Assembly (NCBI GenBank): GCA_965250185.1
Contig: OZ252293.1
Coordinates: 2,247,862 to 2,311,861 of the forward strand
Direction of reading: 5' to 3'
From: Vicinamibacterales bacterium
Lineage (GTDB): Bacteria; Acidobacteriota; Vicinamibacteria; Vicinamibacterales; G965250185
Length of the DNA: 64,000 nt
Made by a program: the position numbers and the translations under genes. The notes beneath the pieces were generated by a model. That model worked only from the letters and a program-made list of their open reading frames with translations, was not told the origin of the DNA and ran no database searches. Below, one piece after another: positions 1 through 64,000 of this stretch. The stretch's first letter is position 1. Every line of letters starts with the position of its first letter.

Positions 1-746
1 ATTGAAGACGTTCGCGGCCCCCAGCACCTGGTGGGTTCGAAAGGCCGTGTCGAAGCCTGGATCGATGCTGGCCGTATCGATCCCGACGCCGGCAACGCCG
101 CGCTCGACGAGCAGGCTCGCGGCGTCCGGCGAGACGCCGGGGAAGCGCAGCGTGTCGACGTCCATCGGTGTCTCGCTCCCGTAGTACCGCTCCCAGTCGG
201 GCCAGCGCGCGGACCAGCCGGTCCGGACGATGACATGGCCGATTGCGGGGTCGTGCCGTGCGCAGCTTCCCAGGCGGTGACGTCGTCTGTCAGGAGCACG
301 GCATCGGGGTCGTCGGCGGCTCGCACCGAGATGTCGATCACCATGCCCGGACCGACCAGCCGCTCGACGGGGATGTCGGCGGCCGTCCAGCCGTGCTCGG
401 CAAAGTGGATCGGCGCATCGAGATGCGTGCCGAGGTGCTCGGGCGTGCTGAACGCGCCCGAGGCGTACCAGTAGCCGCCGTCGCCGACGCCCCAGGACAG
501 TCGCTCGTGCGCGAACGGCTCACCCGTCGGCCAGTAGAGGCTGTCGGGACTCAACGGATGGGTCAGGTCGACGAGTCGGGTGGCTGCGCCGGATCCCAGC
601 GCGGCCAGGAGGCCGGCACTCGTGGACGGGGTCGTCGCGGACGGTCCGGGCGGGGGGGCGTCGTTTCTCGGTTCGCCGCCGCAGGCCGCCACGCCTGCCA
701 GCGTGCCGCCAACGAGAAGCCGGATGACCCACGGGCGTCTTCGCAT
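1..746 (-). CDS. cyclase family protein (kynurenine formamidase-like) with lipoprotein signal; runs off the left edge; reading frame broken near 247-258
   Basis: ATG at 746. N-terminus MRRRPWVIRLLVGGTLAGVAAC is a lipobox. HLGTHLDAPIHF is the cyclase-family metal motif. After ...TAWEAAHGT the family-typical HVIVRTGWSARW...FPGVSPDAASLLVERGVAGVGIDTASID continues in the -1 frame. Absent from the ORF track because no in-window stop. Confidence 0.7.
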   Translation of the reverse strand, partial: MRRRPWVIRLLVGGTLAGVAACGGEPRNDAPPPGPSATTPSTSAGLLAALGSGAATRLVDLTHPLSPDSLYWPTGEPFAHERLSWGVGDGGYWYASGAFSTPEHLGTHLDAPIHFAEHGWTAADIPVERLVGPGMVIDISVRAADDPDAVLLTDDVTAWEAAHGTTPQSAMSSSGPAGPRAGPTGSGTTGARHRWTSTRCASPASRRTPRACSSSAALPASGSIRPASIQASTRPFEPTRCWGPRTSS

Positions 747-793
747 GACCCCTCCTGGCGGCGGCGTCCGGGACGCCGATCGGCGTCGACGAA

Positions 794-2029
794 CTACCGC
801 GCGCGTCGCTCGAGCAAGAACGATAGGAGGTCAGCGACCTCGCCTGGCTCGAACTGCGGCAGCGCTGTGTTGCGCTCGCGTGCTGTTGCTTGCATGGTGG
901 CCGCGTGGTTCCACATGTCGGCCACGATGGCGATCGGGTCGTCCAGATTGGCGACCGAGGTCAGGTCTGGCCCCACCTCGACGCGTCCCATCGCATGGCA
1001 GGCGGAGCACTTCTCGACGAACAGCACGGCGCCGCGCACCGGATCGCCCTCGACGCTGGTATAGCTGATCAAGTAGAGGTAGGCGAGCAGGTCTGTCAGT
1101 TCGCTGTTTCGGAACGTCGGGTGGGAGAGGTTGCGGCGGTCGAACTCGGGCCTCATGCCGGCGGTGTGATTCCACAGGCTCCCAGCGATTTCGGCGACGG
1201 AGCGTACGCGTACCAGCGGCTCCGCCAGATCCGGGCCACCCGTTCCGCCGCGACCCGCGACCGTGTGACAGGCGATGCATCCTTTCGTGGCGAACAGCGC
1301 CTCGCCCTCGCTCGGGCTCCCCGGCTCGAAGCCGGACGGATCCGGGCCGGCGAGCGAGAGCCCGACCTGCAGGTACGCCGTCAGGTCGGTCATCTCCCGG
1401 TCGGCGAACATCGGCCACGGGACATCTCGAGCGTCCATGGCGGCTGCCATTTCCGGCGAGTGATTCCACATCGACTGCGCGAATGCCTCCGGCGACTGGC
1501 CACGGAGCGCTTGGAGGTCGGGGCCCGGCGTGGTCGACGCCTCGGGGCCCTCGTGGCACGCCGCGCAGCCTTTCGAGACGAACACGTTCCGACCCAGCGC
1601 GGGGTTGGACCGCTCGCTGAGCTGCCGGCTGTAACGCTGGAATGCAGTCAGCCAGGCGACCAGGTTCGCCATCTCGCCGCGTGCCATGGAGGGGCGCTCG
1701 ATGCCGAGCTCGAGCATGCGCTCGGCCATCGTTGGGGCGTGATTCCACATCGCGCCCGCCAGGTCGAGCACCGACCCCTCGAGCCGGAGAGCGCCAAGGT
1801 TGGGTCCAATTCCGGAGCCGCCACGACCCACCGCATGACACCGGGCGCAGCTCTTGTCCCTGAACAGGGCCGCCCCCGCCGAGGCGTCATCCGGAATGGC
1901 GACGGCCAGCGGGATGCGCTGGCTCTGGGCGTGAACTGGTGCGGCCAACATGGCCCCCAGCGTGGTCGCGCAGGCGGTCGCCAGGATCGCCGTGATCGCT
2001 GTTCGACTCGGCGTCGGCACGAATCTCAT
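794..2029 (-). CDS. four-domain c-type cytochrome (4 CxxCH)
   Basis: Four haem motifs (CARCH, CAACH, CIACH, CSACH), each about 100 aa apart and each followed by MWNH. Start taken at MRFVPT (signal peptide ...APVHAQ) with GGGAGA 6 nt upstream rather than the ORF-track start at 2083. Confidence 0.85.
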   Translation of the reverse strand: MRFVPTPSRTAITAILATACATTLGAMLAAPVHAQSQRIPLAVAIPDDASAGAALFRDKSCARCHAVGRGGSGIGPNLGALRLEGSVLDLAGAMWNHAPTMAERMLELGIERPSMARGEMANLVAWLTAFQRYSRQLSERSNPALGRNVFVSKGCAACHEGPEASTTPGPDLQALRGQSPEAFAQSMWNHSPEMAAAMDARDVPWPMFADREMTDLTAYLQVGLSLAGPDPSGFEPGSPSEGEALFATKGCIACHTVAGRGGTGGPDLAEPLVRVRSVAEIAGSLWNHTAGMRPEFDRRNLSHPTFRNSELTDLLAYLYLISYTSVEGDPVRGAVLFVEKCSACHAMGRVEVGPDLTSVANLDDPIAIVADMWNHAATMQATARERNTALPQFEPGEVADLLSFLLERRAR

Positions 2030-2293
2030 GCCTGATCTCCCAGGGGGGTGGTCGAGTACGAGTGTAGCAGGAATGGCTGGCAATGGGTGGATGGTGGGAC
2101 CACGAAATCAACGGCCACACACGACTCGTATCTGAGCGCTTTCATCGGGTCGACGCCGGTCGCGCGGGAAGGTAGCTACACGTCATGGAGAAGCTTCATT
2201 GACATACTGGAAAAACGGCATGTCGATACCGAGGAGATTGGTGGTGGAGGGCAGCGTTCGGCGACCATTCATGACTACAATGATGCACTCGTC

Positions 2294-3808
2294 ATGAGAC
2301 CCGCGCGATGCGTAATGGTCGTCGTCTCCTTGCTGGCCGCCGGATGCGCTGGCCAACCGCCGGCGCCGCCGCCTGCGACCGATCAATCCCCTGAGGCTCT
2401 CTCCGATCTCGCGCCGCCCATCGACACCGGAACCTCCGGACTCGACTGGCTTGCAGCGAACGGGGACTACGTCACTCAGGTTGCCGACGCGCTCTGGGAC
2501 CGTCCCGAGTCGGCGCATCATGAGTACGCCACGTCCGATTTGCTCGTGACCGAGCTCGAGCGCGCCGGCTTCGAGGTCGATCGCGGCCTCGCCGATTTGC
2601 CGACGAGTTTCGTGGCGTCGTACGGTTCGGGGCGACCCGTCATCGGGATCGTGGCGCTGCTCGACGCGCTACCCGGACTGTCGCAAGCCGCGATGTCCGA
2701 CGTGCGAGAGCCCGTCGTGGACGGGGCAGCGGGCCACGGTTGTGGGCACCATTTGATCTGCGCGGCCGACGTCGGCGCCGCGATGGCGATCCAGCGGGAG
2801 CTTCGAGGACGATCGCTGCCAGGCACGATCGTGCTCGTCGGTGCGCCGGCCGAGGAGATCTATCACGGCGGTGTCTACATGGTGAGGGCCGGCGTCTTCG
2901 ACGATATGGACGCCGTGCTGTTCTGGCACCCCTCGGCGGTGACGCTGGCGATCGGACAGAGTGGCCTCGCCATGACCTCGGTGCGGTACCGGTTCACCGG
3001 CCGGCCGTCAGACGCCACGGATGCGGCCCCCCTCGGCATCAACGCCCTCACCAGCACGGAACGCCTCGTTCACGACGTCGCGCAGATGCGACTCCCCGAT
3101 GATGCCGTGGTCAATCACGTCGTGACACGCGGCGGACGGGTGCCGTCGGTCGTTCCGGAAACGGCAGAGGCGTGGTACTTCGTGCATGCGCCAGACCGCG
3201 ACCAGGTGGACGCGATCGAACAACGCATCGAGGAAGCGGCCCGCCGTGCCGCGACGTCGACCGGTGCGACGCTCGACGTACAGTTCCTGTCCGGAACGCG
3301 GCACTGGTTGATCAACGAGCGGCTCACAGAGCTACTGCATCGATTCCTGGCGTCCGGCGAGCCGGCGAACCGTTCGGCACTGGAGCTGGAGACGGCGCGC
3401 CGAATGCAGCGGAGTTTCGACCGGCCCGGGCTCGATCCGTTCGTCGAGGGTGTGATTCCGCTGACCGTGGACGATGACTCGGTGCCGATCAGCGACGACA
3501 CGGCAGAAGCGAGCTGGGTCGCGCCGCGTGGCGGGTTCCTCGTGGCGTCGTATCCCGCCGGCATCGCCTCCCATACGTGGCAGTGGACCGCGCTGGGGAC
3601 CTCCAGCATCGCGCATGCGGGCATGCTGCGCGCGGCCCGAACGTTGATCGCGACGGCGATGGAGCTCCTGACCAACCCGACCGAGCTGGCCCTGGTCCGG
3701 CAGGAGTTCGAGACGGCGACCGGGGGACGATCGTATGAATCCCCGATTCCCGGCAACCAAGGGCCATTCGAGTACCTGTCGAGGCCCGAGCGGCGCGTCG
3801 CGCCGTGA
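2294..3808 (+). CDS. M20 family amidohydrolase/peptidase (AbgB-like), lipoprotein
   Basis: HGCGHHL metal-binding motif and overall M20/AbgB-like sequence. Start at MRPARCVMVVVSLLAAGC (lipobox, ATG 2294), inside the longer ORF 2048..3808. Confidence 0.85.
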   Translation: MRPARCVMVVVSLLAAGCAGQPPAPPPATDQSPEALSDLAPPIDTGTSGLDWLAANGDYVTQVADALWDRPESAHHEYATSDLLVTELERAGFEVDRGLADLPTSFVASYGSGRPVIGIVALLDALPGLSQAAMSDVREPVVDGAAGHGCGHHLICAADVGAAMAIQRELRGRSLPGTIVLVGAPAEEIYHGGVYMVRAGVFDDMDAVLFWHPSAVTLAIGQSGLAMTSVRYRFTGRPSDATDAAPLGINALTSTERLVHDVAQMRLPDDAVVNHVVTRGGRVPSVVPETAEAWYFVHAPDRDQVDAIEQRIEEAARRAATSTGATLDVQFLSGTRHWLINERLTELLHRFLASGEPANRSALELETARRMQRSFDRPGLDPFVEGVIPLTVDDDSVPISDDTAEASWVAPRGGFLVASYPAGIASHTWQWTALGTSSIAHAGMLRAARTLIATAMELLTNPTELALVRQEFETATGGRSYESPIPGNQGPFEYLSRPERRVAP

Positions 3809-3917
3809 CGGGAATCCGGTGGTTCGCGTTGTCGTCGCGACCCGGCCGCGACCCGGCTCAGGAGCGTTCCTGGCCCGCGCCTGATACAATCTGGCATCCT
3901 GAATCGGAGGTGATTGA

Positions 3918-4031
3918 ATGAACCCGTGGATCGCGATGATCGCTTCACTCGTCTTTCTGGCCGTTCTGCACCTCGGTGGCACCATGCTGGTTCTGTGGTT
4001 GGCCGGCGCGCGACGCAAGACGGGCCACTAG
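3918..4031 (+). CDS. small hydrophobic protein (37 aa)
   Basis: GGAGG 7 nt upstream of the ATG. MNPWIAMIASLVFLAVLHLGGTMLVLWLAGARRKTGH has one predicted TM helix. Too short for the ORF track. Confidence 0.4.
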   Translation: MNPWIAMIASLVFLAVLHLGGTMLVLWLAGARRKTGH

Positions 4032-4043
4032 TGGACTAGCCCC

Positions 4044-4277
4044 ATGCTCCTGATCCAAATCATCGACCTCTACTCCCTCGTCGTCCTCGTGGCTGTCGTG
4101 GCCTCCTGGATGCAGCTGGCGCCCGATCACCCCGTGACTCGCGTCGTGAGCACCCTGACCGACCCCGTGCTGCGGCCCCTTCGACAGGTCGTGCCACCGA
4201 TCGGCGGGCTGGATTTCTCTCCGATGATCCTGCTGTTCGGTTTGCAGTTGCTGAAGGGGATGCTGTTGGGAGGGTGA
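4044..4277 (+). CDS. YggT family membrane protein
   Basis: 77 aa, two hydrophobic segments, central ...TDPVLRPLRQVVPPIGGLDFSPMI... typical of YggT. Confidence 0.8.
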   Translation: MLLIQIIDLYSLVVLVAVVASWMQLAPDHPVTRVVSTLTDPVLRPLRQVVPPIGGLDFSPMILLFGLQLLKGMLLGG

Positions 4278-4321
4278 GAGCCGTTTGGTGGGTGGTGCTC
4301 GAGGGGAGTGCGTTGGTGGGG

Positions 4322-5803
4322 ATGCGTTGGTGGGGAGTGATAGTCACGAGAGTCCTTAGCCGCTGCCTTGCCGCCTGTCTGATCGTCGGTCTCTCGGTGA
4401 CCGGGCGTGCCGAGGCGCAGTCGACCGCTCTGGGTCCGGCCAAGACTGCGGCCCTCGAGTGGATCGATTCTCAGGCCGACACGCTCCGTCGCATCAATCG
4501 GAACATCTGGTCCTACGCGGAGCCTGGGCTCGAGGAGACGAGGTCAGCCCAGGAGTTGATGGACCTGCTGGAGGCGCACGGCTTCACCGTCGAGGCGGGC
4601 GTCGCCGGTATGCCCACCGCCTTCGTGGCGTCCTATGGCTCGGGCGCGCCCGTGGTCGGCATCCTCGCCGAGTACGACGCGCTACCCGGCCTTTCGCAGG
4701 ATGCCGTGCCCGTGCGCCAGGAGCGTCCGGACGTGGATGCGGGACATGGGTGCGGCCACAGCATTTTCGGAACCGCCAGCACGGCCGCCGCGATCGGTGT
4801 GAAGCAGGCCATCGAGTCCGGGGCGACATCCGGCACGATTCGGCTCTACGGCACGCCCGCCGAGGAGACCGGCATCGGCAAGACCTACATGCTGCGCGCC
4901 GGGTTGTTCGAGGACTGCGACATCATCCTTGCCTGGCACGCGAGCGACCGGACAGCCGCGGCGTTCAGTTACTCCAAGGCCAACGTCTCCGTGAAATTCC
5001 GCTTTGCGGGCCTGCCGGCCCACGCGTCCACGTCACCACACGACGGCCGGAGCGCGCTGGATGCCGTCGAGTTGATGAGCGTCGGGGTGAACTATATGCG
5101 CGAGCACATCAAGGAGGACGCGCGCATCCACTACGTCGTCACGAACGGCGGAGGGCAGCCGAACGTCGTGCCGCCGGAGACCGAGGTCTGGTACTACATT
5201 CGAGCTGACAAGCACGCGGACGTCGAGGAATACTACGCGTGGGTGAACGAGATCGCTCGCGCCGCGGCGGCCATGTCCCGAACGACGCTGTCGAGCGTGC
5301 AGGTCGATGCTGACATGCACGAGGTGCTGCCGAATCGCGCGCTGTCGGAGGCGATCCATCGCAATCTCGAGATGGTCGGTCCGCCGGAGTTCACCGACGA
5401 GGAGAAGGCATTCGCCCGCACGACGCAGGGGCCGCTCGGACGGACGCTCGATCGCGCACTCTCAGAGGCCATCGAGCCGCTGCCGGACGAGCCGAGCCAG
5501 GGCGCGGCCTCGACAGACATCGGCGACATCAGCTGGTTTCTTCCCACGAGCCAGTTGCGCGCGGCGAGCTACACGTTCGGAGCCCCCGGGCACAGTTGGC
5601 AGGTCGTGGCATGTACGGGTGGCACGATCGGGGAGAAGGGCATGATGGTGGCGGCCAAGGCACTGGCTGGCACGGTCGTCGACCTGATGGAGTCGACAGA
5701 CCTCGTCGAACGGGCCCGCGCCGACTTCGAGGCGATCCGCGAACCGCTTGAGTACGTCACGCTGATTCCCGAAGGCCAGGTGGCTCCGGCCACGATCCGC
5801 TGA
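4322..5803 (+). CDS. M20 family amidohydrolase/peptidase (AbgB-like), secreted; paralog of 2294..3808
   Basis: HGCGHSIF motif, collinear similarity to the upstream M20 gene, signal peptide MRWWGVIVTRVLSRCLAACLIVGLSVTGRAEA from ATG 4322. Confidence 0.85.
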   Translation: MRWWGVIVTRVLSRCLAACLIVGLSVTGRAEAQSTALGPAKTAALEWIDSQADTLRRINRNIWSYAEPGLEETRSAQELMDLLEAHGFTVEAGVAGMPTAFVASYGSGAPVVGILAEYDALPGLSQDAVPVRQERPDVDAGHGCGHSIFGTASTAAAIGVKQAIESGATSGTIRLYGTPAEETGIGKTYMLRAGLFEDCDIILAWHASDRTAAAFSYSKANVSVKFRFAGLPAHASTSPHDGRSALDAVELMSVGVNYMREHIKEDARIHYVVTNGGGQPNVVPPETEVWYYIRADKHADVEEYYAWVNEIARAAAAMSRTTLSSVQVDADMHEVLPNRALSEAIHRNLEMVGPPEFTDEEKAFARTTQGPLGRTLDRALSEAIEPLPDEPSQGAASTDIGDISWFLPTSQLRAASYTFGAPGHSWQVVACTGGTIGEKGMMVAAKALAGTVVDLMESTDLVERARADFEAIREPLEYVTLIPEGQVAPATIR

Positions 5804-5850
5804 CACAGGGCACACGCACAGGGGTCAGCGCCAAACGCCCAAAACGACCA

Positions 5851-5910
5851 CCCACCACTCACGACCCACCATTCACCATTCACCATTCACCATTCACCAT
5901 TCACCATCCC
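5851..5910. repeat. C/A-rich tandem array ending in (CACCATT)x5, directly abutting the ATG at 5911
   Basis: cccaccactcacgacccaccattcaccattcaccattcaccattcaccattcaccatccc, read directly. Confidence 0.9.
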
Positions 5911-7089
5911 ATGCCCCGCTCTCCCGGCCCGTCGACGCGCTCGGTCCATCTGGGTCGCACGATCGATCCGGCGACGCGGTCGATCGTCTCGCCGCTGGTC
6001 GACAACGTGGCGTTCGGGTTTCCGGATCTCGAGAGCTGGCGGGCGGTCGCCCAGGGCGAGACAGCTGGCGACATCTACAGCCGGAACTCGAACCCTACGA
6101 CGCGCCTCTTCGAACAGAAGGTCGCCGCGCTCGAGGGCGCGGAGGCGGCCACGAGCTTCGCGACCGGGATGGCCGCCATCAGCACGACGCTCCTGGCATT
6201 GCTGGATCCCTCACATCGGGCGGTGACGATTCGGGACGCGTACGGCGCGACGTACTTGCTGTTCACCGAGATTCTGCCTCGCTTCGGCATCGGCTGCCAG
6301 GTGTGCGACACGGCCGACCCGGATGGCTTCGAGCGTGAGATTCGTGCCGGGGCGGACCTGGTCTACCTGGAGTCGCCGACGAATCCGACGCTTGCCGTCA
6401 CCGACCTGGCGCGCATGATCGCCGCCGCGCACGACGCCGGGGCGATCGCGGTCGTCGACAATACGTTCGCCACGCCAATCAACCAGACGCCGGTCGCGCT
6501 CGGCGCCGATCTCGTCATCCACAGTGCCACGAAGTTCCTCGGTGGACACGGGGACGCCATGGGCGGGGTGGTGTGTGGTCGGCAGGATCTCGTCGACAGG
6601 GTCTATCGGTTTCGCGAGCTGATTGGGCCGTCGCTCGATCCCCACGCCGCGCACCTGCTGGTTCGGAGCCTCAAGACGCTGGGGCTGCGAATCGAGCGGC
6701 AGAACGCGAACGCTCTGGTGCTCGCGCGACACCTCGAAGGGCGGCCGGGCGTATCGCGGGTGTTCTACCCTGGACTCGCGAGCCACCCTGGGCATGCGGT
6801 TGCGTGCCGCCAGATGACGGGGTTCGGCGGAGTTCTCAGCTTTGAGTTGGACGGCGGCCTCGATGCGGTCGCACGCATGCTGCCTCGCCTTCGCTATGCC
6901 TGCCTCGCCGCCAACCTCGGGCAGGTCGAGACCGTCGCCGGCCCGCCCGCGCTCACTAGCCATGTGGAACTCACGCCGGCCGAGCGAGCGGCGGCCGGGA
7001 TTCCGGAAGGCTTGATACGGTACGCGGTCGGAATCGAGGACGTGGAGGACTTGCAGGACGATCTCGACGCGGCACTCGCGCTCGGGTGA
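5911..7089 (+). CDS. Cys/Met-metabolism PLP-dependent enzyme (cystathionine gamma-synthase/lyase family)
   Basis: YSRNSNPT, ESPTNPTL and HSATKFLGGHGD (PLP lysine) motifs. 392 aa. Confidence 0.9.
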   Translation: MPRSPGPSTRSVHLGRTIDPATRSIVSPLVDNVAFGFPDLESWRAVAQGETAGDIYSRNSNPTTRLFEQKVAALEGAEAATSFATGMAAISTTLLALLDPSHRAVTIRDAYGATYLLFTEILPRFGIGCQVCDTADPDGFEREIRAGADLVYLESPTNPTLAVTDLARMIAAAHDAGAIAVVDNTFATPINQTPVALGADLVIHSATKFLGGHGDAMGGVVCGRQDLVDRVYRFRELIGPSLDPHAAHLLVRSLKTLGLRIERQNANALVLARHLEGRPGVSRVFYPGLASHPGHAVACRQMTGFGGVLSFELDGGLDAVARMLPRLRYACLAANLGQVETVAGPPALTSHVELTPAERAAAGIPEGLIRYAVGIEDVEDLQDDLDAALALG

Positions 7090-7116
7090 GGCCGGCTGGC
7101 GCCGACCAGAACGCGC

Positions 7117-7374
7117 TCACTCTTCGACCGCGGCCTCCGCCTCCTCCTTGGCTCGTCGCTCTTCTTCTTCCTTCATCTCGATCTGCCAGTCTGCCAGCGG
7201 TTGCGGCCCCGCGACGACGTCCGCGATATCGCGATCGACTCCGGCGGCCCCAGGCGGCGCATTCTCCCGCCGAACCTTGGATTCCTCCCGACGGACGGTC
7301 TTGTCCTTTTGACGCTGCTGACGTTCTCGCTCACGCTGCCGCTTCTGCAGCGTGGGTCGTGCTCGATTTGCCAT
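7117..7374 (-). CDS. small highly charged protein (85 aa), co-oriented downstream of the RRM gene
   Basis: GAAAGGAG 8 nt upstream of the ATG at 7374. Basic N-terminal half (QKRQRERERQQRQKDK), acidic C-terminus (EEEERRAKEEAEAAVEE). No family recognised. Confidence 0.6.
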   Translation of the reverse strand: MANRARPTLQKRQRERERQQRQKDKTVRREESKVRRENAPPGAAGVDRDIADVVAGPQPLADWQIEMKEEEERRAKEEAEAAVEE

Positions 7375-7407
7375 TCGGCAGGCTCCTTTCGACCGGCTCG
7401 AGGCCGA

Positions 7408-8038
7408 TCATGCGCTGTCGTCGTCCGTGCCGCTCTTGTCACCAGCGGCGGCCGTGTCGACAGGCTTATCCACGTCGCCAGTGCCACCCGTGTCGACCTC
7501 GTTTTCGGCGACCTCGTCGTCGTCGGTCTCGGGCGCGCTCGTGGCGAAGTTATCGAAGTCGAGTTCGACGTCCGTGGCGTCCTGGTCCTCGTCTGCGTAG
7601 AATCGACCCGTGGTCCGGACCTTAATCGGCCCCTTCGGTGCGGCCCGTTCGGCCTTGCCACCCCGGCGTGCTGGCGGGGGTGGGGCTCGCATGCGCCGCG
7701 GTCCGTCGCCAGGGCTCCTGTCGGGGCCACGCGGGCCCGAACCGCCGTCCGGCGGACGCCCGCCCATGGGTGGCCGTTCCTCGCGGGGACGGGCCTCCCG
7801 AACGGCGAGGGGGCGACTCCTGAACGGCTGGGAGTCGAAGGCTCGGACCACCGCCTTGGCGACCTCCGGATCTTCGAAGTCCACGAAGGCAAAGCCTCGT
7901 GGCCGGCTGGTCATCCGGTCGAGCGGAATCGCGACCCGCGAGGCTACGCCGGTCGGCGCGAAGTGCGCTTTGATGTCGGCTTCCGTTGCGTCATACGGCA
8001 GGTTCCCCACGAACAGTCGGACTGACAATGCTCTCCTC
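7408..8038 (-). CDS. RRM-domain RNA-binding protein with long disordered tail
   Basis: RNP-2 LFVGNL and RNP-1 RGFAFVDF. Start placed at TTG 8038 (MSVRLFVGNL) because GAGAGGAGAG lies immediately upstream. The ORF track's GTG 8064 is the alternative. Confidence 0.85.
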
Positions 8039-8147
8039 TCTTGCAGTGGCGGGCCTTGAGACACCGGCTCGCAGAACCGATAATGTTATCAAACTCGAAC
8101 GAGTTTTGGGCCCTCGGGCGATCCGGATCGAGACGCCCACGTGCTTT

Positions 8148-8951
8148 TCACTGCGCGGCTTCAGGCGTATGGTCCTGGGGCAGCGATGGATGCCGTCGCC
8201 CAATGAAGTAATGGTATGCGTATCCGCCGAGTACTCCGCCGATGGTCGGACCCACGATCGGGACCCACCACCAGTGGTTGGCGGCTCGAAACACGTCCCC
8301 ACCCCAACCCGCCAGCGCCGTGAAGAGTCGGGGACCGAAATCGCGCGCCGGGTTGATGGCGTAGCCCGCGTTGTACCCGAACGTCATGCCGATGAGCAGC
8401 ACGACCGCGCCGACCAGGACGGGAGTGACTCGGGGGTCGGGGGCGTTGTTCCGCTCGTCGGTGAGCGCGAAGATGCACCCCACCAGTAGAGCCGTACCCA
8501 CGATCTGGTCGATCAGGCCGCCCGGGACGTTGCTCAGGTACGGCTGGGGGTACGTCGCCCAGATCCCCGCCGTCGCCAGCTCGCCGGTCACGCGGCGAAT
8601 GCCGCCGTCGAAATGGCTGAGCGCCTCCCTGTACGTGACGAAGACCGCGACCGATGCCGCGAACGCTCCGGCGAACTGGGCTGCACAGTACGGCAGCACC
8701 TTCGACCACGGGAAGTTCCGGTGCACGGCGAGTGCGAGGGTGACGGCCGGATTCAGGTGCGCGCCAGACACGCTCCCTGCCACGTACACTCCCATCGTCA
8801 CGGCCAGGCCCCAGCCGATGTTGATCGACAGATACGTCCCGGCGGTCTGGCCGCTGAGGACGACCTGGGCGACCACCCCGACGCCGAAGATGATGAGGGT
8901 GAAGGTGCCGAGGAACTCGGCCAGTAGCTCGCGGATCTCCCGACGCTGCAT
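8148..8951 (-). CDS. glpF: MIP family channel, aquaglyceroporin type
   Basis: Two NPA boxes (GAHLNPAVT; AINPARDFGPR, the GlpF-type second box). ATG 8951 preceded by GAAGGAGG. The ORF-track extension to 9413 is an Arg/Pro-rich non-coding read-through. Confidence 0.9.
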   Translation of the reverse strand: MQRREIRELLAEFLGTFTLIIFGVGVVAQVVLSGQTAGTYLSINIGWGLAVTMGVYVAGSVSGAHLNPAVTLALAVHRNFPWSKVLPYCAAQFAGAFAASVAVFVTYREALSHFDGGIRRVTGELATAGIWATYPQPYLSNVPGGLIDQIVGTALLVGCIFALTDERNNAPDPRVTPVLVGAVVLLIGMTFGYNAGYAINPARDFGPRLFTALAGWGGDVFRAANHWWWVPIVGPTIGGVLGGYAYHYFIGRRHPSLPQDHTPEAAQ

Positions 8952-9114
8952 GCCTCTAGGGCCTCCTTCGCGAGTAGCCCGAGTGTACCCTCGATGCGAC
9001 TCCTGGGGTGCGTGTGGGCGGTAGTCTACTCGATTCGGGTCCCGGGCTTCCCACACGCCATGGGAGACTACAATTACTCGGGCGGTGCTCGAGAGTTTCA
9101 AGGAGGGTCCGCGG

Positions 9115-10017
9115 ATGAAGGCATTGGTGACCGGAGCGACAGGATTCGTGGGAAGCCGGCTGGTCGAGCGGCTGGGTGCAGGGACGCTGGTACTGAGTCG
9201 TGACGCCGATGCGGCTCGCCGCGTGCTGCCGGGTGCGACAGTTTTCGCGTGGGATCCACGACGGGGGCCGGCGCCGGCCGAGGCGTTCGAGGGCGTCGAT
9301 GCCGTGTTCCACCTGGCGGGGGAGCCGGTGGCGGGCGGCCGCTGGACCGTGGGGCGCAAGGAACGCATCCGCGAGAGCCGTGTCACCGGCACCCGAAACC
9401 TCGTCGAGGGCATGCGTGCTCTGGAGCGAAAGCCGGCCGTGCTCGTGTCGGCGTCCGCGGTGGGCTACTACGGCTCGCGCGGTGACGACCTGCTCGAGGA
9501 GGATGCGAAACCGGCCGAGGGCTTCCTGGCGGAGGTCTGCCAGGCGTGGGAGCACGAGGCGGCCGAGGCAGAAACGCTCGGGGTTCGGACCGTGATGGCC
9601 CGAACCGGTCTGGTGCTCGGACGGACCGGTGGTGCCCTCAAGCCGATGGCGATGGCATTCCGTTTCGCTCTCGGGGGGCGACTGGGAGATGGCCAGCAGT
9701 GGATGCCCTGGATCCATCTGGACGACGAGGTCGGTGTGCTGCTGCACGCGGCCGGGCACGACGAGGTACGAGGACCGATGAACGTCGTGGGGCCGAATCC
9801 CGTGCGCAACGTCGACTTCACGCGTCTCCTGGCTCACGCCGTCCACCGCCCCGCCATCGCCCACGTCCCGGCGTTCGCCCTGCGCCTGCTGCTCGGCGAG
9901 ATGTCAGAGATTCTGCTCGCGTCCCAGCGGGCCGTCCCGGCCGTCGCGCAGCGCACCGGTTACGCGTTCGAGCACACGGAACTCGGCGCGGCGCTCCAGG
10001 ACATCATGGGGAATTGA
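9115..10017 (+). CDS. TIGR01777/YfcH-like NAD-dependent epimerase family protein (with DUF1731-type C-terminus)
   Basis: MKALVTGATGFVGSRL Rossmann start, GGRWT..K..I..SRV, GDGQQWMPWIHLDD. AAGGAGGG upstream of ATG 9115. Confidence 0.85.
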   Translation: MKALVTGATGFVGSRLVERLGAGTLVLSRDADAARRVLPGATVFAWDPRRGPAPAEAFEGVDAVFHLAGEPVAGGRWTVGRKERIRESRVTGTRNLVEGMRALERKPAVLVSASAVGYYGSRGDDLLEEDAKPAEGFLAEVCQAWEHEAAEAETLGVRTVMARTGLVLGRTGGALKPMAMAFRFALGGRLGDGQQWMPWIHLDDEVGVLLHAAGHDEVRGPMNVVGPNPVRNVDFTRLLAHAVHRPAIAHVPAFALRLLLGEMSEILLASQRAVPAVAQRTGYAFEHTELGAALQDIMGN

Positions 10018-10080
10018 GATTGGAGGGTGCAAGGGCACAGGGGCCCAGGGGGTGAGGCGTGAACATCGTGTAAACATCGC

Positions 10081-10113
10081 GTGACCCCGATCGCATGAAG
10101 CGGTCGGGGTCAC
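10081..10113. terminator. GC-rich hairpin between convergent genes (candidate bidirectional terminator)
   Basis: gtgaccccga-tcgcatgaagcgg-tcggggtcac: perfect 10-bp stem, 13-nt loop. No U-tract. Confidence 0.45.
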
Positions 10114-10147
10114 GCGCGCGGGTCACCGTGTGGTCCGCGACGAAGGC

Positions 10148-11080
10148 CTATCGGGACTTCTCGAGATATGTCAAGAACTCGCTGTCGGTTGCGAGGATGA
10201 ATATCGTGCTCGGGTCCATCGTCTTCTCGTACGACTCGAGCGATCGGGTGAAGGCGTAGAAGTCCGCGTCGCGGTTGTACGCCTCGGCGTAGGTCTCGGT
10301 CGCTTCCGCATCGGCGGTGCCCCGCAGCTCTTCGGCCGTGCGGAATGCTTCGGATGTGATCCGCTGCAGCTCACGCTCGCGCTCGCCGCTGATCCTCGCC
10401 GCCTCGCCGGCACCTTCCGAGCGGTACAGCTCGGCGATGCGTTGGCGCTCGGCGATCATGCGAGCAAACACGTCCTGCTGCACTTCCTCGACGTAGTTGA
10501 TTCGCTTGAACCGGAGGTCGAGCAACTCGATGCCGAGGTCGGCCGTGGGGCCGGACGCACGCGCGAGGATCTCCTGCGCGATCTCCTGGCGGCCCTTCTC
10601 GATCGGCTCGAGGATGGCTTCCTCCTCCTCCGACTCGACCGGGACGTCCTCCGGATTCCGGTTCGTGCTCCGAACGAGCTCGATCAGGTCGTAGCTCGCC
10701 ACGGCGTTTCGCGTCTCGCCGTCGAGGATGTCGTCGAGCCGTGACTGTGCGCCCCGCTCGTCACGCAACCGCTGGAAGAAGCGCAGCGGATCGACGATGC
10801 GCCATCGAGCGTAAGTGTCGACCCAGATGAAGCGCTTGTCCCTGGTCGGCACCTGGTTGGGGTTGCCGTCCCACTCGAGGAAACGCTTCTGGAAGTAGTT
10901 GGTCGACTGGATGAACGGGACCTTGAAGTGCAGGCCCGGCTCCGTGATGGCGTCGCCGATCGGGTCGCCGAACTGCGTGATGATGACCTGCTCGCCCTCC
11001 GGGACCTGATAGGCGGCGCTCGAAAACACCATCAGGCCGGCGACGGCGATCACGATGAGTGTGATGCGACTGGCGTTCAT
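10148..11080 (-). CDS. hflC: protease modulator HflC (SPFH/band-7)
   Basis: N-terminal TM plus band-7 domain. 4-nt overlap with the upstream hflK. Confidence 0.9.
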   Translation of the reverse strand: MNASRITLIVIAVAGLMVFSSAAYQVPEGEQVIITQFGDPIGDAITEPGLHFKVPFIQSTNYFQKRFLEWDGNPNQVPTRDKRFIWVDTYARWRIVDPLRFFQRLRDERGAQSRLDDILDGETRNAVASYDLIELVRSTNRNPEDVPVESEEEEAILEPIEKGRQEIAQEILARASGPTADLGIELLDLRFKRINYVEEVQQDVFARMIAERQRIAELYRSEGAGEAARISGERERELQRITSEAFRTAEELRGTADAEATETYAEAYNRDADFYAFTRSLESYEKTMDPSTIFILATDSEFLTYLEKSR

Positions 11081-12102
11081 TGTCCACCTCCAACGGCGGG
11101 TGCGGGTAACGGAACCGGCGACGTGGTCGATGCGCGGATGCTCTCGAACGGAAGGAGCGGCAAGATGCCTTTCGCGTCCTTGTCGAGGAAGACCTTGCGG
11201 CCCACCCGCGGCAGCACGCGCTCGATGGTCTCGAGATACAGCCGCTGCCGCGTGACCTCCGGCGCGCGTCGGTAGGCGTCATACAGCGCCTTGAACCGCG
11301 TGCTCTCGCCCTCCGCCCGGTTGACTCGGTTGAGTGAGTAGCCCTCGGCCTGCAGGATGGTCTGCAGGGCTTCGCCTCGAGCCCTCGGTATGATCTGGTT
11401 GTACAGGGCTCGCGCTTCGTTGATCATCCGGTCTCGCTGCTGCTGGGCCTGGTTCACCTCGTCCCACGACGGTTTGACCGGGTCGGGCGGGTTCACGTCC
11501 TGGAGTACCACCTGCTCGATCGAGATGCCCATCTCGTACTGTCCCACGAGGGCCTGCAGCCGCTCCTCGACGCGGCTCTCGATCTCCTGACGACCGACCG
11601 TCAGAACCTCGGTGACCGTTCGGTCGCCTACGACCTCCCGCATGACCGCTTCGTTCATGGCCCGGAACGTATCGGTCAGGTTCCTGACCTTGAACAGGAA
11701 GTCGTAGGGATCGGACACTCGGAACTGCACGATCCACTCCACGACCGCCACGTTGAGGTCGCCCGTGAGCATCACGGCCTCGTCCCCGAACGCAGCGCTT
11801 TCGAACCGGCTCCGAACACCGGCTTCGACGGTCCGGAACCCGAACTCCTGCTTCAGTTGCCGCTGGACCGGGACCTTGGTCACCGTTTCGACGAACGGCA
11901 TCTTGGCCCTCAGGCCCGGTTCGGCCGTCCGGGTGTACCGTCCCATCCGCAGGACGACGCCCACCTCTTCCGGATCGATCTGATACAGCGTGTTGAAGAC
12001 CAGCATGACCGCCAGCACGCCCACGACGCCCAGCATGATCGTTCGGCCCGAGGCCGGCGGCACGCGCAAGTTACTGATGTCGATGATGTTGTCGTTGCTC
12101 AT
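11077..12102 (-). CDS. hflK: FtsH protease modulator HflK (SPFH/band-7)
   Basis: TM helix (MLGVVGVLAVMLVFN), band-7 domain, HflK-typical ...ARGEALQTILQAEGY... region. Paired with hflC. Confidence 0.9.
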   Translation of the reverse strand: MSNDNIIDISNLRVPPASGRTIMLGVVGVLAVMLVFNTLYQIDPEEVGVVLRMGRYTRTAEPGLRAKMPFVETVTKVPVQRQLKQEFGFRTVEAGVRSRFESAAFGDEAVMLTGDLNVAVVEWIVQFRVSDPYDFLFKVRNLTDTFRAMNEAVMREVVGDRTVTEVLTVGRQEIESRVEERLQALVGQYEMGISIEQVVLQDVNPPDPVKPSWDEVNQAQQQRDRMINEARALYNQIIPRARGEALQTILQAEGYSLNRVNRAEGESTRFKALYDAYRRAPEVTRQRLYLETIERVLPRVGRKVFLDKDAKGILPLLPFESIRASTTSPVPLPAPAVGGGQ

Positions 12103-12250
12103 TGCATGAATCCCCTTCCAGATACCTCAGGAGCAGCTTAACAGAAGCCCGCCGGTAGGCCGAGTTCTGGTACGCTTCTTCCGGGAGGCGGGCATGGTGG
12201 GCGACATGGTTGTGCATGCACGGGCGCTACACGGCGGTGGAGAAGTGGGG

Positions 12251-12408
12251 CCGTTCAGGCGTTCAAGGGTTCAACGGTTCAGCGATTCGCGGTGGCCCAC
12301 CCAGGCCAAGGCTCCTGCAGGCAGGCCATCCGTCCCGTCCCGTGTCCGTTCCGTGGTGTTCCGTGATCGTTCCGTGTCCGTTCCGTGTCCGTTCCGTGTT
12401 CGTTCCGG
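12251..12408. repeat. composite array: (GTTCAAG-like)x4 arm, unique segment, then ~11-nt (GTCCGTTCCGT-like) tandem array
   Basis: ccgttcaggcgttcaagggttcaacggttcagcg at 12251-12284. ccgtcccgtcccgtgtccgttccgtggtgttccgtgatcgttccgtgtccgttccgtgtccgttccgtgttcgttccgg at 12330-12408. Confidence 0.85.
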
Positions 12409-12417
12409 CGGTGCCCG

Positions 12418-13065
12418 GTGACCCCCGCCGGCTGGTGGGCGCGTGGGTTGCTCTTCGAGAATTGCAGCTGCCAGTCGGTCTGCCCGGGGCACGTGCACTT
12501 CGACCAGCTCTGCACGTACGACCGCTGCGTTGGCTACTGGGCCCTCCGGTTCGACGAAGGCGAATGCGACGGCATCGGGCTCGAGGGCGTGCGCGCCGTG
12601 GTCGTCTACGACTGTCCGCGCCACATGATCGACGGCGACTGGATCCAGACCCTCGTGATCGACGAATCGGCGTCGTCGGACCAGCGCCGCGTCGTCGAGG
12701 CGATTCTGCGAGGCGAGACCGGCGGTCCCTGGACCGTGCTTGCGCGCTTCGTGGGGAGGCGACTCGAGACCCGCTACCGGCCGATCGTGATTCAGGACAG
12801 CGACCGTCGGAAGCGCGTGACGATCGAGGGGTTGCTCGACTCGACGATCGAGGCCATTCGAGGGCGAGACCGCTCGAAGACAGTGACGTTCGAGAACATG
12901 TTCAACCAGATTCACGCCACGTCACAGGTGATCGCCCAGGGTAATGCCACATACGATGATGGAGAGATCGTGTTCGCCAACCAGGGCTCGCATGGGCTGT
13001 ATTCCAGCTTCGAGTGGAAGGTAGGATCGGGGGCCGAGGATCAGGGATCGGGGACCGGCGGCTAG
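12418..13065 (+). CDS. DUF1326 domain-containing protein
   Basis: W.ARGLLFENCSCQSVCPGHV N-terminal Cys motif typical of DUF1326. GTG 12418 chosen because the ORF-track start 12385 lies inside the repeat array. The last ~12 codons (GSGAEDQGSGTGG) are encoded by a GGATCGGGG-type array. Confidence 0.8.
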   Translation: MTPAGWWARGLLFENCSCQSVCPGHVHFDQLCTYDRCVGYWALRFDEGECDGIGLEGVRAVVVYDCPRHMIDGDWIQTLVIDESASSDQRRVVEAILRGETGGPWTVLARFVGRRLETRYRPIVIQDSDRRKRVTIEGLLDSTIEAIRGRDRSKTVTFENMFNQIHATSQVIAQGNATYDDGEIVFANQGSHGLYSSFEWKVGSGAEDQGSGTGG

Positions 13066-13131
13066 GAGGTCGAGGAACCACCAATCACCACCCACCATCC
13101 ACCACCCACCATCCACCACCCACCAATCACC
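13024..13131. repeat. G-rich heptamer arm (13024-13058) followed by CCACC-rich array (13077-13131) abutting the ATG at 13133
   Basis: ggatcgggggccgaggatcagggatcggggaccgg ... ccaccaatcaccacccaccatccaccacccaccatccaccacccaccaatcaccc. Confidence 0.85.
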
Positions 13132-13132
13132 C

Positions 13133-13873
13133 ATGACCAACGCCGTCGAGATCCTCATCCGGCGCGATCGGGCGATCGTGCTGTCGGCGGTGGGCTGCCT
13201 GGTGGCCATCTCGTGGTTGATACTCGCGCTCGGTCATGGGGGTGTCGGCATCGGCTGGGGCGTGTGGCCGTTCGCGGCCGCATTCACGATGTGGATGATC
13301 ATGATGGTGGCGATGATGCTGCCGCCGGTCATGCCGTGGATCACGCTCTTCGCCTCCACGCGCCGGCGTCGAGACGCCGGCCGGCCATTCGGCGAGACGA
13401 CGGTCTTCGTGGCTGGCTACTTCAGCGTCTGGCTGGCGTTCTGCGTCATGGCCGCCGCGGTGCAGCTGGCGCTGCAGGAGTTGACCGTACTGCCTGCTGG
13501 CGCGGGCGCGCTGGACAGGCCCCTCGCGGGGGGTCTGCTCGCGGCTGCGGGCGCGTTCCAGCTGACGCCGCTCAAGGCCGCCTGCCTGCGACATTGCCGG
13601 AGCCCGATCGGCTTCTTCCTGTCACGCTGGCAGGACGGTCCGGTGGGCGCGTGGCGGATGGGCGCGACCCACGGCCTGTACTGTCTCGGCTGCTGCTGGG
13701 CCCTGATGCTGTTGTCGTTCGCGCTGGGCGTGATGAACGTGCTGTGGATGGCGGCCTTGACCTTCACGCTGTGTGTCGAGAAGATCGCGCCAGCCGGCGA
13801 CGCCCTCGGCCGCGCGTTCGGCGTCATGCTCATCTGCTGGGGAGCGTGGATCGTGCTCTCCCAGAACCTTTGA
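13133..13873 (+). CDS. DUF2182 family integral membrane protein (predicted metal-binding)
   Basis: Polytopic. MWMIMMVAMMLPP and CLRHCRSP motifs typical of DUF2182. Classical neighbour of DUF1326. Confidence 0.8.
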   Translation: MTNAVEILIRRDRAIVLSAVGCLVAISWLILALGHGGVGIGWGVWPFAAAFTMWMIMMVAMMLPPVMPWITLFASTRRRRDAGRPFGETTVFVAGYFSVWLAFCVMAAAVQLALQELTVLPAGAGALDRPLAGGLLAAAGAFQLTPLKAACLRHCRSPIGFFLSRWQDGPVGAWRMGATHGLYCLGCCWALMLLSFALGVMNVLWMAALTFTLCVEKIAPAGDALGRAFGVMLICWGAWIVLSQNL

Positions 13874-13893
13874 ACCCTTGAACCCTTGAACGG
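13864..13893. repeat. (CCTTGAA)x4 heptamer arm containing the DUF2182 stop codon
   Basis: gaacctttgaacccttgaacccttgaacgg is the reverse complement of the arm at 12251-12284. Confidence 0.85.
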
Positions 13894-13898
13894 TATTC

Positions 13899-15569
<1,671 letters not shown>

Positions 15570-15671
15570 CGTCGGCACCGGATGTGCCTTCATCGTGTCG
15601 AACATCGTGACCGTATGCCTCGTAAGTACGTGTAGGAACGGGCGCCTCTCTCGCCCCTGGGAGACCACTCG

Positions 15672-16868
15672 ATGCTGACACGGACCCACATCCGGCCTAT
15701 CAGACCGCTGGCGCTGATGGTCGCGACCGCCTGGCTCACGTTCGGCGTGGCCGTCGTACCCGCGGGCGCGACCTCGATCTTCGACGTCTTCGCGCAAGGC
15801 GACCGCGACCGGGATCGCGTCGTGCGGAGTGGGGACAAGGTCAGAATCGGCTCAGGCGTGTCGGTGGACGAAGACGAGGTCGTCATGGGCGATCTCGTGT
15901 CGGTGCTGGGGTCGGCGCGGGTCAATGGGCAGGTGACCGGTGAGGTCGTGGTCGTGCTGGGGAACCTGTTCCTGGGCCCCAACTCGCGCGTGGATGACGT
16001 GACCGTTGTAGCCGGCGAGGTGAGGCGGAGTCCCGGCGCGCGGGTTACAGGAGACTTCACGGAGGTCGGTTTCGGCCGGCTCGGTCGTGACTTATTCGAT
16101 TGGGGCGACGTCCCGAGATTCCGGCTCGGCTTTCCCGAAGGCGCGGGCATTGCGTGGACGGTGTTCCGCCTGCTGTTTCTCGCGATCCTGGTTGCCGCCG
16201 TGGTCTTCGTCGCGCCCGCGACCGTGCGGCGGGTAGCCGGCCACGCCGCCGCTGCGCCCTTGAAGGCTGGGCTCCTGGGGTTCGGCATCCAGATCCTGTT
16301 CGTACCCGTCCTCGTGGTGGTGACGGTCCTGCTGGCGATCTCGATCATCGGAATCCCATTCCTCCTGCTGATTCCGTTCGTCATCCTCGGCCTCTTCGTC
16401 GCCTTGGTCATCGGCTTCAGCGGTGTAGCGTTCGAGGTCGGCCGATGGATCAGGTCTCGTGGCGGCACCGACGCGGGCAACATGTTCGGGATGGCGTTGC
16501 TGGGCGTCGTCGCGGTCGTGGCCTTCGCGCTCGTCGGTCGCGGTGTCGCGCTGGGCGGCGGGCTCTTCAGTTTCTTCGCGGCGATCGTGCTAGCGTGCGC
16601 CTTCCTCATCGAGTATGCCGTCTGGACCGTGGGGATGGGGGCGGTGGCACTGGCGGGTTTCAGCGGCAAACGGTATTCTGCTCGACCGCTGCCGCCCGGG
16701 CCGAGTGATCCGATGGGTGGCGGGGCGCCACCGGCGCCCACGACGCCTTCGGCTCAGATCGGACCACCCGCGGATCCACCGGCGCCAGCGGATTTCGATC
16801 CGGAACTCAGGATCGTCGATGGCGAGGCGCATCCCGCCGAAGGCGACCCACCCGACCGCTCATCGTAG
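15672..16868 (+). CDS. membrane protein with N-terminal beta-helix-like (bactofilin-like) repeat region and Pro-rich tail
   Basis: Signal/TM, repetitive V.G.V stretches (GDLVSVLGSARVNGQVTGEVVVVLGNLFLG), at least 4 TM helices, C-terminus PPGPSDPMGGGAPPAPTTPSAQIGPPADPPAPA. The antisense ORF looks non-coding. Confidence 0.7.
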   Translation: MLTRTHIRPIRPLALMVATAWLTFGVAVVPAGATSIFDVFAQGDRDRDRVVRSGDKVRIGSGVSVDEDEVVMGDLVSVLGSARVNGQVTGEVVVVLGNLFLGPNSRVDDVTVVAGEVRRSPGARVTGDFTEVGFGRLGRDLFDWGDVPRFRLGFPEGAGIAWTVFRLLFLAILVAAVVFVAPATVRRVAGHAAAAPLKAGLLGFGIQILFVPVLVVVTVLLAISIIGIPFLLLIPFVILGLFVALVIGFSGVAFEVGRWIRSRGGTDAGNMFGMALLGVVAVVAFALVGRGVALGGGLFSFFAAIVLACAFLIEYAVWTVGMGAVALAGFSGKRYSARPLPPGPSDPMGGGAPPAPTTPSAQIGPPADPPAPADFDPELRIVDGEAHPAEGDPPDRSS

Positions 16869-16924
16869 GCGTTCGACCCTCGCGCCGTTGTCGCGGCGCG
16901 TTCAAGCCTCCGGTCTCGCGTCCG

Positions 16925-17545
16925 TCATTGCCGGCGCAGCCTCATCACGATCTCGGCCATCACGCCTGCCTCGAACGCTTCGACTATCCGGCGGCGGACG
17001 TCGGGATCCTCCGCGTCTCTCTCTGCCATGCGGATCTCGATGCGACTGGCCAGCGTGAGTCGATCCGCGCGTCTGGCGATGATGAGATCGAGCAGACGGC
17101 TCGAGCCTTCCGGGTCAGGGGTCAGGGATACCCGACCCGAGGCGTCCAGCCGCACGTCGGTTGCGGTTCCGAGCGGCGTCCCTGAGGCTGCTCCAATCTC
17201 CGATATCAGCAAGGTCATCGTGGTCGTCCGACCCGCTCCGTTGGCACCCAGCAACGGTGCGAGGTCGCCCAGGATCTCGAAGCGCAGCCGTTCGATCGCC
17301 GATCCCCGGCGGTCGAACAGGAGGCGATCCTCCAGTCGCTCGACGTCGTCGAGGTCGATGTCCATCGACGAGGTCAGCACGATCCGATCGCCGCTCGCCA
17401 TTCGCCCCGGCGTCGGGGACAACGTGACCTCGAGGGTGACGTCCTCGGTCCCGCCGTTTCGCGGCTGGACCCCCCGTGTCTCCACCGATCCGGCGGCCAG
17501 CCAGATCCCTACTGCGGTCGCGATTGCTCGTGCGCCTGTCGTCAT
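16925..17545 (-). CDS. hypothetical secreted protein
   Basis: Protein-like composition, versus the Ser/Arg-rich antisense ORF 17028..17642. N-terminal hydrophobic segment AIATAVGIWLAAGS. No family recognised. Confidence 0.55.
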   Translation of the reverse strand: MTTGARAIATAVGIWLAAGSVETRGVQPRNGGTEDVTLEVTLSPTPGRMASGDRIVLTSSMDIDLDDVERLEDRLLFDRRGSAIERLRFEILGDLAPLLGANGAGRTTTMTLLISEIGAASGTPLGTATDVRLDASGRVSLTPDPEGSSRLLDLIIARRADRLTLASRIEIRMAERDAEDPDVRRRIVEAFEAGVMAEIVMRLRRQ

Positions 17546-17604
17546 GATCGTCTCCAGCGGGAACTATGGTCTGCCGGGCTTCACCGGTGGTCCGAGCGAT
17601 TGCC

Positions 17605-18135
17605 TCACCTCGTGGACTCGAGAGGCTCTTCGTCGAACTTGATCAGGATGTACATGAACGGCTCGGACGGATCGATGACCAGGTGGTGCGAGACGGCCTC
17701 GGGCACGTGGACGATGTCGCCCGGGTCGAGCGTCTGGCTGCGGCCCCCGCGGATGGCCGAGCCTCGGCGCTGCTTGCGTGGCAGGTGCTGCGGCTCCACG
17801 AGCTCGCCACCAATTACGAACGTGGCCCGGCCCCGCGTGGCGATGTAGAGGTCTGACTCCGTCTCGTGGAACTCCGCGGTCCCGGTCTGTCCGCGGAGCA
17901 CGAGGTAGATCGAGTGGCCCTCGTAGGTGCCGATCGTCTCGTAGATCATCGCCTGGTCGCCCAGCCGCTCCTCGAGCCGGTCGGCGGCCGCTTCGACCCG
18001 GGTGGCGCTCCAGAGCACGTAACCCTCGGGACTTTCCACCGAGTCGGTTGCGGTGGATTGGGCCATCGCGACGGCCGGAGCGAACGCCACCATCGCCACC
18101 ATCGCCACCATCGCCACGAGCAGCAGTCGGTGCAT
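17605..18135 (-). CDS. secreted cupin-domain protein
   Basis: AGGAGG 5 nt upstream of ATG 18135. Signal peptide MHRLLLVAMVAMVAMVAFAPAVAMA. Cupin-like core ...FHETESDLYIATRGRATFVIGGE...GDIVHVPEAVSHH. Confidence 0.75.
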   Translation of the reverse strand: MHRLLLVAMVAMVAMVAFAPAVAMAQSTATDSVESPEGYVLWSATRVEAAADRLEERLGDQAMIYETIGTYEGHSIYLVLRGQTGTAEFHETESDLYIATRGRATFVIGGELVEPQHLPRKQRRGSAIRGGRSQTLDPGDIVHVPEAVSHHLVIDPSEPFMYILIKFDEEPLESTR

Positions 18136-18391
18136 CGAACCTCCTGGAATGACGCCAGGGTAGCAGGCGCGGGCCCATCCGGTCGAGCGTGGGCGATGAC
18201 AATTCTGTAGACGGGCGCCCATATTGTGCCCCCTTGGTGTGCCCAGGCGAGGACGAAGTACCCCAATCTGCGCATGTCCACCCGTGACCGAAAACTGGGC
18301 ACGTTTCTCTAAAGGCAACAGATGCAGCGCGTTCTGGCCGCGCCTCAGATGCGCCGCTGATCTGGTAGCGAACTTGCCTAAGAGAAGGCCG

Positions 18392-19384
18392 ATGGGTAAC
18401 CGTGGACGAACCATTTCGACGCTCTTCTTGCTCGCCGGCCTGCTGCCTATGGCCGTCGGGTGTGCTCCGAGTCGAACGCGGGTCCAGACCGCTCCAGCTT
18501 CCGACATCACCCTGAAGATCCGGCTGGGCAACAGCAAGAACGACAAGGTCGTTCGGGTCCGGCTCGAGGAATACGTCTACGGCGTCGTCATGGGCGAGTC
18601 CTGGGTCCCCAAGGAGACGCCGGCCGTGCAGAAGCGGATGCTGAAGCTCCAGGCGCTGCTGGCGCGCACCTACGCGATCTCGAACTTGCGTCGGCACGCG
18701 AAGGAAGGCTTCCATCTCTGCTCGACGACCCACTGCCAGCTCTATCGACCGCCGACGAAGCGAACGGCGGTGACGGAGATCGCGCGCGTGGCGGTCATCG
18801 AGACTGCCGGGCGGCTCATCGTCGACCGTCACAATGGACGGCCAATTCAGACTCTCTTCCACGCGAGCTGTGGCGGCCACACCAGCGGCGCCGAGACCGT
18901 CTGGGGTGGCACCGGTGCCTCGAACCTGCGGCCGGTCAAGGATGCCTTTTGCACGCGGGAGGCTCACGCGCACTGGCAGTTCGAGATCGACCGGAAGCGG
19001 CTCAGTGACGCGTTGAATCGCCGTCGGGCCACGAAGGTGGGTGGCACGGTCAAGGAAATCAAGGTCATTGCGCGAGATGCGGGTGGTCGCGCCCAGCGCG
19101 TCCGGATCAAGGGCAATCGCACCATCGAGGTACGTGGCGAGGATCTTCGGTCGGCGCTCACCAGTGCGTTCGGCGTTCGGACGATCAAGAGCACTCGGCT
19201 CGAGGTGCGACGACGCGGCGGAACGTTCGTGTTCGCCGGCGCAGGCTTCGGGCACGGTGTCGGGCTGTGCCAGGCCGGCGCCCTTTCACAGGCACGCCGG
19301 GGTCGCAGCACCGACGAGATCGTCCGCTTCTACTACGCCGATGCGCGCATCGAGTCGAAGCCGCGTGTCCTGCTCGCGAACTGA
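18392..19384 (+). CDS. SpoIID/LytB domain protein (lipoprotein)
   Basis: LARTYA...HCQLYRP, FHASCGGHT and GFGHGVGLCQ.GA motifs. Lipobox LLAGLLPMAVGC from ATG 18392. Confidence 0.85.
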   Translation: MGNRGRTISTLFLLAGLLPMAVGCAPSRTRVQTAPASDITLKIRLGNSKNDKVVRVRLEEYVYGVVMGESWVPKETPAVQKRMLKLQALLARTYAISNLRRHAKEGFHLCSTTHCQLYRPPTKRTAVTEIARVAVIETAGRLIVDRHNGRPIQTLFHASCGGHTSGAETVWGGTGASNLRPVKDAFCTREAHAHWQFEIDRKRLSDALNRRRATKVGGTVKEIKVIARDAGGRAQRVRIKGNRTIEVRGEDLRSALTSAFGVRTIKSTRLEVRRRGGTFVFAGAGFGHGVGLCQAGALSQARRGRSTDEIVRFYYADARIESKPRVLLAN

Positions 19385-19387
19385 CAC

Positions 19388-19505
19388 GGGCTCGAGCCGC
19401 TCGCTCGGACTCTGGGCTCGGCTTTCGGTTTGCAGTCTTCAGTCTTCAGTCTTCAGTCTTTCACGCCCTGAGCCCTCGGGCCCTGATCCCTGATCCCCGA
19501 CCCCC
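19388..19505. repeat. mosaic array: GGGCTCG-like units, (CAGTCTT)x4, then GCCCTGA/TCCCTGA heptamers
   Basis: gcagtcttcagtcttcagtcttcagtctttc at 19432-19462. acgccctgagccctcgggccctgatccctgatccccgaccccc at 19463-19505. Confidence 0.85.
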
Positions 19506-19715
19506 GGTATTGGGCGTGACCACCAAGCCCCCCGTGGCGCTGACCGGCGCCAAGGTGCGGCCCACGGTGAAGACATCGAACGGCGCCGAAGCCTCGGTTC
19601 GTCGGGACGCAGCTCCGGGTACCGTACGCGTCCGTGAAAACACCTCGAAGGGCCCGGCGAAATCGAGTACCTCGACGTCGTCGAATATCAGGATGCCGAC
19701 GGCGACTAGTGGCAT
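19461..19715 (-). pseudogene. DJ-1/PfpI (GATase1-like) family gene, N-terminal ~70 codons only, reading into a repeat array
   Basis: MPLVAVGILIFDDVEVLDFAGPFEVFS...FDVFTVGRTLAPVSATGGLVVTP matches the first third of DJ-1/PfpI proteins. The nucleophile-elbow region is absent and the ORF ends as GGRGSGIRARGLRA, encoded by the heptamer array. Confidence 0.65.
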
Positions 19716-19746
19716 GGTCGGGCACCCGGCATGATCCCATCACCCG

Positions 19747-20970
19747 TCACGAGCCAGCCCCGAGCGTCGGATACACCTCCCTGACGAGATGGTGGCGCAG
19801 TTCACGGTCGACGAAATGCCCGTCGTTCTCCGTCGTGGCTGGTGTGTTGCAGACCACGATCGAGGCCGTCCGTGAGGCGAGATCGATCCAGAGGTTCGAG
19901 TAGAAACCGTTCTGGCTGCCCGTGTGGCCCGCCAGTTCCCGGCCTTCGAACCGCTCCAGGAAGAAGATGAGCCCGCTGCGGAGGTCGGGACTCTGTGCTG
20001 AGCGACCGATCTGCGGGGCGAACATCTCGTCGAGCGATCCGCGAGTGAGCACGTGCGCATGCTCGCGCGCTCTCCCCGGCTGGCCCATCAGAAAGTTGAC
20101 GTAGCGCACCATATCGGGCATCGGAGCGTTCAGGCCACCGTTCGACACGGTCACACCCGTATTGAAGTCGAACCGTGCCTCCTCGAGACCGCTCTCGCCA
20201 TGCCGGTAGCTGTGCGAGCGATGCGGCCTCAGGTGTCTCGGTGACGTGTCGAAGTAGCTGCGGTGCATCTCGAGCGGCTTCAGGATGTGCTTGTCGATGT
20301 AGGTCTCGAACGGCTCGTCCGCCAGGCGCTCGATCGTCATGCCCAGAAAGATGATTCCGGGGTTGGAGTAGCGGTACCGGCTCCCGGGATCGAACTCGAT
20401 CTGCGTGTAGGGCAGCATCGCGACGAGCTGGTCGTAGCCGGGCGGTTCGAATGGGTGCCACGGCTGGTCACCGCCCCACGGCCAGGTGCCGCCGCGCAGA
20501 CCGGAGCTGTGGGTCATGAGGTGCCGGATCGTGATCTGCGTCGCGTCCCCGAATGGGTTGTAAACCGCGCGAAACTCTGGCACGTAGCGCTCGATCGGAT
20601 CGTCCAGATCAAGCAGACCCCGATCGCGAAGCTGCATGATGGCAATGCCGGTGAAGGTCTTCGTGATCGAGGCCCAATGGAAGATCGTGTCCTCGTCGAC
20701 CGGGACCTCGCCGTGCAGGTTCTGGAACCCGGTCATCTCCCGTCGCACGACGTGGTTGTCGTGCACGACCGTGACGCTGCTGCCGACGATGTGATGCTCG
20801 TCGACCAACTGGTGGTAGAAGGCTTGGAATGCGGACCATGCCTCGTCCGCATCCGTCGCGGGCCCAATCGCCAGCGGCACGGCCGTCAGCGCGGCGCCGG
20901 CCACGAGAGCTGCCAGAATGATTCGCCGCCGGACTCCTCTCGCAGCCGCCGCTGTCATCGTGTACGTCAT
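19747..20970 (-). CDS. serine hydrolase, beta-lactamase/PBP-like (class C type)
   Basis: S-x-x-K (HWASITKTF) and Y-S-N (RYRYSNPG) motifs. N-terminal signal with RRR. Confidence 0.85.
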   Translation of the reverse strand: MTYTMTAAAARGVRRRIILAALVAGAALTAVPLAIGPATDADEAWSAFQAFYHQLVDEHHIVGSSVTVVHDNHVVRREMTGFQNLHGEVPVDEDTIFHWASITKTFTGIAIMQLRDRGLLDLDDPIERYVPEFRAVYNPFGDATQITIRHLMTHSSGLRGGTWPWGGDQPWHPFEPPGYDQLVAMLPYTQIEFDPGSRYRYSNPGIIFLGMTIERLADEPFETYIDKHILKPLEMHRSYFDTSPRHLRPHRSHSYRHGESGLEEARFDFNTGVTVSNGGLNAPMPDMVRYVNFLMGQPGRAREHAHVLTRGSLDEMFAPQIGRSAQSPDLRSGLIFFLERFEGRELAGHTGSQNGFYSNLWIDLASRTASIVVCNTPATTENDGHFVDRELRHHLVREVYPTLGAGS

Positions 20971-20996
20971 GGATCCGCCTCACACTTCCCCAAGAA

Positions 20997-21072
20997 CCAT
21001 TCAACACTCAGCATTCGACATTCAGCATGCAGCATTCAACATTCAACACTCGACATTCAACATTCGACATTC
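20997..21072. repeat. (CATTCRA/CATTCAG-like) heptamer array between two minus-strand genes, abutting the stop at 21073
   Basis: ccattcaacactcagcattcgacattcagcatgcagcattcaacattcaacactcgacattcaacattcgacattcc. Confidence 0.9.
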
Positions 21073-22422
21073 CTAGTTATGAAACTCCCCGATGACCAGG
21101 TGCCCGTCGGCCAGCGGAAACGTGCGCACCGTGATCGTCTCGTCGTTGAATCGCAGCCGCACCGGGCGGCTTGGTCCTGCCGGGAAGCGGCGGGTGATCC
21201 ATGACGTGGTGGGGACGCCCTCGACGACTCCCTCTGGCACTGTGCCGTCGATCGTGAAGCGGTCGCGCCCGTGTCCGAAGTAGCCGCGCGGACGACTCAT
21301 GGCGACGAACGACTCGGCGTCTCGTTCCGGCTCGTTGACCGGCTGGAGTCGAAGATTGACGTGCCGGGTCGACCGCGGGAATGGCGAGTGGTAGACGTGG
21401 AGGGTGGGGTAGCCCTCTGCAGCCGCCACCAGCTCGTAGAAGGCCGTGGGGTTCGCGGCGAACGGCCCCCACTGGCCGCTGTCGCCGATCTCGCCTTGAT
21501 GGACCGGCGTCCCGAGGCGGCTCCCGCTGTTCGGGTCGACCTCGTAGACCGCCACCGTGGCACCGGCCAAGGGCAGGTTCGTCGCGTCCCCGTTCGCGAA
21601 GCCGCTCACGACGCCGTCCAGCTCCGGCCGCGCCTCCGGCACGGGGTCGACCGTGGTCGGCTCCCGTCCGGTGATGACCCGGTACATTTCGCGGAACGCG
21701 CGCGGATGGTACGCGACCTCCCGATGGTCGAGTCCGTCCAGCACGATGTTCTCGGCCCCGTCCAGCGCCGGACTGTCGTAGCCTCCGCCGGTCACGCCGG
21801 TACGTGACGCTTGGCCGGGCTGCGCGTACTTGTCGTTGGTGTCACTGCGAATCGTGACGAACCGGACGTCCGGGTGGACCTCGGATCCGTCGTTGAGATC
21901 GCGCAGAAAGCGGCCGTGACCGTTCCATTCGCTGTCGGGCTCGCCGTCCGAGACGACGATGCCATGATTCGGCGTGCCGCAGAGGATGGCGATCGCGGTC
22001 TGGGCGTGGCCGCCCGCATTCTTGATGTAGTTCCGAATCGTGTTGCCGCCACGGGAATTCCCGACCAGCACGACGGAGTTCTGACCGGTTTCGAGGAGGA
22101 CGCGGTCGACCGCCTCCGCCAGCTGTGCCATCTGGTCCGCGGTGCTACTCCGATTGTCCTCGGACACCGTGTCCCGCGCCGGGGCGGCCGGATGGCGCAT
22201 GTCGATCGCGAACAGTCGGCGGGGGTCATAGCCGTTGGATTCGAACCGCCACAACGTCGTGATCCACAACGCGGCGCTATCGCCGTTTCCGTGAACGAAG
22301 ATGATTGGTGGCGACTCGTCGATCTGCCCCGCGAGGGGAGACGCGACGGCGAGCGCAACCGCGAGCGTCCCGAGGAGGGACGCGGCCTGAAGGATCCGCA
22401 TGTCGGTCATGACGGCGCTCAC
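21073..22422 (-). CDS. secreted alpha/beta hydrolase (lipase class-2-like) with C-terminal extra domain
   Basis: PPIIFVHGNGDSAALW and nucleophile elbow LVGNSRGG. Signal peptide. ~200-aa C-terminal region of unknown fold. Confidence 0.8.
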   Translation of the reverse strand: MSAVMTDMRILQAASLLGTLAVALAVASPLAGQIDESPPIIFVHGNGDSAALWITTLWRFESNGYDPRRLFAIDMRHPAAPARDTVSEDNRSSTADQMAQLAEAVDRVLLETGQNSVVLVGNSRGGNTIRNYIKNAGGHAQTAIAILCGTPNHGIVVSDGEPDSEWNGHGRFLRDLNDGSEVHPDVRFVTIRSDTNDKYAQPGQASRTGVTGGGYDSPALDGAENIVLDGLDHREVAYHPRAFREMYRVITGREPTTVDPVPEARPELDGVVSGFANGDATNLPLAGATVAVYEVDPNSGSRLGTPVHQGEIGDSGQWGPFAANPTAFYELVAAAEGYPTLHVYHSPFPRSTRHVNLRLQPVNEPERDAESFVAMSRPRGYFGHGRDRFTIDGTVPEGVVEGVPTTSWITRRFPAGPSRPVRLRFNDETITVRTFPLADGHLVIGEFHN

Positions 22423-22428
22423 ATCCGA

Positions 22429-24135
22429 TCACCGGCTCGTCCGCAGGTCCAAGGAGCGACGGACAACTCCAGCCTTCTCCGACCATGCCACCACGGTCGC
22501 GGTGGCCGGGGCGCTCGGATCCACCGGCCGCACGGTCCACCGTACGGGCGGAGCCGTTGCCGCTCGGCCGTCCCGGGCGCCCGGCAGGAAGTCGAGTGTG
22601 CGCCGGCTGTCGCCAGTCACCAGCTCCGCGTTGTCGAGCTCGAGGCGTAACTCGGGCGGTCGCGCGGTCTCTAGCACGAAGCGGGCGTGCGCCGTCGCCG
22701 TCGACATCCAGCCTACATTGCCCGCCGTGGCCTCGACCGTGACGCCGTCCACCGTGGGCTCGGCACGTGCGTCGACGATCACCAGCCGGGGAAGCCGCTC
22801 GGCGAACGACAGGACCCAGCGCGCGTTGCGCTCGAGTTCTTCTTCGATCAGGCGCTCGGGTGGGTTCGAGACCGACCAGCGGTCCCAACCGCCCAGCTCG
22901 ACTTCCCCGAGCTGCGGGTGGTCGAATCGATACCAGTCGATGAATCCCTGGCCGCCGAGCGTCTCGGCATCCCAGGCAAAGAGCGCGGTGCCGCCCCGTT
23001 GCATGGGATGCTTCCACATCTCGGTCGTCATCGCCAGGACGCCGAAGACGTTGGACGCCCAGTCGTTGAAGACACCGTGGCCGGGGCTCATCAGGTCGAC
23101 GATCGGCTGTTTCTCGAACGCGTAGTGGTCGTAGCCGGTGAGCTCGATCCCTCGACGAGCGATGGCATCGTAGTCGTCGAGATCGGCCTGTGGGAAACCC
23201 CACGCCTGACCGGACAGGGTCGGAAATCTGAGGAGGAGGCCACCGCTCGTGTGGAACGTGTGCACGGCCGCGATCGTCGGACGCGACGTGATGTAGGACA
23301 CGAGTGCGTGCGTTTCCGGCTCCGACAACGGAAACGGCCCCGATGCGAACTGCGCGGCACTCCAGTTCGACGGGAAGTTCCGGTTGAGGTCCACGCCGCC
23401 CACTCGGTCTTCGTTGAACCGACCGTCGCCGTCGTTGTCGATGCCCTCGGTCTCCACGCGGTAGGACGGACCCGCGGCCGCGGAAGGTGATCGTCGCACC
23501 ATCAGTCGTGGCTCGTCTGTCGAGATGACCCACGGACCATCGGGATCGGGCACGCGCATTCGCAGGATTCGGCCGTCCTGGTCCAGGTCCTCCGGTGGGT
23601 CCTCATCGACCCGTCCGTCGTCGTCCTCGTCCGTGGGGCGGGCGTTCCAGCGATGGTTCTCCGGCGTCGCGGTCGAGATCACGCGGCCGTCGGGATTGAC
23701 GACAGGCACGATGAAGAATGTCCGGGTGTCCATGAGCTCGCGGACGGCGGGATCCGTTTCATAGCGACGGAGCAGGAGGTCGATCATGTACAGGGCGGCC
23801 TCCCCGCCAAGCAGCTCGCCGCCATGAATGTTGCCGTCGATGTAGAACCCCGGCTTGTCCGCGCTCGGCCCGGTCTCGGGATTGTTGATCTCGACCGCGT
23901 AGATCGGACGACCCTCCCGGCTTCGACCGATCTCGATCAGGGTGGACAGTCGATCGTGGGCTGCGGTCAGTTGTTGGAGGACGCTGAGAATTTCGGGATA
24001 CGTGTGATACCGGTCGAAACCGATCGACGCGTCGGTCGATTGTCCGCGTCCCGCGATCGTCCAGCCGGCCACCGTCGCGACCACGATGAGGATCCCGGCT
24101 CGACTCGACCGACGCCGCCGGTCAGGGTTCCGCAT
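22429..24135 (-). CDS. M14 family zinc carboxypeptidase
   Basis: FDRYHTYPEI..., zinc motif GNIHGGE, later FHTSGG. ATG 24135 (MRNPDRRRRSS...) preferred to TTG 24144. Confidence 0.9.
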   Translation of the reverse strand: MRNPDRRRRSSRAGILIVVATVAGWTIAGRGQSTDASIGFDRYHTYPEILSVLQQLTAAHDRLSTLIEIGRSREGRPIYAVEINNPETGPSADKPGFYIDGNIHGGELLGGEAALYMIDLLLRRYETDPAVRELMDTRTFFIVPVVNPDGRVISTATPENHRWNARPTDEDDDGRVDEDPPEDLDQDGRILRMRVPDPDGPWVISTDEPRLMVRRSPSAAAGPSYRVETEGIDNDGDGRFNEDRVGGVDLNRNFPSNWSAAQFASGPFPLSEPETHALVSYITSRPTIAAVHTFHTSGGLLLRFPTLSGQAWGFPQADLDDYDAIARRGIELTGYDHYAFEKQPIVDLMSPGHGVFNDWASNVFGVLAMTTEMWKHPMQRGGTALFAWDAETLGGQGFIDWYRFDHPQLGEVELGGWDRWSVSNPPERLIEEELERNARWVLSFAERLPRLVIVDARAEPTVDGVTVEATAGNVGWMSTATAHARFVLETARPPELRLELDNAELVTGDSRRTLDFLPGARDGRAATAPPVRWTVRPVDPSAPATATVVAWSEKAGVVRRSLDLRTSR

Positions 24136-25525
24136 ATGCACCAAGCTGCAGGGTGGCCGTGAGGGTCAGCTCCCGGCCGTTTCGGCTCACGAGCAGGGCG
24201 TAGTCGCGCGGAGTGCCGGTGAGCTCCCTCAGGAGCCAGCCATGCAGGACGTCGAGGCCTCGACCCACGAAGAACGGCTCGTCGTCCACCTCGAGCAGGA
24301 GGTCGCCCGGCTGGAGGTTGGACGCGGCGAACGGGGACTGATCGTCCACCGCGTCGATGCGTACCGCGGCGCGCTCCCCCGGTAGGGTCACGTCGTCGAC
24401 CTCGGTGGTCAGGGTGCCCTCGAGGCCCAGGGACGGGAAGCGCTCCTCGAGCGCTCGAACCGCGTACATCTCCCAGAACGAGAGCGTGCCTTCGTCGTGC
24501 CGAGGTGTCAGCGTCGTCCAGAGGCGCTGGCCCTCGGCGATCGACGTCTCCCACTGCGGGATTTCGACGTCGAGCACCGCCGAGAATATCCTGCCGGTGT
24601 CTCCGAGGCGCTTCGCCTGGTCGACGGCGACCCAGACCGAGCGATCGACGCGACGATCCTCCACCTGGATGCCATTGATTCTGACCTGCACCGGACGGTC
24701 GAGGTCGACCAGGCGATCGTGCAGGAACAGGCGGATGCGTCGTGCCCACCGGACTGTCACGTCGATCTGGTTCTCGGCCGGTACGACCGATGCTCGCACG
24801 ACGGCTTGCCGAGTGTCTGGCTCGATCCAGTAGAACCTCCGCGCCGGGGCCACGATGCCGTGATGGGGTACGCGCAGCACGGTCCGGGGATAGACGGCCC
24901 GCGGTCGGTCGGCCAGCCAACGGAGGACGTCGGGGTAGTGCTCCTCGAAGCCCTCGTGTGAACGCTCACCGAACTCGCGATAGGTGACGTCGTAGCCGAA
25001 CGTCGTGAGGATGGCGTTCAGCGCGCGCGGTCCGTCGATCGCGCGGATGTTCTGATCGCGCTCCCCCTCGAGCACGTAGGTGGGCACATGCGTCAGGTTT
25101 CGGAGCAGGTGCTCGCGCGACTCGCCCTCGGTCGACACGGGCACGATGGCTGCTAGCCGATCCGGCATGGCGGCCGCGTAGGCGATCGAGAAGTTCGAGC
25201 CGAGCGAGATGCCCGTGGAGACGACGCGATTTGGGTCGACGCGGTACCGCGTGCAAATCCCGGCGATGGCGGTCAGGACATCCTCGGGGCGCAGCACTTC
25301 GTATGGCAGCCGATCCTCGGTTCGCGGGGCGACCGCGACGACGCTCGTCATGACCGGGGCGGCGACGATCCAGCCGGCCGCGTCGGCCGCCTGGCTCCAG
25401 GCCTGCAGCATGCGCTCGGCTCCCTGGCGCGCCTGGTCGGCGTTGCCTGGTGGGCCGCCGTGCATCGCGATGAGCAGCGGCCAGCTCGTCTCGTCGTGAT
25501 ACCGCGACGGCAACTCGACGATCAT
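24122..25525 (-). CDS. alpha/beta hydrolase (esterase/peptidase) with C-terminal PDZ-like domain; possibly the 3' part of a frameshifted gene
   Basis: PLLIAMHGGPPG oxyanion region, nucleophile elbow TGISLGS, C-terminal NLQPGDLLLEVDDEPF (PDZ-like). ATG 25525 overlaps the upstream ORF's stop as ATGA. No signal peptide of its own. Confidence 0.8.
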   Translation of the reverse strand: MIVELPSRYHDETSWPLLIAMHGGPPGNADQARQGAERMLQAWSQAADAAGWIVAAPVMTSVVAVAPRTEDRLPYEVLRPEDVLTAIAGICTRYRVDPNRVVSTGISLGSNFSIAYAAAMPDRLAAIVPVSTEGESREHLLRNLTHVPTYVLEGERDQNIRAIDGPRALNAILTTFGYDVTYREFGERSHEGFEEHYPDVLRWLADRPRAVYPRTVLRVPHHGIVAPARRFYWIEPDTRQAVVRASVVPAENQIDVTVRWARRIRLFLHDRLVDLDRPVQVRINGIQVEDRRVDRSVWVAVDQAKRLGDTGRIFSAVLDVEIPQWETSIAEGQRLWTTLTPRHDEGTLSFWEMYAVRALEERFPSLGLEGTLTTEVDDVTLPGERAAVRIDAVDDQSPFAASNLQPGDLLLEVDDEPFFVGRGLDVLHGWLLRELTGTPRDYALLVSRNGRELTLTATLQLGAYAEP

Positions 25526-25857
25526 GAGCAGTTGCCGTCCTCGGGCAGTGTGATGTCGAGTTCTTCCCTGAGCGCCGGACTCTCCCGGTCTTCGAACCTG
25601 CGCCCTGCGCGCAGGACCGCCTCGGTCTCGTGAAAGGCCATGCGCGTGACGGCCGCCAACGTCGTGTCGTTCTGGAGCGAACGGCAGGCGGTGGTCCTGG
25701 CCGCCGCGTCCTCCGACCAGAGGCACGCGCGTATCCGATCGTCGACTGCGGGCTGCGCGAGCGGTCGCGATCCGAGGACGGTCGTGAGAGCCAGGGCGGC
25801 AACGACCGCCCCTGTCGATCGGGAGACGCGCGGAGCAGTTGCAGGTGGGCAGCGCAT
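25522..25857 (-). CDS. signal-peptide ORF (111 aa), probably the N-terminal part of the esterase gene
   Basis: MRCPPATAPRVSRSTGAVVAALALTTVLGSRPLAQP signal. Ends ...LDITLPEDGNCS*, while the next frame continues RQLLMIVELPSRYHDE, the usual strand preceding the esterase core. Confidence 0.5.
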   Translation of the reverse strand: MRCPPATAPRVSRSTGAVVAALALTTVLGSRPLAQPAVDDRIRACLWSEDAAARTTACRSLQNDTTLAAVTRMAFHETEAVLRAGRRFEDRESPALREELDITLPEDGNCS

Positions 25858-26044
25858 CAGTGGGGCTCGAGTCGTCAGGATAGCACGGGGCGGCGACCGC
25901 CCCCGACGTGACGGACCTGACGTGACGGACCTAGCGGCGTGACCTGGCGCGGGGGACGGCGGTCGCAGGGTCGTGATATTCTTCACGCCTTGCTCTGAGC
26001 TGGCGAGTTGGGTCCGGCTGGCTCAAGGCTCGAGCGCACCCCGC

Positions 26045-27214
26045 ATGAGCGATCAGGATTCGTTTCGGGCAGAACCCGTACAGCCAGCGAGTAGCCTCGG
26101 CCGCGTCCTCGCGGTCGCCTGCTTGCTGTTCATCTTTCTGCTGGGCGTCCGGGGACTTGGTGATGGCTTCAAGCTCCTCGGCTCGGATCTCCTCGACGCG
26201 TTCTTCAGCGCCACCGCCAACCCGTTCATCGGTCTCATCGTCGGTATTCTCGCGACGACGCTCGTGCAGAGTTCGTCGGTCACGACATCGATGATCGTCG
26301 GTCTCGTGGCTGCGCCGGAGAGCCCACTGCCGCTGGCCAACGCGGTCCCGATGATCATGGGGGCCAACATTGGCACGACGGTGACCAACTCGCTGGTGGC
26401 GCTGGGACACATCGGTCGTCCCGACGAGTTCCGGCGCGCGTTTGCCGCTGCCACGTGTCACGACTTCTTCAACTACTTCGTCGTGGTGTTCCTGTTGCCG
26501 CTGGAGCTTGCCACCGGCATGCTCCGGACCACGGCCGTCACGCTGGCGTCGTCGCTCGAGGGCCTGGGCGGCTACAAGTACGAGAGCCCCTTGAAGTCGG
26601 CGCTCCAACTCGGCATGGCACCGATCGACGCTGCGGGCGGGTGGCTGTTCGCCCAGGGCATCGGTCGCGCCGGATTCGTGATCGTCGTGAGCGCGCTGCT
26701 GATCTTCGGGGCGCTCTACTTGCTCGTCCGGGTGATGCGGTCCGCCATGCAGAGCCGCGTCGAGCGCTTCATCACGGGCGTCCTGGGCTCGAGCGCGATC
26801 ATCTCCATGGTCGTTGGCGCCGTCGCAACCGTCATGGTACAATCGAGTTCCATCACGACATCGTTGCTCGTTCCGCTGGCGGGAGCAGGCGTCATTACGC
26901 TCCGCCAGGCATTTCCGATCACGCTCGGAGCCAACGTCGGCACCACCGTGACGGCGTCACTGGCCTCGCTCGCCGTGTCCGGCCCGAACGCCATTGCGGG
27001 CATCCAGATCGCGCTCGTTCATCTGCTGTTCAACCTCGCCGGAACACTCATGGTCTATCCGTTCACGCCGATCCGAAACCTTCCGATCACCGCCGCACAA
27101 GCACTGGCCGCGGCCGCGACGAGGTCGCCTGCGCTCGCGGTCGGCTACGTGATCGGGCTGTTCTATGGCGTGCCGGCGTTGCTCGTGTTCGTGGACCGAT
27201 TCTTGTTCCCGTGA
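26045..27214 (+). CDS. Na/Pi cotransporter family protein
   Basis: Duplicated Na_Pi_cotrans motifs (GILATTLVQSSSVTTSMIV; GAVATVMVQSSSITTSLLV). Polytopic. Confidence 0.9.
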   Translation: MSDQDSFRAEPVQPASSLGRVLAVACLLFIFLLGVRGLGDGFKLLGSDLLDAFFSATANPFIGLIVGILATTLVQSSSVTTSMIVGLVAAPESPLPLANAVPMIMGANIGTTVTNSLVALGHIGRPDEFRRAFAAATCHDFFNYFVVVFLLPLELATGMLRTTAVTLASSLEGLGGYKYESPLKSALQLGMAPIDAAGGWLFAQGIGRAGFVIVVSALLIFGALYLLVRVMRSAMQSRVERFITGVLGSSAIISMVVGAVATVMVQSSSITTSLLVPLAGAGVITLRQAFPITLGANVGTTVTASLASLAVSGPNAIAGIQIALVHLLFNLAGTLMVYPFTPIRNLPITAAQALAAAATRSPALAVGYVIGLFYGVPALLVFVDRFLFP

Positions 27215-27236
27215 TTGAGGGCCCTGGGAGGCGCCT

Positions 27237-27929
27237 ATGTTCCGTCAACTGCTCAGCATCTTTCGTAGCGGCGATCCCATGCACACGCTGGGCGAGGACT
27301 TCGTACGGATGCTCAAGCTCGCCGAGAACATGACGACCTCGGCGGGGCAGATCTTCATGGGCGAGGAGACGTCCGAGCCGAGCCGCCTCCAGGTCTACGA
27401 GTTCGATGTGCAGGTCAACAAGCTCGAGCGCGACATCCGGAAACGCATCGTGGCGCATCTGTCGATCCCGGGCAACACGAGCGACGCGGCGCATTCGCTA
27501 CTCCTGATGAGCCTGGTCAAGGATGTGGAGCGCGTCGGAGACTATGCCAAGAATCTGTCGGAGACCGCCGAGATCCAGAGCGGGGTGATCCCCGATGATG
27601 ACAACGGCCGCGAGATGCGCGACATCCGCGAGCAGGTCGAGGTCGCCTTCGCCGCGGTTGCCGATACGTTCATCACGTCCGACCATGAGCGCGCGCTCGC
27701 GTTGATCGAGAAGTGCCGCGGCACGGCACAGCGGTGCGACGCCCTCGTGTCGAGGGTCAGTCGATCCGAGTACGACGCCAGCACGACGGCCGCTCTCGTC
27801 CTCGGTGCCCGCTACTACAAGCGGATCAACGGTCACCTGCTCAACGTGCTGTCGAGTGTCGTTATGCCGGTGTACAAGGTCGATTACTACGATGAGGACG
27901 AGATTCCGAAGGATCTGAAGAGCGACTGA
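27237..27929 (+). CDS. PhoU-domain protein (phosphate-transport regulator-like)
   Basis: LVKDVERVGDYAKNLSE PhoU-type motif. Immediately downstream of the Na/Pi cotransporter. Confidence 0.8.
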   Translation: MFRQLLSIFRSGDPMHTLGEDFVRMLKLAENMTTSAGQIFMGEETSEPSRLQVYEFDVQVNKLERDIRKRIVAHLSIPGNTSDAAHSLLLMSLVKDVERVGDYAKNLSETAEIQSGVIPDDDNGREMRDIREQVEVAFAAVADTFITSDHERALALIEKCRGTAQRCDALVSRVSRSEYDASTTAALVLGARYYKRINGHLLNVLSSVVMPVYKVDYYDEDEIPKDLKSD

Positions 27930-27960
27930 ACGCCCTCGACCTGCGTCTACGGACGCTCCC

Positions 27961-28815
27961 GTGGACCCAACCGCCTATCTCGCACGCATCGGCTACGACG
28001 CGGACCCCGCGCCGTCCCTGCGGACGCTTCGCCGCCTCCACCGCGACCACCTCACCCACATCCCGTTCGAGAATCTCGACATTCATCTCGGTCGCTCGAT
28101 CGGCTTGGATGCGCCGTCGATGTTCGACAAGATCGTGACACGCCGGCGCGGGGGATTCTGCTATGAGCTCAACGGCCTCTTCGCCTGGCTGCTGGAGCAG
28201 CTGGGCTTCGAGGTCAGCCGACACTCGGCCGGCGTGATGACGGACGGTCGCGTCGGGCCCGAGTTCGATCACCTGGCGCTGCTGGTCCAGCTCGACGAAC
28301 GCTGGTTGGTCGACGTGGGGTTCGGACAGTCGTTCCGCGATCCGCTGCGGCTCGTCGATGGCATCGACCAGATGCAGGGCGACGACCGCTATCGTTTGGT
28401 CCAGACGAAGCAGGGCGTGTGGCTGACCGGGCGGCGCGGCGACGAGCCGTGGGCGACGCTCTACCGGTTCAGCCTCACCGCGAGCACGCTCGCAGAATTC
28501 AGCGACATGTGCCGACACCACCAGGAGTCGCCAGACTCGTCGTTCACCCAACAGCGTGTTTGTTCGATCGAGTCGACCGGGGGCCGCGTGACCCTGGCGG
28601 GAATGACGCTGATCGAGACCGTCGGCGACGAGCGGCGCGAGACGCCAATCGGCTCGGATGGAGAGTACCGACAGATCCTGCTCGAGCGGTTCGGGGTCGA
28701 GCTCGGGGGCGCCGAGTGGAGGCGCCGAGTAGAGGGGGGACGGCGCGGCGCAGGAGCCTCAGGAACTCGGGGCTCGGGGCTCAGGGCTCAGCGTTCGGAC
28801 GGCGAGTCCGGCTGA
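27961..28815 (+). CDS. arylamine N-acetyltransferase (NAT) family
   Basis: YLARIGY, IPFENLDIH and catalytic-Cys motif RRGGFCYELN. The last ~35 codons read into the heptamer array. Confidence 0.85.
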   Translation: MDPTAYLARIGYDADPAPSLRTLRRLHRDHLTHIPFENLDIHLGRSIGLDAPSMFDKIVTRRRGGFCYELNGLFAWLLEQLGFEVSRHSAGVMTDGRVGPEFDHLALLVQLDERWLVDVGFGQSFRDPLRLVDGIDQMQGDDRYRLVQTKQGVWLTGRRGDEPWATLYRFSLTASTLAEFSDMCRHHQESPDSSFTQQRVCSIESTGGRVTLAGMTLIETVGDERRETPIGSDGEYRQILLERFGVELGGAEWRRRVEGGRRGAGASGTRGSGLRAQRSDGESG

Positions 28816-28857
28816 CTGCGTGATCCCGTCAAGCCCTAAGCCCTGATCCCTGATCCC
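28756..28857. repeat. inverted heptamer-arm element (GGGCTCA arm / 38-nt centre / TCCCTGA arm)
   Basis: gcctcaggaactcggggctcggggctcagggctcagcg ... agccctaagccctgatccctgatccc. The arms are reverse complements. Confidence 0.85.
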
Positions 28858-28874
28858 AGCGACCTCGGCTCTGC

Positions 28875-29825
28875 TCAGCTCGCTTTGCGTTGTGCGGGCG
28901 GCGTGTCGCGGAGTTCGCCGATCAGTGCGTCCAGAACGCTCGCCGCCTCTTCGTTGGCGATCTGACAGGTGCCGGCCGCCTGATGGCCGCCACCGCCTCG
29001 GGCCAGCATGCGTCGACCGATGTCGATCGTCGACGACCGGTTGAAGATGGACCGTCCGACCGCGAACACCGTGTTCAGGCGCTCGCGACCCCAGATCGCG
29101 TGGATCGAGATGTTTACCTGGGGCTGCAGGGCGTAGACCATGAAGCGGTTACCGGCGAAGATCGTGGTTTCCTGGCGCAGGTCGACCACCCCGACGTTGC
29201 CGTAGCGTGTGGTGCAGCGGCTGAGCTGCCCGATGAACTGGTCGTGGTGCTCGAAGTAGAGCTCGACCCGCTCGTCGATGTCCGGCAGCTGGAGGATCTC
29301 CTCGATCGGATGGTTTCGGCAGTGGTCGATCAGCCGCATCATCAGGTCGTAGTTCGAGATCCTGAAGTCGCGAAAGCGACCCAGTCCGGTGCGCGCGTCC
29401 ATCAGGAAGCTCAACAGTTCCCAGCCTGACGGCAGGAGGACGTCCTCCAGCGTGTACCGCGCCGAGTCGGCCTTATCGACGGCCGCGAGCATGGCCTGGG
29501 ACACGTTTGGTAGGCGCTCCCGCCCTCCGAAGTAGCGGTAGAGCACGCGACTCGCGGAGTCGGCGTCGGGATCGATGATGTGATTCGGATGCGAATTCGC
29601 GACCCGGAGCATCTCGCTGTGGTGATGGTCGAACGCGAGGTGTGCCGTCTCGACGAACGGCAGATTGGTCGTGATGTCGCCGGGTCCGATGTCGACCTTG
29701 CCATCCTGGACATCCTTCGGATGCACGAAGGTGACGTCGTCGATGAGATCGAGATTCTTCAAAATGACCGCGCAGACGAGGCCGTCCATGTCGCTGCGAG
29801 TGATGAGCCGATACTTCGTTGCCAT
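28875..29825 (-). CDS. DHH-superfamily phosphoesterase-like protein
   Basis: N-terminal RSDMDGLVCAVIL (DxD-type) and AFDHHHSE (DHH) motifs. GGGGAGA upstream of ATG 29825. Confidence 0.75.
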   Translation of the reverse strand: MATKYRLITRSDMDGLVCAVILKNLDLIDDVTFVHPKDVQDGKVDIGPGDITTNLPFVETAHLAFDHHHSEMLRVANSHPNHIIDPDADSASRVLYRYFGGRERLPNVSQAMLAAVDKADSARYTLEDVLLPSGWELLSFLMDARTGLGRFRDFRISNYDLMMRLIDHCRNHPIEEILQLPDIDERVELYFEHHDQFIGQLSRCTTRYGNVGVVDLRQETTIFAGNRFMVYALQPQVNISIHAIWGRERLNTVFAVGRSIFNRSSTIDIGRRMLARGGGGHQAAGTCQIANEEAASVLDALIGELRDTPPAQRKAS

Positions 29826-30110
29826 TGAATCTCCCCGGTTGATCGTCGAGCGGCTGGCGGCCGGGAACGACCGGCGCCCGCCGTCAGATGTCACTGGGCA
29901 CGGACCCACGCACCCGTCTAGCCTTATCGGCCGGATCGGTCTCCTCTATTAGGCCGATCACGCGTGACCTAGCCTGTCACCCCGCTCGCCTACCCTGTCC
30001 TGAGGCCGGGGCGTCGTCCGGCGGGGCGCGGCCTACCGCGTAGCGGGGTCGCCCGGGTGGGCCTCGGCAGATGGCTGGCAGATGGCTGTCAGCGGGAAGG
30101 ATGTGGGGGG

Positions 30111-30641
30111 ATGCAGTCGATCGAGCGTGGTCAAGGGCCTGAACTGTCGGCTCTGGAGCAACCATCCAAGCAATCGGCGGAGCCGACGGGGCCAGTGCAG
30201 GCCCGGCTGGACCTGGGACGGCTGGGTCTGGTCGTCTCGGGCCGTCCGGCTCGGAGAGGCCACGTCCCCGCCACGTCACGGTGCGATACCACCCGACGGA
30301 CCCGGTTCGACCCTCCCGGAGTGCCCAGCCTACCCGGCGTGCCCGGCGTGGCTGGTGTGACGACGCGGTGCGCGGCCTGCCGGCAGGGTCAGGCTCGACA
30401 CCGGTATCGCGGCATCGTCCAGGCCGACGATGCGGATGTGCTGTGCTACCGGTGCTACCGGATGGAGGTGGCGCGACACCGGGCCGCGCTCGGCGCCCTG
30501 CGTCTCGTGGCGGCTGCGGCACGGTCCTCGTCGAGCCGACGCCTGGTCAGTGGCGGGGAAGGAGCGGAGAGCGGAGGCCGGGGCCGACGCCTGGCGTCGC
30601 GATCGGGTGAGCCCCACAGGGCGCCGGTCTGGGTGGACTGA
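30111..30641 (+). CDS. hypothetical protein with CxxC...CxxC zinc-ribbon-like motif (weak call)
   Basis: ATG after gggaaggatgtgggggg. RCAACRQG...VLCYRCYRME. Third-position G/C enrichment is present but lower than in neighbouring genes. Arg-rich. Confidence 0.3.
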   Translation: MQSIERGQGPELSALEQPSKQSAEPTGPVQARLDLGRLGLVVSGRPARRGHVPATSRCDTTRRTRFDPPGVPSLPGVPGVAGVTTRCAACRQGQARHRYRGIVQADDADVLCYRCYRMEVARHRAALGALRLVAAAARSSSSRRLVSGGEGAESGGRGRRLASRSGEPHRAPVWVD

Positions 30642-30705
30642 GGTCCACTGCGATACACTGCGGCGACCTCCGGGCCACGATCACTGCCCCGGGGGCCCCA
30701 CGCCG

Positions 30706-31062
30706 ATGCGCTGCTTCACCCATCACGACATCGAGGCCGTGGCCGTCTGCAAGAGTTGCGGTCGCGGCCTCTGCCCGTCCTGCGCCGTCGAGGTCGATCC
30801 CGGCATCGCCTGCCGCGATCGGTGCGAGGAGGAGGTGCGCTCGCTCAACCGCGTGATCGCACGAAACAAGACCGCGTACGAGAAGACCAGCGGCGCCTAC
30901 AGACGGGTCGCCTCGTTCTATGCCCTCGTCGGCGGCGGCTTCCTGTTCGGCGGCGTCCTCGACTGGCGCGGTTTCTCGTGGGTGCTGCTGCCCGCCAGCC
31001 TCATCTTCTTCTTCTCCGCCTACGTGCACTACTCGACCGGCCGACGCTTCGAGCGCGAGTAG
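30706..31062 (+). CDS. B-box-like zinc-finger membrane protein
   Basis: MRCFTHHDIEAVAVCKSCGRGLCPSCAVEVDPGIACRDRC, then two hydrophobic helices. Confidence 0.6.
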   Translation: MRCFTHHDIEAVAVCKSCGRGLCPSCAVEVDPGIACRDRCEEEVRSLNRVIARNKTAYEKTSGAYRRVASFYALVGGGFLFGGVLDWRGFSWVLLPASLIFFFSAYVHYSTGRRFERE

Positions 31063-31065
31063 CCC

Positions 31066-31815
31066 TCAGAAAACGTACGAGATGGCCATCACGATCGCGA
31101 TGTCGTTCTTCTTGATGTCCGGCGTTGGCGGCGCGTTTTTGAAGCTGTCGAGGAACTCGATGCTGAGCTGGCTGCGCGCCGTGATGGCCGTCACGAGCCC
31201 CGCCCTGAAGGTATAGAGTCCGTCGTTGAAGTCGTTCATCTTCCACAGCGCCGAGACCGATTGCGTGACCGAGGACGTCTCGGACAGCTGCAGATCGAAC
31301 CGCTCGCCGGCCGTCACGGCACCGCTCGTGAGCAGTTCGAACCCCGGATTCCTCTCCCACACGACGCCGACGCCGCCGTCCACCGACAGCAGCGCGACGT
31401 CGGTCATGTAGAGCTTGTGGCCGACCCCTGCCGTCGGGGCGAGGAGGTAGTCGATCGACTTGAAGGTGTCGCGTAGGTAGTCGATCTGCCCGAAGAAGAA
31501 CGTGCGTTCGGAGTAGGAGTACTCGTCCCGAAAGGCGAACGCCGAACGGTTGACGATCGTCTCACCGTCATTCGAGCCCCGCAGGTAGAGTCCATCGGCC
31601 CTGATGATGTTCTTCGTGGAGGGGTCCCGAACCAGCTCGAACCCCAGATTGAAGTTGCTGGTGTCGGCGTTTCCGCTGGTCAGTGCAAGTCCGGCGCCGA
31701 CCTTCCCCTGCCAGAGCGGCGTCGCTTCGGCCGGGGCCTCCTGGGCGAGGGCGGGTTCCACCAGACCACCGAACGAAAGAACCGACAGGACGGCGAAACG
31801 GGCGAGTGATCCCAT
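31066..31815 (-). CDS. DUF481-like outer-membrane beta-barrel protein
   Basis: Signal MGSLARFAVLSVLSFGGLVEPALA, alternating beta-strand pattern, C-terminal ...AISYVF. Confidence 0.8.
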   Translation of the reverse strand: MGSLARFAVLSVLSFGGLVEPALAQEAPAEATPLWQGKVGAGLALTSGNADTSNFNLGFELVRDPSTKNIIRADGLYLRGSNDGETIVNRSAFAFRDEYSYSERTFFFGQIDYLRDTFKSIDYLLAPTAGVGHKLYMTDVALLSVDGGVGVVWERNPGFELLTSGAVTAGERFDLQLSETSSVTQSVSALWKMNDFNDGLYTFRAGLVTAITARSQLSIEFLDSFKNAPPTPDIKKNDIAIVMAISYVF

Positions 31816-32073
31816 GAGGCCATTATCCTTGTGAGCCGCATCTCCGCGCGCAACCCTCCCCGTCGTGCGGGTCCAGTCACGACGCCGGCGGCTGGTGTAT
31901 GTGGACCCGAGCGGGTAGACGAAGGTCACACGCGCCCGGTAGTGGCACCCTAGATCAACTTTCGGGGCGGCGCTCTCGTCCAATCACTCAGACATTCGAC
32001 TGGGACGCGCTCGGCCTCGGACGACCCGCGTGTCCGCGGCCGAGACGGAGGGATGAGTACGGGGGGATGAGTC

Positions 32074-32970
32074 ATGAACAGGAACATGTTGCGGCACTCG
32101 ATTAGCCGGGTCGTCGTCGGAGCGGCGATTCTCGGCCTGATCCCGGCGATGCTGCCGGCGGCGGCGATGGCACAGACCGAGGGCTCCTTCGAGCGCACGC
32201 TCCAGGTGGACGGGCCGGTGGACCTGGACGTCGCCACTGGCTCAGGGGACATCACGATTCGAGCCGGCGGTGACGGTGAGGTGCAGATCACGGGTCGGAT
32301 GCGCCCTAGCTCCGACTGGCGCCGGGACACCGAGCAGGTCGCGGAGACCATCCGCGCCCTCGAGCAGGACCCGCCGATCGAGCAGACGGGCAACACGATT
32401 CGGGTCGGCCACATCGACGACCGGGACCGTCGCGAGGGGCTTCGGATCAGCTACGAGATCACGGTTCCGACCCAGACCCGCGCCGAGTCGCACACCGGAG
32501 CCGGCAGCCAGACAATCGCCGGCATCGCCGGCCCGCTCGACGCCGGCGCTGGGTCCGGCAGCCTGGAGCTCACGGACATCGGAGGCGACGTCGAAGCCAA
32601 CGCCGGCTCCGGGACCGTGACGATCGACGGGGTCGAGGGCGACGTCGAGGCACGCACCGGTTCCGGCTCGATCCGGATCGACGGCCTCACAGGCGGCCTG
32701 GACGCCCGAACCGGAAGCGGCAGCATCACCGTCGAGGGGGTGCCCGTCCGCGAATGGTCGCTGCGTGCTGGCTCCGGCACTCTGACAGTCGACATTCCGG
32801 ACGACACGGCGTTCGATCTGCGTGCCAGGACGAACTCCGGCGGGATCGACTCCGATCATCCGATCACCGTGCAGGGTCGCATGGGTCGCCGCACGTTGGC
32901 GGGCAGCGTACGTGGTGGCGGCGTGCTCCTGGACCTGTCCACCGGCTCGGGCAGCATCCGGATACGGTAA
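32074..32970 (+). CDS. DUF4097-type beta-strand repeat protein (putative adhesin fold)
   Basis: Signal peptide. Many G[ST]GS[IL]x[IV] repeats (TGSGSIRIDG, TGSGSITVEG, GSGSLELTD). Confidence 0.8.
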   Translation: MNRNMLRHSISRVVVGAAILGLIPAMLPAAAMAQTEGSFERTLQVDGPVDLDVATGSGDITIRAGGDGEVQITGRMRPSSDWRRDTEQVAETIRALEQDPPIEQTGNTIRVGHIDDRDRREGLRISYEITVPTQTRAESHTGAGSQTIAGIAGPLDAGAGSGSLELTDIGGDVEANAGSGTVTIDGVEGDVEARTGSGSIRIDGLTGGLDARTGSGSITVEGVPVREWSLRAGSGTLTVDIPDDTAFDLRARTNSGGIDSDHPITVQGRMGRRTLAGSVRGGGVLLDLSTGSGSIRIR

Positions 32971-32973
32971 GAC

Positions 32974-33041
32974 GGGCGGGGGCCAGGGGCCCGGGGCCGG
33001 GGACCGGGGATCGGGGCTGGTCGGCCGGGGGTCGGGGCCCC
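32974..33041. repeat. G-run array (CGGGGNC-like heptamers)
   Basis: gggcgggggccaggggcccggggccggggaccggggatcggggctggtcggccgggggtcggggcccc. Confidence 0.85.
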
Positions 33042-33080
33042 GTCGCGTGGTCCAGCCCTACGGATGTGTACGCGACAGGA

Positions 33081-33160
33081 CGTAGGGCACGAGCTTCAGC
33101 CGAGCGGTTCGTCCGTGGGGTCGCGTAGCGCGAGGCTTTCAGCCGAGCGGCTCTCCCGTA
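33081..33160 (+). repeat. REP-like element, two tandem half-copies (CGTAG..GCTTCAGCCGAGCGG)
   Basis: cgtagggcacgagcttcagccgagcggttc...cgcgtagcgcgaggctttcagccgagcggctc. Same motif as 37591, 39141 and 57055. Confidence 0.8.
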
Positions 33161-33239
33161 CAAACGACGGGCCGGGCTCCCGGAGAGATATCCCCCGCGG
33201 CGCCCGGCCCGTTCGACCGTCCCTCCTTTGTCTCGTCGA

Positions 33240-35045
33240 CTACTGAATCAGCACGTTCGCGGTCGCCAGCTTCTCGCCGACCTCGAACAGGTTCCCCCAG
33301 ACGATGTTGCGTGCGTCACCCCAGACGATGTGGTTTGCCCACGCATCGATGTTCTGGTAGACCGTGTCGCCCCACACGATGTGGTCGCCCCACACGATGT
33401 GCTGCGCCCAGGTGTACGTCTGGCCGTTGAGCGCCGTGCTCGGGTTCACCGGCCCAGTCAGCCACCACTGGTCGGCCGGCGCCGACGGGTCGATGGCGCG
33501 TGCCAGCTCGATCGCGCCAACCGGATTGAGCGTCCCCGTGCCCTGCGTCAGCGCGTCGTGCGGCACACCCTGCGCGTCGGACAGCGGAATGGCGCTGAAC
33601 TGCAGGATCGCCTTGACCGCGTTCGGCGTCAGATTGCGGTTAGCTTCGAGCAGCAGCGCCACCGCGCCGCTCGTCACGCCCGTGGCCATGCTCGACCCAC
33701 TCAGCACCAGGTAGTCGTGCCCGCCCGTGCCCTTCACACTGGTCGCGATTCCCGCCAGGTAGCTCGACTCCTGCGTCTCGGACGGCAGCCGATGGCCAGG
33801 CGCCACGAGATCCGGCTTCGCGAACCCGTCGTACCATGTCGGCCCGCGCGAGCTGTATGCCGCCACATGGTCGTCGGTCAGCTGGGTCGTCCCCTTCGTG
33901 TCGACCGAGCCCACCGTGATCGCCGACGGCGCGTTGCCCGGCGACGTCAGGCCGGCGTAGCCGACCTCGCCCGTCTCCGGGTTCTGACCGATGTTCCCCG
34001 CCGAGGCCACCACGACGATCCCCGCCCGCACAGCCGCCTCGACCGCCTGCACCAGTGGGTCCGATGCCGCCGGCTCGAAGATCGGATGCCCCAGGGACAG
34101 GTTGATGACGTCGATCCCGAGTGCGGCTCGATTCTCGACCGCGAACTCGACCGCCGCGATCACGTCGCTCGTCCGGCCCGACCCGTTCTCCTTGAGCACC
34201 CGCAGGCTGATCAGCCGTGCGTCCTCGGCCATCCCGCGATACTTGCCTCGCGAGTGGTCGCCGCTGCCTGCGATCAGACCAGCCACGTGCGTCCCGTGGC
34301 CGTAGGCGTCGCTCGGGCTCACGGCCACCGGCCCGCCCGGCACCGTGAAGTCGTAGGCATGTGTCAGGTTGAAGGCTGACGAATCTCCCACGATGCCAGA
34401 GTCGATCACCGCGACCCCGATCCCCTGGCCACTGCCCATCGCCGACGTCAGCCCGAAGATCTCCCGCAGCCGCAGGTCACTCGAGCTCGTCGATGTCGAG
34501 CCAGACGACGAGCCGCCGCGCTTCTTCTTCCGCGCGGCCGTGACCTTGGCGTCGATGGACATCGACTCGATGTTCGGATCTGCCGCCAGCGCCGCCAGGT
34601 CGTCCGCGTGGACGTTCACCGTGACGGCATCGAGCAGCGCGTGCTCCGTCTGCACCACGCCGTCCCGGGCCGCCACTGCATCGACGACGCCGGCCATGTT
34701 GGCCTCGGAGGCCTGGATGATCACCTTCACCGACCGGCGCGTCGCGGTCGTCTGCGCGAGCTCTGTCACCAGGGCTTCGTCCAGCTTCGCCAACTGGGTA
34801 GCATTCAAGTCGGACACCGTCGGCTGAGTCGTCGTCGTCTGGGTCGTCTGGGTCGACGTGCCCTTCTTCTCCTTCTTCTTCTTCTTCGCTTCCCCGACCG
34901 TCGGGGTCAGCAGCAGACCAATCGTCAGGAGCGCGGCCAGGCCGCGTCGCCAGTTGGGAGTCATCCTGTCCAGTCCCTTCGTCATTGTTCGCTCCGTCGC
35001 GTTCAAACTTGGCTTCGTCGTCATGTCGTTTATGTTGGATGTCAT
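33240..35045 (-). CDS. S8 family serine peptidase (subtilase) with C-terminal xVWGD repeats
   Basis: Catalytic D (VAVIDSGI), H (HGTHVAG), S (SGSSMATG). AGGAGG 5 nt upstream of ATG 35045. C-terminus HIVWGDHIVWGD...HIVWGDARNIVWGN. Confidence 0.9.
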   Translation of the reverse strand: MTSNINDMTTKPSLNATERTMTKGLDRMTPNWRRGLAALLTIGLLLTPTVGEAKKKKKEKKGTSTQTTQTTTTQPTVSDLNATQLAKLDEALVTELAQTTATRRSVKVIIQASEANMAGVVDAVAARDGVVQTEHALLDAVTVNVHADDLAALAADPNIESMSIDAKVTAARKKKRGGSSSGSTSTSSSDLRLREIFGLTSAMGSGQGIGVAVIDSGIVGDSSAFNLTHAYDFTVPGGPVAVSPSDAYGHGTHVAGLIAGSGDHSRGKYRGMAEDARLISLRVLKENGSGRTSDVIAAVEFAVENRAALGIDVINLSLGHPIFEPAASDPLVQAVEAAVRAGIVVVASAGNIGQNPETGEVGYAGLTSPGNAPSAITVGSVDTKGTTQLTDDHVAAYSSRGPTWYDGFAKPDLVAPGHRLPSETQESSYLAGIATSVKGTGGHDYLVLSGSSMATGVTSGAVALLLEANRNLTPNAVKAILQFSAIPLSDAQGVPHDALTQGTGTLNPVGAIELARAIDPSAPADQWWLTGPVNPSTALNGQTYTWAQHIVWGDHIVWGDTVYQNIDAWANHIVWGDARNIVWGNLFEVGEKLATANVLIQ

Positions 35046-35054
35046 GACGGCCTC

Positions 35055-37050
35055 CTAGTACTGGACGTGAGTCGCGCCGGCGTCACCACTCAGCTCGCCC
35101 CACACCAATCGGTCCGCATCCGTGACCTCGCCCCACACGAGCCGGTCACCCCAGATCACGCGATCGCCGTCCACGTAGCCGACCAGGCTGCTGCCCCAGA
35201 CGATGCGGTCGCCCCAGACCAGCCGGTTGCTCATCACGAGGCTCTCGCCCCACATGATCCGGTCGCCCCACACGAGGCGGTCGCCCCAGATGACCCGCTG
35301 GTCGAACGCCGGGTCGTTGACGTAGATCTGGTCGCCCCAGACCAGCCGGTCGCCCCACACGAGGCGCCGCGCCCAGGCCTGCACCTCGCCGCCGATCACG
35401 CTCGTCTCGAGCGTCATCTCGGTGCGCCACACCTCGCCCTCGGGCACGCGTGGGTCGAGCGTCATCGCCAGGGCGATCGCCCCGTCGGCATTGACGGCCC
35501 CGGCACCCTGCGTCAGCTCGTCGTAGCCCGGCAACTCGGTCGCCGTGTACTGCAGGATCGCCTTGACGGCGTTGGGTGACAGCGGCGGGTCCACCCGGTA
35601 CTGCTTGTCCACCTCGACGCCGAAGGCCTGGGCATTGGCGTCGAGGATCAGGGCCACCACCCCGCTCGTCACCGCCGCCGCCATGCTCGTCCCGCTCAAC
35701 TTCAGATACTGCTGGTTCCCCAAGCCGAACATGACGTCGAGTTGCAGGTTCGGGTTCTGCAGAAACAGCGAGCTCGCCTCGCTTCAGGGCATAGAGCTGC
35801 GTCCCGGGCGCCACCACGTCCGGCTTGGCGTAGGCGTCATACCAGGTCGGCCCCCGCGAGCTGAACGCCGGCACGACGTCGTCGCTCCGGCTGGCCGTGC
35901 CCATGATGTCCACCGCCCCGACCGTGATGGCCGACGGCGCATTGCCCGGCGACGTGATGCCGGCATAGCCGACCTCGTCGGTGTCCGGGTTCTGGCCGAT
36001 GTTGCCGGCCGAGACCACCACCACCAGCCCGGCCCGCACGGCCGCCTCGACGGCCTGCACGAGTGGGTCGGTCGCCGCCGGCTCCATGATCGGATGCCCC
36101 AGCGAGAGGTTGAGAATGTCGAGGTCGAAGTGGTCCTTGTTCGCCACGGCGAACTCGATGGCCCGGATGACATCGCTCGTGCGGCCTTCGCCGTGGGCGT
36201 CCAGGACCTTGAAGCCGTACAGCTTCACGTCCGGCGCCACGCCGCGGAACTCGCCCATCGACGAGCGGGCCGCGTTGGCGATCAGGGCCGCGACGTGCGT
36301 CCCGTGCCCGTAGTCATCGTAGGGGGCGGTCGCCACCGGGGTGTCGCCCTGCGTGAAGTCGTAGAAGCCATGGACCCGCCGGAGGTCCTGCTTGTCGAAC
36401 TCGAGCCCCGAGTCGATCACCGCCACCCGGATGTTGCCCTGCCCATCGAACATGGCGAGCTCATCGTCGAGCCCGAGGGCGGTCAGCATCAGGTTCGAGT
36501 CGACGATCCCGAGGCTCGCGAAGTCGATTGCGTCGGGGCTCGGCTCCGGAGCAAATGGCGCCCCGAGGTTGGTCCCGTCGTTGTTGTTGATGGTGCCGGA
36601 GGGCGTGGTGTCCGTGTTCTTGTTCTTGCCCTTGGCTTTGCCCTTGCTCTGGCCGGCGGCCCGGACGATCGCATCGGCCGAGACGCGCATCACGTCGGGA
36701 TGCGCGGCCAGCCCGGCCAGGTCGTCACCGTGAACGACGGCGCTCAGGGCGCCGATCGATGCATGGTTGCCCTTGACCACATTGCCGTGCGCCTCGAGCT
36801 CGGTCTTCAAGGCCTGGCGCCGACCCGACTTGGTCGTGATGATCACGCGCTGGGCCTGCGTCTCGTGGTTGGCGACCTTGGCCCGTAGCCGCGTGTCGAG
36901 CTTCGTCAGGTCACGCTCGACGACCGGGGCCGAAGCCTCGGTGGCGGGGCGAGCCGGCGCCTTGGCCTTCTTTTTCTTGGCCTCGGCGGGCAGGCCCACC
37001 AGGCCGGTCATCAGTCCGACGACGACGACGTGTCGAATCAGTTGGTACAT
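35055..37050 (-). pseudogene. S8 family serine peptidase paralog, frame broken near 35781-35786 (or sequencing error)
   Basis: D (VAVIDSGL) and H (HGTHVAA) are in ORF 35146..37050. The catalytic-Ser part (SGTSMAAAVTSG) and 11 xVWGD-type repeats are in ORF 35055..35732, in the +1 frame. The junction APGTQLYALK / SEASSLFLQNPN aligns with the paralog. Confidence 0.75.
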
Positions 37051-37482
37051 CTCTCGTTTCCCTCTCTACTTCGCGACCGGACCCGTTCATGTCTGGCCGC
37101 GAATTACGGTCGGGTGATAGTCGCTTCACCCGTCGCCTGCCGTAGAGCACGAGGGATGCCAGATGGGTCGATATCTCATAAGGCATTGATATGAGACCAC
37201 TTACCGGAATTCGCAGTGCCGCTGATCGGGCCTGGCTCGTCGCGATGTGCCTCGTTGCTGGGCACCTGCTGGCCCGGGCCACGCGCGGGGCGCGGATTGT
37301 GGAGAGATTCAGGGAATCAGCCGGTGCCTCATCGTGGGACACGGGGCGGCGGAACGAGGCACGCGCGGCTAGCGCGGGACGAGCGAGAGTCGCGTCGAGC
37401 AACGAAAATCGAAAATCAGTACGCAGATTCGTGCAGCGGTGTGCGGTTTTTGCAGGGCGGTGCACGATGAATGGCACCGCTT

Positions 37483-37603
37483 CTTACGTCGCGCGACGGA
37501 TGACACGCGTCGTACGTAGCGCGACGGGGACAGTGCGTCGTACGTAGCGCGACGGTGACCGTCGTACGTAGCGCGACGGTCACCGTCGTACGTAGCGCGA
37601 TGG
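37483..37603. repeat. tandem palindromic units (CCGTCGTACGTAGCGCGACGG, ~24-nt period, 4-5 copies)
   Basis: cgtcgtacgtagcgcgacgg recurs at about 37508, 37535, 37559 and 37583. Each unit has a 6-bp stem CCGTCG/CGACGG. Confidence 0.85.
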
Positions 37604-37665
37604 CTTCAGCCGAGTGGATCTCGCACCAGTGTGACTCTGGCGCTTGGCTGAAGCCGCGCGCTACG
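37591..37665 (+). repeat. REP-like palindromic element (full copy)
   Basis: cgtagcgcgatggcttcagccgagtggatctcgcaccagtgtgactctggcgcttggctgaagccgcgcgctacg. Termini CGTAGCGCG/CGCGCTACG and inner GGCTTCAGCC/GGCTGAAGCC are inverted repeats. Confidence 0.85.
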
Positions 37666-37679
37666 GATTCGAGGGAAGT

Positions 37680-39119
37680 CTAAACCCTGCCGAAGGCGAC
37701 CGATCCGGTGAGGTCGTGCTCTCCGGTGGCAATCATCCACGAGACGGCCTTGGACGGCAGGAACGACTCGCGAATGAATCCACGGTTCGCGACCTGCCGA
37801 ACCTCCCACTCCATCCGGTCGCGATAGACGCGGAAGATTCGATACGAGTTCGGCCACTCGACGAATGCGGCGTTCTGGATATGGGTAAGACCGTCGACGA
37901 CGTTGACTTCGTCCCAGTGGTCGTGGCCGTTGAGGGTGGCGAAGACGTTGGGGGCCGCACGCACGATGTCGAGCACGGCCTCCTTGCCGAGTTCGCTCCA
38001 CGTCGAGACGGCACCCCGGTTGTACGGGGCGTAGTGCCAGACGACCACGGTCGGCGTCGTGGTATCGGCCGCGAGCGTCTCGCGCAACCAGGCCCGCTTG
38101 TGCGGCTGCATCACCGGTTCCTCGATCTCGACGTCGAGCACGACGAACCGCAGTGGCGGCTTCATGAAGCTGTAGTCCAGCTGGCCACCGGGGAAGTGGT
38201 CGGCGAGTAGTTCGCGGGCATCCGGTCGTGAGGTCACGAGATAGCGATCATGGTTGCCGATGCAACCGTAGACCGGGAGCGGCTGCGACTTCAGGACGCC
38301 AGCCATCAGGGCGAACTCTTCCCTGAGCGCTCGCTCGGTCATGTCCCCCGCGTGCATGACGAAATCGATGCCCTCGGCCGCCAGCGCGTGCAGCGTCCGC
38401 GCGAATTCCGGAGCCGTGGCGGCGCCCATCTTCCGATTCATCCAGTCCTCGCGGCCTTCGAAGCGCAGATGGGTGTCTCCGATCAGCGCGAACCGGTACA
38501 GTGGAGATTCGACGGATCGCTCGCTGGCTTCGAGCGTGAGGGAAACGAGACGGCCACCAGTGCGAAAGTGGGGTCCCGCGACGGTCAGGTAGTGGCGCCC
38601 CTCGGGCAGCAGCCACTCGCCGAGCGCGACTGTCCGGGGCGGTTCGCCGCCCGTCACCACCGGCGCCGGGTCGGTCACCTCGTCGATGCCCCACTCCGGA
38701 GCCGAGACCATCGGCGCGCTGACGAGCGTTGTGTCCGAGAGTACCGAGACCCGGAGGCCCGGTCTCAGGTCGGGAGGCGCCTCGAGCTCGATCTGGCCGG
38801 TGACGTACGTTGCCTGCGCCACGTCGACCGCGAACACTGCGAGACCATCTGGTGTGATACTCGCACCGGAGGACCGGGCGGCTTCGACCTCTGCGTTGGT
38901 GAGACCGGACGCGAGCGCGGCGGAAGAACCGTCGAGGCGCACTCGCGATCCGGGTCGCACCGACACGGCCCGTCGGTCCGCATCGTCGCGCAGCCGACGC
39001 TCGAGCTCGGGGTAGACGTCGATCGGCGTGCCGGCGCCCGAGAGCGACGTCTGACCAGTCAGCCCAGCGCCGAGGCCGAGCGCCATCGACGTCAGAAAAT
39101 CGCGCCGGGTCGGAGACAT
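37680..39119 (-). CDS. Tat-secreted metallophosphoesterase (calcineurin-like)
   Basis: MSPTRRDFLTSMALGLGAG twin-arginine signal. GDTHL, HAGDMTE, GNHD and GHDH phosphoesterase motifs. Confidence 0.85.
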   Translation of the reverse strand: MSPTRRDFLTSMALGLGAGLTGQTSLSGAGTPIDVYPELERRLRDDADRRAVSVRPGSRVRLDGSSAALASGLTNAEVEAARSSGASITPDGLAVFAVDVAQATYVTGQIELEAPPDLRPGLRVSVLSDTTLVSAPMVSAPEWGIDEVTDPAPVVTGGEPPRTVALGEWLLPEGRHYLTVAGPHFRTGGRLVSLTLEASERSVESPLYRFALIGDTHLRFEGREDWMNRKMGAATAPEFARTLHALAAEGIDFVMHAGDMTERALREEFALMAGVLKSQPLPVYGCIGNHDRYLVTSRPDARELLADHFPGGQLDYSFMKPPLRFVVLDVEIEEPVMQPHKRAWLRETLAADTTTPTVVVWHYAPYNRGAVSTWSELGKEAVLDIVRAAPNVFATLNGHDHWDEVNVVDGLTHIQNAAFVEWPNSYRIFRVYRDRMEWEVRQVANRGFIRESFLPSKAVSWMIATGEHDLTGSVAFGRV

Positions 39120-39140
39120 AGGTGTTCGTGCCTGTTGCGT

Positions 39141-39217
39141 ACGTAGCGCGCCGGCTCTAACCAAGCGCCAGCGTCACGCGGGTTCGAGATCCGCTCGGCT
39201 GAAGCCTCGCGCTACGT
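39141..39217 (-). repeat. REP-like palindromic element (full copy, inverted relative to 37591)
   Basis: The reverse complement reads cgtagcgcgaggcttcagccgagcggatctcgaacccgcgtgacgctggcgcttggttagagccggcgcgctacgt and aligns along its length with 37591-37665. Confidence 0.85.
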
Positions 39218-39232
39218 GATCTTTCAAACGAT

Positions 39233-39311
39233 CCACCATTCGACATTCCCATTCGACATTCCCATTCGACATTCCCCATTCGACATTCTCCATTCGACAT
39301 TCTCCATTCAC
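39233..39311. repeat. (CCATTCGACATT-like) 12-13-nt tandem array x6, abutting the stop at 39312
   Basis: ccaccattcgacattcccattcgacattcccattcgacattccccattcgacattctccattcgacattctccattcacc. Confidence 0.9.
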
Positions 39312-40313
39312 CTATCTCCCCGGCTCCATCACAGGCTGTGTCCACGCGAGGAGGCCGTTCGAGTCGAGGATCTTCGTTCGCACGTAGCGCTCGCGACCGG
39401 TGAAGTCGTAGCTCGCGCTGGGGGTGGCGACTTCTTTCAACACGGCACCGCCCTCGCCGATGAACTGGACTCGATACTTCGCGTCGCTGTTCGGCGTGAC
39501 TGCGAGGCTCATTCGGCTTTCGGAAACCTCGTACTCGTCTAGCTCGACGCCGGTCGAAGCGTAGAAGTCGCCGCGCTCGAGCGCGGCCATGATGGCGTCG
39601 GCGGCGAGCCGTTCGGCCTTGACCGAGACCCACCCTCGGCCCGGGCGCGGCGCGTTCGGGTTCCACGGCTGCTTGAAGACGTGCGCATCGTCGACGGCGA
39701 TACCGTAGAGCAGGATGCCCCGAGAGAGGATGTCGTCCCAGATCTCCTCCAGCCCGGGTATGCCGCCTCCGCCGGCATTGTTCACGGCGGGGTGACCGTT
39801 GTAGATCTCGAGCAGACGGTTATTGCGAACCTGGGCCAGCTCGTCGGTCGTGATGGCCCAGCGGAAGTTGGGATGGTTGATGTGGGGGACTCCGTCGGCG
39901 GCGCGGATCGCGTCCACGTTACGTTGAATCGCCTCGACGACCGTGCGGCCGTCCTGCGCCTCGACGAACCGTTTCACGTCGAGACCGTTGATGTGGATCG
40001 GCTTGGCGGCGTGAGGCGACGTCACCTCCTCGCCCGGGATGACCAGGAACTGCTCGTCGGCCCCGTAGAGCGCGTTGAGGCCGTCCACGCTCGTCAGGAA
40101 GTTGTGATCGGTGAGCACGAGGAAGTCATACCCCTGCTCGCGATACCAGCGCACGACCTCGTCAGGCGTACTGTCGCCATCGCTATTCAGCGTGTGGGTG
40201 TGCGTGTTGCCCTTGTACCATCGGGTTAGTTCGTCGCCGGGTGGCTCCTGGCCGGGGATGGCGGTGGCGAAGAAGGCCAGGGCGAACAACGTGAGCAGGG
40301 CCGAGCGACTCAT
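39312..40313 (-). CDS. PHP-domain-like metallohydrolase (CehA/McbA family)
   Basis: KGNTHTHTLNSDGDSTPDEVVRWYREQGYDFLVLTDHN. Signal peptide MSRSALLTLFALAFFATA. Confidence 0.8.
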   Translation of the reverse strand: MSRSALLTLFALAFFATAIPGQEPPGDELTRWYKGNTHTHTLNSDGDSTPDEVVRWYREQGYDFLVLTDHNFLTSVDGLNALYGADEQFLVIPGEEVTSPHAAKPIHINGLDVKRFVEAQDGRTVVEAIQRNVDAIRAADGVPHINHPNFRWAITTDELAQVRNNRLLEIYNGHPAVNNAGGGGIPGLEEIWDDILSRGILLYGIAVDDAHVFKQPWNPNAPRPGRGWVSVKAERLAADAIMAALERGDFYASTGVELDEYEVSESRMSLAVTPNSDAKYRVQFIGEGGAVLKEVATPSASYDFTGRERYVRTKILDSNGLLAWTQPVMEPGR

Positions 40314-40359
40314 GTGTACTCCTCTGGCGCCCTCGCGGCGGGCTGCGCTGGCGTCCCGT

Positions 40360-42030
40360 TCAGCGCTGCGTGGTGTTATCCGCCGGGCCGGAGACGGTCG
40401 GCGGCGTTACGTCCGCCTCGCCCAGGGCTTCGCTGAGCACGCGCCCGTCCGGCCTGGCCAGCGTGACTCCCGTCAGGAACGCGAGGGTCGGCGCGATGTC
40501 GGCGGGGCTCGCGGCCGCGTCGTACTGGCCGGGGCGAATGCCCGCGCCGTGGAAGAGGATCGGCACGCGCGTGTCGTAGTCGTAACCCGTGCCGTGCCCG
40601 GCCGCGTTTCCCGAGGTCGTCCAGTAGATCTTCGGGATCACGGTCAGGTCGCCGCTACGGTCCGGCACGTGGCTGAGGGCGATTGCTCGCTCGACGGGCC
40701 GCGACGAGTCGCGCAGCCCGGGCACGTCTTCGGCTCGATACACGGTCTGCACACCCGGGACGGCCTCGATGGCCTCGATGGCCGCGCGCAGCGCCAATGG
40801 CGCTCGGTCCAGCCTCTCGTACACCCCAGGCTCGAAATACAGCTCGGTGTGATTGATGCGCGCGACATGTGGGCCCGGCCCGAGATGGGGGCGCAGGGCC
40901 TCGTCGACGCGCGACCTCACGAGCTTGACGTCGAGTCGCCCCGCGTCGAATCCCATCCCCGCCAGCTGTTCCGGAATCGGCGAGACGCCGTGGTCAGCAG
41001 TCAGTGCCAGCACGTACCGGTCGCTGCCGACCACCTCATCCAGATGAGCGATCAGCGCGCCGAGCGTCTGGTCGAGCCTCATCAGCGTGTCCTGGAGCTC
41101 GTGGCTGCGGGACCCGTAGTCGTGTCCCACTCGATCCAGGGCGGAGAAGCTGATCGCGAGGTAGTCGGTCCGATCCCCTTGACCCAGCTCGAACTCGTCG
41201 ACTGCCGCGACGGCCAGGTCGGCGAGATACCGATCCGAGAACGGGCTTCGGCTCCAGCCCCGGTAGAACCAGCGATCCGGCATGGTCGCTTCGCCGCCCA
41301 GCGTGTGGGGGAACTCGTCGCCCCAGTCAGCCTCCGAGTCCGACTCCGGAGTCGAGGTCGGATACCTGTACGCCGACTCCGGTTGCACGCGATCCCACAC
41401 CGTCCCGAACTCACGCTCGATTGGACGATTCGCCAGGAACCGCTCGATGAACGGGCTGAGGCCGTCACCATAGGCCGAGCTTGTTGCGAGGCTGCGGCCC
41501 TCGAACCAGGTCACCGAATCCGCCTCGTGCCCGGCGAGCATGACCGCCGAGCGCACCTTGAGCGACAGGCTCACAATCTTGGGAGGCACGGGCAGCTGGA
41601 TTCGCATCTCGTCCGATATCGTCGGAACCCGGAGCTTGCGCGCACTGTGTCCGCCGGTCCGCGGTTCTCCGTAGCTCAATGTCCGGGCTCGTTCATCATC
41701 CGTGCAGTTGACGAGCGCGGCGCGGTCGCGGTCGTACCACTCGTTCATCAGTTGTCCGTGCGTCGGCGGCAGCGTGCCGGTCACGATGGTGGCGTGTCCA
41801 GCGCATGTCACGGTCGCGAAGTATGGATACGCGGCCTGCCGGAACCACGCGCCCTCGTCCATGAGGCGGGCAAGGCCCTGGCTCCACTGGTGGCGGAAGC
41901 GCGTGAGGTAGTCGGCACGCAGCTGATCGACGACGAGGACGACGACGAGCGACGGTGGAGCGGGTGCTTGGGCCTTCACGGTCGACACGAGACCCGTAGC
42001 GATCAGGAGGGCCAAAGCGATTCGTCTCAT
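40360..42030 (-). CDS. alkaline-phosphatase-superfamily phosphodiesterase/nucleotide pyrophosphatase (NPP type)
   Basis: Signal MRRIALALLIATGLVSTVKA, VVVLVVDQLRADYL, nucleophile region TVTCAGHATIVTG. Occupies the 3' third of the 1385-aa ORF 40360..44517. Confidence 0.85.
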   Translation of the reverse strand: MRRIALALLIATGLVSTVKAQAPAPPSLVVVLVVDQLRADYLTRFRHQWSQGLARLMDEGAWFRQAAYPYFATVTCAGHATIVTGTLPPTHGQLMNEWYDRDRAALVNCTDDERARTLSYGEPRTGGHSARKLRVPTISDEMRIQLPVPPKIVSLSLKVRSAVMLAGHEADSVTWFEGRSLATSSAYGDGLSPFIERFLANRPIEREFGTVWDRVQPESAYRYPTSTPESDSEADWGDEFPHTLGGEATMPDRWFYRGWSRSPFSDRYLADLAVAAVDEFELGQGDRTDYLAISFSALDRVGHDYGSRSHELQDTLMRLDQTLGALIAHLDEVVGSDRYVLALTADHGVSPIPEQLAGMGFDAGRLDVKLVRSRVDEALRPHLGPGPHVARINHTELYFEPGVYERLDRAPLALRAAIEAIEAVPGVQTVYRAEDVPGLRDSSRPVERAIALSHVPDRSGDLTVIPKIYWTTSGNAAGHGTGYDYDTRVPILFHGAGIRPGQYDAAASPADIAPTLAFLTGVTLARPDGRVLSEALGEADVTPPTVSGPADNTTQR

Positions 42031-42060
42031 CAAGACAGGATACCGCAGGTGTGGGCTAGA

Positions 42061-44424
42061 ATGACGATCGAACTGCCGTCCCCCCGGGCCCCACCGCCAA
42101 TGACACCGACGTCGCCGTTTCGCATCGCGTCCGCGCTCACCGCACTGTTCACCCTCGCAGCCGGATCGCCGGCCGTGGTCTGCGGCCAGGCGCCCGATGA
42201 TCCTAATGTCGGTCGCGTCATACGTGGACCGAGTCCGCCCGCCCTTCCGGCGATCGTGGCTCGCGACGCCGCAGGGCGCGTCACGATGCGGGCGACGCGG
42301 CTGCCCGAGGGACTCGTGCTCGATGGGCGGCTCGACGAGCTCGCCTACCAGACCGTCCCCGCCGTGAGCGGCTTCGTTCAGCAGGAACCGGTCGAAGGTG
42401 ACCCGGCCACGGAGAAGACGGAGGTCTGGGTCTTCTTCGACGAGCGCAACGTGTACGTGTCGGCACGCATGTGGGACAGTCATCCCGAACGCATCGTCGC
42501 GAACGAGATGAGACGCGACAACCGCGGCATCTTCCAGAACGACAGCTTCGGCGTCGCGTTCGACACCTTCTACGATCAGCGCACGGGTTTTTTCTTTCAG
42601 ACGAACGCCCTGGGCGGCCTGCGCGAGGGACTGGTCGTCACCGAGGGCAACATCAGCTACGACTGGAACACGGTCTGGGACGTGGCCAGCGGGCGATTCG
42701 AGCAGGGTTGGGTCACCGAGATCTCGATCCCGTTCAAGTCGCTCCGATGGCAGGCGAGTCGCGACCAGGTGTGGGGCGTGAACTTCCGCCGGGTCGTGCG
42801 CTGGAAGAACGAGCTGTCCTACCTGAGCCAGATTCCGGCGTCCTGGGGCGGCCGCGGCATCTCGAAGTTCTCGTCGGCCGCGACGATGGTCGGTATCCAG
42901 CCACCCTCCAGCTCGCGCAACCTGGAGCTGAAGCCCTACGCGATTTCCGATGTCACGACCGATGTCACGGTCGACCCGGTGCGGTCGAACGACCTGGGCG
43001 GCGATTTCGGATTCGATGCGAAGTACGGCATCACGAAGAGTCTGACCTTCGATTTCACATACAACACCGACTTCGCCCAGGTCGAGGATGACGACCAGCA
43101 AGTCAACCTGACCCGTTTCAGCCTGTTCTTCCCGGAGAAGCGGGAGTTTTTTCTCGAGGGACAGGGCATCTTCGAGTTTGGAGGTGCTCGATCCGGTCGG
43201 CGGGGCGGCGGGGGCGGAGGCGGGGGCGGGTTCGGTCCGCCCACCCAGACACCGGTCCTGTTCTTTAGTCGGCGCATCGGCCTCCAGGATGGCGACACGA
43301 TTCCCATTCAGGCCGGCGGCCGAGTCACCGGGCGCGTCGGTCCGTACCTGGTCGGTCTGCTGAACATCGGCGCCGAGTCGCGGGCCTCCGCTGGCGCCCT
43401 GGCCACCAACTTCACCGTCGTGCGCGTCCGGCGCGACATCCTGCAGCGCAGCAGCATCGGCGTCATCATGACGAATCGGTCCAAGATGCTCGAGGGCATC
43501 GGATCGAACCAGGTGTACGGGGTCGACGGGAATCTGTCGCTCCATCAGGACCTCGAGATCCAGGCCTACTACGCGCGCACGAAGACGACTGGGCGCACTG
43601 GCGACGACTCCAGCTATCGTGCCGCGTTCAACTACAACGCCGATCTGTATGCGCTGCAGTACGAGCACCTCAAGGTCGGCGTCGACTTCAACCCGGAGAT
43701 CGGCTTTCTGCGACGCGATGACTTCAGGCGGAATTACCTCGGGGGCCGAATCAGTCGTCGCCCCGCGTCGATCGCGTCCATCCGGAAGATCGGCCTCTCC
43801 GGTAACGTCGACCGCATCGCGAACGGTTCGGGAGCGCTCGAGTCTCGACGTCAATCGATCGACTCGCGAATCGAGTTCGCTGGCGGCGACCAGATGAACG
43901 TCGAGTACAACAGGGACTTCGAATTGCTCGAGGAGCCATTCGAGATTGCCGATGACGTTGTACTGCCTGTCGGGGGGTACGGCTTCCAGAACGCCCGAGC
44001 CACCTACACGCTCGGCCCTCAGCGAAAGATCACCGGTGGCGCCAGTGTGGCGTACGGAAGCTTCTGGTCCGGGCACCAGAGTTCCGCTGGCTACTTCGGG
44101 CGTGTCGAGCTGTCGCCTCAGCTCTCGATCGAACCGCGCGTCTCGATCAACTGGGTCGACCTGCCCGAGGGCAGCTTCGTGGCGAAGCTGGTGAGCGCCA
44201 GGACCACGTACACGGTCTCGACCCGGATGTTCGTCGGCGCCCTCATCCAGTTCAACTCGAGCAGCGACTCGCTCACTTCGAACATTCGTCTCCGCTGGGA
44301 ATACGAGCCAGGCAGCGACCTCTTCGTTGTCTACTCGGAGGGCCGAGATACCCTGGGACCCGGCAGACCGGGCCTCGAGAATCGAGGCGTCGTCGTCAAG
44401 TACACGAAACTCTTCCGGTTCTAG
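42061..44424 (+). CDS. DUF5916 / carbohydrate-binding-family-9-like outer-membrane protein
   Basis: Signal region then GLVLDGRLDE..Y....A.SGFVQQEP.EG. Beta-rich, C-terminal ...YTKLFRF. ATG 42061 (or 42100). Occupies the 3' part of the 1437-aa ORF 40111..44424. Confidence 0.8.
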   Translation: MTIELPSPRAPPPMTPTSPFRIASALTALFTLAAGSPAVVCGQAPDDPNVGRVIRGPSPPALPAIVARDAAGRVTMRATRLPEGLVLDGRLDELAYQTVPAVSGFVQQEPVEGDPATEKTEVWVFFDERNVYVSARMWDSHPERIVANEMRRDNRGIFQNDSFGVAFDTFYDQRTGFFFQTNALGGLREGLVVTEGNISYDWNTVWDVASGRFEQGWVTEISIPFKSLRWQASRDQVWGVNFRRVVRWKNELSYLSQIPASWGGRGISKFSSAATMVGIQPPSSSRNLELKPYAISDVTTDVTVDPVRSNDLGGDFGFDAKYGITKSLTFDFTYNTDFAQVEDDDQQVNLTRFSLFFPEKREFFLEGQGIFEFGGARSGRRGGGGGGGGGFGPPTQTPVLFFSRRIGLQDGDTIPIQAGGRVTGRVGPYLVGLLNIGAESRASAGALATNFTVVRVRRDILQRSSIGVIMTNRSKMLEGIGSNQVYGVDGNLSLHQDLEIQAYYARTKTTGRTGDDSSYRAAFNYNADLYALQYEHLKVGVDFNPEIGFLRRDDFRRNYLGGRISRRPASIASIRKIGLSGNVDRIANGSGALESRRQSIDSRIEFAGGDQMNVEYNRDFELLEEPFEIADDVVLPVGGYGFQNARATYTLGPQRKITGGASVAYGSFWSGHQSSAGYFGRVELSPQLSIEPRVSINWVDLPEGSFVAKLVSARTTYTVSTRMFVGALIQFNSSSDSLTSNIRLRWEYEPGSDLFVVYSEGRDTLGPGRPGLENRGVVVKYTKLFRF

Positions 44425-44527
44425 GGAGGGCGAGTGGGGCAAGTGGGGCAAGTGGGGCGAGTAAGGCGAGGGAGGCGAGTGGGGACACACCGCGATACCC
44501 GTGCTCGCTCTCCCCACTTGCCCTATT
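44425..44527 (-). repeat. nonamer-arm/core element, copy 1 (inverted orientation)
   Basis: gggagggcgagtggggcaagtggggcaagtggggcgagtaaggcgagggaggcgagt + core ggggacacaccgcgatacccgtgctcgctctcccc + acttgccctattc. Confidence 0.9.
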
Positions 44528-45294
44528 CACAGTTGTTCCCGATTCCGAAGCCCATCATCGGGGTGATCCACCTGCCGCCGCTGCCGGGGTGGCCCGGGTC
44601 GCCCGGAATCGATGGCGTCATCGCCCGGGCGCTCGCTGACCTGGCCGCCCTGGAAGCCGGCGGAATCGAGGCGGTGCTCGTCGAGAACGAGCACGACCGG
44701 CCGCACGAGGTGTGCGCCAGCGCCCGCACGGTCGCGGCCATGACGCGCGTGACCGACGAGGTCGTGCGCGCAGCTCGAGCCGCGGTCATTGGCGTCGAGA
44801 TTCTGCTGAACGATCCGAAGGCGTCCGTGTCGGTTGCGAGCATGACCGGGGCCCGGTTCGTCAGGACCGATTACTTCGTCGACCGGATGACTCGCCCCGA
44901 GTACGGCGGCGAGATGGAGATCGACCCTGCCGGGTTGCTCGCCCATCGCCACGCGATCGGCGCCGTCGACGTCTTGATCCTGGCCGACATCCAGGTCAAG
45001 TACGCCACGATGCTCGAGCCGCGGCCCCTCACCGAGTCGGCGCGCGCGGCAGAAGCATGCGGGGCCGACGCAATCGTCGTGACCGGTTCGGTGACGGGAG
45101 AGCCGCCACGGCACGAGGAGCTCGCGGCCGCGCGCGCCGGCGCCGGCGGGCTGCCAGTGCTGATCGACAGCGGCCTCGATGCCACCAACGCCGCCCAACT
45201 CCTCGAGGCCGCCGACGGTGCCATCGTCGGGACCAGCCTCCAGGGCCCGGATGGGGTCGATGCGCACAAGGTGCGTGAACTCTTGAAGGGCTAG
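44518..45294 (+). CDS. BtpA/SgcQ family TIM-barrel protein
   Basis: IIGVIHLPPLPGWPGSPG and VLVENEHDRP are typical of BtpA. Start uncertain (TTG 44518 or 44536); the ORF-track start 44434 lies in the repeat array. Confidence 0.8.
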   Translation: MPYSQLFPIPKPIIGVIHLPPLPGWPGSPGIDGVIARALADLAALEAGGIEAVLVENEHDRPHEVCASARTVAAMTRVTDEVVRAARAAVIGVEILLNDPKASVSVASMTGARFVRTDYFVDRMTRPEYGGEMEIDPAGLLAHRHAIGAVDVLILADIQVKYATMLEPRPLTESARAAEACGADAIVVTGSVTGEPPRHEELAAARAGAGGLPVLIDSGLDATNAAQLLEAADGAIVGTSLQGPDGVDAHKVRELLKG

Positions 45295-45575
45295 TAGGGC
45301 TTAGTGGGGCGAGTAGGGCCAGGAGGGCAAGTGGGGCGAGTGGGGTGAATAGGGCCAGTAGGGAGAGCGAGCCCGGGTGTCGCGGTGTCGCCCCACTCGC
45401 CCCACTAGCCCCACTTGCCCTCCTGGCCCCACTCGCCCCACTAGCCCCACTCGCCCCACTAGCCCCACTCGCCCTACTCGCCCTACTCGCCCCACTCGCC
45501 CCACTCGCCCCACTCGCCCCACTCGCCCCACTCGCCCCACTCGCCCCACCTGCCCTACTCGCCCTACTAGCCCCC
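45295..45575 (+). repeat. nonamer-arm/core element, copy 2 (8 G-rich units, core, 20 C-rich units)
   Basis: G arm 45295-45360 (NNAGTRGGG units). Core gggagagcgagcccgggtgtcgcggtgtcg. C arm 45391-45570 is 20 x CCCCACTCG-like units. Confidence 0.95.
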
Positions 45576-45579
45576 AAAT

Positions 45580-46392
45580 ATGCACGTTGTCTGCGTCGGT
45601 GACTGCGGCGTCGATCGCTACGTGAACCTCGGACTGGACCGCCCGGGGGGCATCACGTTGAATTTCGCGATCCATGCGCGGGACTGTTTGCCGGGGACGG
45701 ACGTGGTCACGATCGTGACGGCGCTCGGTCTGGACGACGAGGCGCAGCTGGTGCTCGAGGCGATCGAGCGGTTCGGGATTCCCAGCTGCCTGACCCGGAT
45801 CGAGGGTCGGACACCGGTTCAGTACATCGATCAGGAGCCATCCGGTGAGAAGCGCTTCGTGCGCTACGACGAGGGTGTGCTGGTGACGTACCGGCTCGAC
45901 GCTAGGGCGCGCCGGCTGGTTCAGGAGAGCGACCTCCTGGTGACGAATGTCTACCGGCAGGTCGAGCGTTTCTTCGACGAACTGATCGAGATCCCGTCGC
46001 GCGGTCTTCGTTTCGTCGACTTCCTCGACCTGTCTGACTATACGGATGGCGCGGCTTTCGTCGAGCGCTACATCGAGCGATTCGATATCGGTCTGTTCGG
46101 GCTGGCGTCCGACGCCGACGTCCGAATCGACGCGCTGGAGCGGCTGGCGCGGTCGCACGGCAAGCTCTTCATCGTCACGCTCGGTCCTGGCGGAAGCCTT
46201 GCGCTCGGTGGGTCGACGCGCGTGCGCTGCCCGGCGCACCATGTGGAGCCGGTCGTGGACACGACCGGCGCCGGCGACGCCTTCGCGGCAGGCTTTCTCG
46301 CGAGCTACATGGAATCCCGCGACGTGGTCCAGGGTCTGGATGCCGGGAGCCGACAGGCGGCCAAGGTCGTCCAGATGGTCGGAGGGTTTTGA
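45580..46392 (+). CDS. PfkB family carbohydrate kinase
   Basis: MHVVCVGDCGVD... and C-terminal DTTGAGDAFAAGFL ATP-binding motif. Confidence 0.85.
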   Translation: MHVVCVGDCGVDRYVNLGLDRPGGITLNFAIHARDCLPGTDVVTIVTALGLDDEAQLVLEAIERFGIPSCLTRIEGRTPVQYIDQEPSGEKRFVRYDEGVLVTYRLDARARRLVQESDLLVTNVYRQVERFFDELIEIPSRGLRFVDFLDLSDYTDGAAFVERYIERFDIGLFGLASDADVRIDALERLARSHGKLFIVTLGPGGSLALGGSTRVRCPAHHVEPVVDTTGAGDAFAAGFLASYMESRDVVQGLDAGSRQAAKVVQMVGGF

Positions 46393-46397
46393 GAGGA

Positions 46398-46618
46398 TCC
46401 GTTCAAGGTTCAATTGTTCAAGCGTTTCAAGAGTTCGAGGTGGCCGGTGGGGAAGAATGGCGGGCATCTTCTATTATTCGGGGGTAAAATCAAAGAAGAG
46501 GCGATGCCAGCGCCTGAGCACCCGAGGGTTCGACGGCCAGAGGGTAAGTGAAGTTGCGCGAGCGACTGCGAGCGCCTCCGCGAACCCTTGAACCGTTGAA
46601 CCCTTGAACTTTTGAACG
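46398..46618 (+). repeat. heptamer-arm element: (GTTCAAG)n arm, 141-nt centre, (CTTGAAC)n arm
   Basis: tccgttcaaggttcaattgttcaagcgtttcaagagttcgagg ... gaacccttgaaccgttgaacccttgaacttttgaacg. Confidence 0.9.
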
Positions 46619-46634
46619 ACATTCAGGAGCCCCC

Positions 46635-47246
46635 ATGGATCTTGCCACGCAGCTCATGTTGGGAATCGGACTGGCGGCCTGTGCCGGTCTGCGGGCCTGG
46701 CTGCCGCTGCTGCTCGTGAGCGTGATGGCCAAGGGAGGCTATCTGACGCTCGGCGGCAACTTCGAGTTCCTCGCGCGAGAGGACACCATCGTGATCCTCG
46801 CCATCGCGACCGTGCTCGAGGTACTGGGAGACAAGCTGGTCGGCGTTGACCATATACTCGACGCCATAGGGACAATCGCGCGTCCGGCCGTCGGGGCCCT
46901 CATGGCATCGGCCGTGCTCATCGACCTGGATCCGCTTGCCGCGGCAATCCTGGGTCTCATTGCCGGTGGGGCCTCCTCGATGCTCGTCCACTCCGGTAAG
47001 TCGATTGTTCGAGCGAAGACGACCGCACTGGTTCCAGTCCATGGCGGGGTCGGAAACGCGATGGTCTCGACCGCGGAAGACGTGACCTCGGGCGTGGGGG
47101 CCTGGATGATCCTCTCGGACCCGACGCTGGCGTTCGCGGTCGTCGCCCTCGCCCTCATCGGTGCGGCGTGGGTCGTGGCCAAGGCGGCGCGTGCCGTGCG
47201 CCGCGCGACGACCGTCCTGCGGAAACCGGCAGCGTCGGACGCGTAA
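46635..47246 (+). CDS. DUF4126 family membrane protein
   Basis: GLAACAGLRAWLPLLLVS, EVLGDKLVGVDHILD. AGGAG upstream of the ATG. Confidence 0.8.
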   Translation: MDLATQLMLGIGLAACAGLRAWLPLLLVSVMAKGGYLTLGGNFEFLAREDTIVILAIATVLEVLGDKLVGVDHILDAIGTIARPAVGALMASAVLIDLDPLAAAILGLIAGGASSMLVHSGKSIVRAKTTALVPVHGGVGNAMVSTAEDVTSGVGAWMILSDPTLAFAVVALALIGAAWVVAKAARAVRRATTVLRKPAASDA

Positions 47247-47413
47247 CGAGTAGGGCAAGGAGGGCTAGGAGGGCGAGTAGGGCAAGTGGGGAGAGTGAAC
47301 CCGCGTGTCACGGTGCCGCCCCACTCGCCCCACTCGCCCCACTCGTCGCCCTTGCCCTACTCGCCCCACTCGCCCCACTCGTCGCCCTTGCCCTACTCGC
47401 CCTCCTAGCCCCA
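47247..47413 (+). repeat. nonamer-arm/core element, copy 3
   Basis: cgagtagggcaaggagggctaggagggcgagtagggcaagt + core ggggagagtgaacccgcgtgtcacggtgccg + 10 CCCCACTCG-like units. Fills the whole spacer between two convergent stops. Confidence 0.9.
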
Positions 47414-47415
47414 CA

Positions 47416-48399
47416 TCAATCGATCGCGACCGGGCAGGTCATGCAGTGGGCGCCGCCGTTTCCGATGAACAGCTCCTCGGACGGGAACGTGTCGACCGTC
47501 CATCCGTGCCGTGCGAGTTCCGTGCGTAGGCGTTCCGCCTGATCGAAGCCGATCGCCTGACGCCCCCGGCGCGTCACGACCATGTTGAGGTGTCCTCCTC
47601 GCCACACCTCGTCAGTGATCGGAATACATCGAATCGCCCGCTCGTCGAGAAACTCGCGGAACATCACGTGGCGAGGCTCCGGCCGTCCAGCCTCGTAGAG
47701 GCGGCACGGGAACACCGACACGCTCGGCTCGTGAATCAGGCACAGGTCGGCGTCCATGACCATGAACAAGCCGTCGATGTGGATGTGGCCGTAGGGGAGC
47801 GGGACTTCGAGGAAGCCCGACACGTCGTGGCCGAGCACGATCTGCCTGAGTGCGCGGGTGCCTGCCTCGTTCGCCCGATCGCACAAGCTGGCCACTGCGA
47901 CGTCGTCGCCCACGATCGTGACGCCACCGCCCTCGAGGAAGCCGGGTGGCTCGATCGCGCCGATGATCGGGATGCCGAGGCGACGGAACGCACGCGCCAT
48001 CATCGCCTGGTCTCCCCAGCGACCTCGCAAATGCGGGCCCATCAGCACGGCGCCGCGGCGAAACACGGCCGCGAGGTCCCGCGTATAGGTCATGTTGGGG
48101 CGGTGAGCGATGTACCCGAGCGCATCCTGGTCGTCCGACAGCACGTCCGTGAGTAGAAGCGTCTCGACGCCGTGCCGCTGGAACAGCCCGAGCATGGCAT
48201 CGTAGTCCGCGATGAATCGGGTACGGTCCACCGGCCGATCGAAGTTGAACTCGCGCAGCGTCGCCGGCGTCACCACGTCGAGCTCGACACCTGGCCGGTG
48301 CATCAGCACACGACGGAGATCGCCGAAGCGGCTCGAGGTGCCAAAGCTCGCCATGCTGTCAGGACGGCGGGGGCCGGCGGTCATCGAATCGGACGCCAC
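47416..48399 (-). CDS. guanidino-group-modifying enzyme (DDAH / arginine-deiminase-like amidinotransferase fold)
   Basis: C-terminal catalytic-Cys motif GNGGAHCMTCP, plus HIDGLFMVMD. Confidence 0.8.
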   Translation of the reverse strand: MASDSMTAGPRRPDSMASFGTSSRFGDLRRVLMHRPGVELDVVTPATLREFNFDRPVDRTRFIADYDAMLGLFQRHGVETLLLTDVLSDDQDALGYIAHRPNMTYTRDLAAVFRRGAVLMGPHLRGRWGDQAMMARAFRRLGIPIIGAIEPPGFLEGGGVTIVGDDVAVASLCDRANEAGTRALRQIVLGHDVSGFLEVPLPYGHIHIDGLFMVMDADLCLIHEPSVSVFPCRLYEAGRPEPRHVMFREFLDERAIRCIPITDEVWRGGHLNMVVTRRGRQAIGFDQAERLRTELARHGWTVDTFPSEELFIGNGGAHCMTCPVAID

Positions 48400-48408
48400 G
48401 CGGCCCGG

Positions 48409-49770
48409 TCATTCGCGTGCATCGCGCCGGCCGATCAAGAAATACACAGGAATGCCAGTAGCCGTCAACGCGAGCCCGATCAGTGTGTCGCCAGGCTGAT
48501 AGGCAATTGCGCTGATCAGGAAGAACGCCAGCACGCCGATGTAGACGAGGGGCAAGATGGGATACCCGGGTGTCCTGTAGTGGTCGGGGCTGGCCAGCGT
48601 CCGGGGCCGGAGCTTGAACACCGAAGCCACCATCAGGATGTTCGACATGTGCATGGGCACGACGAAGAAGTTGACGAGGCGTGAGAAGGATCCAAAGAAG
48701 AGCAGCGCCATCACGGAGACGACCGAGCATGTCGCGATCGCCCCGATCGGAACGGCCGTGCGCGGAGAGACGCGCGCCAGGATCGTGAAGAAGCCCCGCA
48801 GCCACGGCTGGCGGGCCGCGTCTCGATAGCGCTCGCCGGTGGCGTAGTAGAAGCGAGGCAGGGCCATGACGAGGCCGCCGAGGCCTCCGAAGATCGAGAT
48901 CATGATCAGCGCGTTCAACAGGTCGCCGCCCGTCTCCCCGAATGCCGCCGTCGCCACGCTCGCCGCGATCGTCGTTGGCGCCTCGCGCATCTGCTCGAGC
49001 GGAACCACCCGAAGGAACGCGTAATTGACCATCAGGTACACGACGATGATGCCGCCAACCCCGAAGCCGAGTCCGCGCGGCAGGTTTCGCTTTGGCTGCT
49101 CGACTTCGCCAGCCACGTGCGAGATGTCGGCCCATCCGTCGTAGGTGAACAGTACAGCTGCCACGCCCAGGCCGACGAGCCGGATGAAGCCGAGCAGGCT
49201 GGCCTCGCTGCCCGCGGATCCGACTCCTGGTGCCGCCGGCTCCGCGAAGAACAGGGCACCCATCACCAACCCGAGAATTCCGACGATCTTGACGCTCGTC
49301 AGCGCGACCTGGGTCCGGCCCCCCCAGCGGACGCCGGCAAGGTTCACGATCCCGAAGAACACGATCGCGAGCGTGCCCCACGCCGCGGGCGGCCACGTCG
49401 AGGCGCTCCCGAGAAACAGCGCGGCGAACTCGCCGAAGACGATGGCGACACCGGCCACCGAGCCGGGTCCGCTCACCCAGATCTCCATCCAGACCTTGAG
49501 GAAAGCCCAGAACGCTCCGAAGCCCTCGTGGATGATGTGGATCGACGCGCCCGATCGGGGCAGCAGGCTCCCGAGCTCGGCGAGCGTGAGCGCGCCACAG
49601 AGTGTGATGCCGCCGCACAGCGCCCAGAAGAAGTAGACCTGCCAGTTCGCCTGGGCGACCGCTGCCAGCTCGCCCGGGGTGAAGAAGATTCCGGACCCGA
49701 GCATGTCGCCCGCCACCAGGGCTGCCGCCGCGGCGAACCCGAGCTGACGACGAAGCTGAGGATCGGCCAT
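48409..49770 (-). CDS. APC superfamily amino-acid permease
   Basis: About 12 TM segments. N-terminal AAAALVAGDMLGSGIFFTPG motif. ATG 49770 (MADPQLRR). Confidence 0.9.
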   Translation of the reverse strand: MADPQLRRQLGFAAAAALVAGDMLGSGIFFTPGELAAVAQANWQVYFFWALCGGITLCGALTLAELGSLLPRSGASIHIIHEGFGAFWAFLKVWMEIWVSGPGSVAGVAIVFGEFAALFLGSASTWPPAAWGTLAIVFFGIVNLAGVRWGGRTQVALTSVKIVGILGLVMGALFFAEPAAPGVGSAGSEASLLGFIRLVGLGVAAVLFTYDGWADISHVAGEVEQPKRNLPRGLGFGVGGIIVVYLMVNYAFLRVVPLEQMREAPTTIAASVATAAFGETGGDLLNALIMISIFGGLGGLVMALPRFYYATGERYRDAARQPWLRGFFTILARVSPRTAVPIGAIATCSVVSVMALLFFGSFSRLVNFFVVPMHMSNILMVASVFKLRPRTLASPDHYRTPGYPILPLVYIGVLAFFLISAIAYQPGDTLIGLALTATGIPVYFLIGRRDARE

Positions 49771-49868
49771 GGCGAGCGCTGCGCAGATGAGTCCCGGTGG
49801 CCGCAGCATACCACGGCCGTGGGGCTCTTCTGGTGGCCGAGCCGGACGCGCACGTCTATAATCGTGGC

Positions 49869-50462
49869 GTGCAGAGCGCACTGGGTATCAGGCCCGCAGT
49901 GGTCGTGCTGTTGCTCACGCTCGGCGGGTCCGCGGGCATCGCTGACGAGGCCGGCGGTCAGCAGGCATTGGAGAATCTGTCGGGTGAGGTCGTGGATCCG
50001 TGGGCGGCGGAGTCTGCCCGCGCCGTGGTCTTCATCTTCACCGGCACCCAGTGCCCGATCTCGAATCGATACGCACCGGAGGTTCGCAGGATTCACGAGA
50101 CCTTCTCGGCCCGGGGAATACGCTTCTGGCTGGTCTATCCGGACGCACGCGATTCGGCCGAGATGATTCGTACGCACCTGGACGCGTACGGCCACCCCAT
50201 GCCCGGGCTGCGTGACCCTGGCCAGTCGCTCGTGCAGATGACCGGGGCGACCGTCACTCCTGAGACCGTGGTGTTCAGTCCGGATCGCGAGTTGCTGTAT
50301 CGAGGCCGGATCGACAACCGCTACGTCGCTTTCGGCAAGGTGCGACGTCGACCGACCACCCGTGATTTGGATGCCGCGCTCGAGGACATCCTGGCTGGCC
50401 GGCCCGTGGCGGAGCCTCGGACCCAGGCGATCGGCTGCTACATTCCGTCGGTCGACCGGTGA
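49869..50462 (+). CDS. thioredoxin-fold (redoxin-like) protein, secreted
   Basis: VVFIFTGTQCPISNRY single-Cys active-site region. Signal-like VQSALGIRPAVVVLLLTLGGSAG from GTG 49869. Confidence 0.7.
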   Translation: MQSALGIRPAVVVLLLTLGGSAGIADEAGGQQALENLSGEVVDPWAAESARAVVFIFTGTQCPISNRYAPEVRRIHETFSARGIRFWLVYPDARDSAEMIRTHLDAYGHPMPGLRDPGQSLVQMTGATVTPETVVFSPDRELLYRGRIDNRYVAFGKVRRRPTTRDLDAALEDILAGRPVAEPRTQAIGCYIPSVDR

Positions 50463-50490
50463 CGCCGCCCGGCCGCGACGAGGAGCGACG

Positions 50491-50844
50491 ATGGAGTTGA
50501 CACCGATGGGCAGCCTCGAGGAGCTCGAGGCGGCGATCGAAGAGTCCCGGACGCGACCCGTCCTGCTGTTCAAGCACAGCGATACCTGCGGCATCAGTGC
50601 CATGGCGTTCGACGAGATGCGGTCGCACCTGGCGGAACGACCGTTTCCGGTGTGCTACGGCCTCGTCACCGTGCAGACCAATCGAGACGTGTCAAACGCG
50701 ATCGTGAGTCGATTGAGCGTTCGGCACGAAACCCCGCAGGTCATTCTGGTACGCGACGGCGAGGCGGTCTGGCAGGCGTCGCACTTCCACGTGACCGCCA
50801 AGGAGATCGAGGCCGCATTGCTCGAGCACGTGCCGTCGGCCTGA
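50491..50844 (+). CDS. YtxJ-like monothiol redox protein (DUF2847)
   Basis: VLLFKHSDTCGISAMA (YtxJ TCPIS-type motif), RDVSNAI, RHETPQVILV..G..VW.ASH. AGGAG upstream of ATG 50491. Confidence 0.75.
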   Translation: MELTPMGSLEELEAAIEESRTRPVLLFKHSDTCGISAMAFDEMRSHLAERPFPVCYGLVTVQTNRDVSNAIVSRLSVRHETPQVILVRDGEAVWQASHFHVTAKEIEAALLEHVPSA

Positions 50845-50916
50845 CGACGCGTCGGTCGTCCCTCGTCGCATTCCGCGCCTGATTCATCGTCAATCGTCAA
50901 GCTACTGACAACTGCA

Positions 50917-52443
50917 GTGCCCTGGAGCGTTCTCGACATCTTTGCCTTCGTCGCCTTCCTCGTCACCGTGGTGGCGGTGTCGCTGTACGCCTCTCGGAAA
51001 GAGGAGAGCGGCGAGGACTACTTCCTGGCCGGTCGGGGTCTGAGTTGGTGGCTCATCGGCTTCTCGCTCATTGCGTCCAACATCTCGACGGAGCACTTCG
51101 TCGGGATGGCGGGTTCGGGCTTCGGCGCGATCGGTCTGGCCGTCGCCAGCTACGAGTGGGTGGCGGCCGTCACGCTGGTGGGGGTGGCGCTCGTCTTCCT
51201 GCCGGTGTTCCTGCGCCTCGGCATCTACACCATGCCGGAATTTCTGGAGCACCGGTACGGACCGGTGCCCCGGACGATCATGGCGGTCTACATGATGGTC
51301 GCCTACGTCGCGGTGGCGATCGCGGCCGTGCTCTATTCGGGGGCGATTGGTTTGCAGGCGATCTTCGGCCTCGACCTCTTCCTCGGCATCTGGCTCATCG
51401 GGTTGATCGCCGGCGCCTACACGATCTACGGGGGGCTCAAGGCTGTCGTGTGGTCCGATCTGATGCAGGGGTCGGCGCTCCTCGTGGGAGGCGCGATCGT
51501 GACGGGCATCGCGCTCACCCGGGTCGGCGGCTTGGGCGCGTTTCTCGCGCAGAATCGCGACAAGCTCCACATGGTCTTGCCGGCGGATCATCCCGATCTG
51601 CCCTGGACCGCCCTGCTGTTGGGGATCTGGATCCCGAACATCTTCTACTGGGGCTTCAATCAGTTCATCACGCAGCGGACGCTGGCGGCGCGCAGCCTGG
51701 CGGCCGGTCAACGTGGCATCATGTTCGCCGCGCTGTTGAAGCTCGTGATCCCATTCATCATCGTCTTTCCAGGCATCATGGCGTTCCAGCTCTACGCTGA
51801 ACAGATCACCAATGGTGACCAGGCGTACCCCATCCTGATCCGCAACGTGGTGCCGGTCGGGCTGCGCGGCCTGATGTTCGCGGCGCTGTTCGGCGCAGTG
51901 ATGAGTAGCCTCGACTCGATGCTCAACTCCGCTTCGACGATCTTCACCATCGACATCTACCGGCGGTTCGTGGCGCGCGCCGCCGCGCCGCGCGATCTCG
52001 TCCGTGTCGGTCGGTTGAGCACGGCCGCCTTCGTCCTGATCGGATGTCTCATGGCGCCCCTGCCGGCGAATTTCGAGGGCGTCTTCGAGTACATCCAGAT
52101 GATCTGGGGCTTCATTTCGCCGTCCGTCGTCGCGGTGTTCGTGTTCGGTCTCGTTGTCAAACGCGCACCGACGAGCGCGGCGACGGCCGCGCTCCTGCTC
52201 GGCGTCCCGATCTACGGGCTCTTGCTGTGGGGATTGCCGGGGGTGGCGTTCCTGAATCACATGGCCGTGACGTTTTGTGTCCTGGTGACGATCATGGCGG
52301 CTATCACCGTCGTCGCGCCACTTGCGGAACCATGCACATTCGAGCGGCGCAGCGATGTCGACCTGACGCCAGATCCCCTGGCGACCTCACTCGGCGCCGT
52401 CGTCGTGGTGGTGACGCTGGTGCTGTACGTGGTGTTCTGGTGA
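50917..52443 (+). CDS. sodium:solute symporter (SSF family)
   Basis: GEDYFLAGRGLSWW, polytopic, SSF-typical pattern throughout. Confidence 0.9.
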   Translation: MPWSVLDIFAFVAFLVTVVAVSLYASRKEESGEDYFLAGRGLSWWLIGFSLIASNISTEHFVGMAGSGFGAIGLAVASYEWVAAVTLVGVALVFLPVFLRLGIYTMPEFLEHRYGPVPRTIMAVYMMVAYVAVAIAAVLYSGAIGLQAIFGLDLFLGIWLIGLIAGAYTIYGGLKAVVWSDLMQGSALLVGGAIVTGIALTRVGGLGAFLAQNRDKLHMVLPADHPDLPWTALLLGIWIPNIFYWGFNQFITQRTLAARSLAAGQRGIMFAALLKLVIPFIIVFPGIMAFQLYAEQITNGDQAYPILIRNVVPVGLRGLMFAALFGAVMSSLDSMLNSASTIFTIDIYRRFVARAAAPRDLVRVGRLSTAAFVLIGCLMAPLPANFEGVFEYIQMIWGFISPSVVAVFVFGLVVKRAPTSAATAALLLGVPIYGLLLWGLPGVAFLNHMAVTFCVLVTIMAAITVVAPLAEPCTFERRSDVDLTPDPLATSLGAVVVVVTLVLYVVFW

Positions 52444-54266
52444 TGCGCCCGGTCACGTCGATCAGCGACGGCGGGACGGACCCGGCGCGAGCCGCCTGGC
52501 AGACGCTGGCGTATGTCGTGCTGCTGGTGACGTTGATTCTCGGATCCGCCCCGCGCGAGGAGGGCGATTCCCACGAGTACGTCGCGATGGCGCTCCAGAT
52601 GGCCAGCATGGAGGGACCGGCGCTGACACCGCCAGAGATCGACTCGATTCGAGCGGAGCTGGAGCCGTTCATCACCATCCCGTTCCGGGCGACCGTACCC
52701 GCGAGCGGGTTCTACTACTTCCCACACTTCTGGTTCTACCCGCTCCTCGCCGTTCCTGGCGTTGCGCTCACGCGGGCGCTCGCCCTGCACCCCGTCTACG
52801 GTTTCACGCTGCTGAATCTGGTGCTCCTCGGTGGGGCCGCCTGGGTGCTGTTCCGGCGGCAGCACTGGACCGTCGCGCTGCTGGTGCTCGTCAGCCCGAT
52901 TGTGTGGTGGATCGACAAGGCGCACACGGAGGTGTTCACGTTCTCGCTGCTCGCGATCGCGATGACGCTGGCATCGGCTCGGCCAGGCATCGCGATGATC
53001 TGCGCGGGTGCCGCCGCGACACAGAACCCGCCGATTGCATTGGCGATTCCGCTCATTGCGCTGGCAGCCACGCGCGGGCAGTGGCGACGGCTGGGGGACC
53101 GAACCGTCTGGGGTGGCGCGGCCATCGGGATGCTCCTGGCGTTTCTGCACCCCCTGTACTACATCCTGACCATCGGCAGCCCGACGGCGCTCGGTACGCG
53201 CGGCGTACTTCCGAGCGCCCAGGAGCTCGGGGCGGTACTCTGGGACCCGAACCTCGGCCTGCTCGTGGCCTTCCCGCTCTTCGTGCTGGTGGTCGTCACG
53301 GTCGTCATCGCCCTCCTGATCAGGGAGCCGATGCGGCTGGGCGAACCCGTGGTGCTCCTGTCGCTCGGCCTGGCGGCCCTGTTCCTCCTGGCGTTCTCGC
53401 AGGCGCCGAACATCAATTCGGGCGCCACGCTGAGCATGTCCCGGTACGGTCTCTGGCTCATCCCGCTCGCGATTCCTGTGCTTGGCCATGCGCATGCCGT
53501 GTTCGGCCTCCGGCTGGTACGATGGGCGGGCGTCGTCGCCATCGTGTCGGCAGTGTCCTCGGTCGCGATCTTTCGACCGAGTGTCTTTTCTCGGTACCTG
53601 CAGCCGACCGCGGCCGCCGAGTGGCTGTGGACCCGGTTTCCGCAGGTCAACAATCCGATCCCCGAGATCTTCGCCGAGCGGGTGGCGCACGGCGAGGCCG
53701 TGACCGCTCCGATCGGGCTGCCGACGTGCGAGAAGGTACTGCTGATCGGCTCCGCCGAGCGCGGTATGTGGCCAGTGCCATGCGCACCGGAGTCGGTCCC
53801 CGACGAGTGTCTCGAGCCTGGGGCCGCCTGCTACGCGAATCGATCCGGCGAGCGATATGCGTTCAAGCCAGTCGATCGTCGGGAGTATCACTTTTTCGAA
53901 CCGTCGAGCGATCGCGTGTGGCCCCGATCGGCCGAACCGACCGTTGGCGCCGTGCTCGAGAACCTTGCCTGGTGGGAGCTCGAGCCGCCGTCGGATCGAG
54001 AACCCAATCCGAGTATGGTGAGGGCCGTGTACGGCGCCGCGGGGACCCGCACCCTGGAGGCGGCCGACCGACTGTTCCTGGTCCTCGCTCGACCCGCCCC
54101 CGGGGCGAGCGTGACGCTGCGCCCTCCGATGGCCCTCGAGGGCGGTGTCATCGACCTGGTCTCGCCCGGTGTCCTGAAGCCGCTGGCGTATCGAGGTGCG
54201 CCTGGCGAAATATGGAACGTCGACATCGACGGCTCGGATGGCCTCGTCATTCTCTTTCTGCAGTGA
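52443..54266 (+). CDS. large polytopic membrane protein (607 aa), unknown function
   Basis: ATG overlaps the symporter stop (TGATG). At least 10 hydrophobic helices then a ~200-aa soluble C-terminal region. No family recognised with confidence. Confidence 0.7.
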   Translation: MRPVTSISDGGTDPARAAWQTLAYVVLLVTLILGSAPREEGDSHEYVAMALQMASMEGPALTPPEIDSIRAELEPFITIPFRATVPASGFYYFPHFWFYPLLAVPGVALTRALALHPVYGFTLLNLVLLGGAAWVLFRRQHWTVALLVLVSPIVWWIDKAHTEVFTFSLLAIAMTLASARPGIAMICAGAAATQNPPIALAIPLIALAATRGQWRRLGDRTVWGGAAIGMLLAFLHPLYYILTIGSPTALGTRGVLPSAQELGAVLWDPNLGLLVAFPLFVLVVVTVVIALLIREPMRLGEPVVLLSLGLAALFLLAFSQAPNINSGATLSMSRYGLWLIPLAIPVLGHAHAVFGLRLVRWAGVVAIVSAVSSVAIFRPSVFSRYLQPTAAAEWLWTRFPQVNNPIPEIFAERVAHGEAVTAPIGLPTCEKVLLIGSAERGMWPVPCAPESVPDECLEPGAACYANRSGERYAFKPVDRREYHFFEPSSDRVWPRSAEPTVGAVLENLAWWELEPPSDREPNPSMVRAVYGAAGTRTLEAADRLFLVLARPAPGASVTLRPPMALEGGVIDLVSPGVLKPLAYRGAPGEIWNVDIDGSDGLVILFLQ

Positions 54267-54310
54267 GCATTTGATCGCTGATCATTGAATCCATCTTCGA
54301 GGAGTTCGAC

Positions 54311-54874
54311 ATGCAACGTGTTCTCGCAATCCTGACGGCCATGGCCCCGGTCATCATGGTCACCATGGTCACCATGGTCACCATGGTCCCCCTCGCCCAG
54401 ACCGTCCCTGACTTCTCCGGCACCTGGACCATCGATCGGGACCGGAGCGACGACCCTCCGCGCATGGGCGGAGGCGGTCGCGGAGGCGGCGGCGGTGGCG
54501 GGCGTCGGGGACCTGGCGCGGGAGGCCCGATGGGCGGATTGATGGAACTCGCCGACACGGTGGTCATCGAGCAGACCGAGATCGAACTGATTCTCCTGAT
54601 GGGAGACCGGCGAGTCGAGCTGCGCCTCGACGGTGCCGAGAGCGCGAACGGTGGACCGCGAGGCGACGTCGTGACCACGTCGCGATGGGAAGGCGTCGCC
54701 CTCTTCACGACCGGTCGCGTCGAGATGTCGACGCCCCGGGGCGAGATGACGATCGAGACGGAAGAGATTCGCTCGCTCAGCGAGGATGGCGTCGCGATGA
54801 CGGTCAAGACGACCGTGAGGACGCCGCGGGGCGAGCGAAGCTTTACGAGGGTCTACGCAAAGACCGTTGAATGA
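54311..54874 (+). CDS. secreted hypothetical protein with Gly/Arg-rich linker
   Basis: Signal MQRVLAILTAMAPVIMVTMVTMVTMVPLAQ, GTWTIDRDRSD, then MGGGGRGGGGGGGRRGPGAGG and a beta-rich C-terminal half. Confidence 0.65.
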   Translation: MQRVLAILTAMAPVIMVTMVTMVTMVPLAQTVPDFSGTWTIDRDRSDDPPRMGGGGRGGGGGGGRRGPGAGGPMGGLMELADTVVIEQTEIELILLMGDRRVELRLDGAESANGGPRGDVVTTSRWEGVALFTTGRVEMSTPRGEMTIETEEIRSLSEDGVAMTVKTTVRTPRGERSFTRVYAKTVE

Positions 54875-54980
54875 CGTGCGCGATGAGTCCTCGAGCTCGT
54901 GGTTTCCTCCAACCCCCAAACGCTCTTCTGATATCATGTTCGTTTGGTTCACCGGCCATCATTCTCGAAGGAGCTGATCC

Positions 54981-55433
54981 GTGAGCACCAACGATGACAT
55001 CATCGCGGAGTTGACGGTCGCGTACTGGATGGAGATCGAGACGATGCAGAACTACGTGTCGAACTCGATCAATCTCATCACCGTGCGTGCCGAAGAGATC
55101 AAGAAGTCGCTGGCTGGCGACGTGACGGGAGAGTTCGGTCACGCGCAGGAGCTGGCGCAGCGCATTCACGTGCTGGGCGGCACCGTGCCCGGCAGCATGG
55201 ACTTCAAGGCGCGCCAGACGGCGTTGCAACCTGGCCCCGATCCATCCGACGTCGGCGCAGTCATTCGCGGTGTCATCACGGCCGAGGAAGAGGCCATCGG
55301 CCAGTACAACAAGATCATCAAGCTGTGCGACGGGGTCGACTACGTGACCCAGGATCTGTGCATCAAGCTACTGGCTGACGAAGAGAGTCACCGGCGGGAG
55401 TTCATCGGCTTCCTCGCCGAGTACGACAAGTAG
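54981..55433 (+). CDS. ferritin-like domain protein
   Basis: GAAGGAG upstream of GTG 54981. Di-iron-type E/H pattern (GEFGHAQELAQRIH ... EEEAIGQY ... DEESHRREF). Confidence 0.75.
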   Translation: MSTNDDIIAELTVAYWMEIETMQNYVSNSINLITVRAEEIKKSLAGDVTGEFGHAQELAQRIHVLGGTVPGSMDFKARQTALQPGPDPSDVGAVIRGVITAEEEAIGQYNKIIKLCDGVDYVTQDLCIKLLADEESHRREFIGFLAEYDK

Positions 55434-55478
55434 CCACCATCGGGTATCCGGGGGCGGCCACGTCGCCCCCGGCTCCGC

Positions 55479-56957
55479 CTACCAGCGAACCAGCGCCCGG
55501 TATCGCAGGACCGATTCGCCATCGGCCTCGACCGGGACGTCGAACCGAGCCGCCCATGCCGAGGTCTTCATCGCTTCGTGCGACGACTCGATAATCTGCC
55601 AGGTGCCTCCGAACGGTTCGTTGACCTCGACGACGATCGGCGTCGCCTTGTGGTTCCTCAGCGTGACGGTGAACGCCAGCTCGTAGGTCGTCTCGCCGAT
55701 CTTCTCGAAATCGGTCTGCACCCGCTCGCAGACCACGTCGAACGCGTTGCCGACGTGTAGATCGAGTGACTCGCCCTTCGGCGTGTGGCCGATGCGATCC
55801 TCGCCGGCAAACTGCACGCGGCCCTTCGAGTCGGCCTGATACACCCGCACCACGCCGGCCGGCATCGGATTCCCGAGTCCTGATGCGTCGTCGTTATGGA
55901 ACCGGTAGTACACCTTCACCGAGTCCGTGAGCGGGGTGCCCGGATGCCGACGGTTACGGTAGTACATGTTCTGGCCGTCGACGACGAAGCGCTTGTCCGT
56001 CGGAATGTCGGTGCCGGTCAGCAGGCTCAATTGCTTCGTCTCGTGGTTCTTGACCGAGGTTCGGCGGCCCAGACTGTACAGGTGATACTCCGCGAACGCT
56101 TCCTGCTCGAAGGTCGGCTGAGCCGTCGCGCGGGTGACATCCGCCATCTCCAGTCGGCGCTCGTACCGCGGCTGCACGCGGTTGAGTTCACCCGCGACCA
56201 GTTGTAGCGACGCGTTCAGGAATGCCGTGCCGCTCTCGTTCGTCAGCGTGACCCACCCGTCGAGGTCGGATGCGTCAGCGTCGCGTCCGATCGTCAATAC
56301 GTAGTCAGCGCTCCACGACATGTTGCCCGCGAGGTACGAAGCTTCGACCCGATGGTCCGCGGCCCCGTCGTTGCCAAGCGTCCAGACGAGTGTGGGGCGG
56401 CTGTAGAGGTTCTCCGGCAACGACGGGAACCGCATGTGATCAGCTTCCAGGCCGGTGACGATCTCGTCGCCTATCTGCCACACCGGGCCGCTGTTGTACG
56501 CGAGCAGGCGAGCCGAGACCTCGTCGGTGCGCGTGCTGCCGGCCTCCTGACGTGTACGCACGAGGGTCACGTCGCGGCCGACGTATTTCCTGAGCAGCTT
56601 TTCGGGATCGAGTAGGTCGTACTCGTAGTTCTGCTCCAGCACCCGCAGCAGGTCGGGCTCGGTGAGTGACCGGAAGTGTACCGTGGCTGGATTCACGGAC
56701 GCGGCGATGTCCATGAAACGAAGATCGAACGTTCCGCGAGGCACCCGCACGTGCCGCACGTCCCGCACCAGTGCGATGCTCGAGTTGTACACCGTCACGG
56801 CCAGGTCCTCCTGGTCCTCCAGGGTCGTGGCGAGGATGCCGGACGCATCCTGCGCCGCCAGCGAGGATGCGGCCTCCGGTCGGTTGGTGCCCACGCCTAT
56901 CACCGTTGCCACGACTCCCAATCCGATCAACGTCGAGTAGACGAATCCCGTTCTCAT
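55479..56957 (-). CDS. DUF4139 domain-containing protein (with DUF4140-like N-terminus)
   Basis: GGAGGG upstream of ATG 56957. Signal/TM, then LAVTVYNSSIALVRDVR and a family-like pattern throughout. Confidence 0.8.
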   Translation of the reverse strand: MRTGFVYSTLIGLGVVATVIGVGTNRPEAASSLAAQDASGILATTLEDQEDLAVTVYNSSIALVRDVRHVRVPRGTFDLRFMDIAASVNPATVHFRSLTEPDLLRVLEQNYEYDLLDPEKLLRKYVGRDVTLVRTRQEAGSTRTDEVSARLLAYNSGPVWQIGDEIVTGLEADHMRFPSLPENLYSRPTLVWTLGNDGAADHRVEASYLAGNMSWSADYVLTIGRDADASDLDGWVTLTNESGTAFLNASLQLVAGELNRVQPRYERRLEMADVTRATAQPTFEQEAFAEYHLYSLGRRTSVKNHETKQLSLLTGTDIPTDKRFVVDGQNMYYRNRRHPGTPLTDSVKVYYRFHNDDASGLGNPMPAGVVRVYQADSKGRVQFAGEDRIGHTPKGESLDLHVGNAFDVVCERVQTDFEKIGETTYELAFTVTLRNHKATPIVVEVNEPFGGTWQIIESSHEAMKTSAWAARFDVPVEADGESVLRYRALVRW

Positions 56958-57054
56958 CGTTCCCTCCAGTGGCCTCGTGCAGGCAGTATCTGTTGGTAGA
57001 ACGGAGGGGACCGGATCTCTTGCACGCGAAGGGATGACGGTCATAAGGAAATGT

Positions 57055-57105
57055 GTAGCGCGAAGGCTTCAGCCGAGCGGATCTCAAGCCGGCGCGCTAC
57101 GTACG
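57055..57105 (+). repeat. REP-like element, short copy (centre deleted)
   Basis: gtagcgcgaaggcttcagccgagcggatctcaagccggcgcgctacgtacg. Confidence 0.8.
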
Positions 57106-57147
57106 CACAGGCGCGACTGACGGCTGTCAGGGTTGTGACACCGATGT

Positions 57148-58245
57148 CTACGGCACGCGCTCCCAGTCGATCCCGCCGTTGCGCGTGCGGAATCGCTCGC
57201 CCGACATGGTCGACACGACCGCGGCGTCGGCGTCGGTCGCCTGGACGTCGATCAGATCGGCCTCGGTCGGGGAGGGAACCGATGTCCAGGACGTGCCGTC
57301 GGTGCTCCGCGAGATGGTGCCCCCACGGCCCACGACCCAGCAGACCGTCGATCCAGGTGACGCGCCGGCGAGCAGCTCGGCCGTGACGCCACTGTCCTGA
57401 GATTGCCATGACGCCCCGGCGTCTGTCGTTCTGGCGATCGCGGCTCCGGGGCCGATCGCCCAGCGTACGGTCGGATCGGTCGGGCTGACGACCTCGACTG
57501 GACCAGCGCCGGGGGCCGCAGAATCCGTCACGGCCACGCCAGGGGGCGCCACCTGTAACTGACGAACGACCGCGGGCTCGCTCGGCGTGGGTCGTACGGC
57601 CCGGCTAGCTCGCGGTTCGGCCGGTGGTGCGAATTCGGTTGCCGCCGGCGCCCCGACGTCGCCGAGCCCTGGCGTGTTCGGTCCGGGCGCCGCAAGCGCC
57701 GCGTCGGCCTGGGCCCCACGTGCGACCGGGGCCTGGTCTGGCTGCACCCGTGAGCGCTCGGCCTCCGTGTCGACCTTGGGAGTGAGGGCGCCGTCGGGAG
57801 AGCCGGGTGCCGAAGCGGCGCTCGGGGATGGCGGGTTGGCGGCGGTCTCGGCACGATCAGCCGGGGCGGCGATTCGCTCCTCGAGAGCCAGCTCGGGTTG
57901 AAAGGGGCGGTCGGTGGGATCCACTGCAACCCACAGCAGGAGGCCTGCGGCTGCGGCGGCAGTCGCCGGCACGAGCCACCGCCATGGCACCAGCCACGCG
58001 GTCGCCCCGCGCGTTCCTGCCTCCGGCTCGCTACGCGCGAGTGCGGCAAGCTGCGCCTGGCAGCGGCTGCACGATGCAGCATGTCCCTCGAGCTCCGAGG
58101 CTTCGCCCGGCGGAAGCGCGCGCTCGACGAACGCCGCCATCAGCTCGGCGTCCGGGCAGGGGCCGATTGGCTCGCGCCCCGCGAGCTCGGGCCCGGTTCG
58201 CATCAGGTGCTCGAGGGCGTCGTCTCGGTTGTTTCGCCAGGTCAC
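57148..58245 (-). CDS. anti-sigma factor (zf-HC2-like) with Pro/Ala-rich linker and C-terminal BNR/Ycf48-like repeats
   Basis: HAASCSRCQAQL, TM WLVPATAAAAAGLLLWVAV, C-terminal TTDAGASW / STDGTSW / TRNGGIDW Asp-box-like repeats. Confidence 0.75.
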   Translation of the reverse strand: MTWRNNRDDALEHLMRTGPELAGREPIGPCPDAELMAAFVERALPPGEASELEGHAASCSRCQAQLAALARSEPEAGTRGATAWLVPWRWLVPATAAAAAGLLLWVAVDPTDRPFQPELALEERIAAPADRAETAANPPSPSAASAPGSPDGALTPKVDTEAERSRVQPDQAPVARGAQADAALAAPGPNTPGLGDVGAPAATEFAPPAEPRASRAVRPTPSEPAVVRQLQVAPPGVAVTDSAAPGAGPVEVVSPTDPTVRWAIGPGAAIARTTDAGASWQSQDSGVTAELLAGASPGSTVCWVVGRGGTISRSTDGTSWTSVPSPTEADLIDVQATDADAAVVSTMSGERFRTRNGGIDWERVP

Positions 58246-58255
58246 AACTGGATCC

Positions 58256-59197
58256 TCACGTCAGTCGTCCGCGGGAGCCCTTCTCCCGTTGAACGGATGA
58301 ATCGCGATCGCTTGCACTGGCGTCCGTGGCGTGCTCGGCCGGCACCTTGCCCAGGCCACGCGTTTCGTCGTAGTGCCACGGCTCGGCAGTTAACTCGACG
58401 CAGCGATCGATCTCGATGTCGGAAAGCTCGTATTCGTTCCTCAGCCGCGCCTCGATGTCGCGACGCAGCCGCTTGCGGGCGCGTGCCAGCTTGCGCGAGA
58501 CGGTCGCTTCATGCTCGCCGAGCAGTCGACCAATCTGGGCGAGGGTGAGCTGCTCGCGGTAGTAGCACGCGAGGCGCAGGGCCTCGCCCGGGTCCAGGGC
58601 CCCGACCGCCGAGGCGAAGGCCCCGTGCAGCGCGCGAGTCAAACGGGCATGATCGAGGTCACGGGGGTCGGTCGTCGCCTGGGGCGTCGGTCTCGCCGTG
58701 CCTTCGTCGAACGGCTCGACGCGCCGCGCCGCTCGCACTGCATCCACGTGTCGCTGCGCCAGCACCGCCCGAAGCCACGTCGCCAGCGAGCTGCGGCCGT
58801 GGAAGTAGTCGAGCAGCGATCGGCGTTGGCCGTCGCGCTCGGTGAGTCCGAACAGGTCGGCATACAGCGAATCGGCCAGTTCTCGGCCGTCGGCGCGGGC
58901 GATTGCGGTCGCGGCCCTGTACAGGCCCGGTCGCTGCTCGCCGATGAAGTGCTCCCACGCGACGTCCTGGCCGGCAGCGCAGGCACGGGCGAGAGCGAGA
59001 TCGTCGACGTGCAGAGACTCGAGATAGCTGGCGACCGCCGCGGCGGTCGGATTCCCGTCGCGAAAGCGGTTGGCGGCGCTGCGCCCCATGGCGTCGACGA
59101 ACGTGGCGCGGTCGACGCCCCAGCGTTCGGCACCGGCGCGACCGTACAAGCGGTTCAGCAGCGCCGTGTGGTGTGGCTCGAGGTCGACCTGGTCCAT
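58256..59197 (-). CDS. ECF-type RNA polymerase sigma factor with N-terminal extension
   Basis: Region 2 (SSLATWLRAVLAQRHVDAVR) and region 4 HTH (LTLAQIGRLLGEHEATVSRKLARARKRL). About 80 extra N-terminal residues. Confidence 0.85.
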   Translation of the reverse strand: MDQVDLEPHHTALLNRLYGRAGAERWGVDRATFVDAMGRSAANRFRDGNPTAAAVASYLESLHVDDLALARACAAGQDVAWEHFIGEQRPGLYRAATAIARADGRELADSLYADLFGLTERDGQRRSLLDYFHGRSSLATWLRAVLAQRHVDAVRAARRVEPFDEGTARPTPQATTDPRDLDHARLTRALHGAFASAVGALDPGEALRLACYYREQLTLAQIGRLLGEHEATVSRKLARARKRLRRDIEARLRNEYELSDIEIDRCVELTAEPWHYDETRGLGKVPAEHATDASASDRDSSVQREKGSRGRLT

Positions 59198-59455
59198 CGC
59201 GTGCCCTGGCTCACTGGACGCTCGTGCTCGTCAGGAAGAACGTGCCGGCCGGCGCGCCGTGCCAGACGTCGGCGGTTGGGCCGATCGAATAGTGGCGCCG
59301 TTTCGACCCCGTGATGAGCACAGCTGGTTGCAGTTTCTAACGCCTTGCCGGTGTCACGCAAGCCGGCGGGCCCAGCACGCACTGTCCACCAGAGGTCGCT
59401 CGCGCTGGCCGGACGGTTGCATCCGGACGACCGAGGCTGATTGAATGGGTGTCAC

Positions 59456-61396
<1,941 letters not shown>

Positions 61397-61540
61397 TGCA
61401 CCGTGGTCTGAAAACCGTGAGCCTCGAACCGTGAGCCCCGAACCGTGAGCCCCAAGCCGAGAGCCCAAAGCCGAGAGCCCAGAACCCAGAACCCCGACCC
61501 CCGAGCCCCGACCCCCGATCCCCGATCCGGAGGATTACCC

Positions 61541-62920
61541 GTGTCCACTGCCTACGACGCCATCATTATCGGAACCGGTCAGGCTGGGCCTGCGCTGAGC
61601 GCCAGGCTCGCGGCTGCGGGTATGACGGTGGCCGTCGTCGAGCGGCACAAGTTCGGCGGCACGTGCGTGAACACCGGCTGCATCCCGACCAAGACAATGG
61701 TGGCCAGCGCACGGGCGGCGTACACGGCGAGACGTGCGGCCGAGTACGGCGTCAGGATTGACGGTGACATCACGGTCGACATGGCGCAGGTGAAGGCGCG
61801 CAAGGATGCGGTCGTGCGCCGGTCCAACGAGGGCGTCGAGAAGTGGATGCGGACGCTCGATCGGGGTGCGGTCCACGTCGGCCATGCGCGGTTCGAGGGC
61901 GCGCACCAGGTGCGGGTCGGGGAGACGGTGCTCGAGGCGGATCGCATCTTCATCACCGTGGGTGGGAGAGCCTACGTGCCGTCGAGCGGTTACGAATCGG
62001 TCGACTACCTCACGAATGCCAGCATCATGGACGTGGACGTTGTCCCCGAGCATCTCGTCGTCGTCGGGGGCAGCTACATCGGCCTCGAGTTCGCCCAGAT
62101 GTACCGCCGGTTCGGGAGTCGTGTGACGGTCGTCGAGAAGGGACCCCGGCTCATCAGACGTGATGATGAGGATGTGTCGGTGGCGGTGCGGGAGATTGTC
62201 GAGGGTGAGGGCGTGGAGGTGAGGCTCGACGCGACGTGCCTGCGCGCCGACCGATCGGACGCGGGTGTCGCGGTCACGGTGGACTGTGCCTCGGGCGCAC
62301 CGGTCGTCGAAGGGTCGCACCTGCTACTCGCGATGGGGCGACGGCCGAACACCGACGATCTGGGGTTGGAGGCCGCGGGCATCGAGACCGACAGCCGTGG
62401 CTTCATCACCGTCGACGATCAGCTCCGGACCAATGTCGACGGCGTCTGGGCCCTGGGAGACTGCAACGGTCGTGGCGCGTTCACGCACACGTCCTACAAC
62501 GACTTCGAGATCGTCGCTGCCAACCTCCTCGACGCCGATCCGAGGCGCGTGAGCGATCGGATCGTGACCTACGGGCTGTTCATCGATCCGCCGCTCGGTC
62601 GCGCTGGCCTCACCGAGGCGGAGGTGCGTCAGGCCGGTCGGCCGGCCCTCATCGCGACGCGCCCGATGTTTCGTGTCGGCCGGGCCGTCGAGCAGGGTGA
62701 GACGCGAGGCTTCATGAAGATCATCGTGGACGCCGAGACGAAGCTGATCCTCGGGGCAGCGATTCTGGGCATCGGCGGAGACGAGATCGTGCACTCCATC
62801 CTGGATGTGATGTACGCGAAGGCGCCCTACACCGTCATCCAGCGTGCGGTGCATGCGCACCCAACCGTCTCGGAGCTCATTCCCACCATGCTGGCCGACC
62901 TGCGTCCGCTCGATCCCTAG
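61541..62920 (+). CDS. class I pyridine-nucleotide-disulfide oxidoreductase (lipoamide dehydrogenase/MerA-like, no C-terminal Cys pair)
   Basis: GGAGGA upstream of GTG 61541. IIGTGQAG, redox disulfide GGTCVNTGCIPTK, HAHPTVSE dyad. Confidence 0.85.
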   Translation: MSTAYDAIIIGTGQAGPALSARLAAAGMTVAVVERHKFGGTCVNTGCIPTKTMVASARAAYTARRAAEYGVRIDGDITVDMAQVKARKDAVVRRSNEGVEKWMRTLDRGAVHVGHARFEGAHQVRVGETVLEADRIFITVGGRAYVPSSGYESVDYLTNASIMDVDVVPEHLVVVGGSYIGLEFAQMYRRFGSRVTVVEKGPRLIRRDDEDVSVAVREIVEGEGVEVRLDATCLRADRSDAGVAVTVDCASGAPVVEGSHLLLAMGRRPNTDDLGLEAAGIETDSRGFITVDDQLRTNVDGVWALGDCNGRGAFTHTSYNDFEIVAANLLDADPRRVSDRIVTYGLFIDPPLGRAGLTEAEVRQAGRPALIATRPMFRVGRAVEQGETRGFMKIIVDAETKLILGAAILGIGGDEIVHSILDVMYAKAPYTVIQRAVHAHPTVSELIPTMLADLRPLDP

Positions 62921-62934
62921 GGCCTGCCGAGACC

Positions 62935-63942
62935 GTGACTGACGCCGCTCTCCGCCTCCTCGCTGGGCTGCTCCCGGTCCTCCTGTTCCTCGTCAGCCTG
63001 ATCGTTCTCGACAGCTACAAGCTCGTGCGACCCGTCTGGATCGGGGCGAGCATCGTGTTCGGCGGCCTGACCGCCGGATTGAGCTTCTTCCTGAACGATG
63101 CGGCCATGCTCCGCCTCGAGCTGGAGGCGGAGCAGTACACGCGCTATGGCGCGCCCGTGATCGAGGAGCTCGTCAAGGCGCTCTTCCTGGTCTATCTGAT
63201 TCGCGGAAACCGCGTCGGATTCCTCGTGGATGCCGCCATTCTTGGTTTCGCTATCGGTACAGGCTTCGCCATCGTCGAGAACACGTACTACCTGCAGGTG
63301 CGTCCCGGCTCCGGTATCGGGGTCTGGGTCATTCGAGGGTTCGGCACGGCCGTGATGCATGGCGGCACGACCTGCGTGTTCGGCATCTTGTCCCAGGCGA
63401 TGACCGAACGCCGGCCGAGGAATCCACTCGGGCTGCTTCCGGGCTGGCTCCTCGCGGTCGGCTTGCACTCGGCCTACAACCACTTCTTTCTCTCGCCGAA
63501 CGTGGGCGCGCTCGCCGTCCTCGCCCTGTTTCCGCCGCTACTGCTGTTCGTGTTCCGGCGCAGCGAGCGCGCGTTGCGGGTATGGCTGGACGTCGGCTTC
63601 GACGCCGACGCGGAGTTGCTCGAGCTGATCGGATCCGGCCGGCTCTCCGAGTCGAACGTCGGTCGCTATCTCCAGACCCTGCGGCGAAGGTTTCGCGGCG
63701 AGGTTGTGGCCGACCTGATCTGCTACCTCAAGCTCCACATCGAGCTGTCGCTCCGCGCGAAGGGGCTCTTGCTGGCGCGCGAGAATGGCTTCGACGTGCC
63801 GCTCGACGATGACACGGACGCGAAGATCACGGAGCTCGAATACCTGGAGCGCAGCATCGGCCGTACCGGCAAGCTCGCCATGGCGCCGCTCCTCGACGCG
63901 ACCGGCAAGCGCCGGTGGCAGCGCCACATGTTGCGGCAGTAG
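62935..63942 (+). CDS. PrsW family intramembrane metalloprotease
   Basis: APVIEELVKALF, GFAIGTGFAIVEN and TAVMHGG motifs. Polytopic, with a soluble C-terminal tail. Confidence 0.8.
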   Translation: MTDAALRLLAGLLPVLLFLVSLIVLDSYKLVRPVWIGASIVFGGLTAGLSFFLNDAAMLRLELEAEQYTRYGAPVIEELVKALFLVYLIRGNRVGFLVDAAILGFAIGTGFAIVENTYYLQVRPGSGIGVWVIRGFGTAVMHGGTTCVFGILSQAMTERRPRNPLGLLPGWLLAVGLHSAYNHFFLSPNVGALAVLALFPPLLLFVFRRSERALRVWLDVGFDADAELLELIGSGRLSESNVGRYLQTLRRRFRGEVVADLICYLKLHIELSLRAKGLLLARENGFDVPLDDDTDAKITELEYLERSIGRTGKLAMAPLLDATGKRRWQRHMLRQ

Positions 63943-64000
63943 GCCGGTGAGGTCGTCCGGGCCGCACCTGGTGCTATGATGGCCGGCACCGACGGCTCCA

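Follow-up and report, generated by a model that had tools for sequence, protein, structure and literature searches.

Secreted S8 peptidases carry several non-catalytic, beta-rich C-terminal extensions, among them the P-domain, PPC, PKD and jelly roll domains, which are generally tied to stability, secretion and substrate binding. Tk-SP of Thermococcus kodakarensis (PDB 3AFG, 9UES) carries a beta-jelly-roll domain and a C-propeptide. Its C-terminal domain is stabilized by Ca2+, and the C-propeptides of Tk-SP and aqualysin I are cut off by autoprocessing. Short tandem N-x-V-x-G units are also found in the ice-binding protein of Lolium perenne (PF21300; PDB 3ULT), a plant apoplastic antifreeze protein. 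In the NXVXG motif of LpAFP, the X residues are exposed and rows of Asn lie in the core (PMC5744647). Secreted S8 peptidases are used as markers of soil protein turnover, and in soil the Acidobacteria rank among the most abundant bacteria (PMC5900883).

Here we describe two adjacent S8 genes in a 64,000-nucleotide stretch of a Vicinamibacterales genome (contig OZ252293.1; hereafter the window), both of which end in a tail of short Trp-Gly units. Tk-SP was the best solved relative (3AFG; phmmer E 2e-37; Foldseek E 6e-29, ~30% identity). It shares with the window proteins an N-propeptide, a subtilisin domain and an extra C-terminal beta-rich region, but it lacks x-I-V-W-G-x repeats, and the sequence alignment is limited to the core (query residues 205-483). 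The window tails resemble the P-domain, PPC, PKD and jelly roll in being beta-rich extensions of secreted S8 enzymes. However, the Pfam models of those domains match neither window protein, and they are fixed globular domains whereas the window tail is an array of short repeat units. We consider the chances roughly even that the pair represents Sec-secreted pre-pro-subtilases with a clade-specific beta-rich C-terminal accessory domain, a putative stabilizer and/or anchor. The enzyme part is ordinary and the tail is common in this S8 family, not rare.

The S8 gene pair and the upstream frameshift

Both S8 genes lie in the same direction on the minus strand, as do all features located below. Their products score 166.3 and 166.0 bits with PF00082, well over its gathering score of 21.8 (the upstream score being computed on the frameshift-corrected sequence), are 48% identical to each other and matched only S8 models in Pfam and NCBIfam, in agreement with the tandem subtilases of the preliminary description. 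The genes are 9 nt apart. As was also noted before, an AGGAGG Shine-Dalgarno-like hexamer (35051..35056), read from the sequence 5 nt before the downstream ATG at 35045, overlaps the upstream stop TAG (35057-35055). The adjacency of the pair is real, but the term operon first applied to it is not retained: relatives have 2-4 S8 genes of this type in a row, tandem paralog arrays recur, and the window pair is better read as such an array. The window neighborhood encodes other hydrolases and an amino-acid permease, and no functional partner for the pair was found among the neighboring genes.

Both window proteins show a secreted pre-pro architecture, with a signal peptide and an I9-like propeptide, and contain the catalytic motifs VIDSG, HGTHV, GNIG and G[TS]SMA. 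Their hydrophobic N-termini end in AEA/GEA, and the Pfam I9 propeptide model has no match in either. A probable extracellular location is supported by these signal peptides and by C-x4-C loops in some relatives. The Lys-rich stretch that had been reported after both signal peptides is present in the translations (EAKKKKKEKKG upstream, EAKKKKAKAP downstream), but a strict pattern for it hit 0/120 homologs, so it is no family feature. The downstream gene (33240..35045; ORF list, PF00082 and motifs) is intact and encodes 601 amino acids, with the signal peptide ending at Ala53 (34887), the Lys-rich stretch at 34886-34863 and the catalytic domain at 34430-33537. Asp215, His250, Asn351 and Ser452 occur in catalytic order in this one ORF. 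The downstream start is ambiguous: an alternative ATG at 34985 comes with a GGAG of its own, and GC3 over the initial ~20 codons from ATG 35045 is below that of the remaining gene.

The upstream gene had been taken as one ORF, which does not hold, since an indel near 35782 splits its reading frame. The 5' segment in frame A (35782..37050, residues 1-423; ORF list, translations and PF00082) encodes the signal peptide (37050-36979), the Lys-rich stretch (36978-36958) and the I9-like N-propeptide (about 36903-36661). By motif position it also encodes catalytic Asp213 (36414-36412) and His249 (36306-36304) and oxyanion Asn350 (36003-36001). Past the frameshift, frame A runs on to 35146 as Arg/Gly-rich nonsense. 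The 3' segment in frame B (35055..35780), called alone as a 225-aa ORF (35732 to 35055), holds catalytic Ser455 in GTSMAAA (35687-35685), the end of the catalytic domain near 35508 and all the repeats; its GC3 is 0.94. The Asp-His-Ser order and the oxyanion Asn are all present, with Ser in the other frame. Three-frame translations place the frameshift site at 35772..35786, and because a TGA at 35786-35784 interrupts frame B, the indel lies between about 35784 and 35772. The frames can be rejoined as ...APGTQLYALK followed by (S)EASSLFLQNPNL... by skipping one base (e.g. c35781) or restoring two.

A programmed ribosomal frameshift was rejected: 17/17 full-length relatives pass the site in a single frame, as does the family consensus, and no slippery motif is recognizable in the sequence CTG AAG CGA GGC at the site. 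A 220-aa relative starting near the frameshift (P0002) had suggested a conserved recoding site. This was also rejected, as the P0002 locus lies beside a transposase and is a single-frame remnant truncated at its 5' end. Neither an exact match to the window proteins nor a second copy of the window locus was found among the genome contigs searched, where the best identity was 58%. Since the frameshift leaves Asp and His in one frame and Ser with the tail in another, the upstream gene, judged from its reading frames as sequenced, cannot make an active tailed enzyme, and therefore its long array may not be expressed at all.

Repeat tails in the window and across homologs

The upstream tail starts with a conserved first module (residues 540-590; 35280..35432) that reads W...W-A-R-RLVWGD-RLVWGD-QIYVND-PAFDQ-RVIWGD. 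The repeat array (residues 562-652; 35094..35366), located by regex on the translation and by TRF, contains 10 strict units (RLVWGD x4, RVIWGD x2, RLVWGE x2, RIMWGE and RIVWGS) and three degenerate ones (QIYVND, SLVMSN and SLVGYV), giving 13 in total. The earlier figure of at least 11 copies is therefore right about the repeat but not about the strict count. The downstream tail (residues 549-585; 33291..33401) reads HIVWGD-HIVWGD-TVYQNIDAWAN-HIVWGD-AR-NIVWGN and thus has the four copies previously counted, three HIVWGD and one NIVWGN. It matches the conserved first module plus one extra unit and is collinear with the first part of the longer tail in its closest homolog, P0008. The upstream protein has 10 occurrences of the motif [VIM]WG and the downstream protein 4, against a mean of about 0.2 and maxima of 4 and 3 over 20,000 shuffles; the repeat at the C-terminus is real and far beyond chance. 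At the DNA level, 18-bp periodicity is seen at 33366-33409 and 35193-35288 (the latter with a TRF period of 18), including two perfect 18-bp copies at 33366-33401.

No named domain had been assigned to the repeat, and this is borne out for the window tails, which matched nothing in Pfam or NCBIfam at E<=1. A PDB search with the upstream tail and the window-type profile gave no significant match; a silkworm 30K protein (GDRLVWGN) appeared at E 3.1 and was dismissed as not significant. No Pfam or NCBIfam match to an autotransporter barrel, T9SS CTD, PEP-CTERM or LPXTG was found in the C-terminal region.

A full-length search returned more than 4558 homologs at E<=1e-30, and the best 120 were inspected for copies. 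At least three copies are present in 118 of these 120 (median 8, maximum 16), and two are copy-free. The idea that the tail is rare was rejected by this search. Queries with the tail alone had retrieved little, 7 proteins in a large database for phmmer with the upstream tail and 24 short ORFs for a heptad tail, reflecting word-index and bias-filter limits. The consensus unit is [N/H/R]-[ILV]-V-W-G-[DNST], mainly [NH]-I-V-W-G-[DNST], and copies are spaced by 6-17 residues. In 85% of units, Gly is followed by D, N, S or T, residues that are preferred at this position in type II' hairpin turns. In an alignment of 122 sequences, W559 is invariant and W541, W565, G572, W582, W588 and G589 are nearly so. 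The consensus shows a conserved tail architecture with a start module, an LxGxxDG loop and an end motif, and homolog tails terminate in varied, non-hydrophobic sequences. In one relative (L025), a TAG immediately precedes the tail.

The many near-identical short units, parted by variable acidic linkers, could be taken for a precursor of multiple peptides that is joined to its own protease and would release hexapeptide signals or antimicrobials, as multi-core RiPP precursors do. Processing of such precursors by S8 proteases is known from other systems, and the window proteins have a weak NCBIfam similarity to PatA. This match is generic S8 similarity only (36 bits against a cut-off of 421), there are no tailoring enzymes nearby, and the start module, loop and end motif are conserved as in a folded domain. 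We regard a peptide precursor as extremely improbable.

The tail-bearing homologs are S8 peptidases, mostly from Vicinamibacterales/Acidobacteriota MAGs. In an exhaustive profile search (728 clusters), all matches of at least 400 aa with true VWG units were S8, and the other matches were short fragments or different repeat families. Beta-propeller proteins with PAIWGDRIVW blades and YdcK/bactofilin-type solenoids matched the profile and were set aside as different families sharing a short motif. The survey of repeat-carrying families that had been proposed earlier thus yields almost only S8 and rarely other enzymes; the tail almost always belongs to this S8 clade. In these sequence data, the tail is so nearly confined to S8 that a generic, portable module for adhesion or for binding carbohydrates or surfaces is disfavored.

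Predicted structure of the tail and its relation to known repeat folds

The upstream protein was modeled by AF2 with the 122-sequence alignment (mean pLDDT 81, pTM 0.82), and the propeptide and catalytic core scored above 90. The propeptide (residues 50-130, pLDDT ~97) is a beta-alpha-beta unit whose best fold match is ProN-Tk-SP, followed by a low-confidence Lys/Gly/Asn linker. Tail residues 540-590 are placed directly after the catalytic domain with a pLDDT of 82-97. The model has tail strands at 549-552, 555-558, 562-565 and 568-571, each of 4 residues, and their 2-residue separation looks like that of hairpins. The first tail module is predicted to be a small beta subdomain following the catalytic domain. 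The distal array (residues 596-664) has a pLDDT below 50, and the isolated tail, modeled with a 9-sequence alignment, reached 37. The AlphaFold prediction recommended in the preliminary description therefore placed the first ~50 tail residues and gave low confidence to the remaining array. As modeled, the distal array may be disordered, may depend on a partner or metal ion for folding, or may be removed after secretion.

Removal would make the tail a C-terminal propeptide, transient for folding, latency or outer-membrane passage and then lost by autoprocessing. Such a role has a precedent in Tk-SP, the closest solved relative, which sheds a C-propeptide. A segment that is flexible and cleavable would agree with the low AF2 scores of the distal array; the number of copies is under no constraint, and some relatives lack the tail (2/120) or have a stop ahead of it (L025). 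However, the first module shows high conservation and a confidently predicted position beside the catalytic domain, Trp-Gly is strict over up to 16 units, beyond the needs of a disposable spacer, and no processing-site motif is evident. On balance, a shed propeptide seems rather unlikely.

Dependence on a metal ion would recall the RTX repeats, with a beta-roll that is unfolded in the cell and folded by Ca2+ outside through Asp/Asn-rich turns. D, N, G and S abound in turns and linkers alike (D-[NH]-I-V-W-G-[DNST]), and two relatives (P0051 and P0113) have regular units of 10 residues, for example GDNIVWGTxD. Low AF2 confidence in a ligand-free model and the Ca2+-stabilized C-terminal domain of Tk-SP would also fit. 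Against this, no Pfam RTX (HemolysinCabind) match was found, the period is 6-10 residues (6 in the window) instead of 9, and the GGxGxD motif is absent. Arg and Asp charges balance in the upstream tail, and the proteins have Sec signal peptides, unlike type I secretion substrates. We consider a Ca2+-dependent roll quite improbable.

A beta-solenoid had been suggested for the tail, and this has some support from the family: relatives with units spaced by 7-8 residues come near or pass the PF21300 cut-off, whereas the window tails are unmatched. The tail could then be a bacterial version of the grass ice-recrystallization-inhibition beta-roll (PF21300, 3ULT), a flat-surface binder with two units per coil, Asn and Val pointing inward and the x positions (Ile, Trp) on two flat faces. 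The family core N-I-V-W-G is an exact fit to N-x-V-x-G, whose Val and Gly are conserved in the window units. An S8 fragment with EDNIVWG heptads (P0225) scores 49.7 bits with PF21300 (cut-off 30, E 4e-13) and aligns unit for unit with 3ULT (E 2.3e-6). Scores below the cut-off were obtained for P0108 (29.3 bits), P0008 (19.8) and P0080 (17.6), and 6- and 8-residue units are mixed within single arrays, e.g. in P0055.

The window tails themselves depart from this fold, which has 7-residue units (14-15 residues per coil) with inward Asn and Val. Their units have 6 residues, neither window protein nor either tail matches PF21300 at E<=1, and the window-type profile (A1) gives an hhalign probability of 0.06% against the 3ULT sequence, which was not matched in the PDB search either. 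The Asn-ladder position is Arg upstream and His downstream (with one Asn) and is the most variable position of the family (N 41%, H 26%). Ile and Trp, supposedly exposed, are the most conserved, the reverse of LpAFP; the x positions are variable Thr, Ser and Val in 3ULT but invariant Ile and Trp here. The hairpin-like, 2-residue strand connections of the AF2 model could not span a roll, faces rich in Trp do not resemble the ice-binding sites known so far, and a periodic motif may match an HMM by convergence. The tail also belongs to a bacterial protease, not to a plant antifreeze protein. We think it unlikely that the tail is such a roll.

The left-handed beta-helix (PF00132) and YdcK (PF18836) share the six-residue period with the window tails, and a YdcK-type protein found by the tail profile (P0189) carries xAxVWGD hexapeptides. 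However, neither model matches the window tails. R-L-V-W-G-D is out of register with the PF00132 pattern [LIV]-[GAED]-X2-[STAV]-X, and the strict 18-residue turn of the left-handed helix is incompatible with the variable spacing in tail relatives.

Possible role of the tail

In the preferred reading, that of a clade-specific accessory domain, the two genes would be old tandem paralogs of a Vicinamibacterales-like soil acidobacterium, most likely encoding extracellular, protein-scavenging S8 enzymes. Each consists of a signal peptide, then an I9-like N-propeptide, the catalytic domain (Asp/His/Asn/Ser) and the C-terminal extension. The extension is built from the short beta-strand motif [polar]-[I/L/V]-V-W-G-[D/N/S/T], with conserved first ~50 residues and then an array that shows unit duplication in the DNA and varies freely in copies (0-16) and spacing (6-17 residues). 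We infer that tight G-[DNST] turns join strands of 3-4 residues, as a hairpin meander or a narrow beta-roll, and that the array displays rows of Trp and Ile. As a non-catalytic domain, it may stabilize the mature enzyme and/or hold it on the envelope, exopolysaccharide or an insoluble substrate. Putative stabilization or adhesion, on ordinary secreted pre-pro-subtilases, is probably the function of the tail. In hairpin and roll models alike, both faces of the Ile-Val-Trp strand are hydrophobic, and therefore a soluble monomeric rod is hard to picture.

A bolder proposal, which we offer tentatively and doubt, is that the array is a new structural class, a six-residue Trp-ladder (a hairpin ribbon or a roll with 12-residue coils) that serves soil Acidobacteria proteases as an S8-specific tether. 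It would be distinct from the left-handed beta-helix and the grass antifreeze roll, and would tether the enzyme to its own envelope, exopolysaccharide or particulate substrate. If so, the heptad forms would link the array to the plant ice-binding fold, by descent or convergence. The six-residue Trp-Gly unit is structurally unusual, variants in its spacing form a continuum with the motif of the grass antifreeze beta-roll, and it offers a tractable test case for the folding of very short beta repeats.

A literature text search on VWG-type unit motifs found no relevant paper, and we found no family model, structure or paper describing a tail that is conserved on thousands of S8 enzymes. The tail probably sets enzyme location (free, cell-bound or particle-bound) or lifetime, which would bear on models of nitrogen mineralization. 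Tail-only ORFs are numerous in public data. Together with the frameshift in the upstream gene, they indicate that the family is often miscalled in annotation.

The subtilase pair and a frameshift in its upstream gene

Two subtilase genes lie in the same direction on the minus strand within 33240-37050. The downstream gene (35045 to 33240, minus strand) is an unbroken ORF of 601 codons. The upstream gene occupies two frames of the minus strand. The first opens at ATG 37050 and encodes the signal peptide, the propeptide and the catalytic Asp, His and Asn; the second ends at TAG 35057-35055 and holds ...SSLFLQNPNLQLDVMFGLGNQQYLKLSGTSMAAAV... with the catalytic Ser and every repeat. The preliminary description overlooked the frameshift (35772-35786, minus strand), which separates the His/Asn part of the active site from the Ser part. 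After ...APGTQLYALK, the first frame turns into Arg/Gly/Pro-rich sequence that is stop-free down to 35146. The second frame is interrupted by a TGA at 35786-35784, and the indel therefore lies between about 35784 and 35772. As sequenced, a 634-aa ORF whose C-terminus is nonsense overlaps a 225-aa ORF holding the Ser and the repeats. If one base is skipped, the product is a protein of 664 residues, alignable with the family end to end. Because the loop at this point differs in length among relatives, either a 1-nt insertion or a 2-nt deletion may be responsible. We rejected programmed recoding at 35772-35786, since all 17 full-length relatives retrieved pass this point in a single frame and the local sequence contains no slippery motif. 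The frameshift is either a lesion specific to this lineage or an error of assembly. The remaining scanned genes of the window each fit their Pfam family as a single ORF.

Peptidase_S8 was the sole Pfam match, with 166 bits for both proteins, and the NCBIfam scan of both returned S8 subfamily models only, all sub-threshold. The S8 catalytic motifs are in place in both proteins, and both enzymes are secreted subtilases of an ordinary kind. Their top solved relative is Tk-SP, the subtilisin-like protease of Thermococcus kodakarensis (sequence E 2e-37; fold E 6e-29, with about 30% identity).

The AGGAGG reported to overlap the upstream stop is indeed present, 5 nt before ATG 35045. The downstream start is nevertheless not certain, because a second candidate, ATG 34985, is preceded by a GGAG of its own at 6 nt and the GC3 of the first ~20-27 codons (34965-35045) is below that of the remainder of the gene. 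Starts at ATG 34985 or at a third candidate, ATG 34964, would yield a signal peptide of commoner length. The Lys-rich stretch noted after both signal peptides exists in both proteins but is no family trait, with 0/120 homologs matching the strict pattern. Between propeptide and catalytic domain, both proteins carry a low-confidence linker rich in Lys, Gly, Ser, Thr and Asn (upstream, 36560-36680, minus strand, AGQSKGKAKGKNKNTDTT...; downstream, 34480-34530, minus strand, ARKKKRGGSSSGSTSTSSS). TRF found a 6-bp period at 36625-36647 in the upstream linker DNA.

Tandem paralogs and disrupted copies in relatives

The two window proteins are only 48% identical, which points to an old duplication. 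S8 genes with the tail stand 2-4 in a row on relatives' contigs L005, L016 and L025. For example, in L005, from one Acidobacteriota MAG, four S8 paralogs with VWG tails follow one another (4262-12649), and L016 has two (6001-10125), the second changing frame near its repeats. In L025, an Arg-type tail gene is followed by a His/Asn-type gene whose product has a Lys-rich N-terminus, matching the window order. For these reasons, the pair, previously called an operon, is better read as a tandem paralog array, which may be co-transcribed.

Several relatives are disrupted. In L025, an in-frame TAG (3905-3907) takes the place of the Gln conserved in W-[AS]-Q-x-IVWGD, the tail being called as a separate 75-aa ORF, and the second S8 gene (4299-6525) is frameshifted in a KAAEK-repeat linker. 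L026 has an in-frame TAA (3953-3955) after GTSMAAGVVSGTVALMID. The L001 copy (9845-10663) is a 5'-truncated remnant beside a DDE transposase, and neighbouring genes on its contig carry PSD/PSCyt domains, which we take to be planctomycete-like. The L021 copy (6318-7100) stops after APGDELIA with no Ser and no tail, followed by a gene for a long repetitive product. More frameshifts occur in family copies on long-read contigs, and some of the disrupted relatives may be sequencing errors. Taken together, the disrupted copies fit the birth-and-death evolution of a multi-copy family and lend plausibility to a true pseudogene in the window.

The repeat tail and its spread

The upstream tail contains 10 strict x-x-[VIM]-W-G-x units (RLVWGD x4, RVIWGD x2, RLVWGE x2, RIMWGE and RIVWGS) and 3 degenerate ones (QIYVND, SLVMSN and SLVGYV). 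The downstream tail has 4 strict units (HIVWGD x3 and NIVWGN), with no degenerate units noted. In 20,000 shuffles, [VIM]WG occurred ~0.2 times on average in the upstream sequence (maximum 4, observed 10) and ~0.15 times in the downstream sequence (maximum 3, observed 4). At the DNA level, an 18-bp period comprises 5.3 diverged copies upstream and two perfect copies downstream. The unusual repeat domain proposed for both C-termini is thus real and conserved, and the form seen in the window is without annotation: the window tails matched nothing in Pfam, NCBIfam or PDB sequences, and no paper in the library searched has the motif strings in its text.

The rarity of the tail was overestimated in the preliminary description. 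A tail-only query with the upstream protein gave 7 proteins, which is a sensitivity artefact. The full-length downstream query retrieved >4558 proteins at E<=1e-30, most of them either unnamed or labelled 'serine protease AprX' or 'S8 family peptidase', with Acidobacteria or Vicinamibacterales MAGs as their source. Counting within the last 40% of each protein, 118 of the 120 best homologs carry at least 3 [aliphatic]-W-G units (median 8, maximum 16), with the family consensus D-[N/H]-I-V-W-G-[D/N/S/T]. The commonest unit spacing is 6 residues; spacings of 8, 9, 10, 11, 12, 15 and 17 are frequent and mixed inside single proteins. In the alignment consensus, the tail starts with W-[AS]-Q-x-IVWGD-x-IVWG-x-x-x-Y-x-N-x-x-AW-x-x-x-IVWG, followed by a variable middle, an L-x-G-x-x-D-G loop and a final VWG-x-L. 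The closest genomes are Vicinamibacterales/Acidobacteriota MAGs (52-58% identity), with a few matches in other phyla.

An exhaustive profile search gave 728 clusters (50% identity) at E<=0.001. Among the 137 best new matches, 61 fit PF00082, a further 26 start within the final S8 helices, some 36 are short fragments of the tail only, and some 14 come from other repeat families (YdcK beta-solenoid, bactofilin and PD40-type propellers with PAIWGDRIVW blades). P0128, a 263-aa TPR-plus-tail protein, was the sole different tail partner seen in the matches examined. The tail is therefore a clade-specific addition to these subtilases and no widely shared module.

Some tails (P0149, P0187, P0225 and P0259) have C-x4-C loops just ahead of a unit (e.g. 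SCGSADCGDNIVWGT), a hint of turns stapled by disulfides and of an oxidising setting outside the cell. P0132, P0189 and P0234 are small 'MKKYELT...' proteins with long, strictly regular hexapeptide arrays of x-A-x-V-[WYF]-G-[DN]; they have the VWGD string in common with the S8 tails, yet appear to be a separate family. Such small proteins probably account for the 9 profile-search matches that fit Pfam YdcK beta-solenoid. P0159, P0203, P0209 and P0250 are large surface-type proteins with ~45-residue repeats (PAIWGDRIVWxDxRNGNxDIYMYDL, PD40/beta-propeller type), whose IWGD-RIVW doublet resembles two successive tail units.

Fold models and possible role of the tail

For the corrected upstream protein, AlphaFold2 with a 122-sequence alignment gave a mean pLDDT of 81 and a pTM of 0.82. 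The beta-alpha-beta propeptide (residues 50-130, pLDDT ~97) and the catalytic core (>90) are confident, and the linker (141-171) is of low confidence. The first tail module (540-590, pLDDT 82-97) contains four strands of 4 residues each (549-552, 555-558, 562-565 and 568-571) with 2-3 residues between them, the last two being the first two RLVW units. This module is therefore confidently predicted to sit straight behind the catalytic domain. The model does not resolve the distal array (596-664, pLDDT <50). The tail alone, with 9 sequences, gave a pLDDT of 37.

Family members with 7-8-residue unit spacing matched PF21300, the grass antifreeze beta-roll. P0225, with EDNIVWG heptads at its S8 C-terminus, scored 49.7 bits (cut-off 30, E 4e-13) and aligned unit by unit with the Lolium perenne structure PDB 3ULT (E 2.3e-6). 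P0108, an S8 relative with 8-residue NDTVIWGS units, reached 29.3 bits, and P0008, the closest homolog of the downstream protein, 19.8 bits. The absence of a named domain thus holds for the window tails, but their independence from known motifs had been overestimated. In the plant motif, N-x-V-x-G, the x residues are exposed and the Asn residues form internal rows (PMC5744647); the family's N-I-V-W-G is a literal fit.

A true antifreeze-type roll is nonetheless a lesser rival. The window-type tail profile did not resemble 3ULT (hhalign probability 0.06%), and the window units have 6 residues instead of 7. The Asn position of the roll is Arg or His in the window tails and is the most variable position across the family, whereas Ile and Trp, which such a roll would expose, are the most conserved. 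In the AlphaFold2 model the first tail units are joined by just two residues, and the units favour D, N, S or T behind the Gly, as two-residue type II' hairpin turns do. These points speak against carrying the antifreeze fold over to the window. We therefore keep two models, a hairpin ribbon and a narrow roll, and favour the ribbon for the six-residue units of the window. The beta-solenoid guess of the preliminary description draws some support from the relatives with 7-8-residue spacing, with the window-type profile and the AlphaFold2 model as evidence against it. A Ca2+-dependent roll is likewise a lesser rival. We rate the tail as an accessory extension at the C-terminus of subtilases, linked distantly and in part to the NxVxG beta-roll.

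The established parts run from a Sec-type signal peptide and a propeptide, through an S8 core with a competent active site, to a conserved first tail module and a fast-evolving repeat array. In both ribbon and roll, the Ile-Val-Trp strand would be hydrophobic on both faces, so the array would have to pack against the enzyme, an external surface or itself. Given its restriction to this S8 clade, we read the tail as an integrated accessory domain of the subtilase. Most likely it would stabilise the mature extracellular enzyme, retain it at the cell envelope, on exopolysaccharide or on particulate substrate, or do both. The main rival is a cleavable C-terminal propeptide. A fused multi-core peptide precursor is unlikely, because the tail architecture is domain-like and no tailoring genes lie nearby.

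The neighbourhood abounds in hydrolases and other likely exported proteins (19747-25726, 31066-32970 and 37680-44517), among them a beta-lactamase-fold protein, a lipase, an M14 carboxypeptidase, a PDZ protein, a DUF481 protein, a DUF4097 'toastrack' protein, a metallophosphoesterase, a PHP-like protein and a 1385-aa phosphodiesterase. Further along, 47416-49881 carries genes for an amino-acid permease and an arginine-deiminase-like protein.

What the first reader, a model, noticed from the sequence alone, without database searches (positions are those of the whole stretch)
45295..45575. BtpA-PfkB spacer is built entirely from 9-nt repeats: 8 G-rich units, a unique ~30-nt core, then 20 C-rich units
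From the BtpA stop (TAG 45292-45294) to 4 nt before the PfkB ATG (45580), the only non-repetitive sequence is a core at about 45361-45390. The left arm is 8 units of NNAGTRGGG. The right arm is 20 units of CCCCACTCG and close variants, counted from 45391 to 45570. The arms are reverse complements, so single-stranded DNA or a read-through transcript could fold into a long imperfect hairpin with about 12 C-rich units left over. The GGGG runs spaced by 5 nt also meet the formal G-quadruplex rule. The 9-nt period keeps all frames open, which explains the LAPLAP, PTRPTR and GASGAS pseudo-ORFs in the track. I do not recognise this as REP/BIME, ERIC, CRISPR or a classical MITE.
Basis: seen in the sequence. 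Interest (0 to 1): 0.7.

Follow-up and report, generated by a model that had tools for sequence, protein, structure and literature searches.

The report
Inverted 9-nt repeat arrays between genes
The whole gap between two genes is filled by a fast-changing, non-coding DNA repeat that can fold into a long hairpin; this kind of repeat was described in other bacteria in 2015 with no known function, and here it has a 9-base unit and a small conserved centre that is flipped in close relatives.

Summary
Positions 45295-45366 hold 8 G-rich 9-mers, about 45364-45390 is a core, and 45391-45570 holds 20 C-rich 9-mers. The arms are complementary and the element is non-coding.

The core is not unique. Two more elements with a homologous core lie within 3 kb, at 44425-44520 and 47247-47414. 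Each fills a gene junction from end to end.

- Relatives at about 95% DNA identity have arrays at the same three junctions, with other unit counts and variants.
- At the two junctions where they keep a core, it is in the opposite orientation.
- They also carry IS insertions in the C arm.
- A relative with 75% identical PfkB has only a 34-nt palindrome of 2+3 units and no core.
- A 64% relative has a 4-nt gap.

About twenty other 7-9-nt arrays in the window mostly follow one rule: the 5' end of the G-rich strand abuts an ORF. This matches the quadruplex-prone G-rich repeats and convergent inverted pairs that Rehm et al. (2015) described in Xanthomonas and Nostoc, whose function is unknown.

I file it as a new variant of that kind. 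It most likely grew in place by slippage. It probably acts, if at all, as an RNA structure inside the operon. It is not a terminator, REP, MITE, CRISPR or RNA gene.

The parts
45295..45366 (.). Element B, G-rich arm: 8 units of 9 nt (GTRGGGCNA register). It starts directly after the BtpA stop, and the stop lies inside a unit-like GGGCTAGTA.
   Evidence: G 53%, C 11%, 8 GGG runs, G4Hunter 1.31
45364..45390 (+). Element B core. The conserved 22-nt motif AGCGAGCCCGGGTGTCGCGGTG is at 45366-45387, in + orientation, with a small internal stem GCGA/TCGC.
   Evidence: CM 71.8 bits on +, 17.1 on -
45391..45570 (.). Element B, C-rich arm: 20 units of CCCCACTCG and variants. Units at 45490-45543 are six perfect copies, which suggests recent expansion. 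Four units carry CTAG.
   Evidence: C 61%, G 12%, 20 CCC runs
45297..45448 (.). Inner palindrome of element B. Arms 45297-45355 and 45390-45448 are 59 nt and 88% complementary, and share the rare unit CCAGGAGGG/CCCTCCTGG at mirrored positions.
45571..45579 (+). CCCCCAAAT, the only sequence between the last full unit and the PfkB ATG (45580). It has no Shine-Dalgarno-like motif.
44425..44484 (.). Element A, G-rich arm (6-7 units), starting 1 nt after the stop of the DUF5916 gene (44424).
44485..44520 (-). Element A core (motif on the - strand, 44488-44509) plus one C unit, CCCCACTTG. This segment replaces the ancestral BtpA start region (ATGTCCCGTTTTACT in relatives).
   Evidence: 65.8 bits on -
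47247..47291 (.). Element C, G-rich arm (about 5 units), starting directly after the DUF4126 stop (47246).
47292..47318 (+). Element C core (motif 47294-47315, + orientation). Its stem is GTGA/TCAC, a compensatory change relative to B.
   Evidence: 69.2 bits on +
47319..47414 (.). Element C, C-rich arm (about 11 units with a 36-nt higher-order period), ending 1 nt before the stop of the convergent ADI-like gene (47416).
44533..45294 (+). BtpA-family gene (PF03437). The start is uncertain: TTG 44518, TTG 44533 or GTG 44434.
45580..46392 (+). PfkB-family kinase gene (PF00294), intact here.

Best explanation
WHAT IT IS. Element B is a non-coding, hypervariable pair of inverted short tandem repeat arrays, with the G-rich arm first and the C-rich arm second. 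It is one of three paralogous elements that share a ~22-nt core and sit in three neighbouring gene junctions. It is a 9-nt-unit variant of the G-rich, quadruplex-prone intergenic repeats and their 'convergent inverted pairs' described in Xanthomonas and Nostoc.

HOW IT AROSE (inferred). A short palindrome of 2+3 units at the end of btpA grew in place by replication slippage and unequal exchange of units and unit blocks. Recombination or template switching between the two arms inverted the core.

WHAT IT DOES (inferred, least certain). The element is transcribed as part of the DUF5916-btpA-pfkB message. There the G arm pairs with part of the C arm, or folds as a G4, directly after the btpA stop codon. 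This structure would protect the upstream cistron's 3' side and damp expression of pfkB without abolishing it. The surplus C-rich, G-poor units form an unstructured leader that runs up to the pfkB start codon. Only the G-first orientation is tolerated at gene ends, which would explain the orientation rule. Changes in unit number would tune the effect.
For: SHOWN
- Architecture and complementarity. Strong folding on both strands.
- Three copies share a strand-specific core, and no other copy occurs in 638 kb of held sequence.
- Each copy runs from one gene end to the next, with gaps of 0-9 nt.
- It is non-coding. Element C is 175, 236, 262 and 242 nt in four genomes; the three relatives differ from one another by 6, 20 and 26 nt, and two of those differences are not multiples of 3. 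Some units there are 8 nt long. Four of six frames contain stops.
- There is a growth series at the same junction. The gap is 4 nt in a relative with 64% identical PfkB. It is 34 nt, 2 G units plus 3 C units with no core, in a 75% relative. It is 285 nt here. Relatives at ~95% DNA identity have 10 G units, a core and at least 5 C units.
- Higher-order periods of 18, 27 and 36 nt and a run of six perfect units are typical of slippage or unequal exchange.
- The core is inverted at both B and C in the relatives, while the left arm still aligns in forward orientation.
- No sigma-70-like promoter or hairpin-plus-T-run terminator lies in any of the three spacers, and the relatives' 4-nt gap implies ancestral co-transcription.
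- About twenty other 7-9-nt arrays in the window were examined. In about 17 of 24 arrays the 5' end of the G-rich strand lies within 25 nt of an ORF end.

LITERATURE. The same positional rule, convergent pairing, length variation between related species, transcription and in-vitro G4 formation are reported in PMC4692102. Heptamer arrays directly upstream of start codons are reported in PMC4679880.
Against: - No expression data exist. Every functional statement is inference.
- Arm complementarity is not strictly kept. In the relatives' element C the left arm is (GGGCAAGGA)n and the right arm is mostly (CCCCCTCG)n. The fold is still better than shuffles but weaker, z = -5. Strand composition (G-rich, then C-rich) may therefore matter more than the hairpin.
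- Pure in-place growth does not explain how a homologous core reached three separate junctions, or why the core is conserved while the arms turn over.
- In the relatives pfkB is frameshifted and its upstream C arm carries the IS insertions. The junction may simply be under relaxed selection.
- The unit differs from the published GGGNATC heptamer, so class membership rests on architecture and position only.
Confidence: 0.5

Rival explanations
1. Neutral by-product. A lineage with slippage-prone replication or weak repair accumulates short-unit arrays wherever they are harmless, that is exactly between gene ends. The hairpin, the G4 potential and the core flip are side effects with no role in expression.
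For: Turnover is extreme between genomes at ~95% identity, including loss of detailed arm complementarity in element C. Arrays are absent from the 75% and 64% relatives at the same junctions. Unit sequences vary across the window: 7-, 8- and 9-mers of unrelated sequence. IS elements are tolerated inside the array. The published class has no demonstrated function.
Against: Neutral slippage alone does not predict the strict G-first polarity relative to ORF ends (PMC4692102). Generic hairpins in the window show no such polarity, 17 versus 15. The core is conserved (1 change in about 30 nt) while the arms turn over. The rare unit variant is mirrored in both arms of B.
Confidence: 0.3
2. Non-autonomous mobile element (MITE- or REPIN-like). 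The core plus repeat-built terminal inverted arms is mobilised in trans and has hopped locally into three junctions; the arrays are multimerised transposase-binding sites.
For: There are three paralogous copies with a homologous core. Formerly tight junctions are now filled. Core A differs from core B at about 5 of 34 positions, so it is not a recent local copy, and it is present here but absent in the ~95% relatives, where only the G arm exists. GTAG-tagged REP-like palindromes exist in this lineage at window 37510-37600 and L004 3780-3890.
Against: No target-site duplication or sharp element ends can be recognised. No copy lies outside the 3-kb cluster in 64 kb plus the relatives' flanks. 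Pattern scans of the core found no copy in GTDB species genomes (strict pattern only), JGI metagenomes or IMG/VR. The 75% relative has a core-less 2+3-unit intermediate at the same site. Arm lengths and unit variants differ among copies. No transposase or RAYT was seen among the roughly 25 window genes scanned.
Confidence: 0.12
3. DNA-level element. G4, i-motif or cruciform formation in the chromosome affects replication, supercoiling or recombination, or recruits a nucleoid protein. The core is a protein-binding site, and its inversion is a phase-variable mini-switch.
For: G4Hunter is 1.3-1.6 on the G arms and -1.6 to -1.7 on the C arms, with 10 of the window's 21 formal G4 motifs in these three elements. 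The ssDNA hairpin has z = -11. Core orientation differs between lineages at two loci. G4 and i-motif formation in vitro is shown for the related heptamers.
Against: No recombinase gene was seen nearby. The 24-34-nt centre has no promoter-like sequence. All three assemblies of the relative show a single orientation. Any long inverted repeat is expected to invert its spacer occasionally without this being a function.
Confidence: 0.08

Closest known systems
G-rich quadruplex-forming intergenic SSRs (GGGNATC type) and their convergent inverted pairs in Xanthomonas and Nostoc (Rehm et al. 2015, PLoS One, PMC4692102)
   Same: - Head-to-tail units of 6-9 nt, each with a G tract, 2-26 units per array, mostly intergenic.
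- The G-rich strand lies next to its 5' neighbouring ORF: after the stop on the coding strand, before the start on the non-coding strand.
- There are 70-75 pairs per Xanthomonas genome, with one array on each strand in convergent orientation.
- Unit number differs between related species while the locus and type are kept.
- Function is unknown.

The window's 7-mer pair at 61359-61529 even has the GGGNATC-like unit.
   Different: The unit here is a 9-mer (GGGGCGAGT / CCCCACTCG). The arms are much longer and asymmetric (8 versus 20 units). The element fills the whole spacer. The pair carries a conserved ~22-nt core shared by three loci and inverted in close relatives, which that paper does not report. 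G4 formation has not been tested for this unit.
REP / BIME / REPIN elements of proteobacteria, including GTAG-tagged REPs (PMC3116915, PMC3733652; details from general knowledge)
   Same: They are extragenic, sit between genes of an operon or between convergent genes, form hairpins and are transcribed with the flanking genes. Proposed effects are mRNA 3'-end protection and partial attenuation. They can be IS targets.
   Different: The REP unit is itself a 20-40-nt palindrome with a conserved GTAG/CGTC head, present in tens to hundreds of dispersed copies and linked to a RAYT transposase. Here the unit is a non-palindromic 9-mer repeated head to tail. GTAG/CTAC is present in only 2 of 8 and 4 of 20 units. 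Only three copies are known.
Heptamer arrays next to start codons: cyanobacterial STRR sequences (from general knowledge) and TAACTGA repeats of Beggiatoaceae, Cyanobacteria and Bacteroidetes (MacGregor 2015, PMC4679880)
   Same: These are short-unit arrays in intergenic DNA, many within a few nucleotides upstream of a start codon. Copy number varies. A post-transcriptional role (binding of S1, Csp or CsrA) has been suggested but not shown.
   Different: They are direct arrays only, AT-richer, with no complementary partner array and no core.
BOX elements of Streptococcus pneumoniae and mycobacterial MIRUs (from general knowledge, not tested here)
   Same: They are modular intergenic repeats with a variable number of tandem internal units. 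They are located within operons, form hairpins (BOX) or overlap the flanking stop and start codons (MIRU), and are used as VNTR markers.
   Different: Their units are 40-100 nt, not 9 nt. BOX has unique inverted ends around a repeated middle, which is the reverse of the layout here.

Membership tests
G-rich intergenic SSR / convergent inverted pair (Rehm et al. 2015) | Head-to-tail units of 6-9 nt, each carrying a G tract of at least 3 | tested here: met
   8 + 20 units of 9 nt; 8 GGG runs in the left arm and 20 CCC runs in the right arm
G-rich intergenic SSR / convergent inverted pair (Rehm et al. 2015) | Intergenic, with the 5' end of the G-rich strand within about 50 nt of the neighbouring ORF (after the stop on the coding strand, before the start on the non-coding strand) | tested here: met
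   The G arm starts 0 nt after the BtpA stop. The G-rich minus-strand arm starts 9 nt from the PfkB ATG. The same holds for elements A and C and for about 17 of 24 arrays in the window (rule).
G-rich intergenic SSR / convergent inverted pair (Rehm et al. 2015) | Two arrays close together, one on each strand, in convergent orientation | tested here: met
   G-rich on + then G-rich on -; 6 of 6 complementary array pairs in the window are G-first
G-rich intergenic SSR / convergent inverted pair (Rehm et al. 2015) | Unit number varies between related genomes while the locus and type are kept | tested here: met
   Window versus L001-L003 at all three junctions; element C is 175, 236, 262 and 242 nt
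G-rich intergenic SSR / convergent inverted pair (Rehm et al. 2015) | Unit consensus GGGNATC / GGGGA(C/T)T | tested here: not met
   The unit is GGGGCGAGT, a 9-mer. Other arrays in the window (61359-61529, 13024-13058) do have GGGNTCA/GGGGATC units. It is therefore the same kind but not the same motif family.
G-rich intergenic SSR / convergent inverted pair (Rehm et al. 2015) | G-quadruplex formation of the repeat oligonucleotide in K+ | not testable with these tools
   Only the formal motif and the G4Hunter score (1.3-1.6) could be computed
REP / BIME / REPIN | The repeat unit is itself a 20-40-nt imperfect palindrome | tested here: not met
   The unit is a non-palindromic 9-mer; only the two arrays together are palindromic
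REP / BIME / REPIN | Conserved GTAG or CGTC tetranucleotide at one end | tested here: not met
   GTAG/CTAC is in 2 of 8 and 4 of 20 units; most units read GTGG/CCAC
REP / BIME / REPIN | Tens to hundreds of dispersed copies and a RAYT gene in the genome | tested here: inconclusive
   Three copies in 64 kb, all within 3 kb, and none in the other held sequence. No RAYT was seen among the genes scanned, but the whole genome was not available.
MITE | Defined ends with terminal inverted repeats flanked by a target-site duplication | tested here: inconclusive
   The arms act as long inverted repeats, but no sharp ends or duplication can be recognised, and the arrays merge into the stop codon and leader
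MITE | Many near-identical copies at unrelated sites; clean empty sites in relatives | tested here: not met
   Copies differ in arm length and unit variants and are clustered. The 75% relative has an intermediate 2+3-unit state rather than an empty site.
Intrinsic (Rho-independent) terminator | GC-rich hairpin followed directly by a T/U run | tested here: not met
   No terminator-like site in the three spacers. The C arm is followed by CCCCCAAATATG.
Inverton (phase-variable invertible DNA) | Inverted repeats flank a segment found in both orientations | tested here: met
   The core is + in the window and - in L001-L003 at loci B and C (72 versus 17 bits by strand). This is a difference between lineages, not within one population.
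Inverton (phase-variable invertible DNA) | The invertible segment carries a promoter or part of a gene, and a site-specific recombinase is encoded nearby | tested here: not met
   The segment is 24-34 nt with no promoter-like match. No recombinase was found among the neighbouring genes.
CRISPR array | Direct repeats of 23-50 nt separated by unique spacers of similar length | tested here: not met
   The units are contiguous 9-mers without spacers
Any Rfam RNA family | Match at or above the family's gathering score | tested here: not met
   0 matches in the whole window. With the E-value threshold there are only sub-threshold eukaryotic miRNA-precursor hairpins, on both strands.

The most novel reading that the evidence does not exclude
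The conserved core and its repeat-built arms form a self-contained structural module. It spreads between gene junctions and flips its centre without a dedicated recombinase, using the arrays themselves as recombination substrates. Core orientation and arm length together would then set how strongly neighbouring cistrons of an operon are uncoupled. This would be a recombinase-free, tunable and reversible intra-operon switch, and it would give the unexplained G-rich repeat pairs of Xanthomonas and Nostoc their first function.
Probability: 0.08. Interest if true: 0.75.

Novelty: new variant of a known kind. Interest (0 to 1): 0.4.

Why it matters
Short-unit (6-9 nt) repeat arrays at bacterial gene ends are widespread, and none has an assigned function. 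This locus offers an unusually clear natural series at one junction: a 4-nt gap, then a 34-nt mini-palindrome, then a 285-nt array pair, then an IS-invaded pair. It also shows strain-level length variation and a flipped centre.

That makes it a good test case for three questions:
- How do such arrays arise?
- Why are they always oriented G-first relative to ORFs?
- Do they change operon expression?

It also has practical consequences. Such arrays create false ORFs, displace start codons (BtpA here), break short-read assemblies and attract IS elements. If the element is only slippage debris, it still documents a recent lineage-specific burst of repeat growth in an uncultured high-GC soil-type bacterium.

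Tried and rejected
- **Coding repeat or small ORF:** rejected. There are stops in 4 of 6 frames, length differences that are not multiples of 3, and 8-nt units in relatives.
- **Assembly artefact:** rejected by three independent assemblies of a close relative.
- **Rfam:** nothing at gathering threshold. At E-value threshold there are only generic miRNA-precursor hairpins. No tRNA or tmRNA.
- **Promoter or intrinsic terminator in the spacers:** none.
- **Strict core pattern in GTDB genomes:** 0 hits. The pattern was too strict, since it would have missed the relatives' own cores, so this scan says little.
- **Protein-based scan of GTDB genomes:** The organism could not be named more closely.
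- **Degenerate core pattern:** in JGI metagenomes, one chance hit inside a coding region. In IMG/VR, none.
- **Three-unit arm pattern in IMG/VR:** one hit, a coding PTR repeat at the end of a 771-aa ORF, unrelated.
- **Pseudo-ORF peptide search across the core:** it found only GRVG-type pseudo-ORFs from unrelated taxa, without the core. One of them, L094, shows the same GGGCGAGTR unit starting in the stop codon of an unrelated gene.
- **General G-first polarity of all hairpins in the window:** not found, 17 versus 15. The polarity is specific to the arrays.
- **IS3 targeting of arrays:** the second IS3 copy in L002 lies about 60 nt away from an array, so there is no clear targeting. The IS630-type end does sit at a CTAG of the C arm.
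- **Exact-protein look-up of the window's PfkB:** not on record, so the source contig itself could not be retrieved.
Full report
**1.

Read in a 9-nt register from 45295, the BtpA-PfkB spacer has five parts:
- eight G-rich units: TAGGGCTTA, GTGGGGCGA, GTAGGGCCA, GGAGGGCAA, GTGGGGCGA, GTGGGGTGA, ATAGGGCCA, GTAGGGAGA;
- a non-repeated centre at about 45364-45390;
- twenty C-rich units from 45391 to 45570, of which eleven are exactly CCCCACTCG and the rest differ at 1-3 positions;
- nine bases, CCCCCAAAT;
- the PfkB ATG at 45580.

Tandem Repeats Finder scores the right arm at 20.8 copies, 88% matches and score 276, the highest in the window. The flanking ORFs are a BtpA-family protein (stop 45292-45294) and a PfkB-family kinase.

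The arms are reverse complements. The best register is 45297-45355 against 45390-45448, 59 nt at 88%. In that register a rare unit variant (CCAGGAGGG / CCCTCCTGG) sits at mirrored positions. As RNA, 45280-45590 folds at -166 kcal/mol (z = -9.1). As single-stranded DNA the inner palindrome folds at -73.9 kcal/mol (z = -11). Formal G-quadruplex motifs are present on the + strand in the left arm (2) and on the - strand in the right arm (5).

Only two of six frames are fully open across the spacer. The core is not unique (next section).

**2. It is one of three local copies**

The same layout, with a homologous centre, occurs twice more within 3 kb.

| Element | Coordinates | Junction |
|---|---|---|
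| A | 44425-44520 | DUF5916 gene stop to BtpA start |
| B | 45295-45570 | BtpA stop to PfkB start |
| C | 47247-47414 | DUF4126 gene stop to the stop of the convergent ADI-like gene |

The shared motif is AGYGARCMCGSGTRTCRCGGTG. It contains a 4-bp stem that reads GCGA/TCGC in A and B and GTGA/TCAC in C. That is one compensatory change.

A covariance model built on the five distinct copies finds exactly these three sites in the window. B and C are on the + strand and A is on the - strand. Scores are 66-72 bits on the matching strand against 17-22 bits on the other. Apart from the orthologous sites in the close relatives L001-L003 (section 3), the 638 kb of held sequence gave only weak partial matches with E of 0.01 or more.

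Each element runs from one gene end to the next with gaps of 0-9 nt. None of the three spacers contains a sigma-70-like promoter or a hairpin-plus-T-run terminator. Rfam has no match at gathering scores. At relaxed thresholds only eukaryotic miRNA-precursor models match, on both strands, which simply reflects a long hairpin.

**3. Comparison with relatives**

The window's own PfkB is not in the protein collection. A homologue search gave relatives at three distances.

*Relatives at ~95% DNA identity.* Three metagenome assemblies (L001-L003, one a 4.47-Mb contig) are about 95% identical to the window in the flanks.
- They carry arrays at the same three junctions, with different unit numbers and unit variants.
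- Element C measures 175 nt here and 236, 262 and 242 nt in the three assemblies. Two of the three length differences among the assemblies are not multiples of three, and some units there are 8 nt long. This rules out a coding role and an assembly artefact, and shows VNTR-like behaviour.
- At both B and C the core has the opposite orientation in these relatives. The left arm still aligns in forward orientation, and each locus keeps its own core variant; B differs at 1 of about 30 positions. So the centre, or a segment with break points inside the arms, has been inverted in place.
- Element A has no core in the relatives. Here, the core plus one C unit replaces the ancestral BtpA start (ATGTCCCGTTTTACT).
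- In the relatives the C arm of B is interrupted by an IS3-family element, inserted at the core/arm junction, and by an IS630-type remnant ending at a CTAG of a unit. Their pfkB carries a +1 frameshift.

*Relative with 75% identical PfkB (L004).* The BtpA-PfkB spacer is 34 nt: two G units and three C units forming a small palindrome, with no core. Junction A has no array at all.

*Relative with 64% identical PfkB (L090).* The BtpA-PfkB gap is 4 nt, and the DUF4126 and ADI-like genes overlap.

*Named relatives.* The nearest named relatives are Vicinamibacterales and Vicinamibacteria MAGs at 52-58% PfkB identity. They have no arrays at the locus.

The elements are therefore recent, lineage-specific fillings of formerly tight junctions. 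For B there is a visible growth series.

**4. The wider pattern in the window and the literature**

The window (66.6% G+C) holds about twenty more arrays of 7-9-nt units at gene ends. Several form G-first inverted pairs:
- 61359-61388 with 61413-61529 (GGGCTCA and GGGGATC type);
- 28766-28857;
- 46401-46441 with 46582-46617.

In about 17 of 24 arrays the 5' end of the G-richer strand lies within 25 nt of an ORF end. The mRNA is then G-rich just after a stop codon and C-rich and G-poor just before a start codon. Ordinary hairpins in the window show no such polarity, 17 versus 15.

Rehm et al. (2015, PMC4692102) reported this rule for GGGNATC-type repeats in Xanthomonas and Nostoc:
- 2-26 units per array, about 90% intergenic in the xanthomonads;
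- the G-rich strand next to the 5' neighbouring ORF;
- 70-75 'convergent' inverted pairs per Xanthomonas genome;
- unit numbers that differ between species while the type is kept;
- transcription, and G4 and i-motif formation in vitro;
- no function found.

MacGregor (2015, PMC4679880) described heptamer arrays a few nucleotides upstream of start codons in other phyla and suggested a translational role.

The present element has the architecture and position of that class. It has a different unit (a 9-mer), much longer and unequal arms, and a conserved centre, which that paper does not report. A peptide search with the pseudo-ORF found similar 9-nt arrays in unrelated metagenome contigs. One of them (L094) has the same GGGCGAGTR unit starting inside the stop codon of an unrelated gene. 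None has the core.

**5. Most likely mechanism**

*Shown.* The structure, the complementarity, the paralogy, the exact fit between gene ends, the rapid change in unit number, the core inversion and the absence of promoter or terminator consensus.

*Inferred origin.* The arrays grew in place by slippage and unequal exchange. Support comes from the higher-order periods of 18, 27 and 36 nt, the run of six perfect units at 45490-45543, and the 4, 34 and 285 nt series. The core was inverted by recombination or template switching between the long inverted arms, which is expected for any such repeat.

*Inferred function.* Neither spacer A nor spacer B leaves room for a promoter, and the ancestral gap was 4 nt. 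The DUF5916-btpA-pfkB genes are therefore most likely still co-transcribed through the elements, and the element cannot be a full terminator.

The G arm would pair with part of the C arm, or form a G4, directly after the btpA stop. By analogy with REP/BIME hairpins (general knowledge), this should protect the upstream part of the message and reduce expression of pfkB without abolishing it.

The twelve surplus C units (61% C, 12% G) would remain single-stranded up to the start codon. They could act as an unstructured leader or as a Rho loading site.

I propose that the G-first rule reflects a filter. G-rich leaders would block initiation, and C-rich trailers would cause polarity. This is untested.

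*Points against a strict hairpin function.* In the relatives' element C the two arms have drifted to units that are no longer exact complements, although the region still folds better than shuffles (z = -5). The pfkB of those relatives is frameshifted, with IS elements inserted in the C arm just upstream.

**6. Rivals**

- **Neutral slippage debris** (about 0.3). It explains the turnover and the variety of units, but not the polarity or the conserved core.
- **MITE- or REPIN-like mobile element** (about 0.12). It would explain three copies with one core and the presence/absence difference at A. However, there is no target duplication, there are no dispersed copies, there are no hits in three public collections (one scan was too strict), and an intermediate state exists at the same site.
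- **DNA-level role, or a true invertible switch** (about 0.08). It is not excluded but has no supporting gene or promoter.

**7. Verdict**

This is a real and well-defined feature. It is best filed as a new variant (9-nt unit, shared invertible core) of the already described but functionally unexplained class of G-rich short-unit repeat pairs at bacterial gene ends. Interest is moderate.

The mechanism of origin is reasonably supported. The function is inferred and needs expression data. The unexplained points are why the core is conserved, how it reached three neighbouring junctions, and why it is flipped at both loci in the sister lineage (notebook).

Noticed in passing
window 46401-46441 and 46582-46617 (centre 46442-46581); L002:10590-10860: This is another G-first inverted array pair, with 8-nt units GTTCAAGG / CCTTGAAC. 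It flanks a ~140-nt centre between the PfkB stop and the DUF4126 ATG. The centre is conserved in the ~95% relative, where most 8-mer units are replaced by a nested ~31-nt inverted repeat (CCCGCCTTCGCCAAGGCTACGGCGGGCAGGC and its complement).
   Followed up: partly
window 61359-61388 / 61413-61529; 28766-28857; 13024-13058: These are 7-nt arrays of the GGGNTCA / GGGGATC type, i.e. the published GGGNATC class. Two form G-first inverted pairs with small hairpin-containing centres. The centre of the 28766 pair is conserved and not flipped in L002:561-650.
   Followed up: partly
window 5850-5911, 13076-13131, 20998-21072, 39236-39309: These are G-poor 7-nt arrays: CACCATT, CCACCAC, CATTCAA, CCATTCG/ACATTCT. 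In three of the four the array ends 0-2 nt from a start or stop codon, so the mRNA leader is G-free or the trailer on the other strand is G-richer; for 5850-5911 the gene start is unresolved. The unit mix at 39236 differs in L001 at the same junction.
   Followed up: partly
window 18085-18117 (minus-strand gene) and 54349-54388: Perfect in-frame 9-nt arrays (CGCCACCAT x3.7; GGTCACCAT x4.4) lie inside what look like N-terminal signal peptides (MVTMVTMVTMV). They are possible length-variable signal sequences.
   Followed up: no
window 37478-37600; L004:3780-3890: These are tandem GTAG-tagged REP-like palindromes (GTAGCGCGACGG-TGA-CCGTCGTAC x4-5), that is, a BIME-like cluster. The window copy lies in a ~1.9-kb stretch (35783-37680) where my crude GC3 map found no gene. 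The 75% relative has classic GTAGGGCCCGAGC...GCTCGGGCCCTAC REPs at the junction that carries a 7-mer array in the window.
   Followed up: partly
L001-L003 about 7700-9745 (orthologue of window 45391-45570): An IS3-family element (ends TGACCTGACCCCC... / ...GGGGGGCGGGTCA) is inserted at the core/C-arm junction. A 5'-truncated IS630-type element ends at a CTAG of a C unit. A second copy of the IS3 element lies at L002:728.
   Followed up: partly
L002:9790-10603 (orthologue of window 45580-46392): pfkB of the ~95% relatives has a +1 C insertion (CCC to CCCC) about 200 nt into the gene. It is called as two ORFs of 89 and 200 aa in all three assemblies. This is either a pseudogene or a shared homopolymer error.
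   Followed up: yes
window 44485-44535: Element A overwrote the ancestral BtpA start codon. The gene must now start at TTG 44518, TTG 44533 or GTG 44434. The last of these would translate the whole repeat as an N-terminal extension.
   Followed up: partly
window 51081-53576: This segment (sodium:solute symporter plus an unknown 612-aa gene) is present in the window, L002 and L003 but absent from L001. It is a strain-level indel.
   Followed up: no
L094:186-320 (JGI metagenome 3300086403): In an unrelated 65%-GC contig, about 15 units of GGGCGAGTA / GGTCGGGTR start inside the stop codon (CAG GGC GAG TAG) of a different gene, with no C arm. The 9-nt unit type is therefore not confined to this lineage.
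   Followed up: partly
window 33366-33409 and 35193-35288: An 18-nt periodicity (GTCGCCCCACACGATGTG) lies inside the minus-strand subtilase-family genes. It is most likely a coding repeat, not related to the intergenic arrays.
   Followed up: no

Follow-up and report, generated by a model that had tools for sequence, protein, structure and literature searches.

Cyanobacterial STRR are arrays of directly repeated heptamers. Foldback transposons, such as the FB elements of Drosophila, carry long inverted arms made of short tandem repeats, vary in arm length as well as in loop content, and are tied to rearrangements. REP and REPIN elements are extragenic palindromes, tagged with GTAG or CGTC and arranged in inverted doublets, for which roles in mRNA stability and termination have been proposed. 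The closest description of the feature studied here is that of the paired convergent GGGAATC heptamer arrays of Xanthomonas, of which 70-75 convergent inverted pairs were reported, with an arrangement that is conserved between species and an array length that varies (Rehm et al. 2015, PMC4692102). Heptamer direct-repeat arrays were also described in Beggiatoaceae (TAACTGA), cyanobacteria and Bacteroidetes, where they are almost never inverted (1 of 170 sets in BOGUAY, PMC4679880). Further points of comparison are MITEs that contain tandem repeats, e.g. the minisatellite MITE of P. gingivalis (PMC4596501), the REP/REPIN elements mobilised by RAYT transposases (PMC3733652) and eukaryotic Foldback-type elements such as Tetris (PMC4079207). 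For Vicinamibacteria we found no description of such repeats in the literature.

The element analysed here comprises 221 nt (46398-46618) of a 64,000-nt stretch of a Vicinamibacterales genome, hereafter called the window, in which all positions without a locus name are counted. It takes up nearly the whole of the 242 nt that separate a PfkB-family kinase gene from a DUF4126 gene and is intergenic, since it sits between the stop codon of the former and the ribosome-binding site of the latter. With moderate confidence we interpret it as one copy of a clade-specific, non-coding intergenic repeat of foldback/MITE-like type, i.e. a paired-SSR hairpin. Its parts and the adjacent genes are as follows.

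45580-46392, plus strand: PfkB-family kinase gene, upstream; its stop codon lies 8 nt 5' of the left arm
46401-46441, no strand assigned: left arm, GTTCAAG GTTCAAT TGTTCAAG CGTTTCAAG AGTTCGAG, 4-5 units with an irregular spacing of 7-9 nt
46433-46445, plus strand: family junction GTTCGAGGTGGCC, closing the left arm on its inner side
46446-46472, plus strand: poorly conserved left part of the centre (GGTGGGGAAGAATGGCGGGCATCTTCT), which occupies the place of the REP-like module of other copies and ends in GGCGGGCATC as those do
46457-46591, plus strand: 44-codon ORF proposed earlier, rejected as a gene
46463-46508, plus strand: inner stem GGCATCTTCT / AGAAGAGGCGATGCC, enclosing the AT-rich loop 46473-46493
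46478-46564, no strand assigned: conserved 87-nt core within the centre, sharing 93% identity and its orientation with the related loci L125-L129
46573-46585, minus strand: right junction GCCTCCGCGAACC, complement of the family junction with 2 mismatches
46582-46617, no strand assigned: right arm, GAACCCTT GAACCGTT GAACCCTT GAACTTTT GAAC, period 8, 4.5 copies
46635-47246, plus strand: DUF4126 gene, downstream; AGGAG ribosome-binding site and ATG, 17 nt past the right arm

The first-pass annotation, made from the letters of the window, had described reverse-complementary tandem-repeat arms around a unique centre, and these are indeed present at 46398-46618. It had called the arms heptameric; the GTTCAAG-like units on the left are spaced irregularly by 7-9 nt, and in the right arm the unit is the octamer GAACCNTT, repeated 4.5 times with a period of 8. 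The two arms match imperfectly, with 33 identities over about 42 aligned positions between the left arm and the reverse complement of the right one, and their local alignment reaches a score of 24, compared to a mean of 5.95 for random 45-nt windows. GTTCAA/TTGAAC hexamers are strongly concentrated here: the 220 nt of the element contain 7 of the 30 present in the window, against an expectation of about 0.1. The G+C content is 42-44% in the arms and 61% in the centre, with 66.6% for the window. When folded as a whole, the element is more stable than its shuffled counterparts on both strands (z = -2.7 for plus and z = -4.3 for minus).

In several respects this arrangement resembles the arrays of Xanthomonas. 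Both consist of intergenic tandem units of 7-9 nt, often as two convergent, reverse-complementary arrays able to form a stem-loop, and in both, related genomes share the arrangement but differ in array length. Judged by Xanthomonas-type criteria we found at least three copies of a 6-9 nt unit in an intergenic position, a convergent reverse-complement array, and variation in length and content. Unlike the Xanthomonas arrays, the present ones are built from an AT-richer unit, GTTCAANN, which has no G3 tracts and cannot form G-quadruplexes, G-tracts being a trait of the Xanthomonas family and not a general one. They further differ by a fixed junction motif with a REP-like module, by the 140-nt centre, and by arms that can lie 1.6 kb apart around genes.

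For a comparison of alleles at this locus we used five collinear loci on long metagenomic contigs (L125-L129), whose flanking genes are 95-97% identical to the window. In L125, L126, L128 and L129 the outer arm units GTTCAAGGTTCGATTGTTC ... GAACCCTTGAACTTTTGAAC are conserved and the inner arms are fully different, the GTTCAAG units being replaced by CCGCCTTCGCCAAGGCTACGGCGGGCAGGC on the left and by its reverse complement on the right. The paired arrangement is thus kept while array content varies, with the inner arms swapped on both sides. In L127 the left arm was lost by rearrangement, and the core and the right arm are retained. Folding of the relatives' allele gives a stem about 50 bp long, at -149.7 kcal/mol (z = -9.5); given the values of -2.7 and -4.3 above, the weaker hairpin is the one carried by the window. 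In the relatives' allele the inner module comprises two GC-rich quasi-palindromes of 30 nt, inverted with respect to each other, a trait shared with REP/REPIN elements. Unlike those, the elements described here are much longer, have octamer arrays without a REPIN counterpart and lack the GTAG or CGTC head: the arms begin with GTTCAAG, and neither tag heads the REP-like module.

Pairing that survives a complete swap of the inner arms would also be expected of a selected cis-acting RNA hairpin, with arms kept as an RNase III site, a 3'-end stabiliser or a partial terminator, much like REP/BIME elements or the stems flanking rRNAs and rRNA intervening sequences. We consider such a role unlikely. 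Palindrome-templated repair can mirror changes without selection too, the window allele is weak and rich in mismatches (z = -2.7 and -4.3, against -9.5 in the relatives), elements come and go between genomes that are about 95% identical, and arm copy number varies among near-identical strains. The mismatches between the arms show no G-U bias toward either strand, as far as our inspection of the alignment by eye goes, and no intrinsic terminator site was found on the plus strand, where the stem is followed by GACATTC and not by a U-tract.

The more distant set comprised loci L001-L004, with a DUF4126 protein 86% identical, as well as L134/L135 and L136 (DUF4126 71-74% identical); further loci were L138 (PpoB2 69% identical) and L141 (EttA 88% identical). 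The gene order DUF5916-BtpA-PfkB-DUF4126-ADI of the window is retained in L134/L135 and L136, with junctions that measure 4 nt or overlap. Their PfkB-DUF4126 spacers (150 nt in L134, 84 nt in L136) have no arms and are unrelated to the centre in the window. The corresponding junctions of the window measure about 108, 285, 242 and 169 nt; three of the four hold nonamer hairpins of the type (GGGCGAGTG)n...(CACTCGCCC)n, and the remaining one, between PfkB and DUF4126, holds the GTTCAAG-armed element. The comparison with these relatives, in which the gene order is the same but the spacer is short and unrelated, shows a late arrival: the element entered or grew in the PfkB-DUF4126 spacer after the split from them. 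Hairpins at four consecutive junctions of a gene run that is tightly packed in L134 and L136 are a further point in favour of a selected RNA hairpin.

The paired-arm architecture of the element had earlier been likened to that of the nonamer hairpins nearby, and the parallel holds. Nonamer hairpins are located at 44428-44525, 45287-45574 and 47252-47414 of the window and at about 10612-10930 of L125-L129. They have a common centre of about 27 nt, GTGARCCCGNGTGTCNCGGTG, which is found in either orientation; in the hairpin between DUF4126 and ADI (47252-47414) it is inverted in five of five relatives with respect to the window. The copy number of the nonamer arms differs in each of the five relatives. 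Inside the BtpA-PfkB nonamer hairpin of L125-L129 (about 6800-8870, corresponding to 45367-45530 of the window) we found an IS3-type element (HTH_Tnp_1 + rve) and a DDE_3 element, for which reason repeat hairpins may be IS targets.

Returning to the GTTCAAG-armed repeat, which we favour as a dispersed non-coding family, copies of its arms occur at other sites in the window and in related genomes. A family arm consists of tandem GTTCAANN octamers, followed by the junction GTTCG(C/A)GGTGGCC (GTTCGNGGTGGCC) and mostly by a REP-like module of about 30 nt (CCACCYTCGCCAAGGCTNCGGCGGGCAGGC). The junction TTCGNGGTGGCC had been noticed earlier behind a second arm of the window, and this was confirmed at 12285-12297; it occurs in further family copies as well, and its complement lies at 46573-46585 of the element itself. 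Altogether the junction is located at the inner end of octamer arrays at 46433-46445 and 12285-12297 of the window, at L137:661, 840(-) and 3169, at L138:3176 and 4853(-), and at L001:3929(-). In most copies it is followed by the REP-like module, which is related to the inner arm of the L125-L129 allele. Two further arms in the window deserve separate description.

12253-12407, plus strand: second left-type arm, upstream of DUF1326; an array of GTTCA octamers, then the junction ATTCGCGGTGGCC, a REP-like module and CCGTTCCGTGT 11-mers in tandem
13864-13891, plus strand: second right-type arm, (GAACCCTT)x3.5, reaching from the stop codon of PpoB2 to 8 nt short of the ATG of EttA

This pair of arms, 1.6 kb apart, brackets the DUF1326-PpoB2 genes. 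In L138 the arms on both sides of DUF1326-PpoB2 align with each other in reverse complement over about 150 nt, a mirrored bracket much like a processing stem and as such another observation that a selected RNA hairpin would explain. Locus L141 has the same DUF1326-PpoB2 gene order with tight junctions and no arms; the two genes are therefore resident, and we ruled them out as transposon cargo. Arms placed around resident genes do not fit the insertion of one unit at this site. An example of a complete hairpin elsewhere (z = -6.7) is given by L137:634-885, in a relative about 95% identical to the window; its GTTCAAGG arms are mirror images that share even an irregular 7-nt unit. At the orthologous place the window has a spacer of only 48 nt (10019-10067) with a short octamer-like run, GGGTGCAAGGGCACAGGGGCCCAG. 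L001:3789-3965 is a solo arm. Arms and junction are common to at least five loci, and the centres are unrelated between the copies compared. On the sequences compared, the family is clade-specific and dispersed between genes in this genome of a soil Vicinamibacterales bacterium (Acidobacteriota), a placement to which named homologues of EttA also point.

The CCGTTCCGTGT 11-mer array forms the innermost part of the composite arm at 12335-12407 of the window, at about 3230-3290 of L137, at 3270-3320 and 4760-4790 of L138 and at 3789-3836 of L001. It is conserved across species, and in L138 it has an inverted counterpart beyond DUF1326-PpoB2.

With MITEs the element shares its small size (221 nt, below about 500 bp), the lack of coding capacity, terminal inverted repeats, a dispersed intergenic location and presence/absence between close relatives. 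It differs from them in that neither a target-site duplication nor a parent IS or transposase was seen, in that the internal sequence differs between the copies compared, and in that the terminal repeats are tandem arrays of variable length. The flanks GAGGATCC (left) and GACATTCA (right) have no common direct repeat, and the same was found at 12253 and 13891; likewise, no transposase or parent IS with ends matching the arms was found. Mobility of the element is thus what presence and absence alone would suggest, and the lack of a target-site duplication and of a known parent element, together with the arms that bracket resident genes at one locus, argues against classical transposition. The likeness to Foldback elements is to be taken as an analogy only, as they belong to another domain of life, show no sign of shared ancestry and have no linked transposase as a counterpart in the present family. 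Like the cyanobacterial and Beggiatoaceae arrays, the family consists of short tandem intergenic units, often directly before start codons, with a patchy phylogenetic distribution, and the window also holds solitary arrays of that kind. Unlike those, which are nearly always direct, the arrays described here have inverted pairing as their defining feature.

Solitary heptamer arrays without an inverted partner were located in the window at 5867-5907 (CACCATT), 13078-13131 (CCACCAC), 19433-19497 (CAGTCTT), 20998-21072 (CATTCAA) and 39236-39309 (CCATTCG). At least two of them end a few bases before a start codon, as do heptamer repeats in cyanobacteria or Beggiatoa. Hairpin-type arrays of GGGCTCA / TGAGCCC-like heptamers around short centres are present at 28766-28857 and 61359-61529. 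GTAG-type REP-like palindromes (GTAGCGCGAGGCTTCAGCC and variants), together with a 24-28 nt tandem repeat, CGTCGTACGTAGCGCGACGG, make up a separate repeat family at about 33100-33160, 37478-37670 and 39185-39215. Tandem repeats of 9 nt just past apparent start codons, at 54349-54388 (GGTCACCAT x4.4) and 18085-18117 (CGCCACCAT x3.7), would translate into VTM/VAM-like tripeptide repeats within hydrophobic regions at the N-terminus. A segment of about 9.3 kb (30991-40295) has no counterpart at the collinear position L128:1766, and IS elements are located near it.

We also asked how common the GTTCAA unit is at large. A genome scan for GTTCAANN arrays yielded at least 120 stretches in many phyla, with inverted pairs in at least 22 loci. 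In viral contigs octamer arrays of GTTCAA numbered 66, those of permuted control units 71, 21 and 52. As the permuted controls are about equally frequent, the unit is not special; we dropped the notion of a special cross-phylum unit, also in view of the other phyla, whose arrays come without the junction or the module. In an Ignavibacteria MAG (L050:26-720) inverted GTTCAARG arrays bracket a gene for a four-helix-bundle protein, which we take from its sequence to resemble the 23S rRNA intervening-sequence protein. A link to such four-helix-bundle (rRNA IVS protein) genes was rejected, as they are bracketed in 1 of about 120 loci among the matches listed.

For the 140-nt centre between the arms, a discrete structured RNA and a small gene had both been proposed. 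A search with the centre found it to be single-copy in the window and in all relative loci compared, so we rejected the core as a repeated element; for a 20-mer of the core the metagenome collection yielded just four chance hits, none with extended similarity. The centre was found only in genomes that are about 95% identical, which sets the scope for any covariation. Its AT-rich stretch, earlier described as the most AT-rich one noticed in the window, is among the lowest in G+C (38%), but 13886 and 21034 reach 35%. The predicted inner stem of GGCATCTTCT with AGAAGA..GATGCC is present; in the relatives its left side reads GGCGTT, so that the pairing is kept only partly. By our reading of the alignment by eye, positions 46446-46472 are only about 55% alike between the window and the otherwise about 95% identical relatives.

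The proposal of a structured RNA did not hold up. Rfam gave no family at gathering thresholds in the window, the best match under permissive settings being RF02932 with 14.3 bits against a threshold of 49.4. Folded alone, on either strand and in both alleles, the centre has z values between -0.7 and +1.1 (+0.3 to +1.1 for the centre of the present element), no better than shuffled sequences, from which it follows that all of the excess fold stability of the element comes from the arms. The spacers of L134 and L136 are unrelated to it. We also discarded a tRNA or tmRNA: GGGTTCGA in the core resembles a T-loop, and ARAGORN finds neither in the window.

The centre might still be a small RNA, or else a promoter and 5' UTR of DUF4126 with GGGGGTAAAAT (46480-46490) as the -10 element and the arms incidental, a reading that we regard as highly improbable. 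It can draw on the 87-nt core, which shows 93% conservation and one orientation throughout the relatives, L127 without a left arm among them, on the conserved TAAAAT, which in our own reading is loosely like a TCCGGTGGTAAYCT block common to the L134 and L136 spacers, and on a weak terminator-like hairpin on the minus strand (46515-46499). However, the plus strand has no promoter-like site, there is no -35 element, the core has neither a fold-stability signal nor an Rfam match and was not found beyond the group of about 95% identity, and its likeness to the ancestral spacers falls short of significance (p = 0.05 to 0.9). On the last result we also rejected the idea that the core is left over from such a spacer; a match to a decayed REP-like module is plausible by eye but again not significant (p >= 0.05). 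Moreover, core conservation is at background level. DUF4126 is 94.8% identical overall between window and relatives and 87.7% at third codon positions, so that the 7% divergence of the core falls between the overall (5%) and the third-position value (12%) and no clear constraint on it is seen. The core has one and the same orientation in the window and L125-L129, i.e. in six genomes including L127, which gives no sign of an inverton; at a background divergence of only about 5%, this constancy would neither prove nor exclude a function.

As for a gene, the 44-codon ORF had been placed at 46458-46592, and its ATG actually lies at 46457 and its TGA ends at 46591. That it encodes a 44-residue protein is hardly credible. 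The frame is open in the window and starts with ATG, but the five close relatives lack the start codon and have a frameshift from a 1-nt indel in the core, no ribosome-binding site precedes the ORF, no Pfam match was found, and the frame is the tail of a 181-codon open frame running over the PfkB gene. No reading frame on either strand of the centre is conserved across the relatives. A minus-strand ORF of 70 aa (no Pfam match, not conserved) and a 15-codon ORF behind AAGAGG (ATG 46503; frameshifted in the relatives by our own reading of the alignment) were rejected as well. These negative results mark the 140-nt centre as passenger sequence, neither an sRNA gene nor an ORF.

Under the reading that we prefer, a clade-specific paired-SSR hairpin without coding function, the family arms probably turn over quickly. 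Arm changes would come about by replication slippage within the arrays and by one arm of the palindrome being copied from, or recombining with, the other; changes on both arms at once, as in the swapped inner arms, would follow from palindrome-templated copying between arms. In a PfkB-DUF4126 co-transcript the arms would pair into a long and imperfect duplex of RNA, which could be a substrate of RNase III or could slow 3'-exonucleases or RNA polymerase. Such a duplex could partly uncouple PfkB from DUF4126, and no selected function would be required; our best reading is that any effect of the hairpin on the co-transcript is incidental. A bolder proposal, which we rate as improbable, is that the elements form a class of foldback-type DNA in bacteria, mobile or self-propagating, which has so far not been described. 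Their arms would then be generated and kept mirror-symmetric by a dedicated process, either palindrome-templated synthesis or an unknown trans-acting enzyme, and the elements would colonise operon junctions and be able to bracket resident genes with 150-nt complementary arms.

For annotation, the family is a reminder that long hairpins in soil Acidobacteriota can pass for sRNAs, small ORFs or gene starts; the mechanical ORF list of the window extends the BtpA and PfkB-frame ORFs into repeats. As regards evolution, repeat hairpins have split up a compact gene run between genomes that are not far apart, and the changes seen include hypervariable arm lengths, mirrored changes of two arms, IS insertions into hairpins and a flipped loop. 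The interest of the repeat lies mainly in this rapid, mirror-symmetric evolution. If the hairpins are purely selfish, they would provide a good system for the origin and persistence of palindromic tandem repeats in bacteria. If they act on RNA, they would add an unstudied layer of operon uncoupling in an abundant and poorly known soil phylum. Should the foldback-type mobile class prove true, operon transcripts would be reshaped by it, and loop flipping would create expression differences at strain level.
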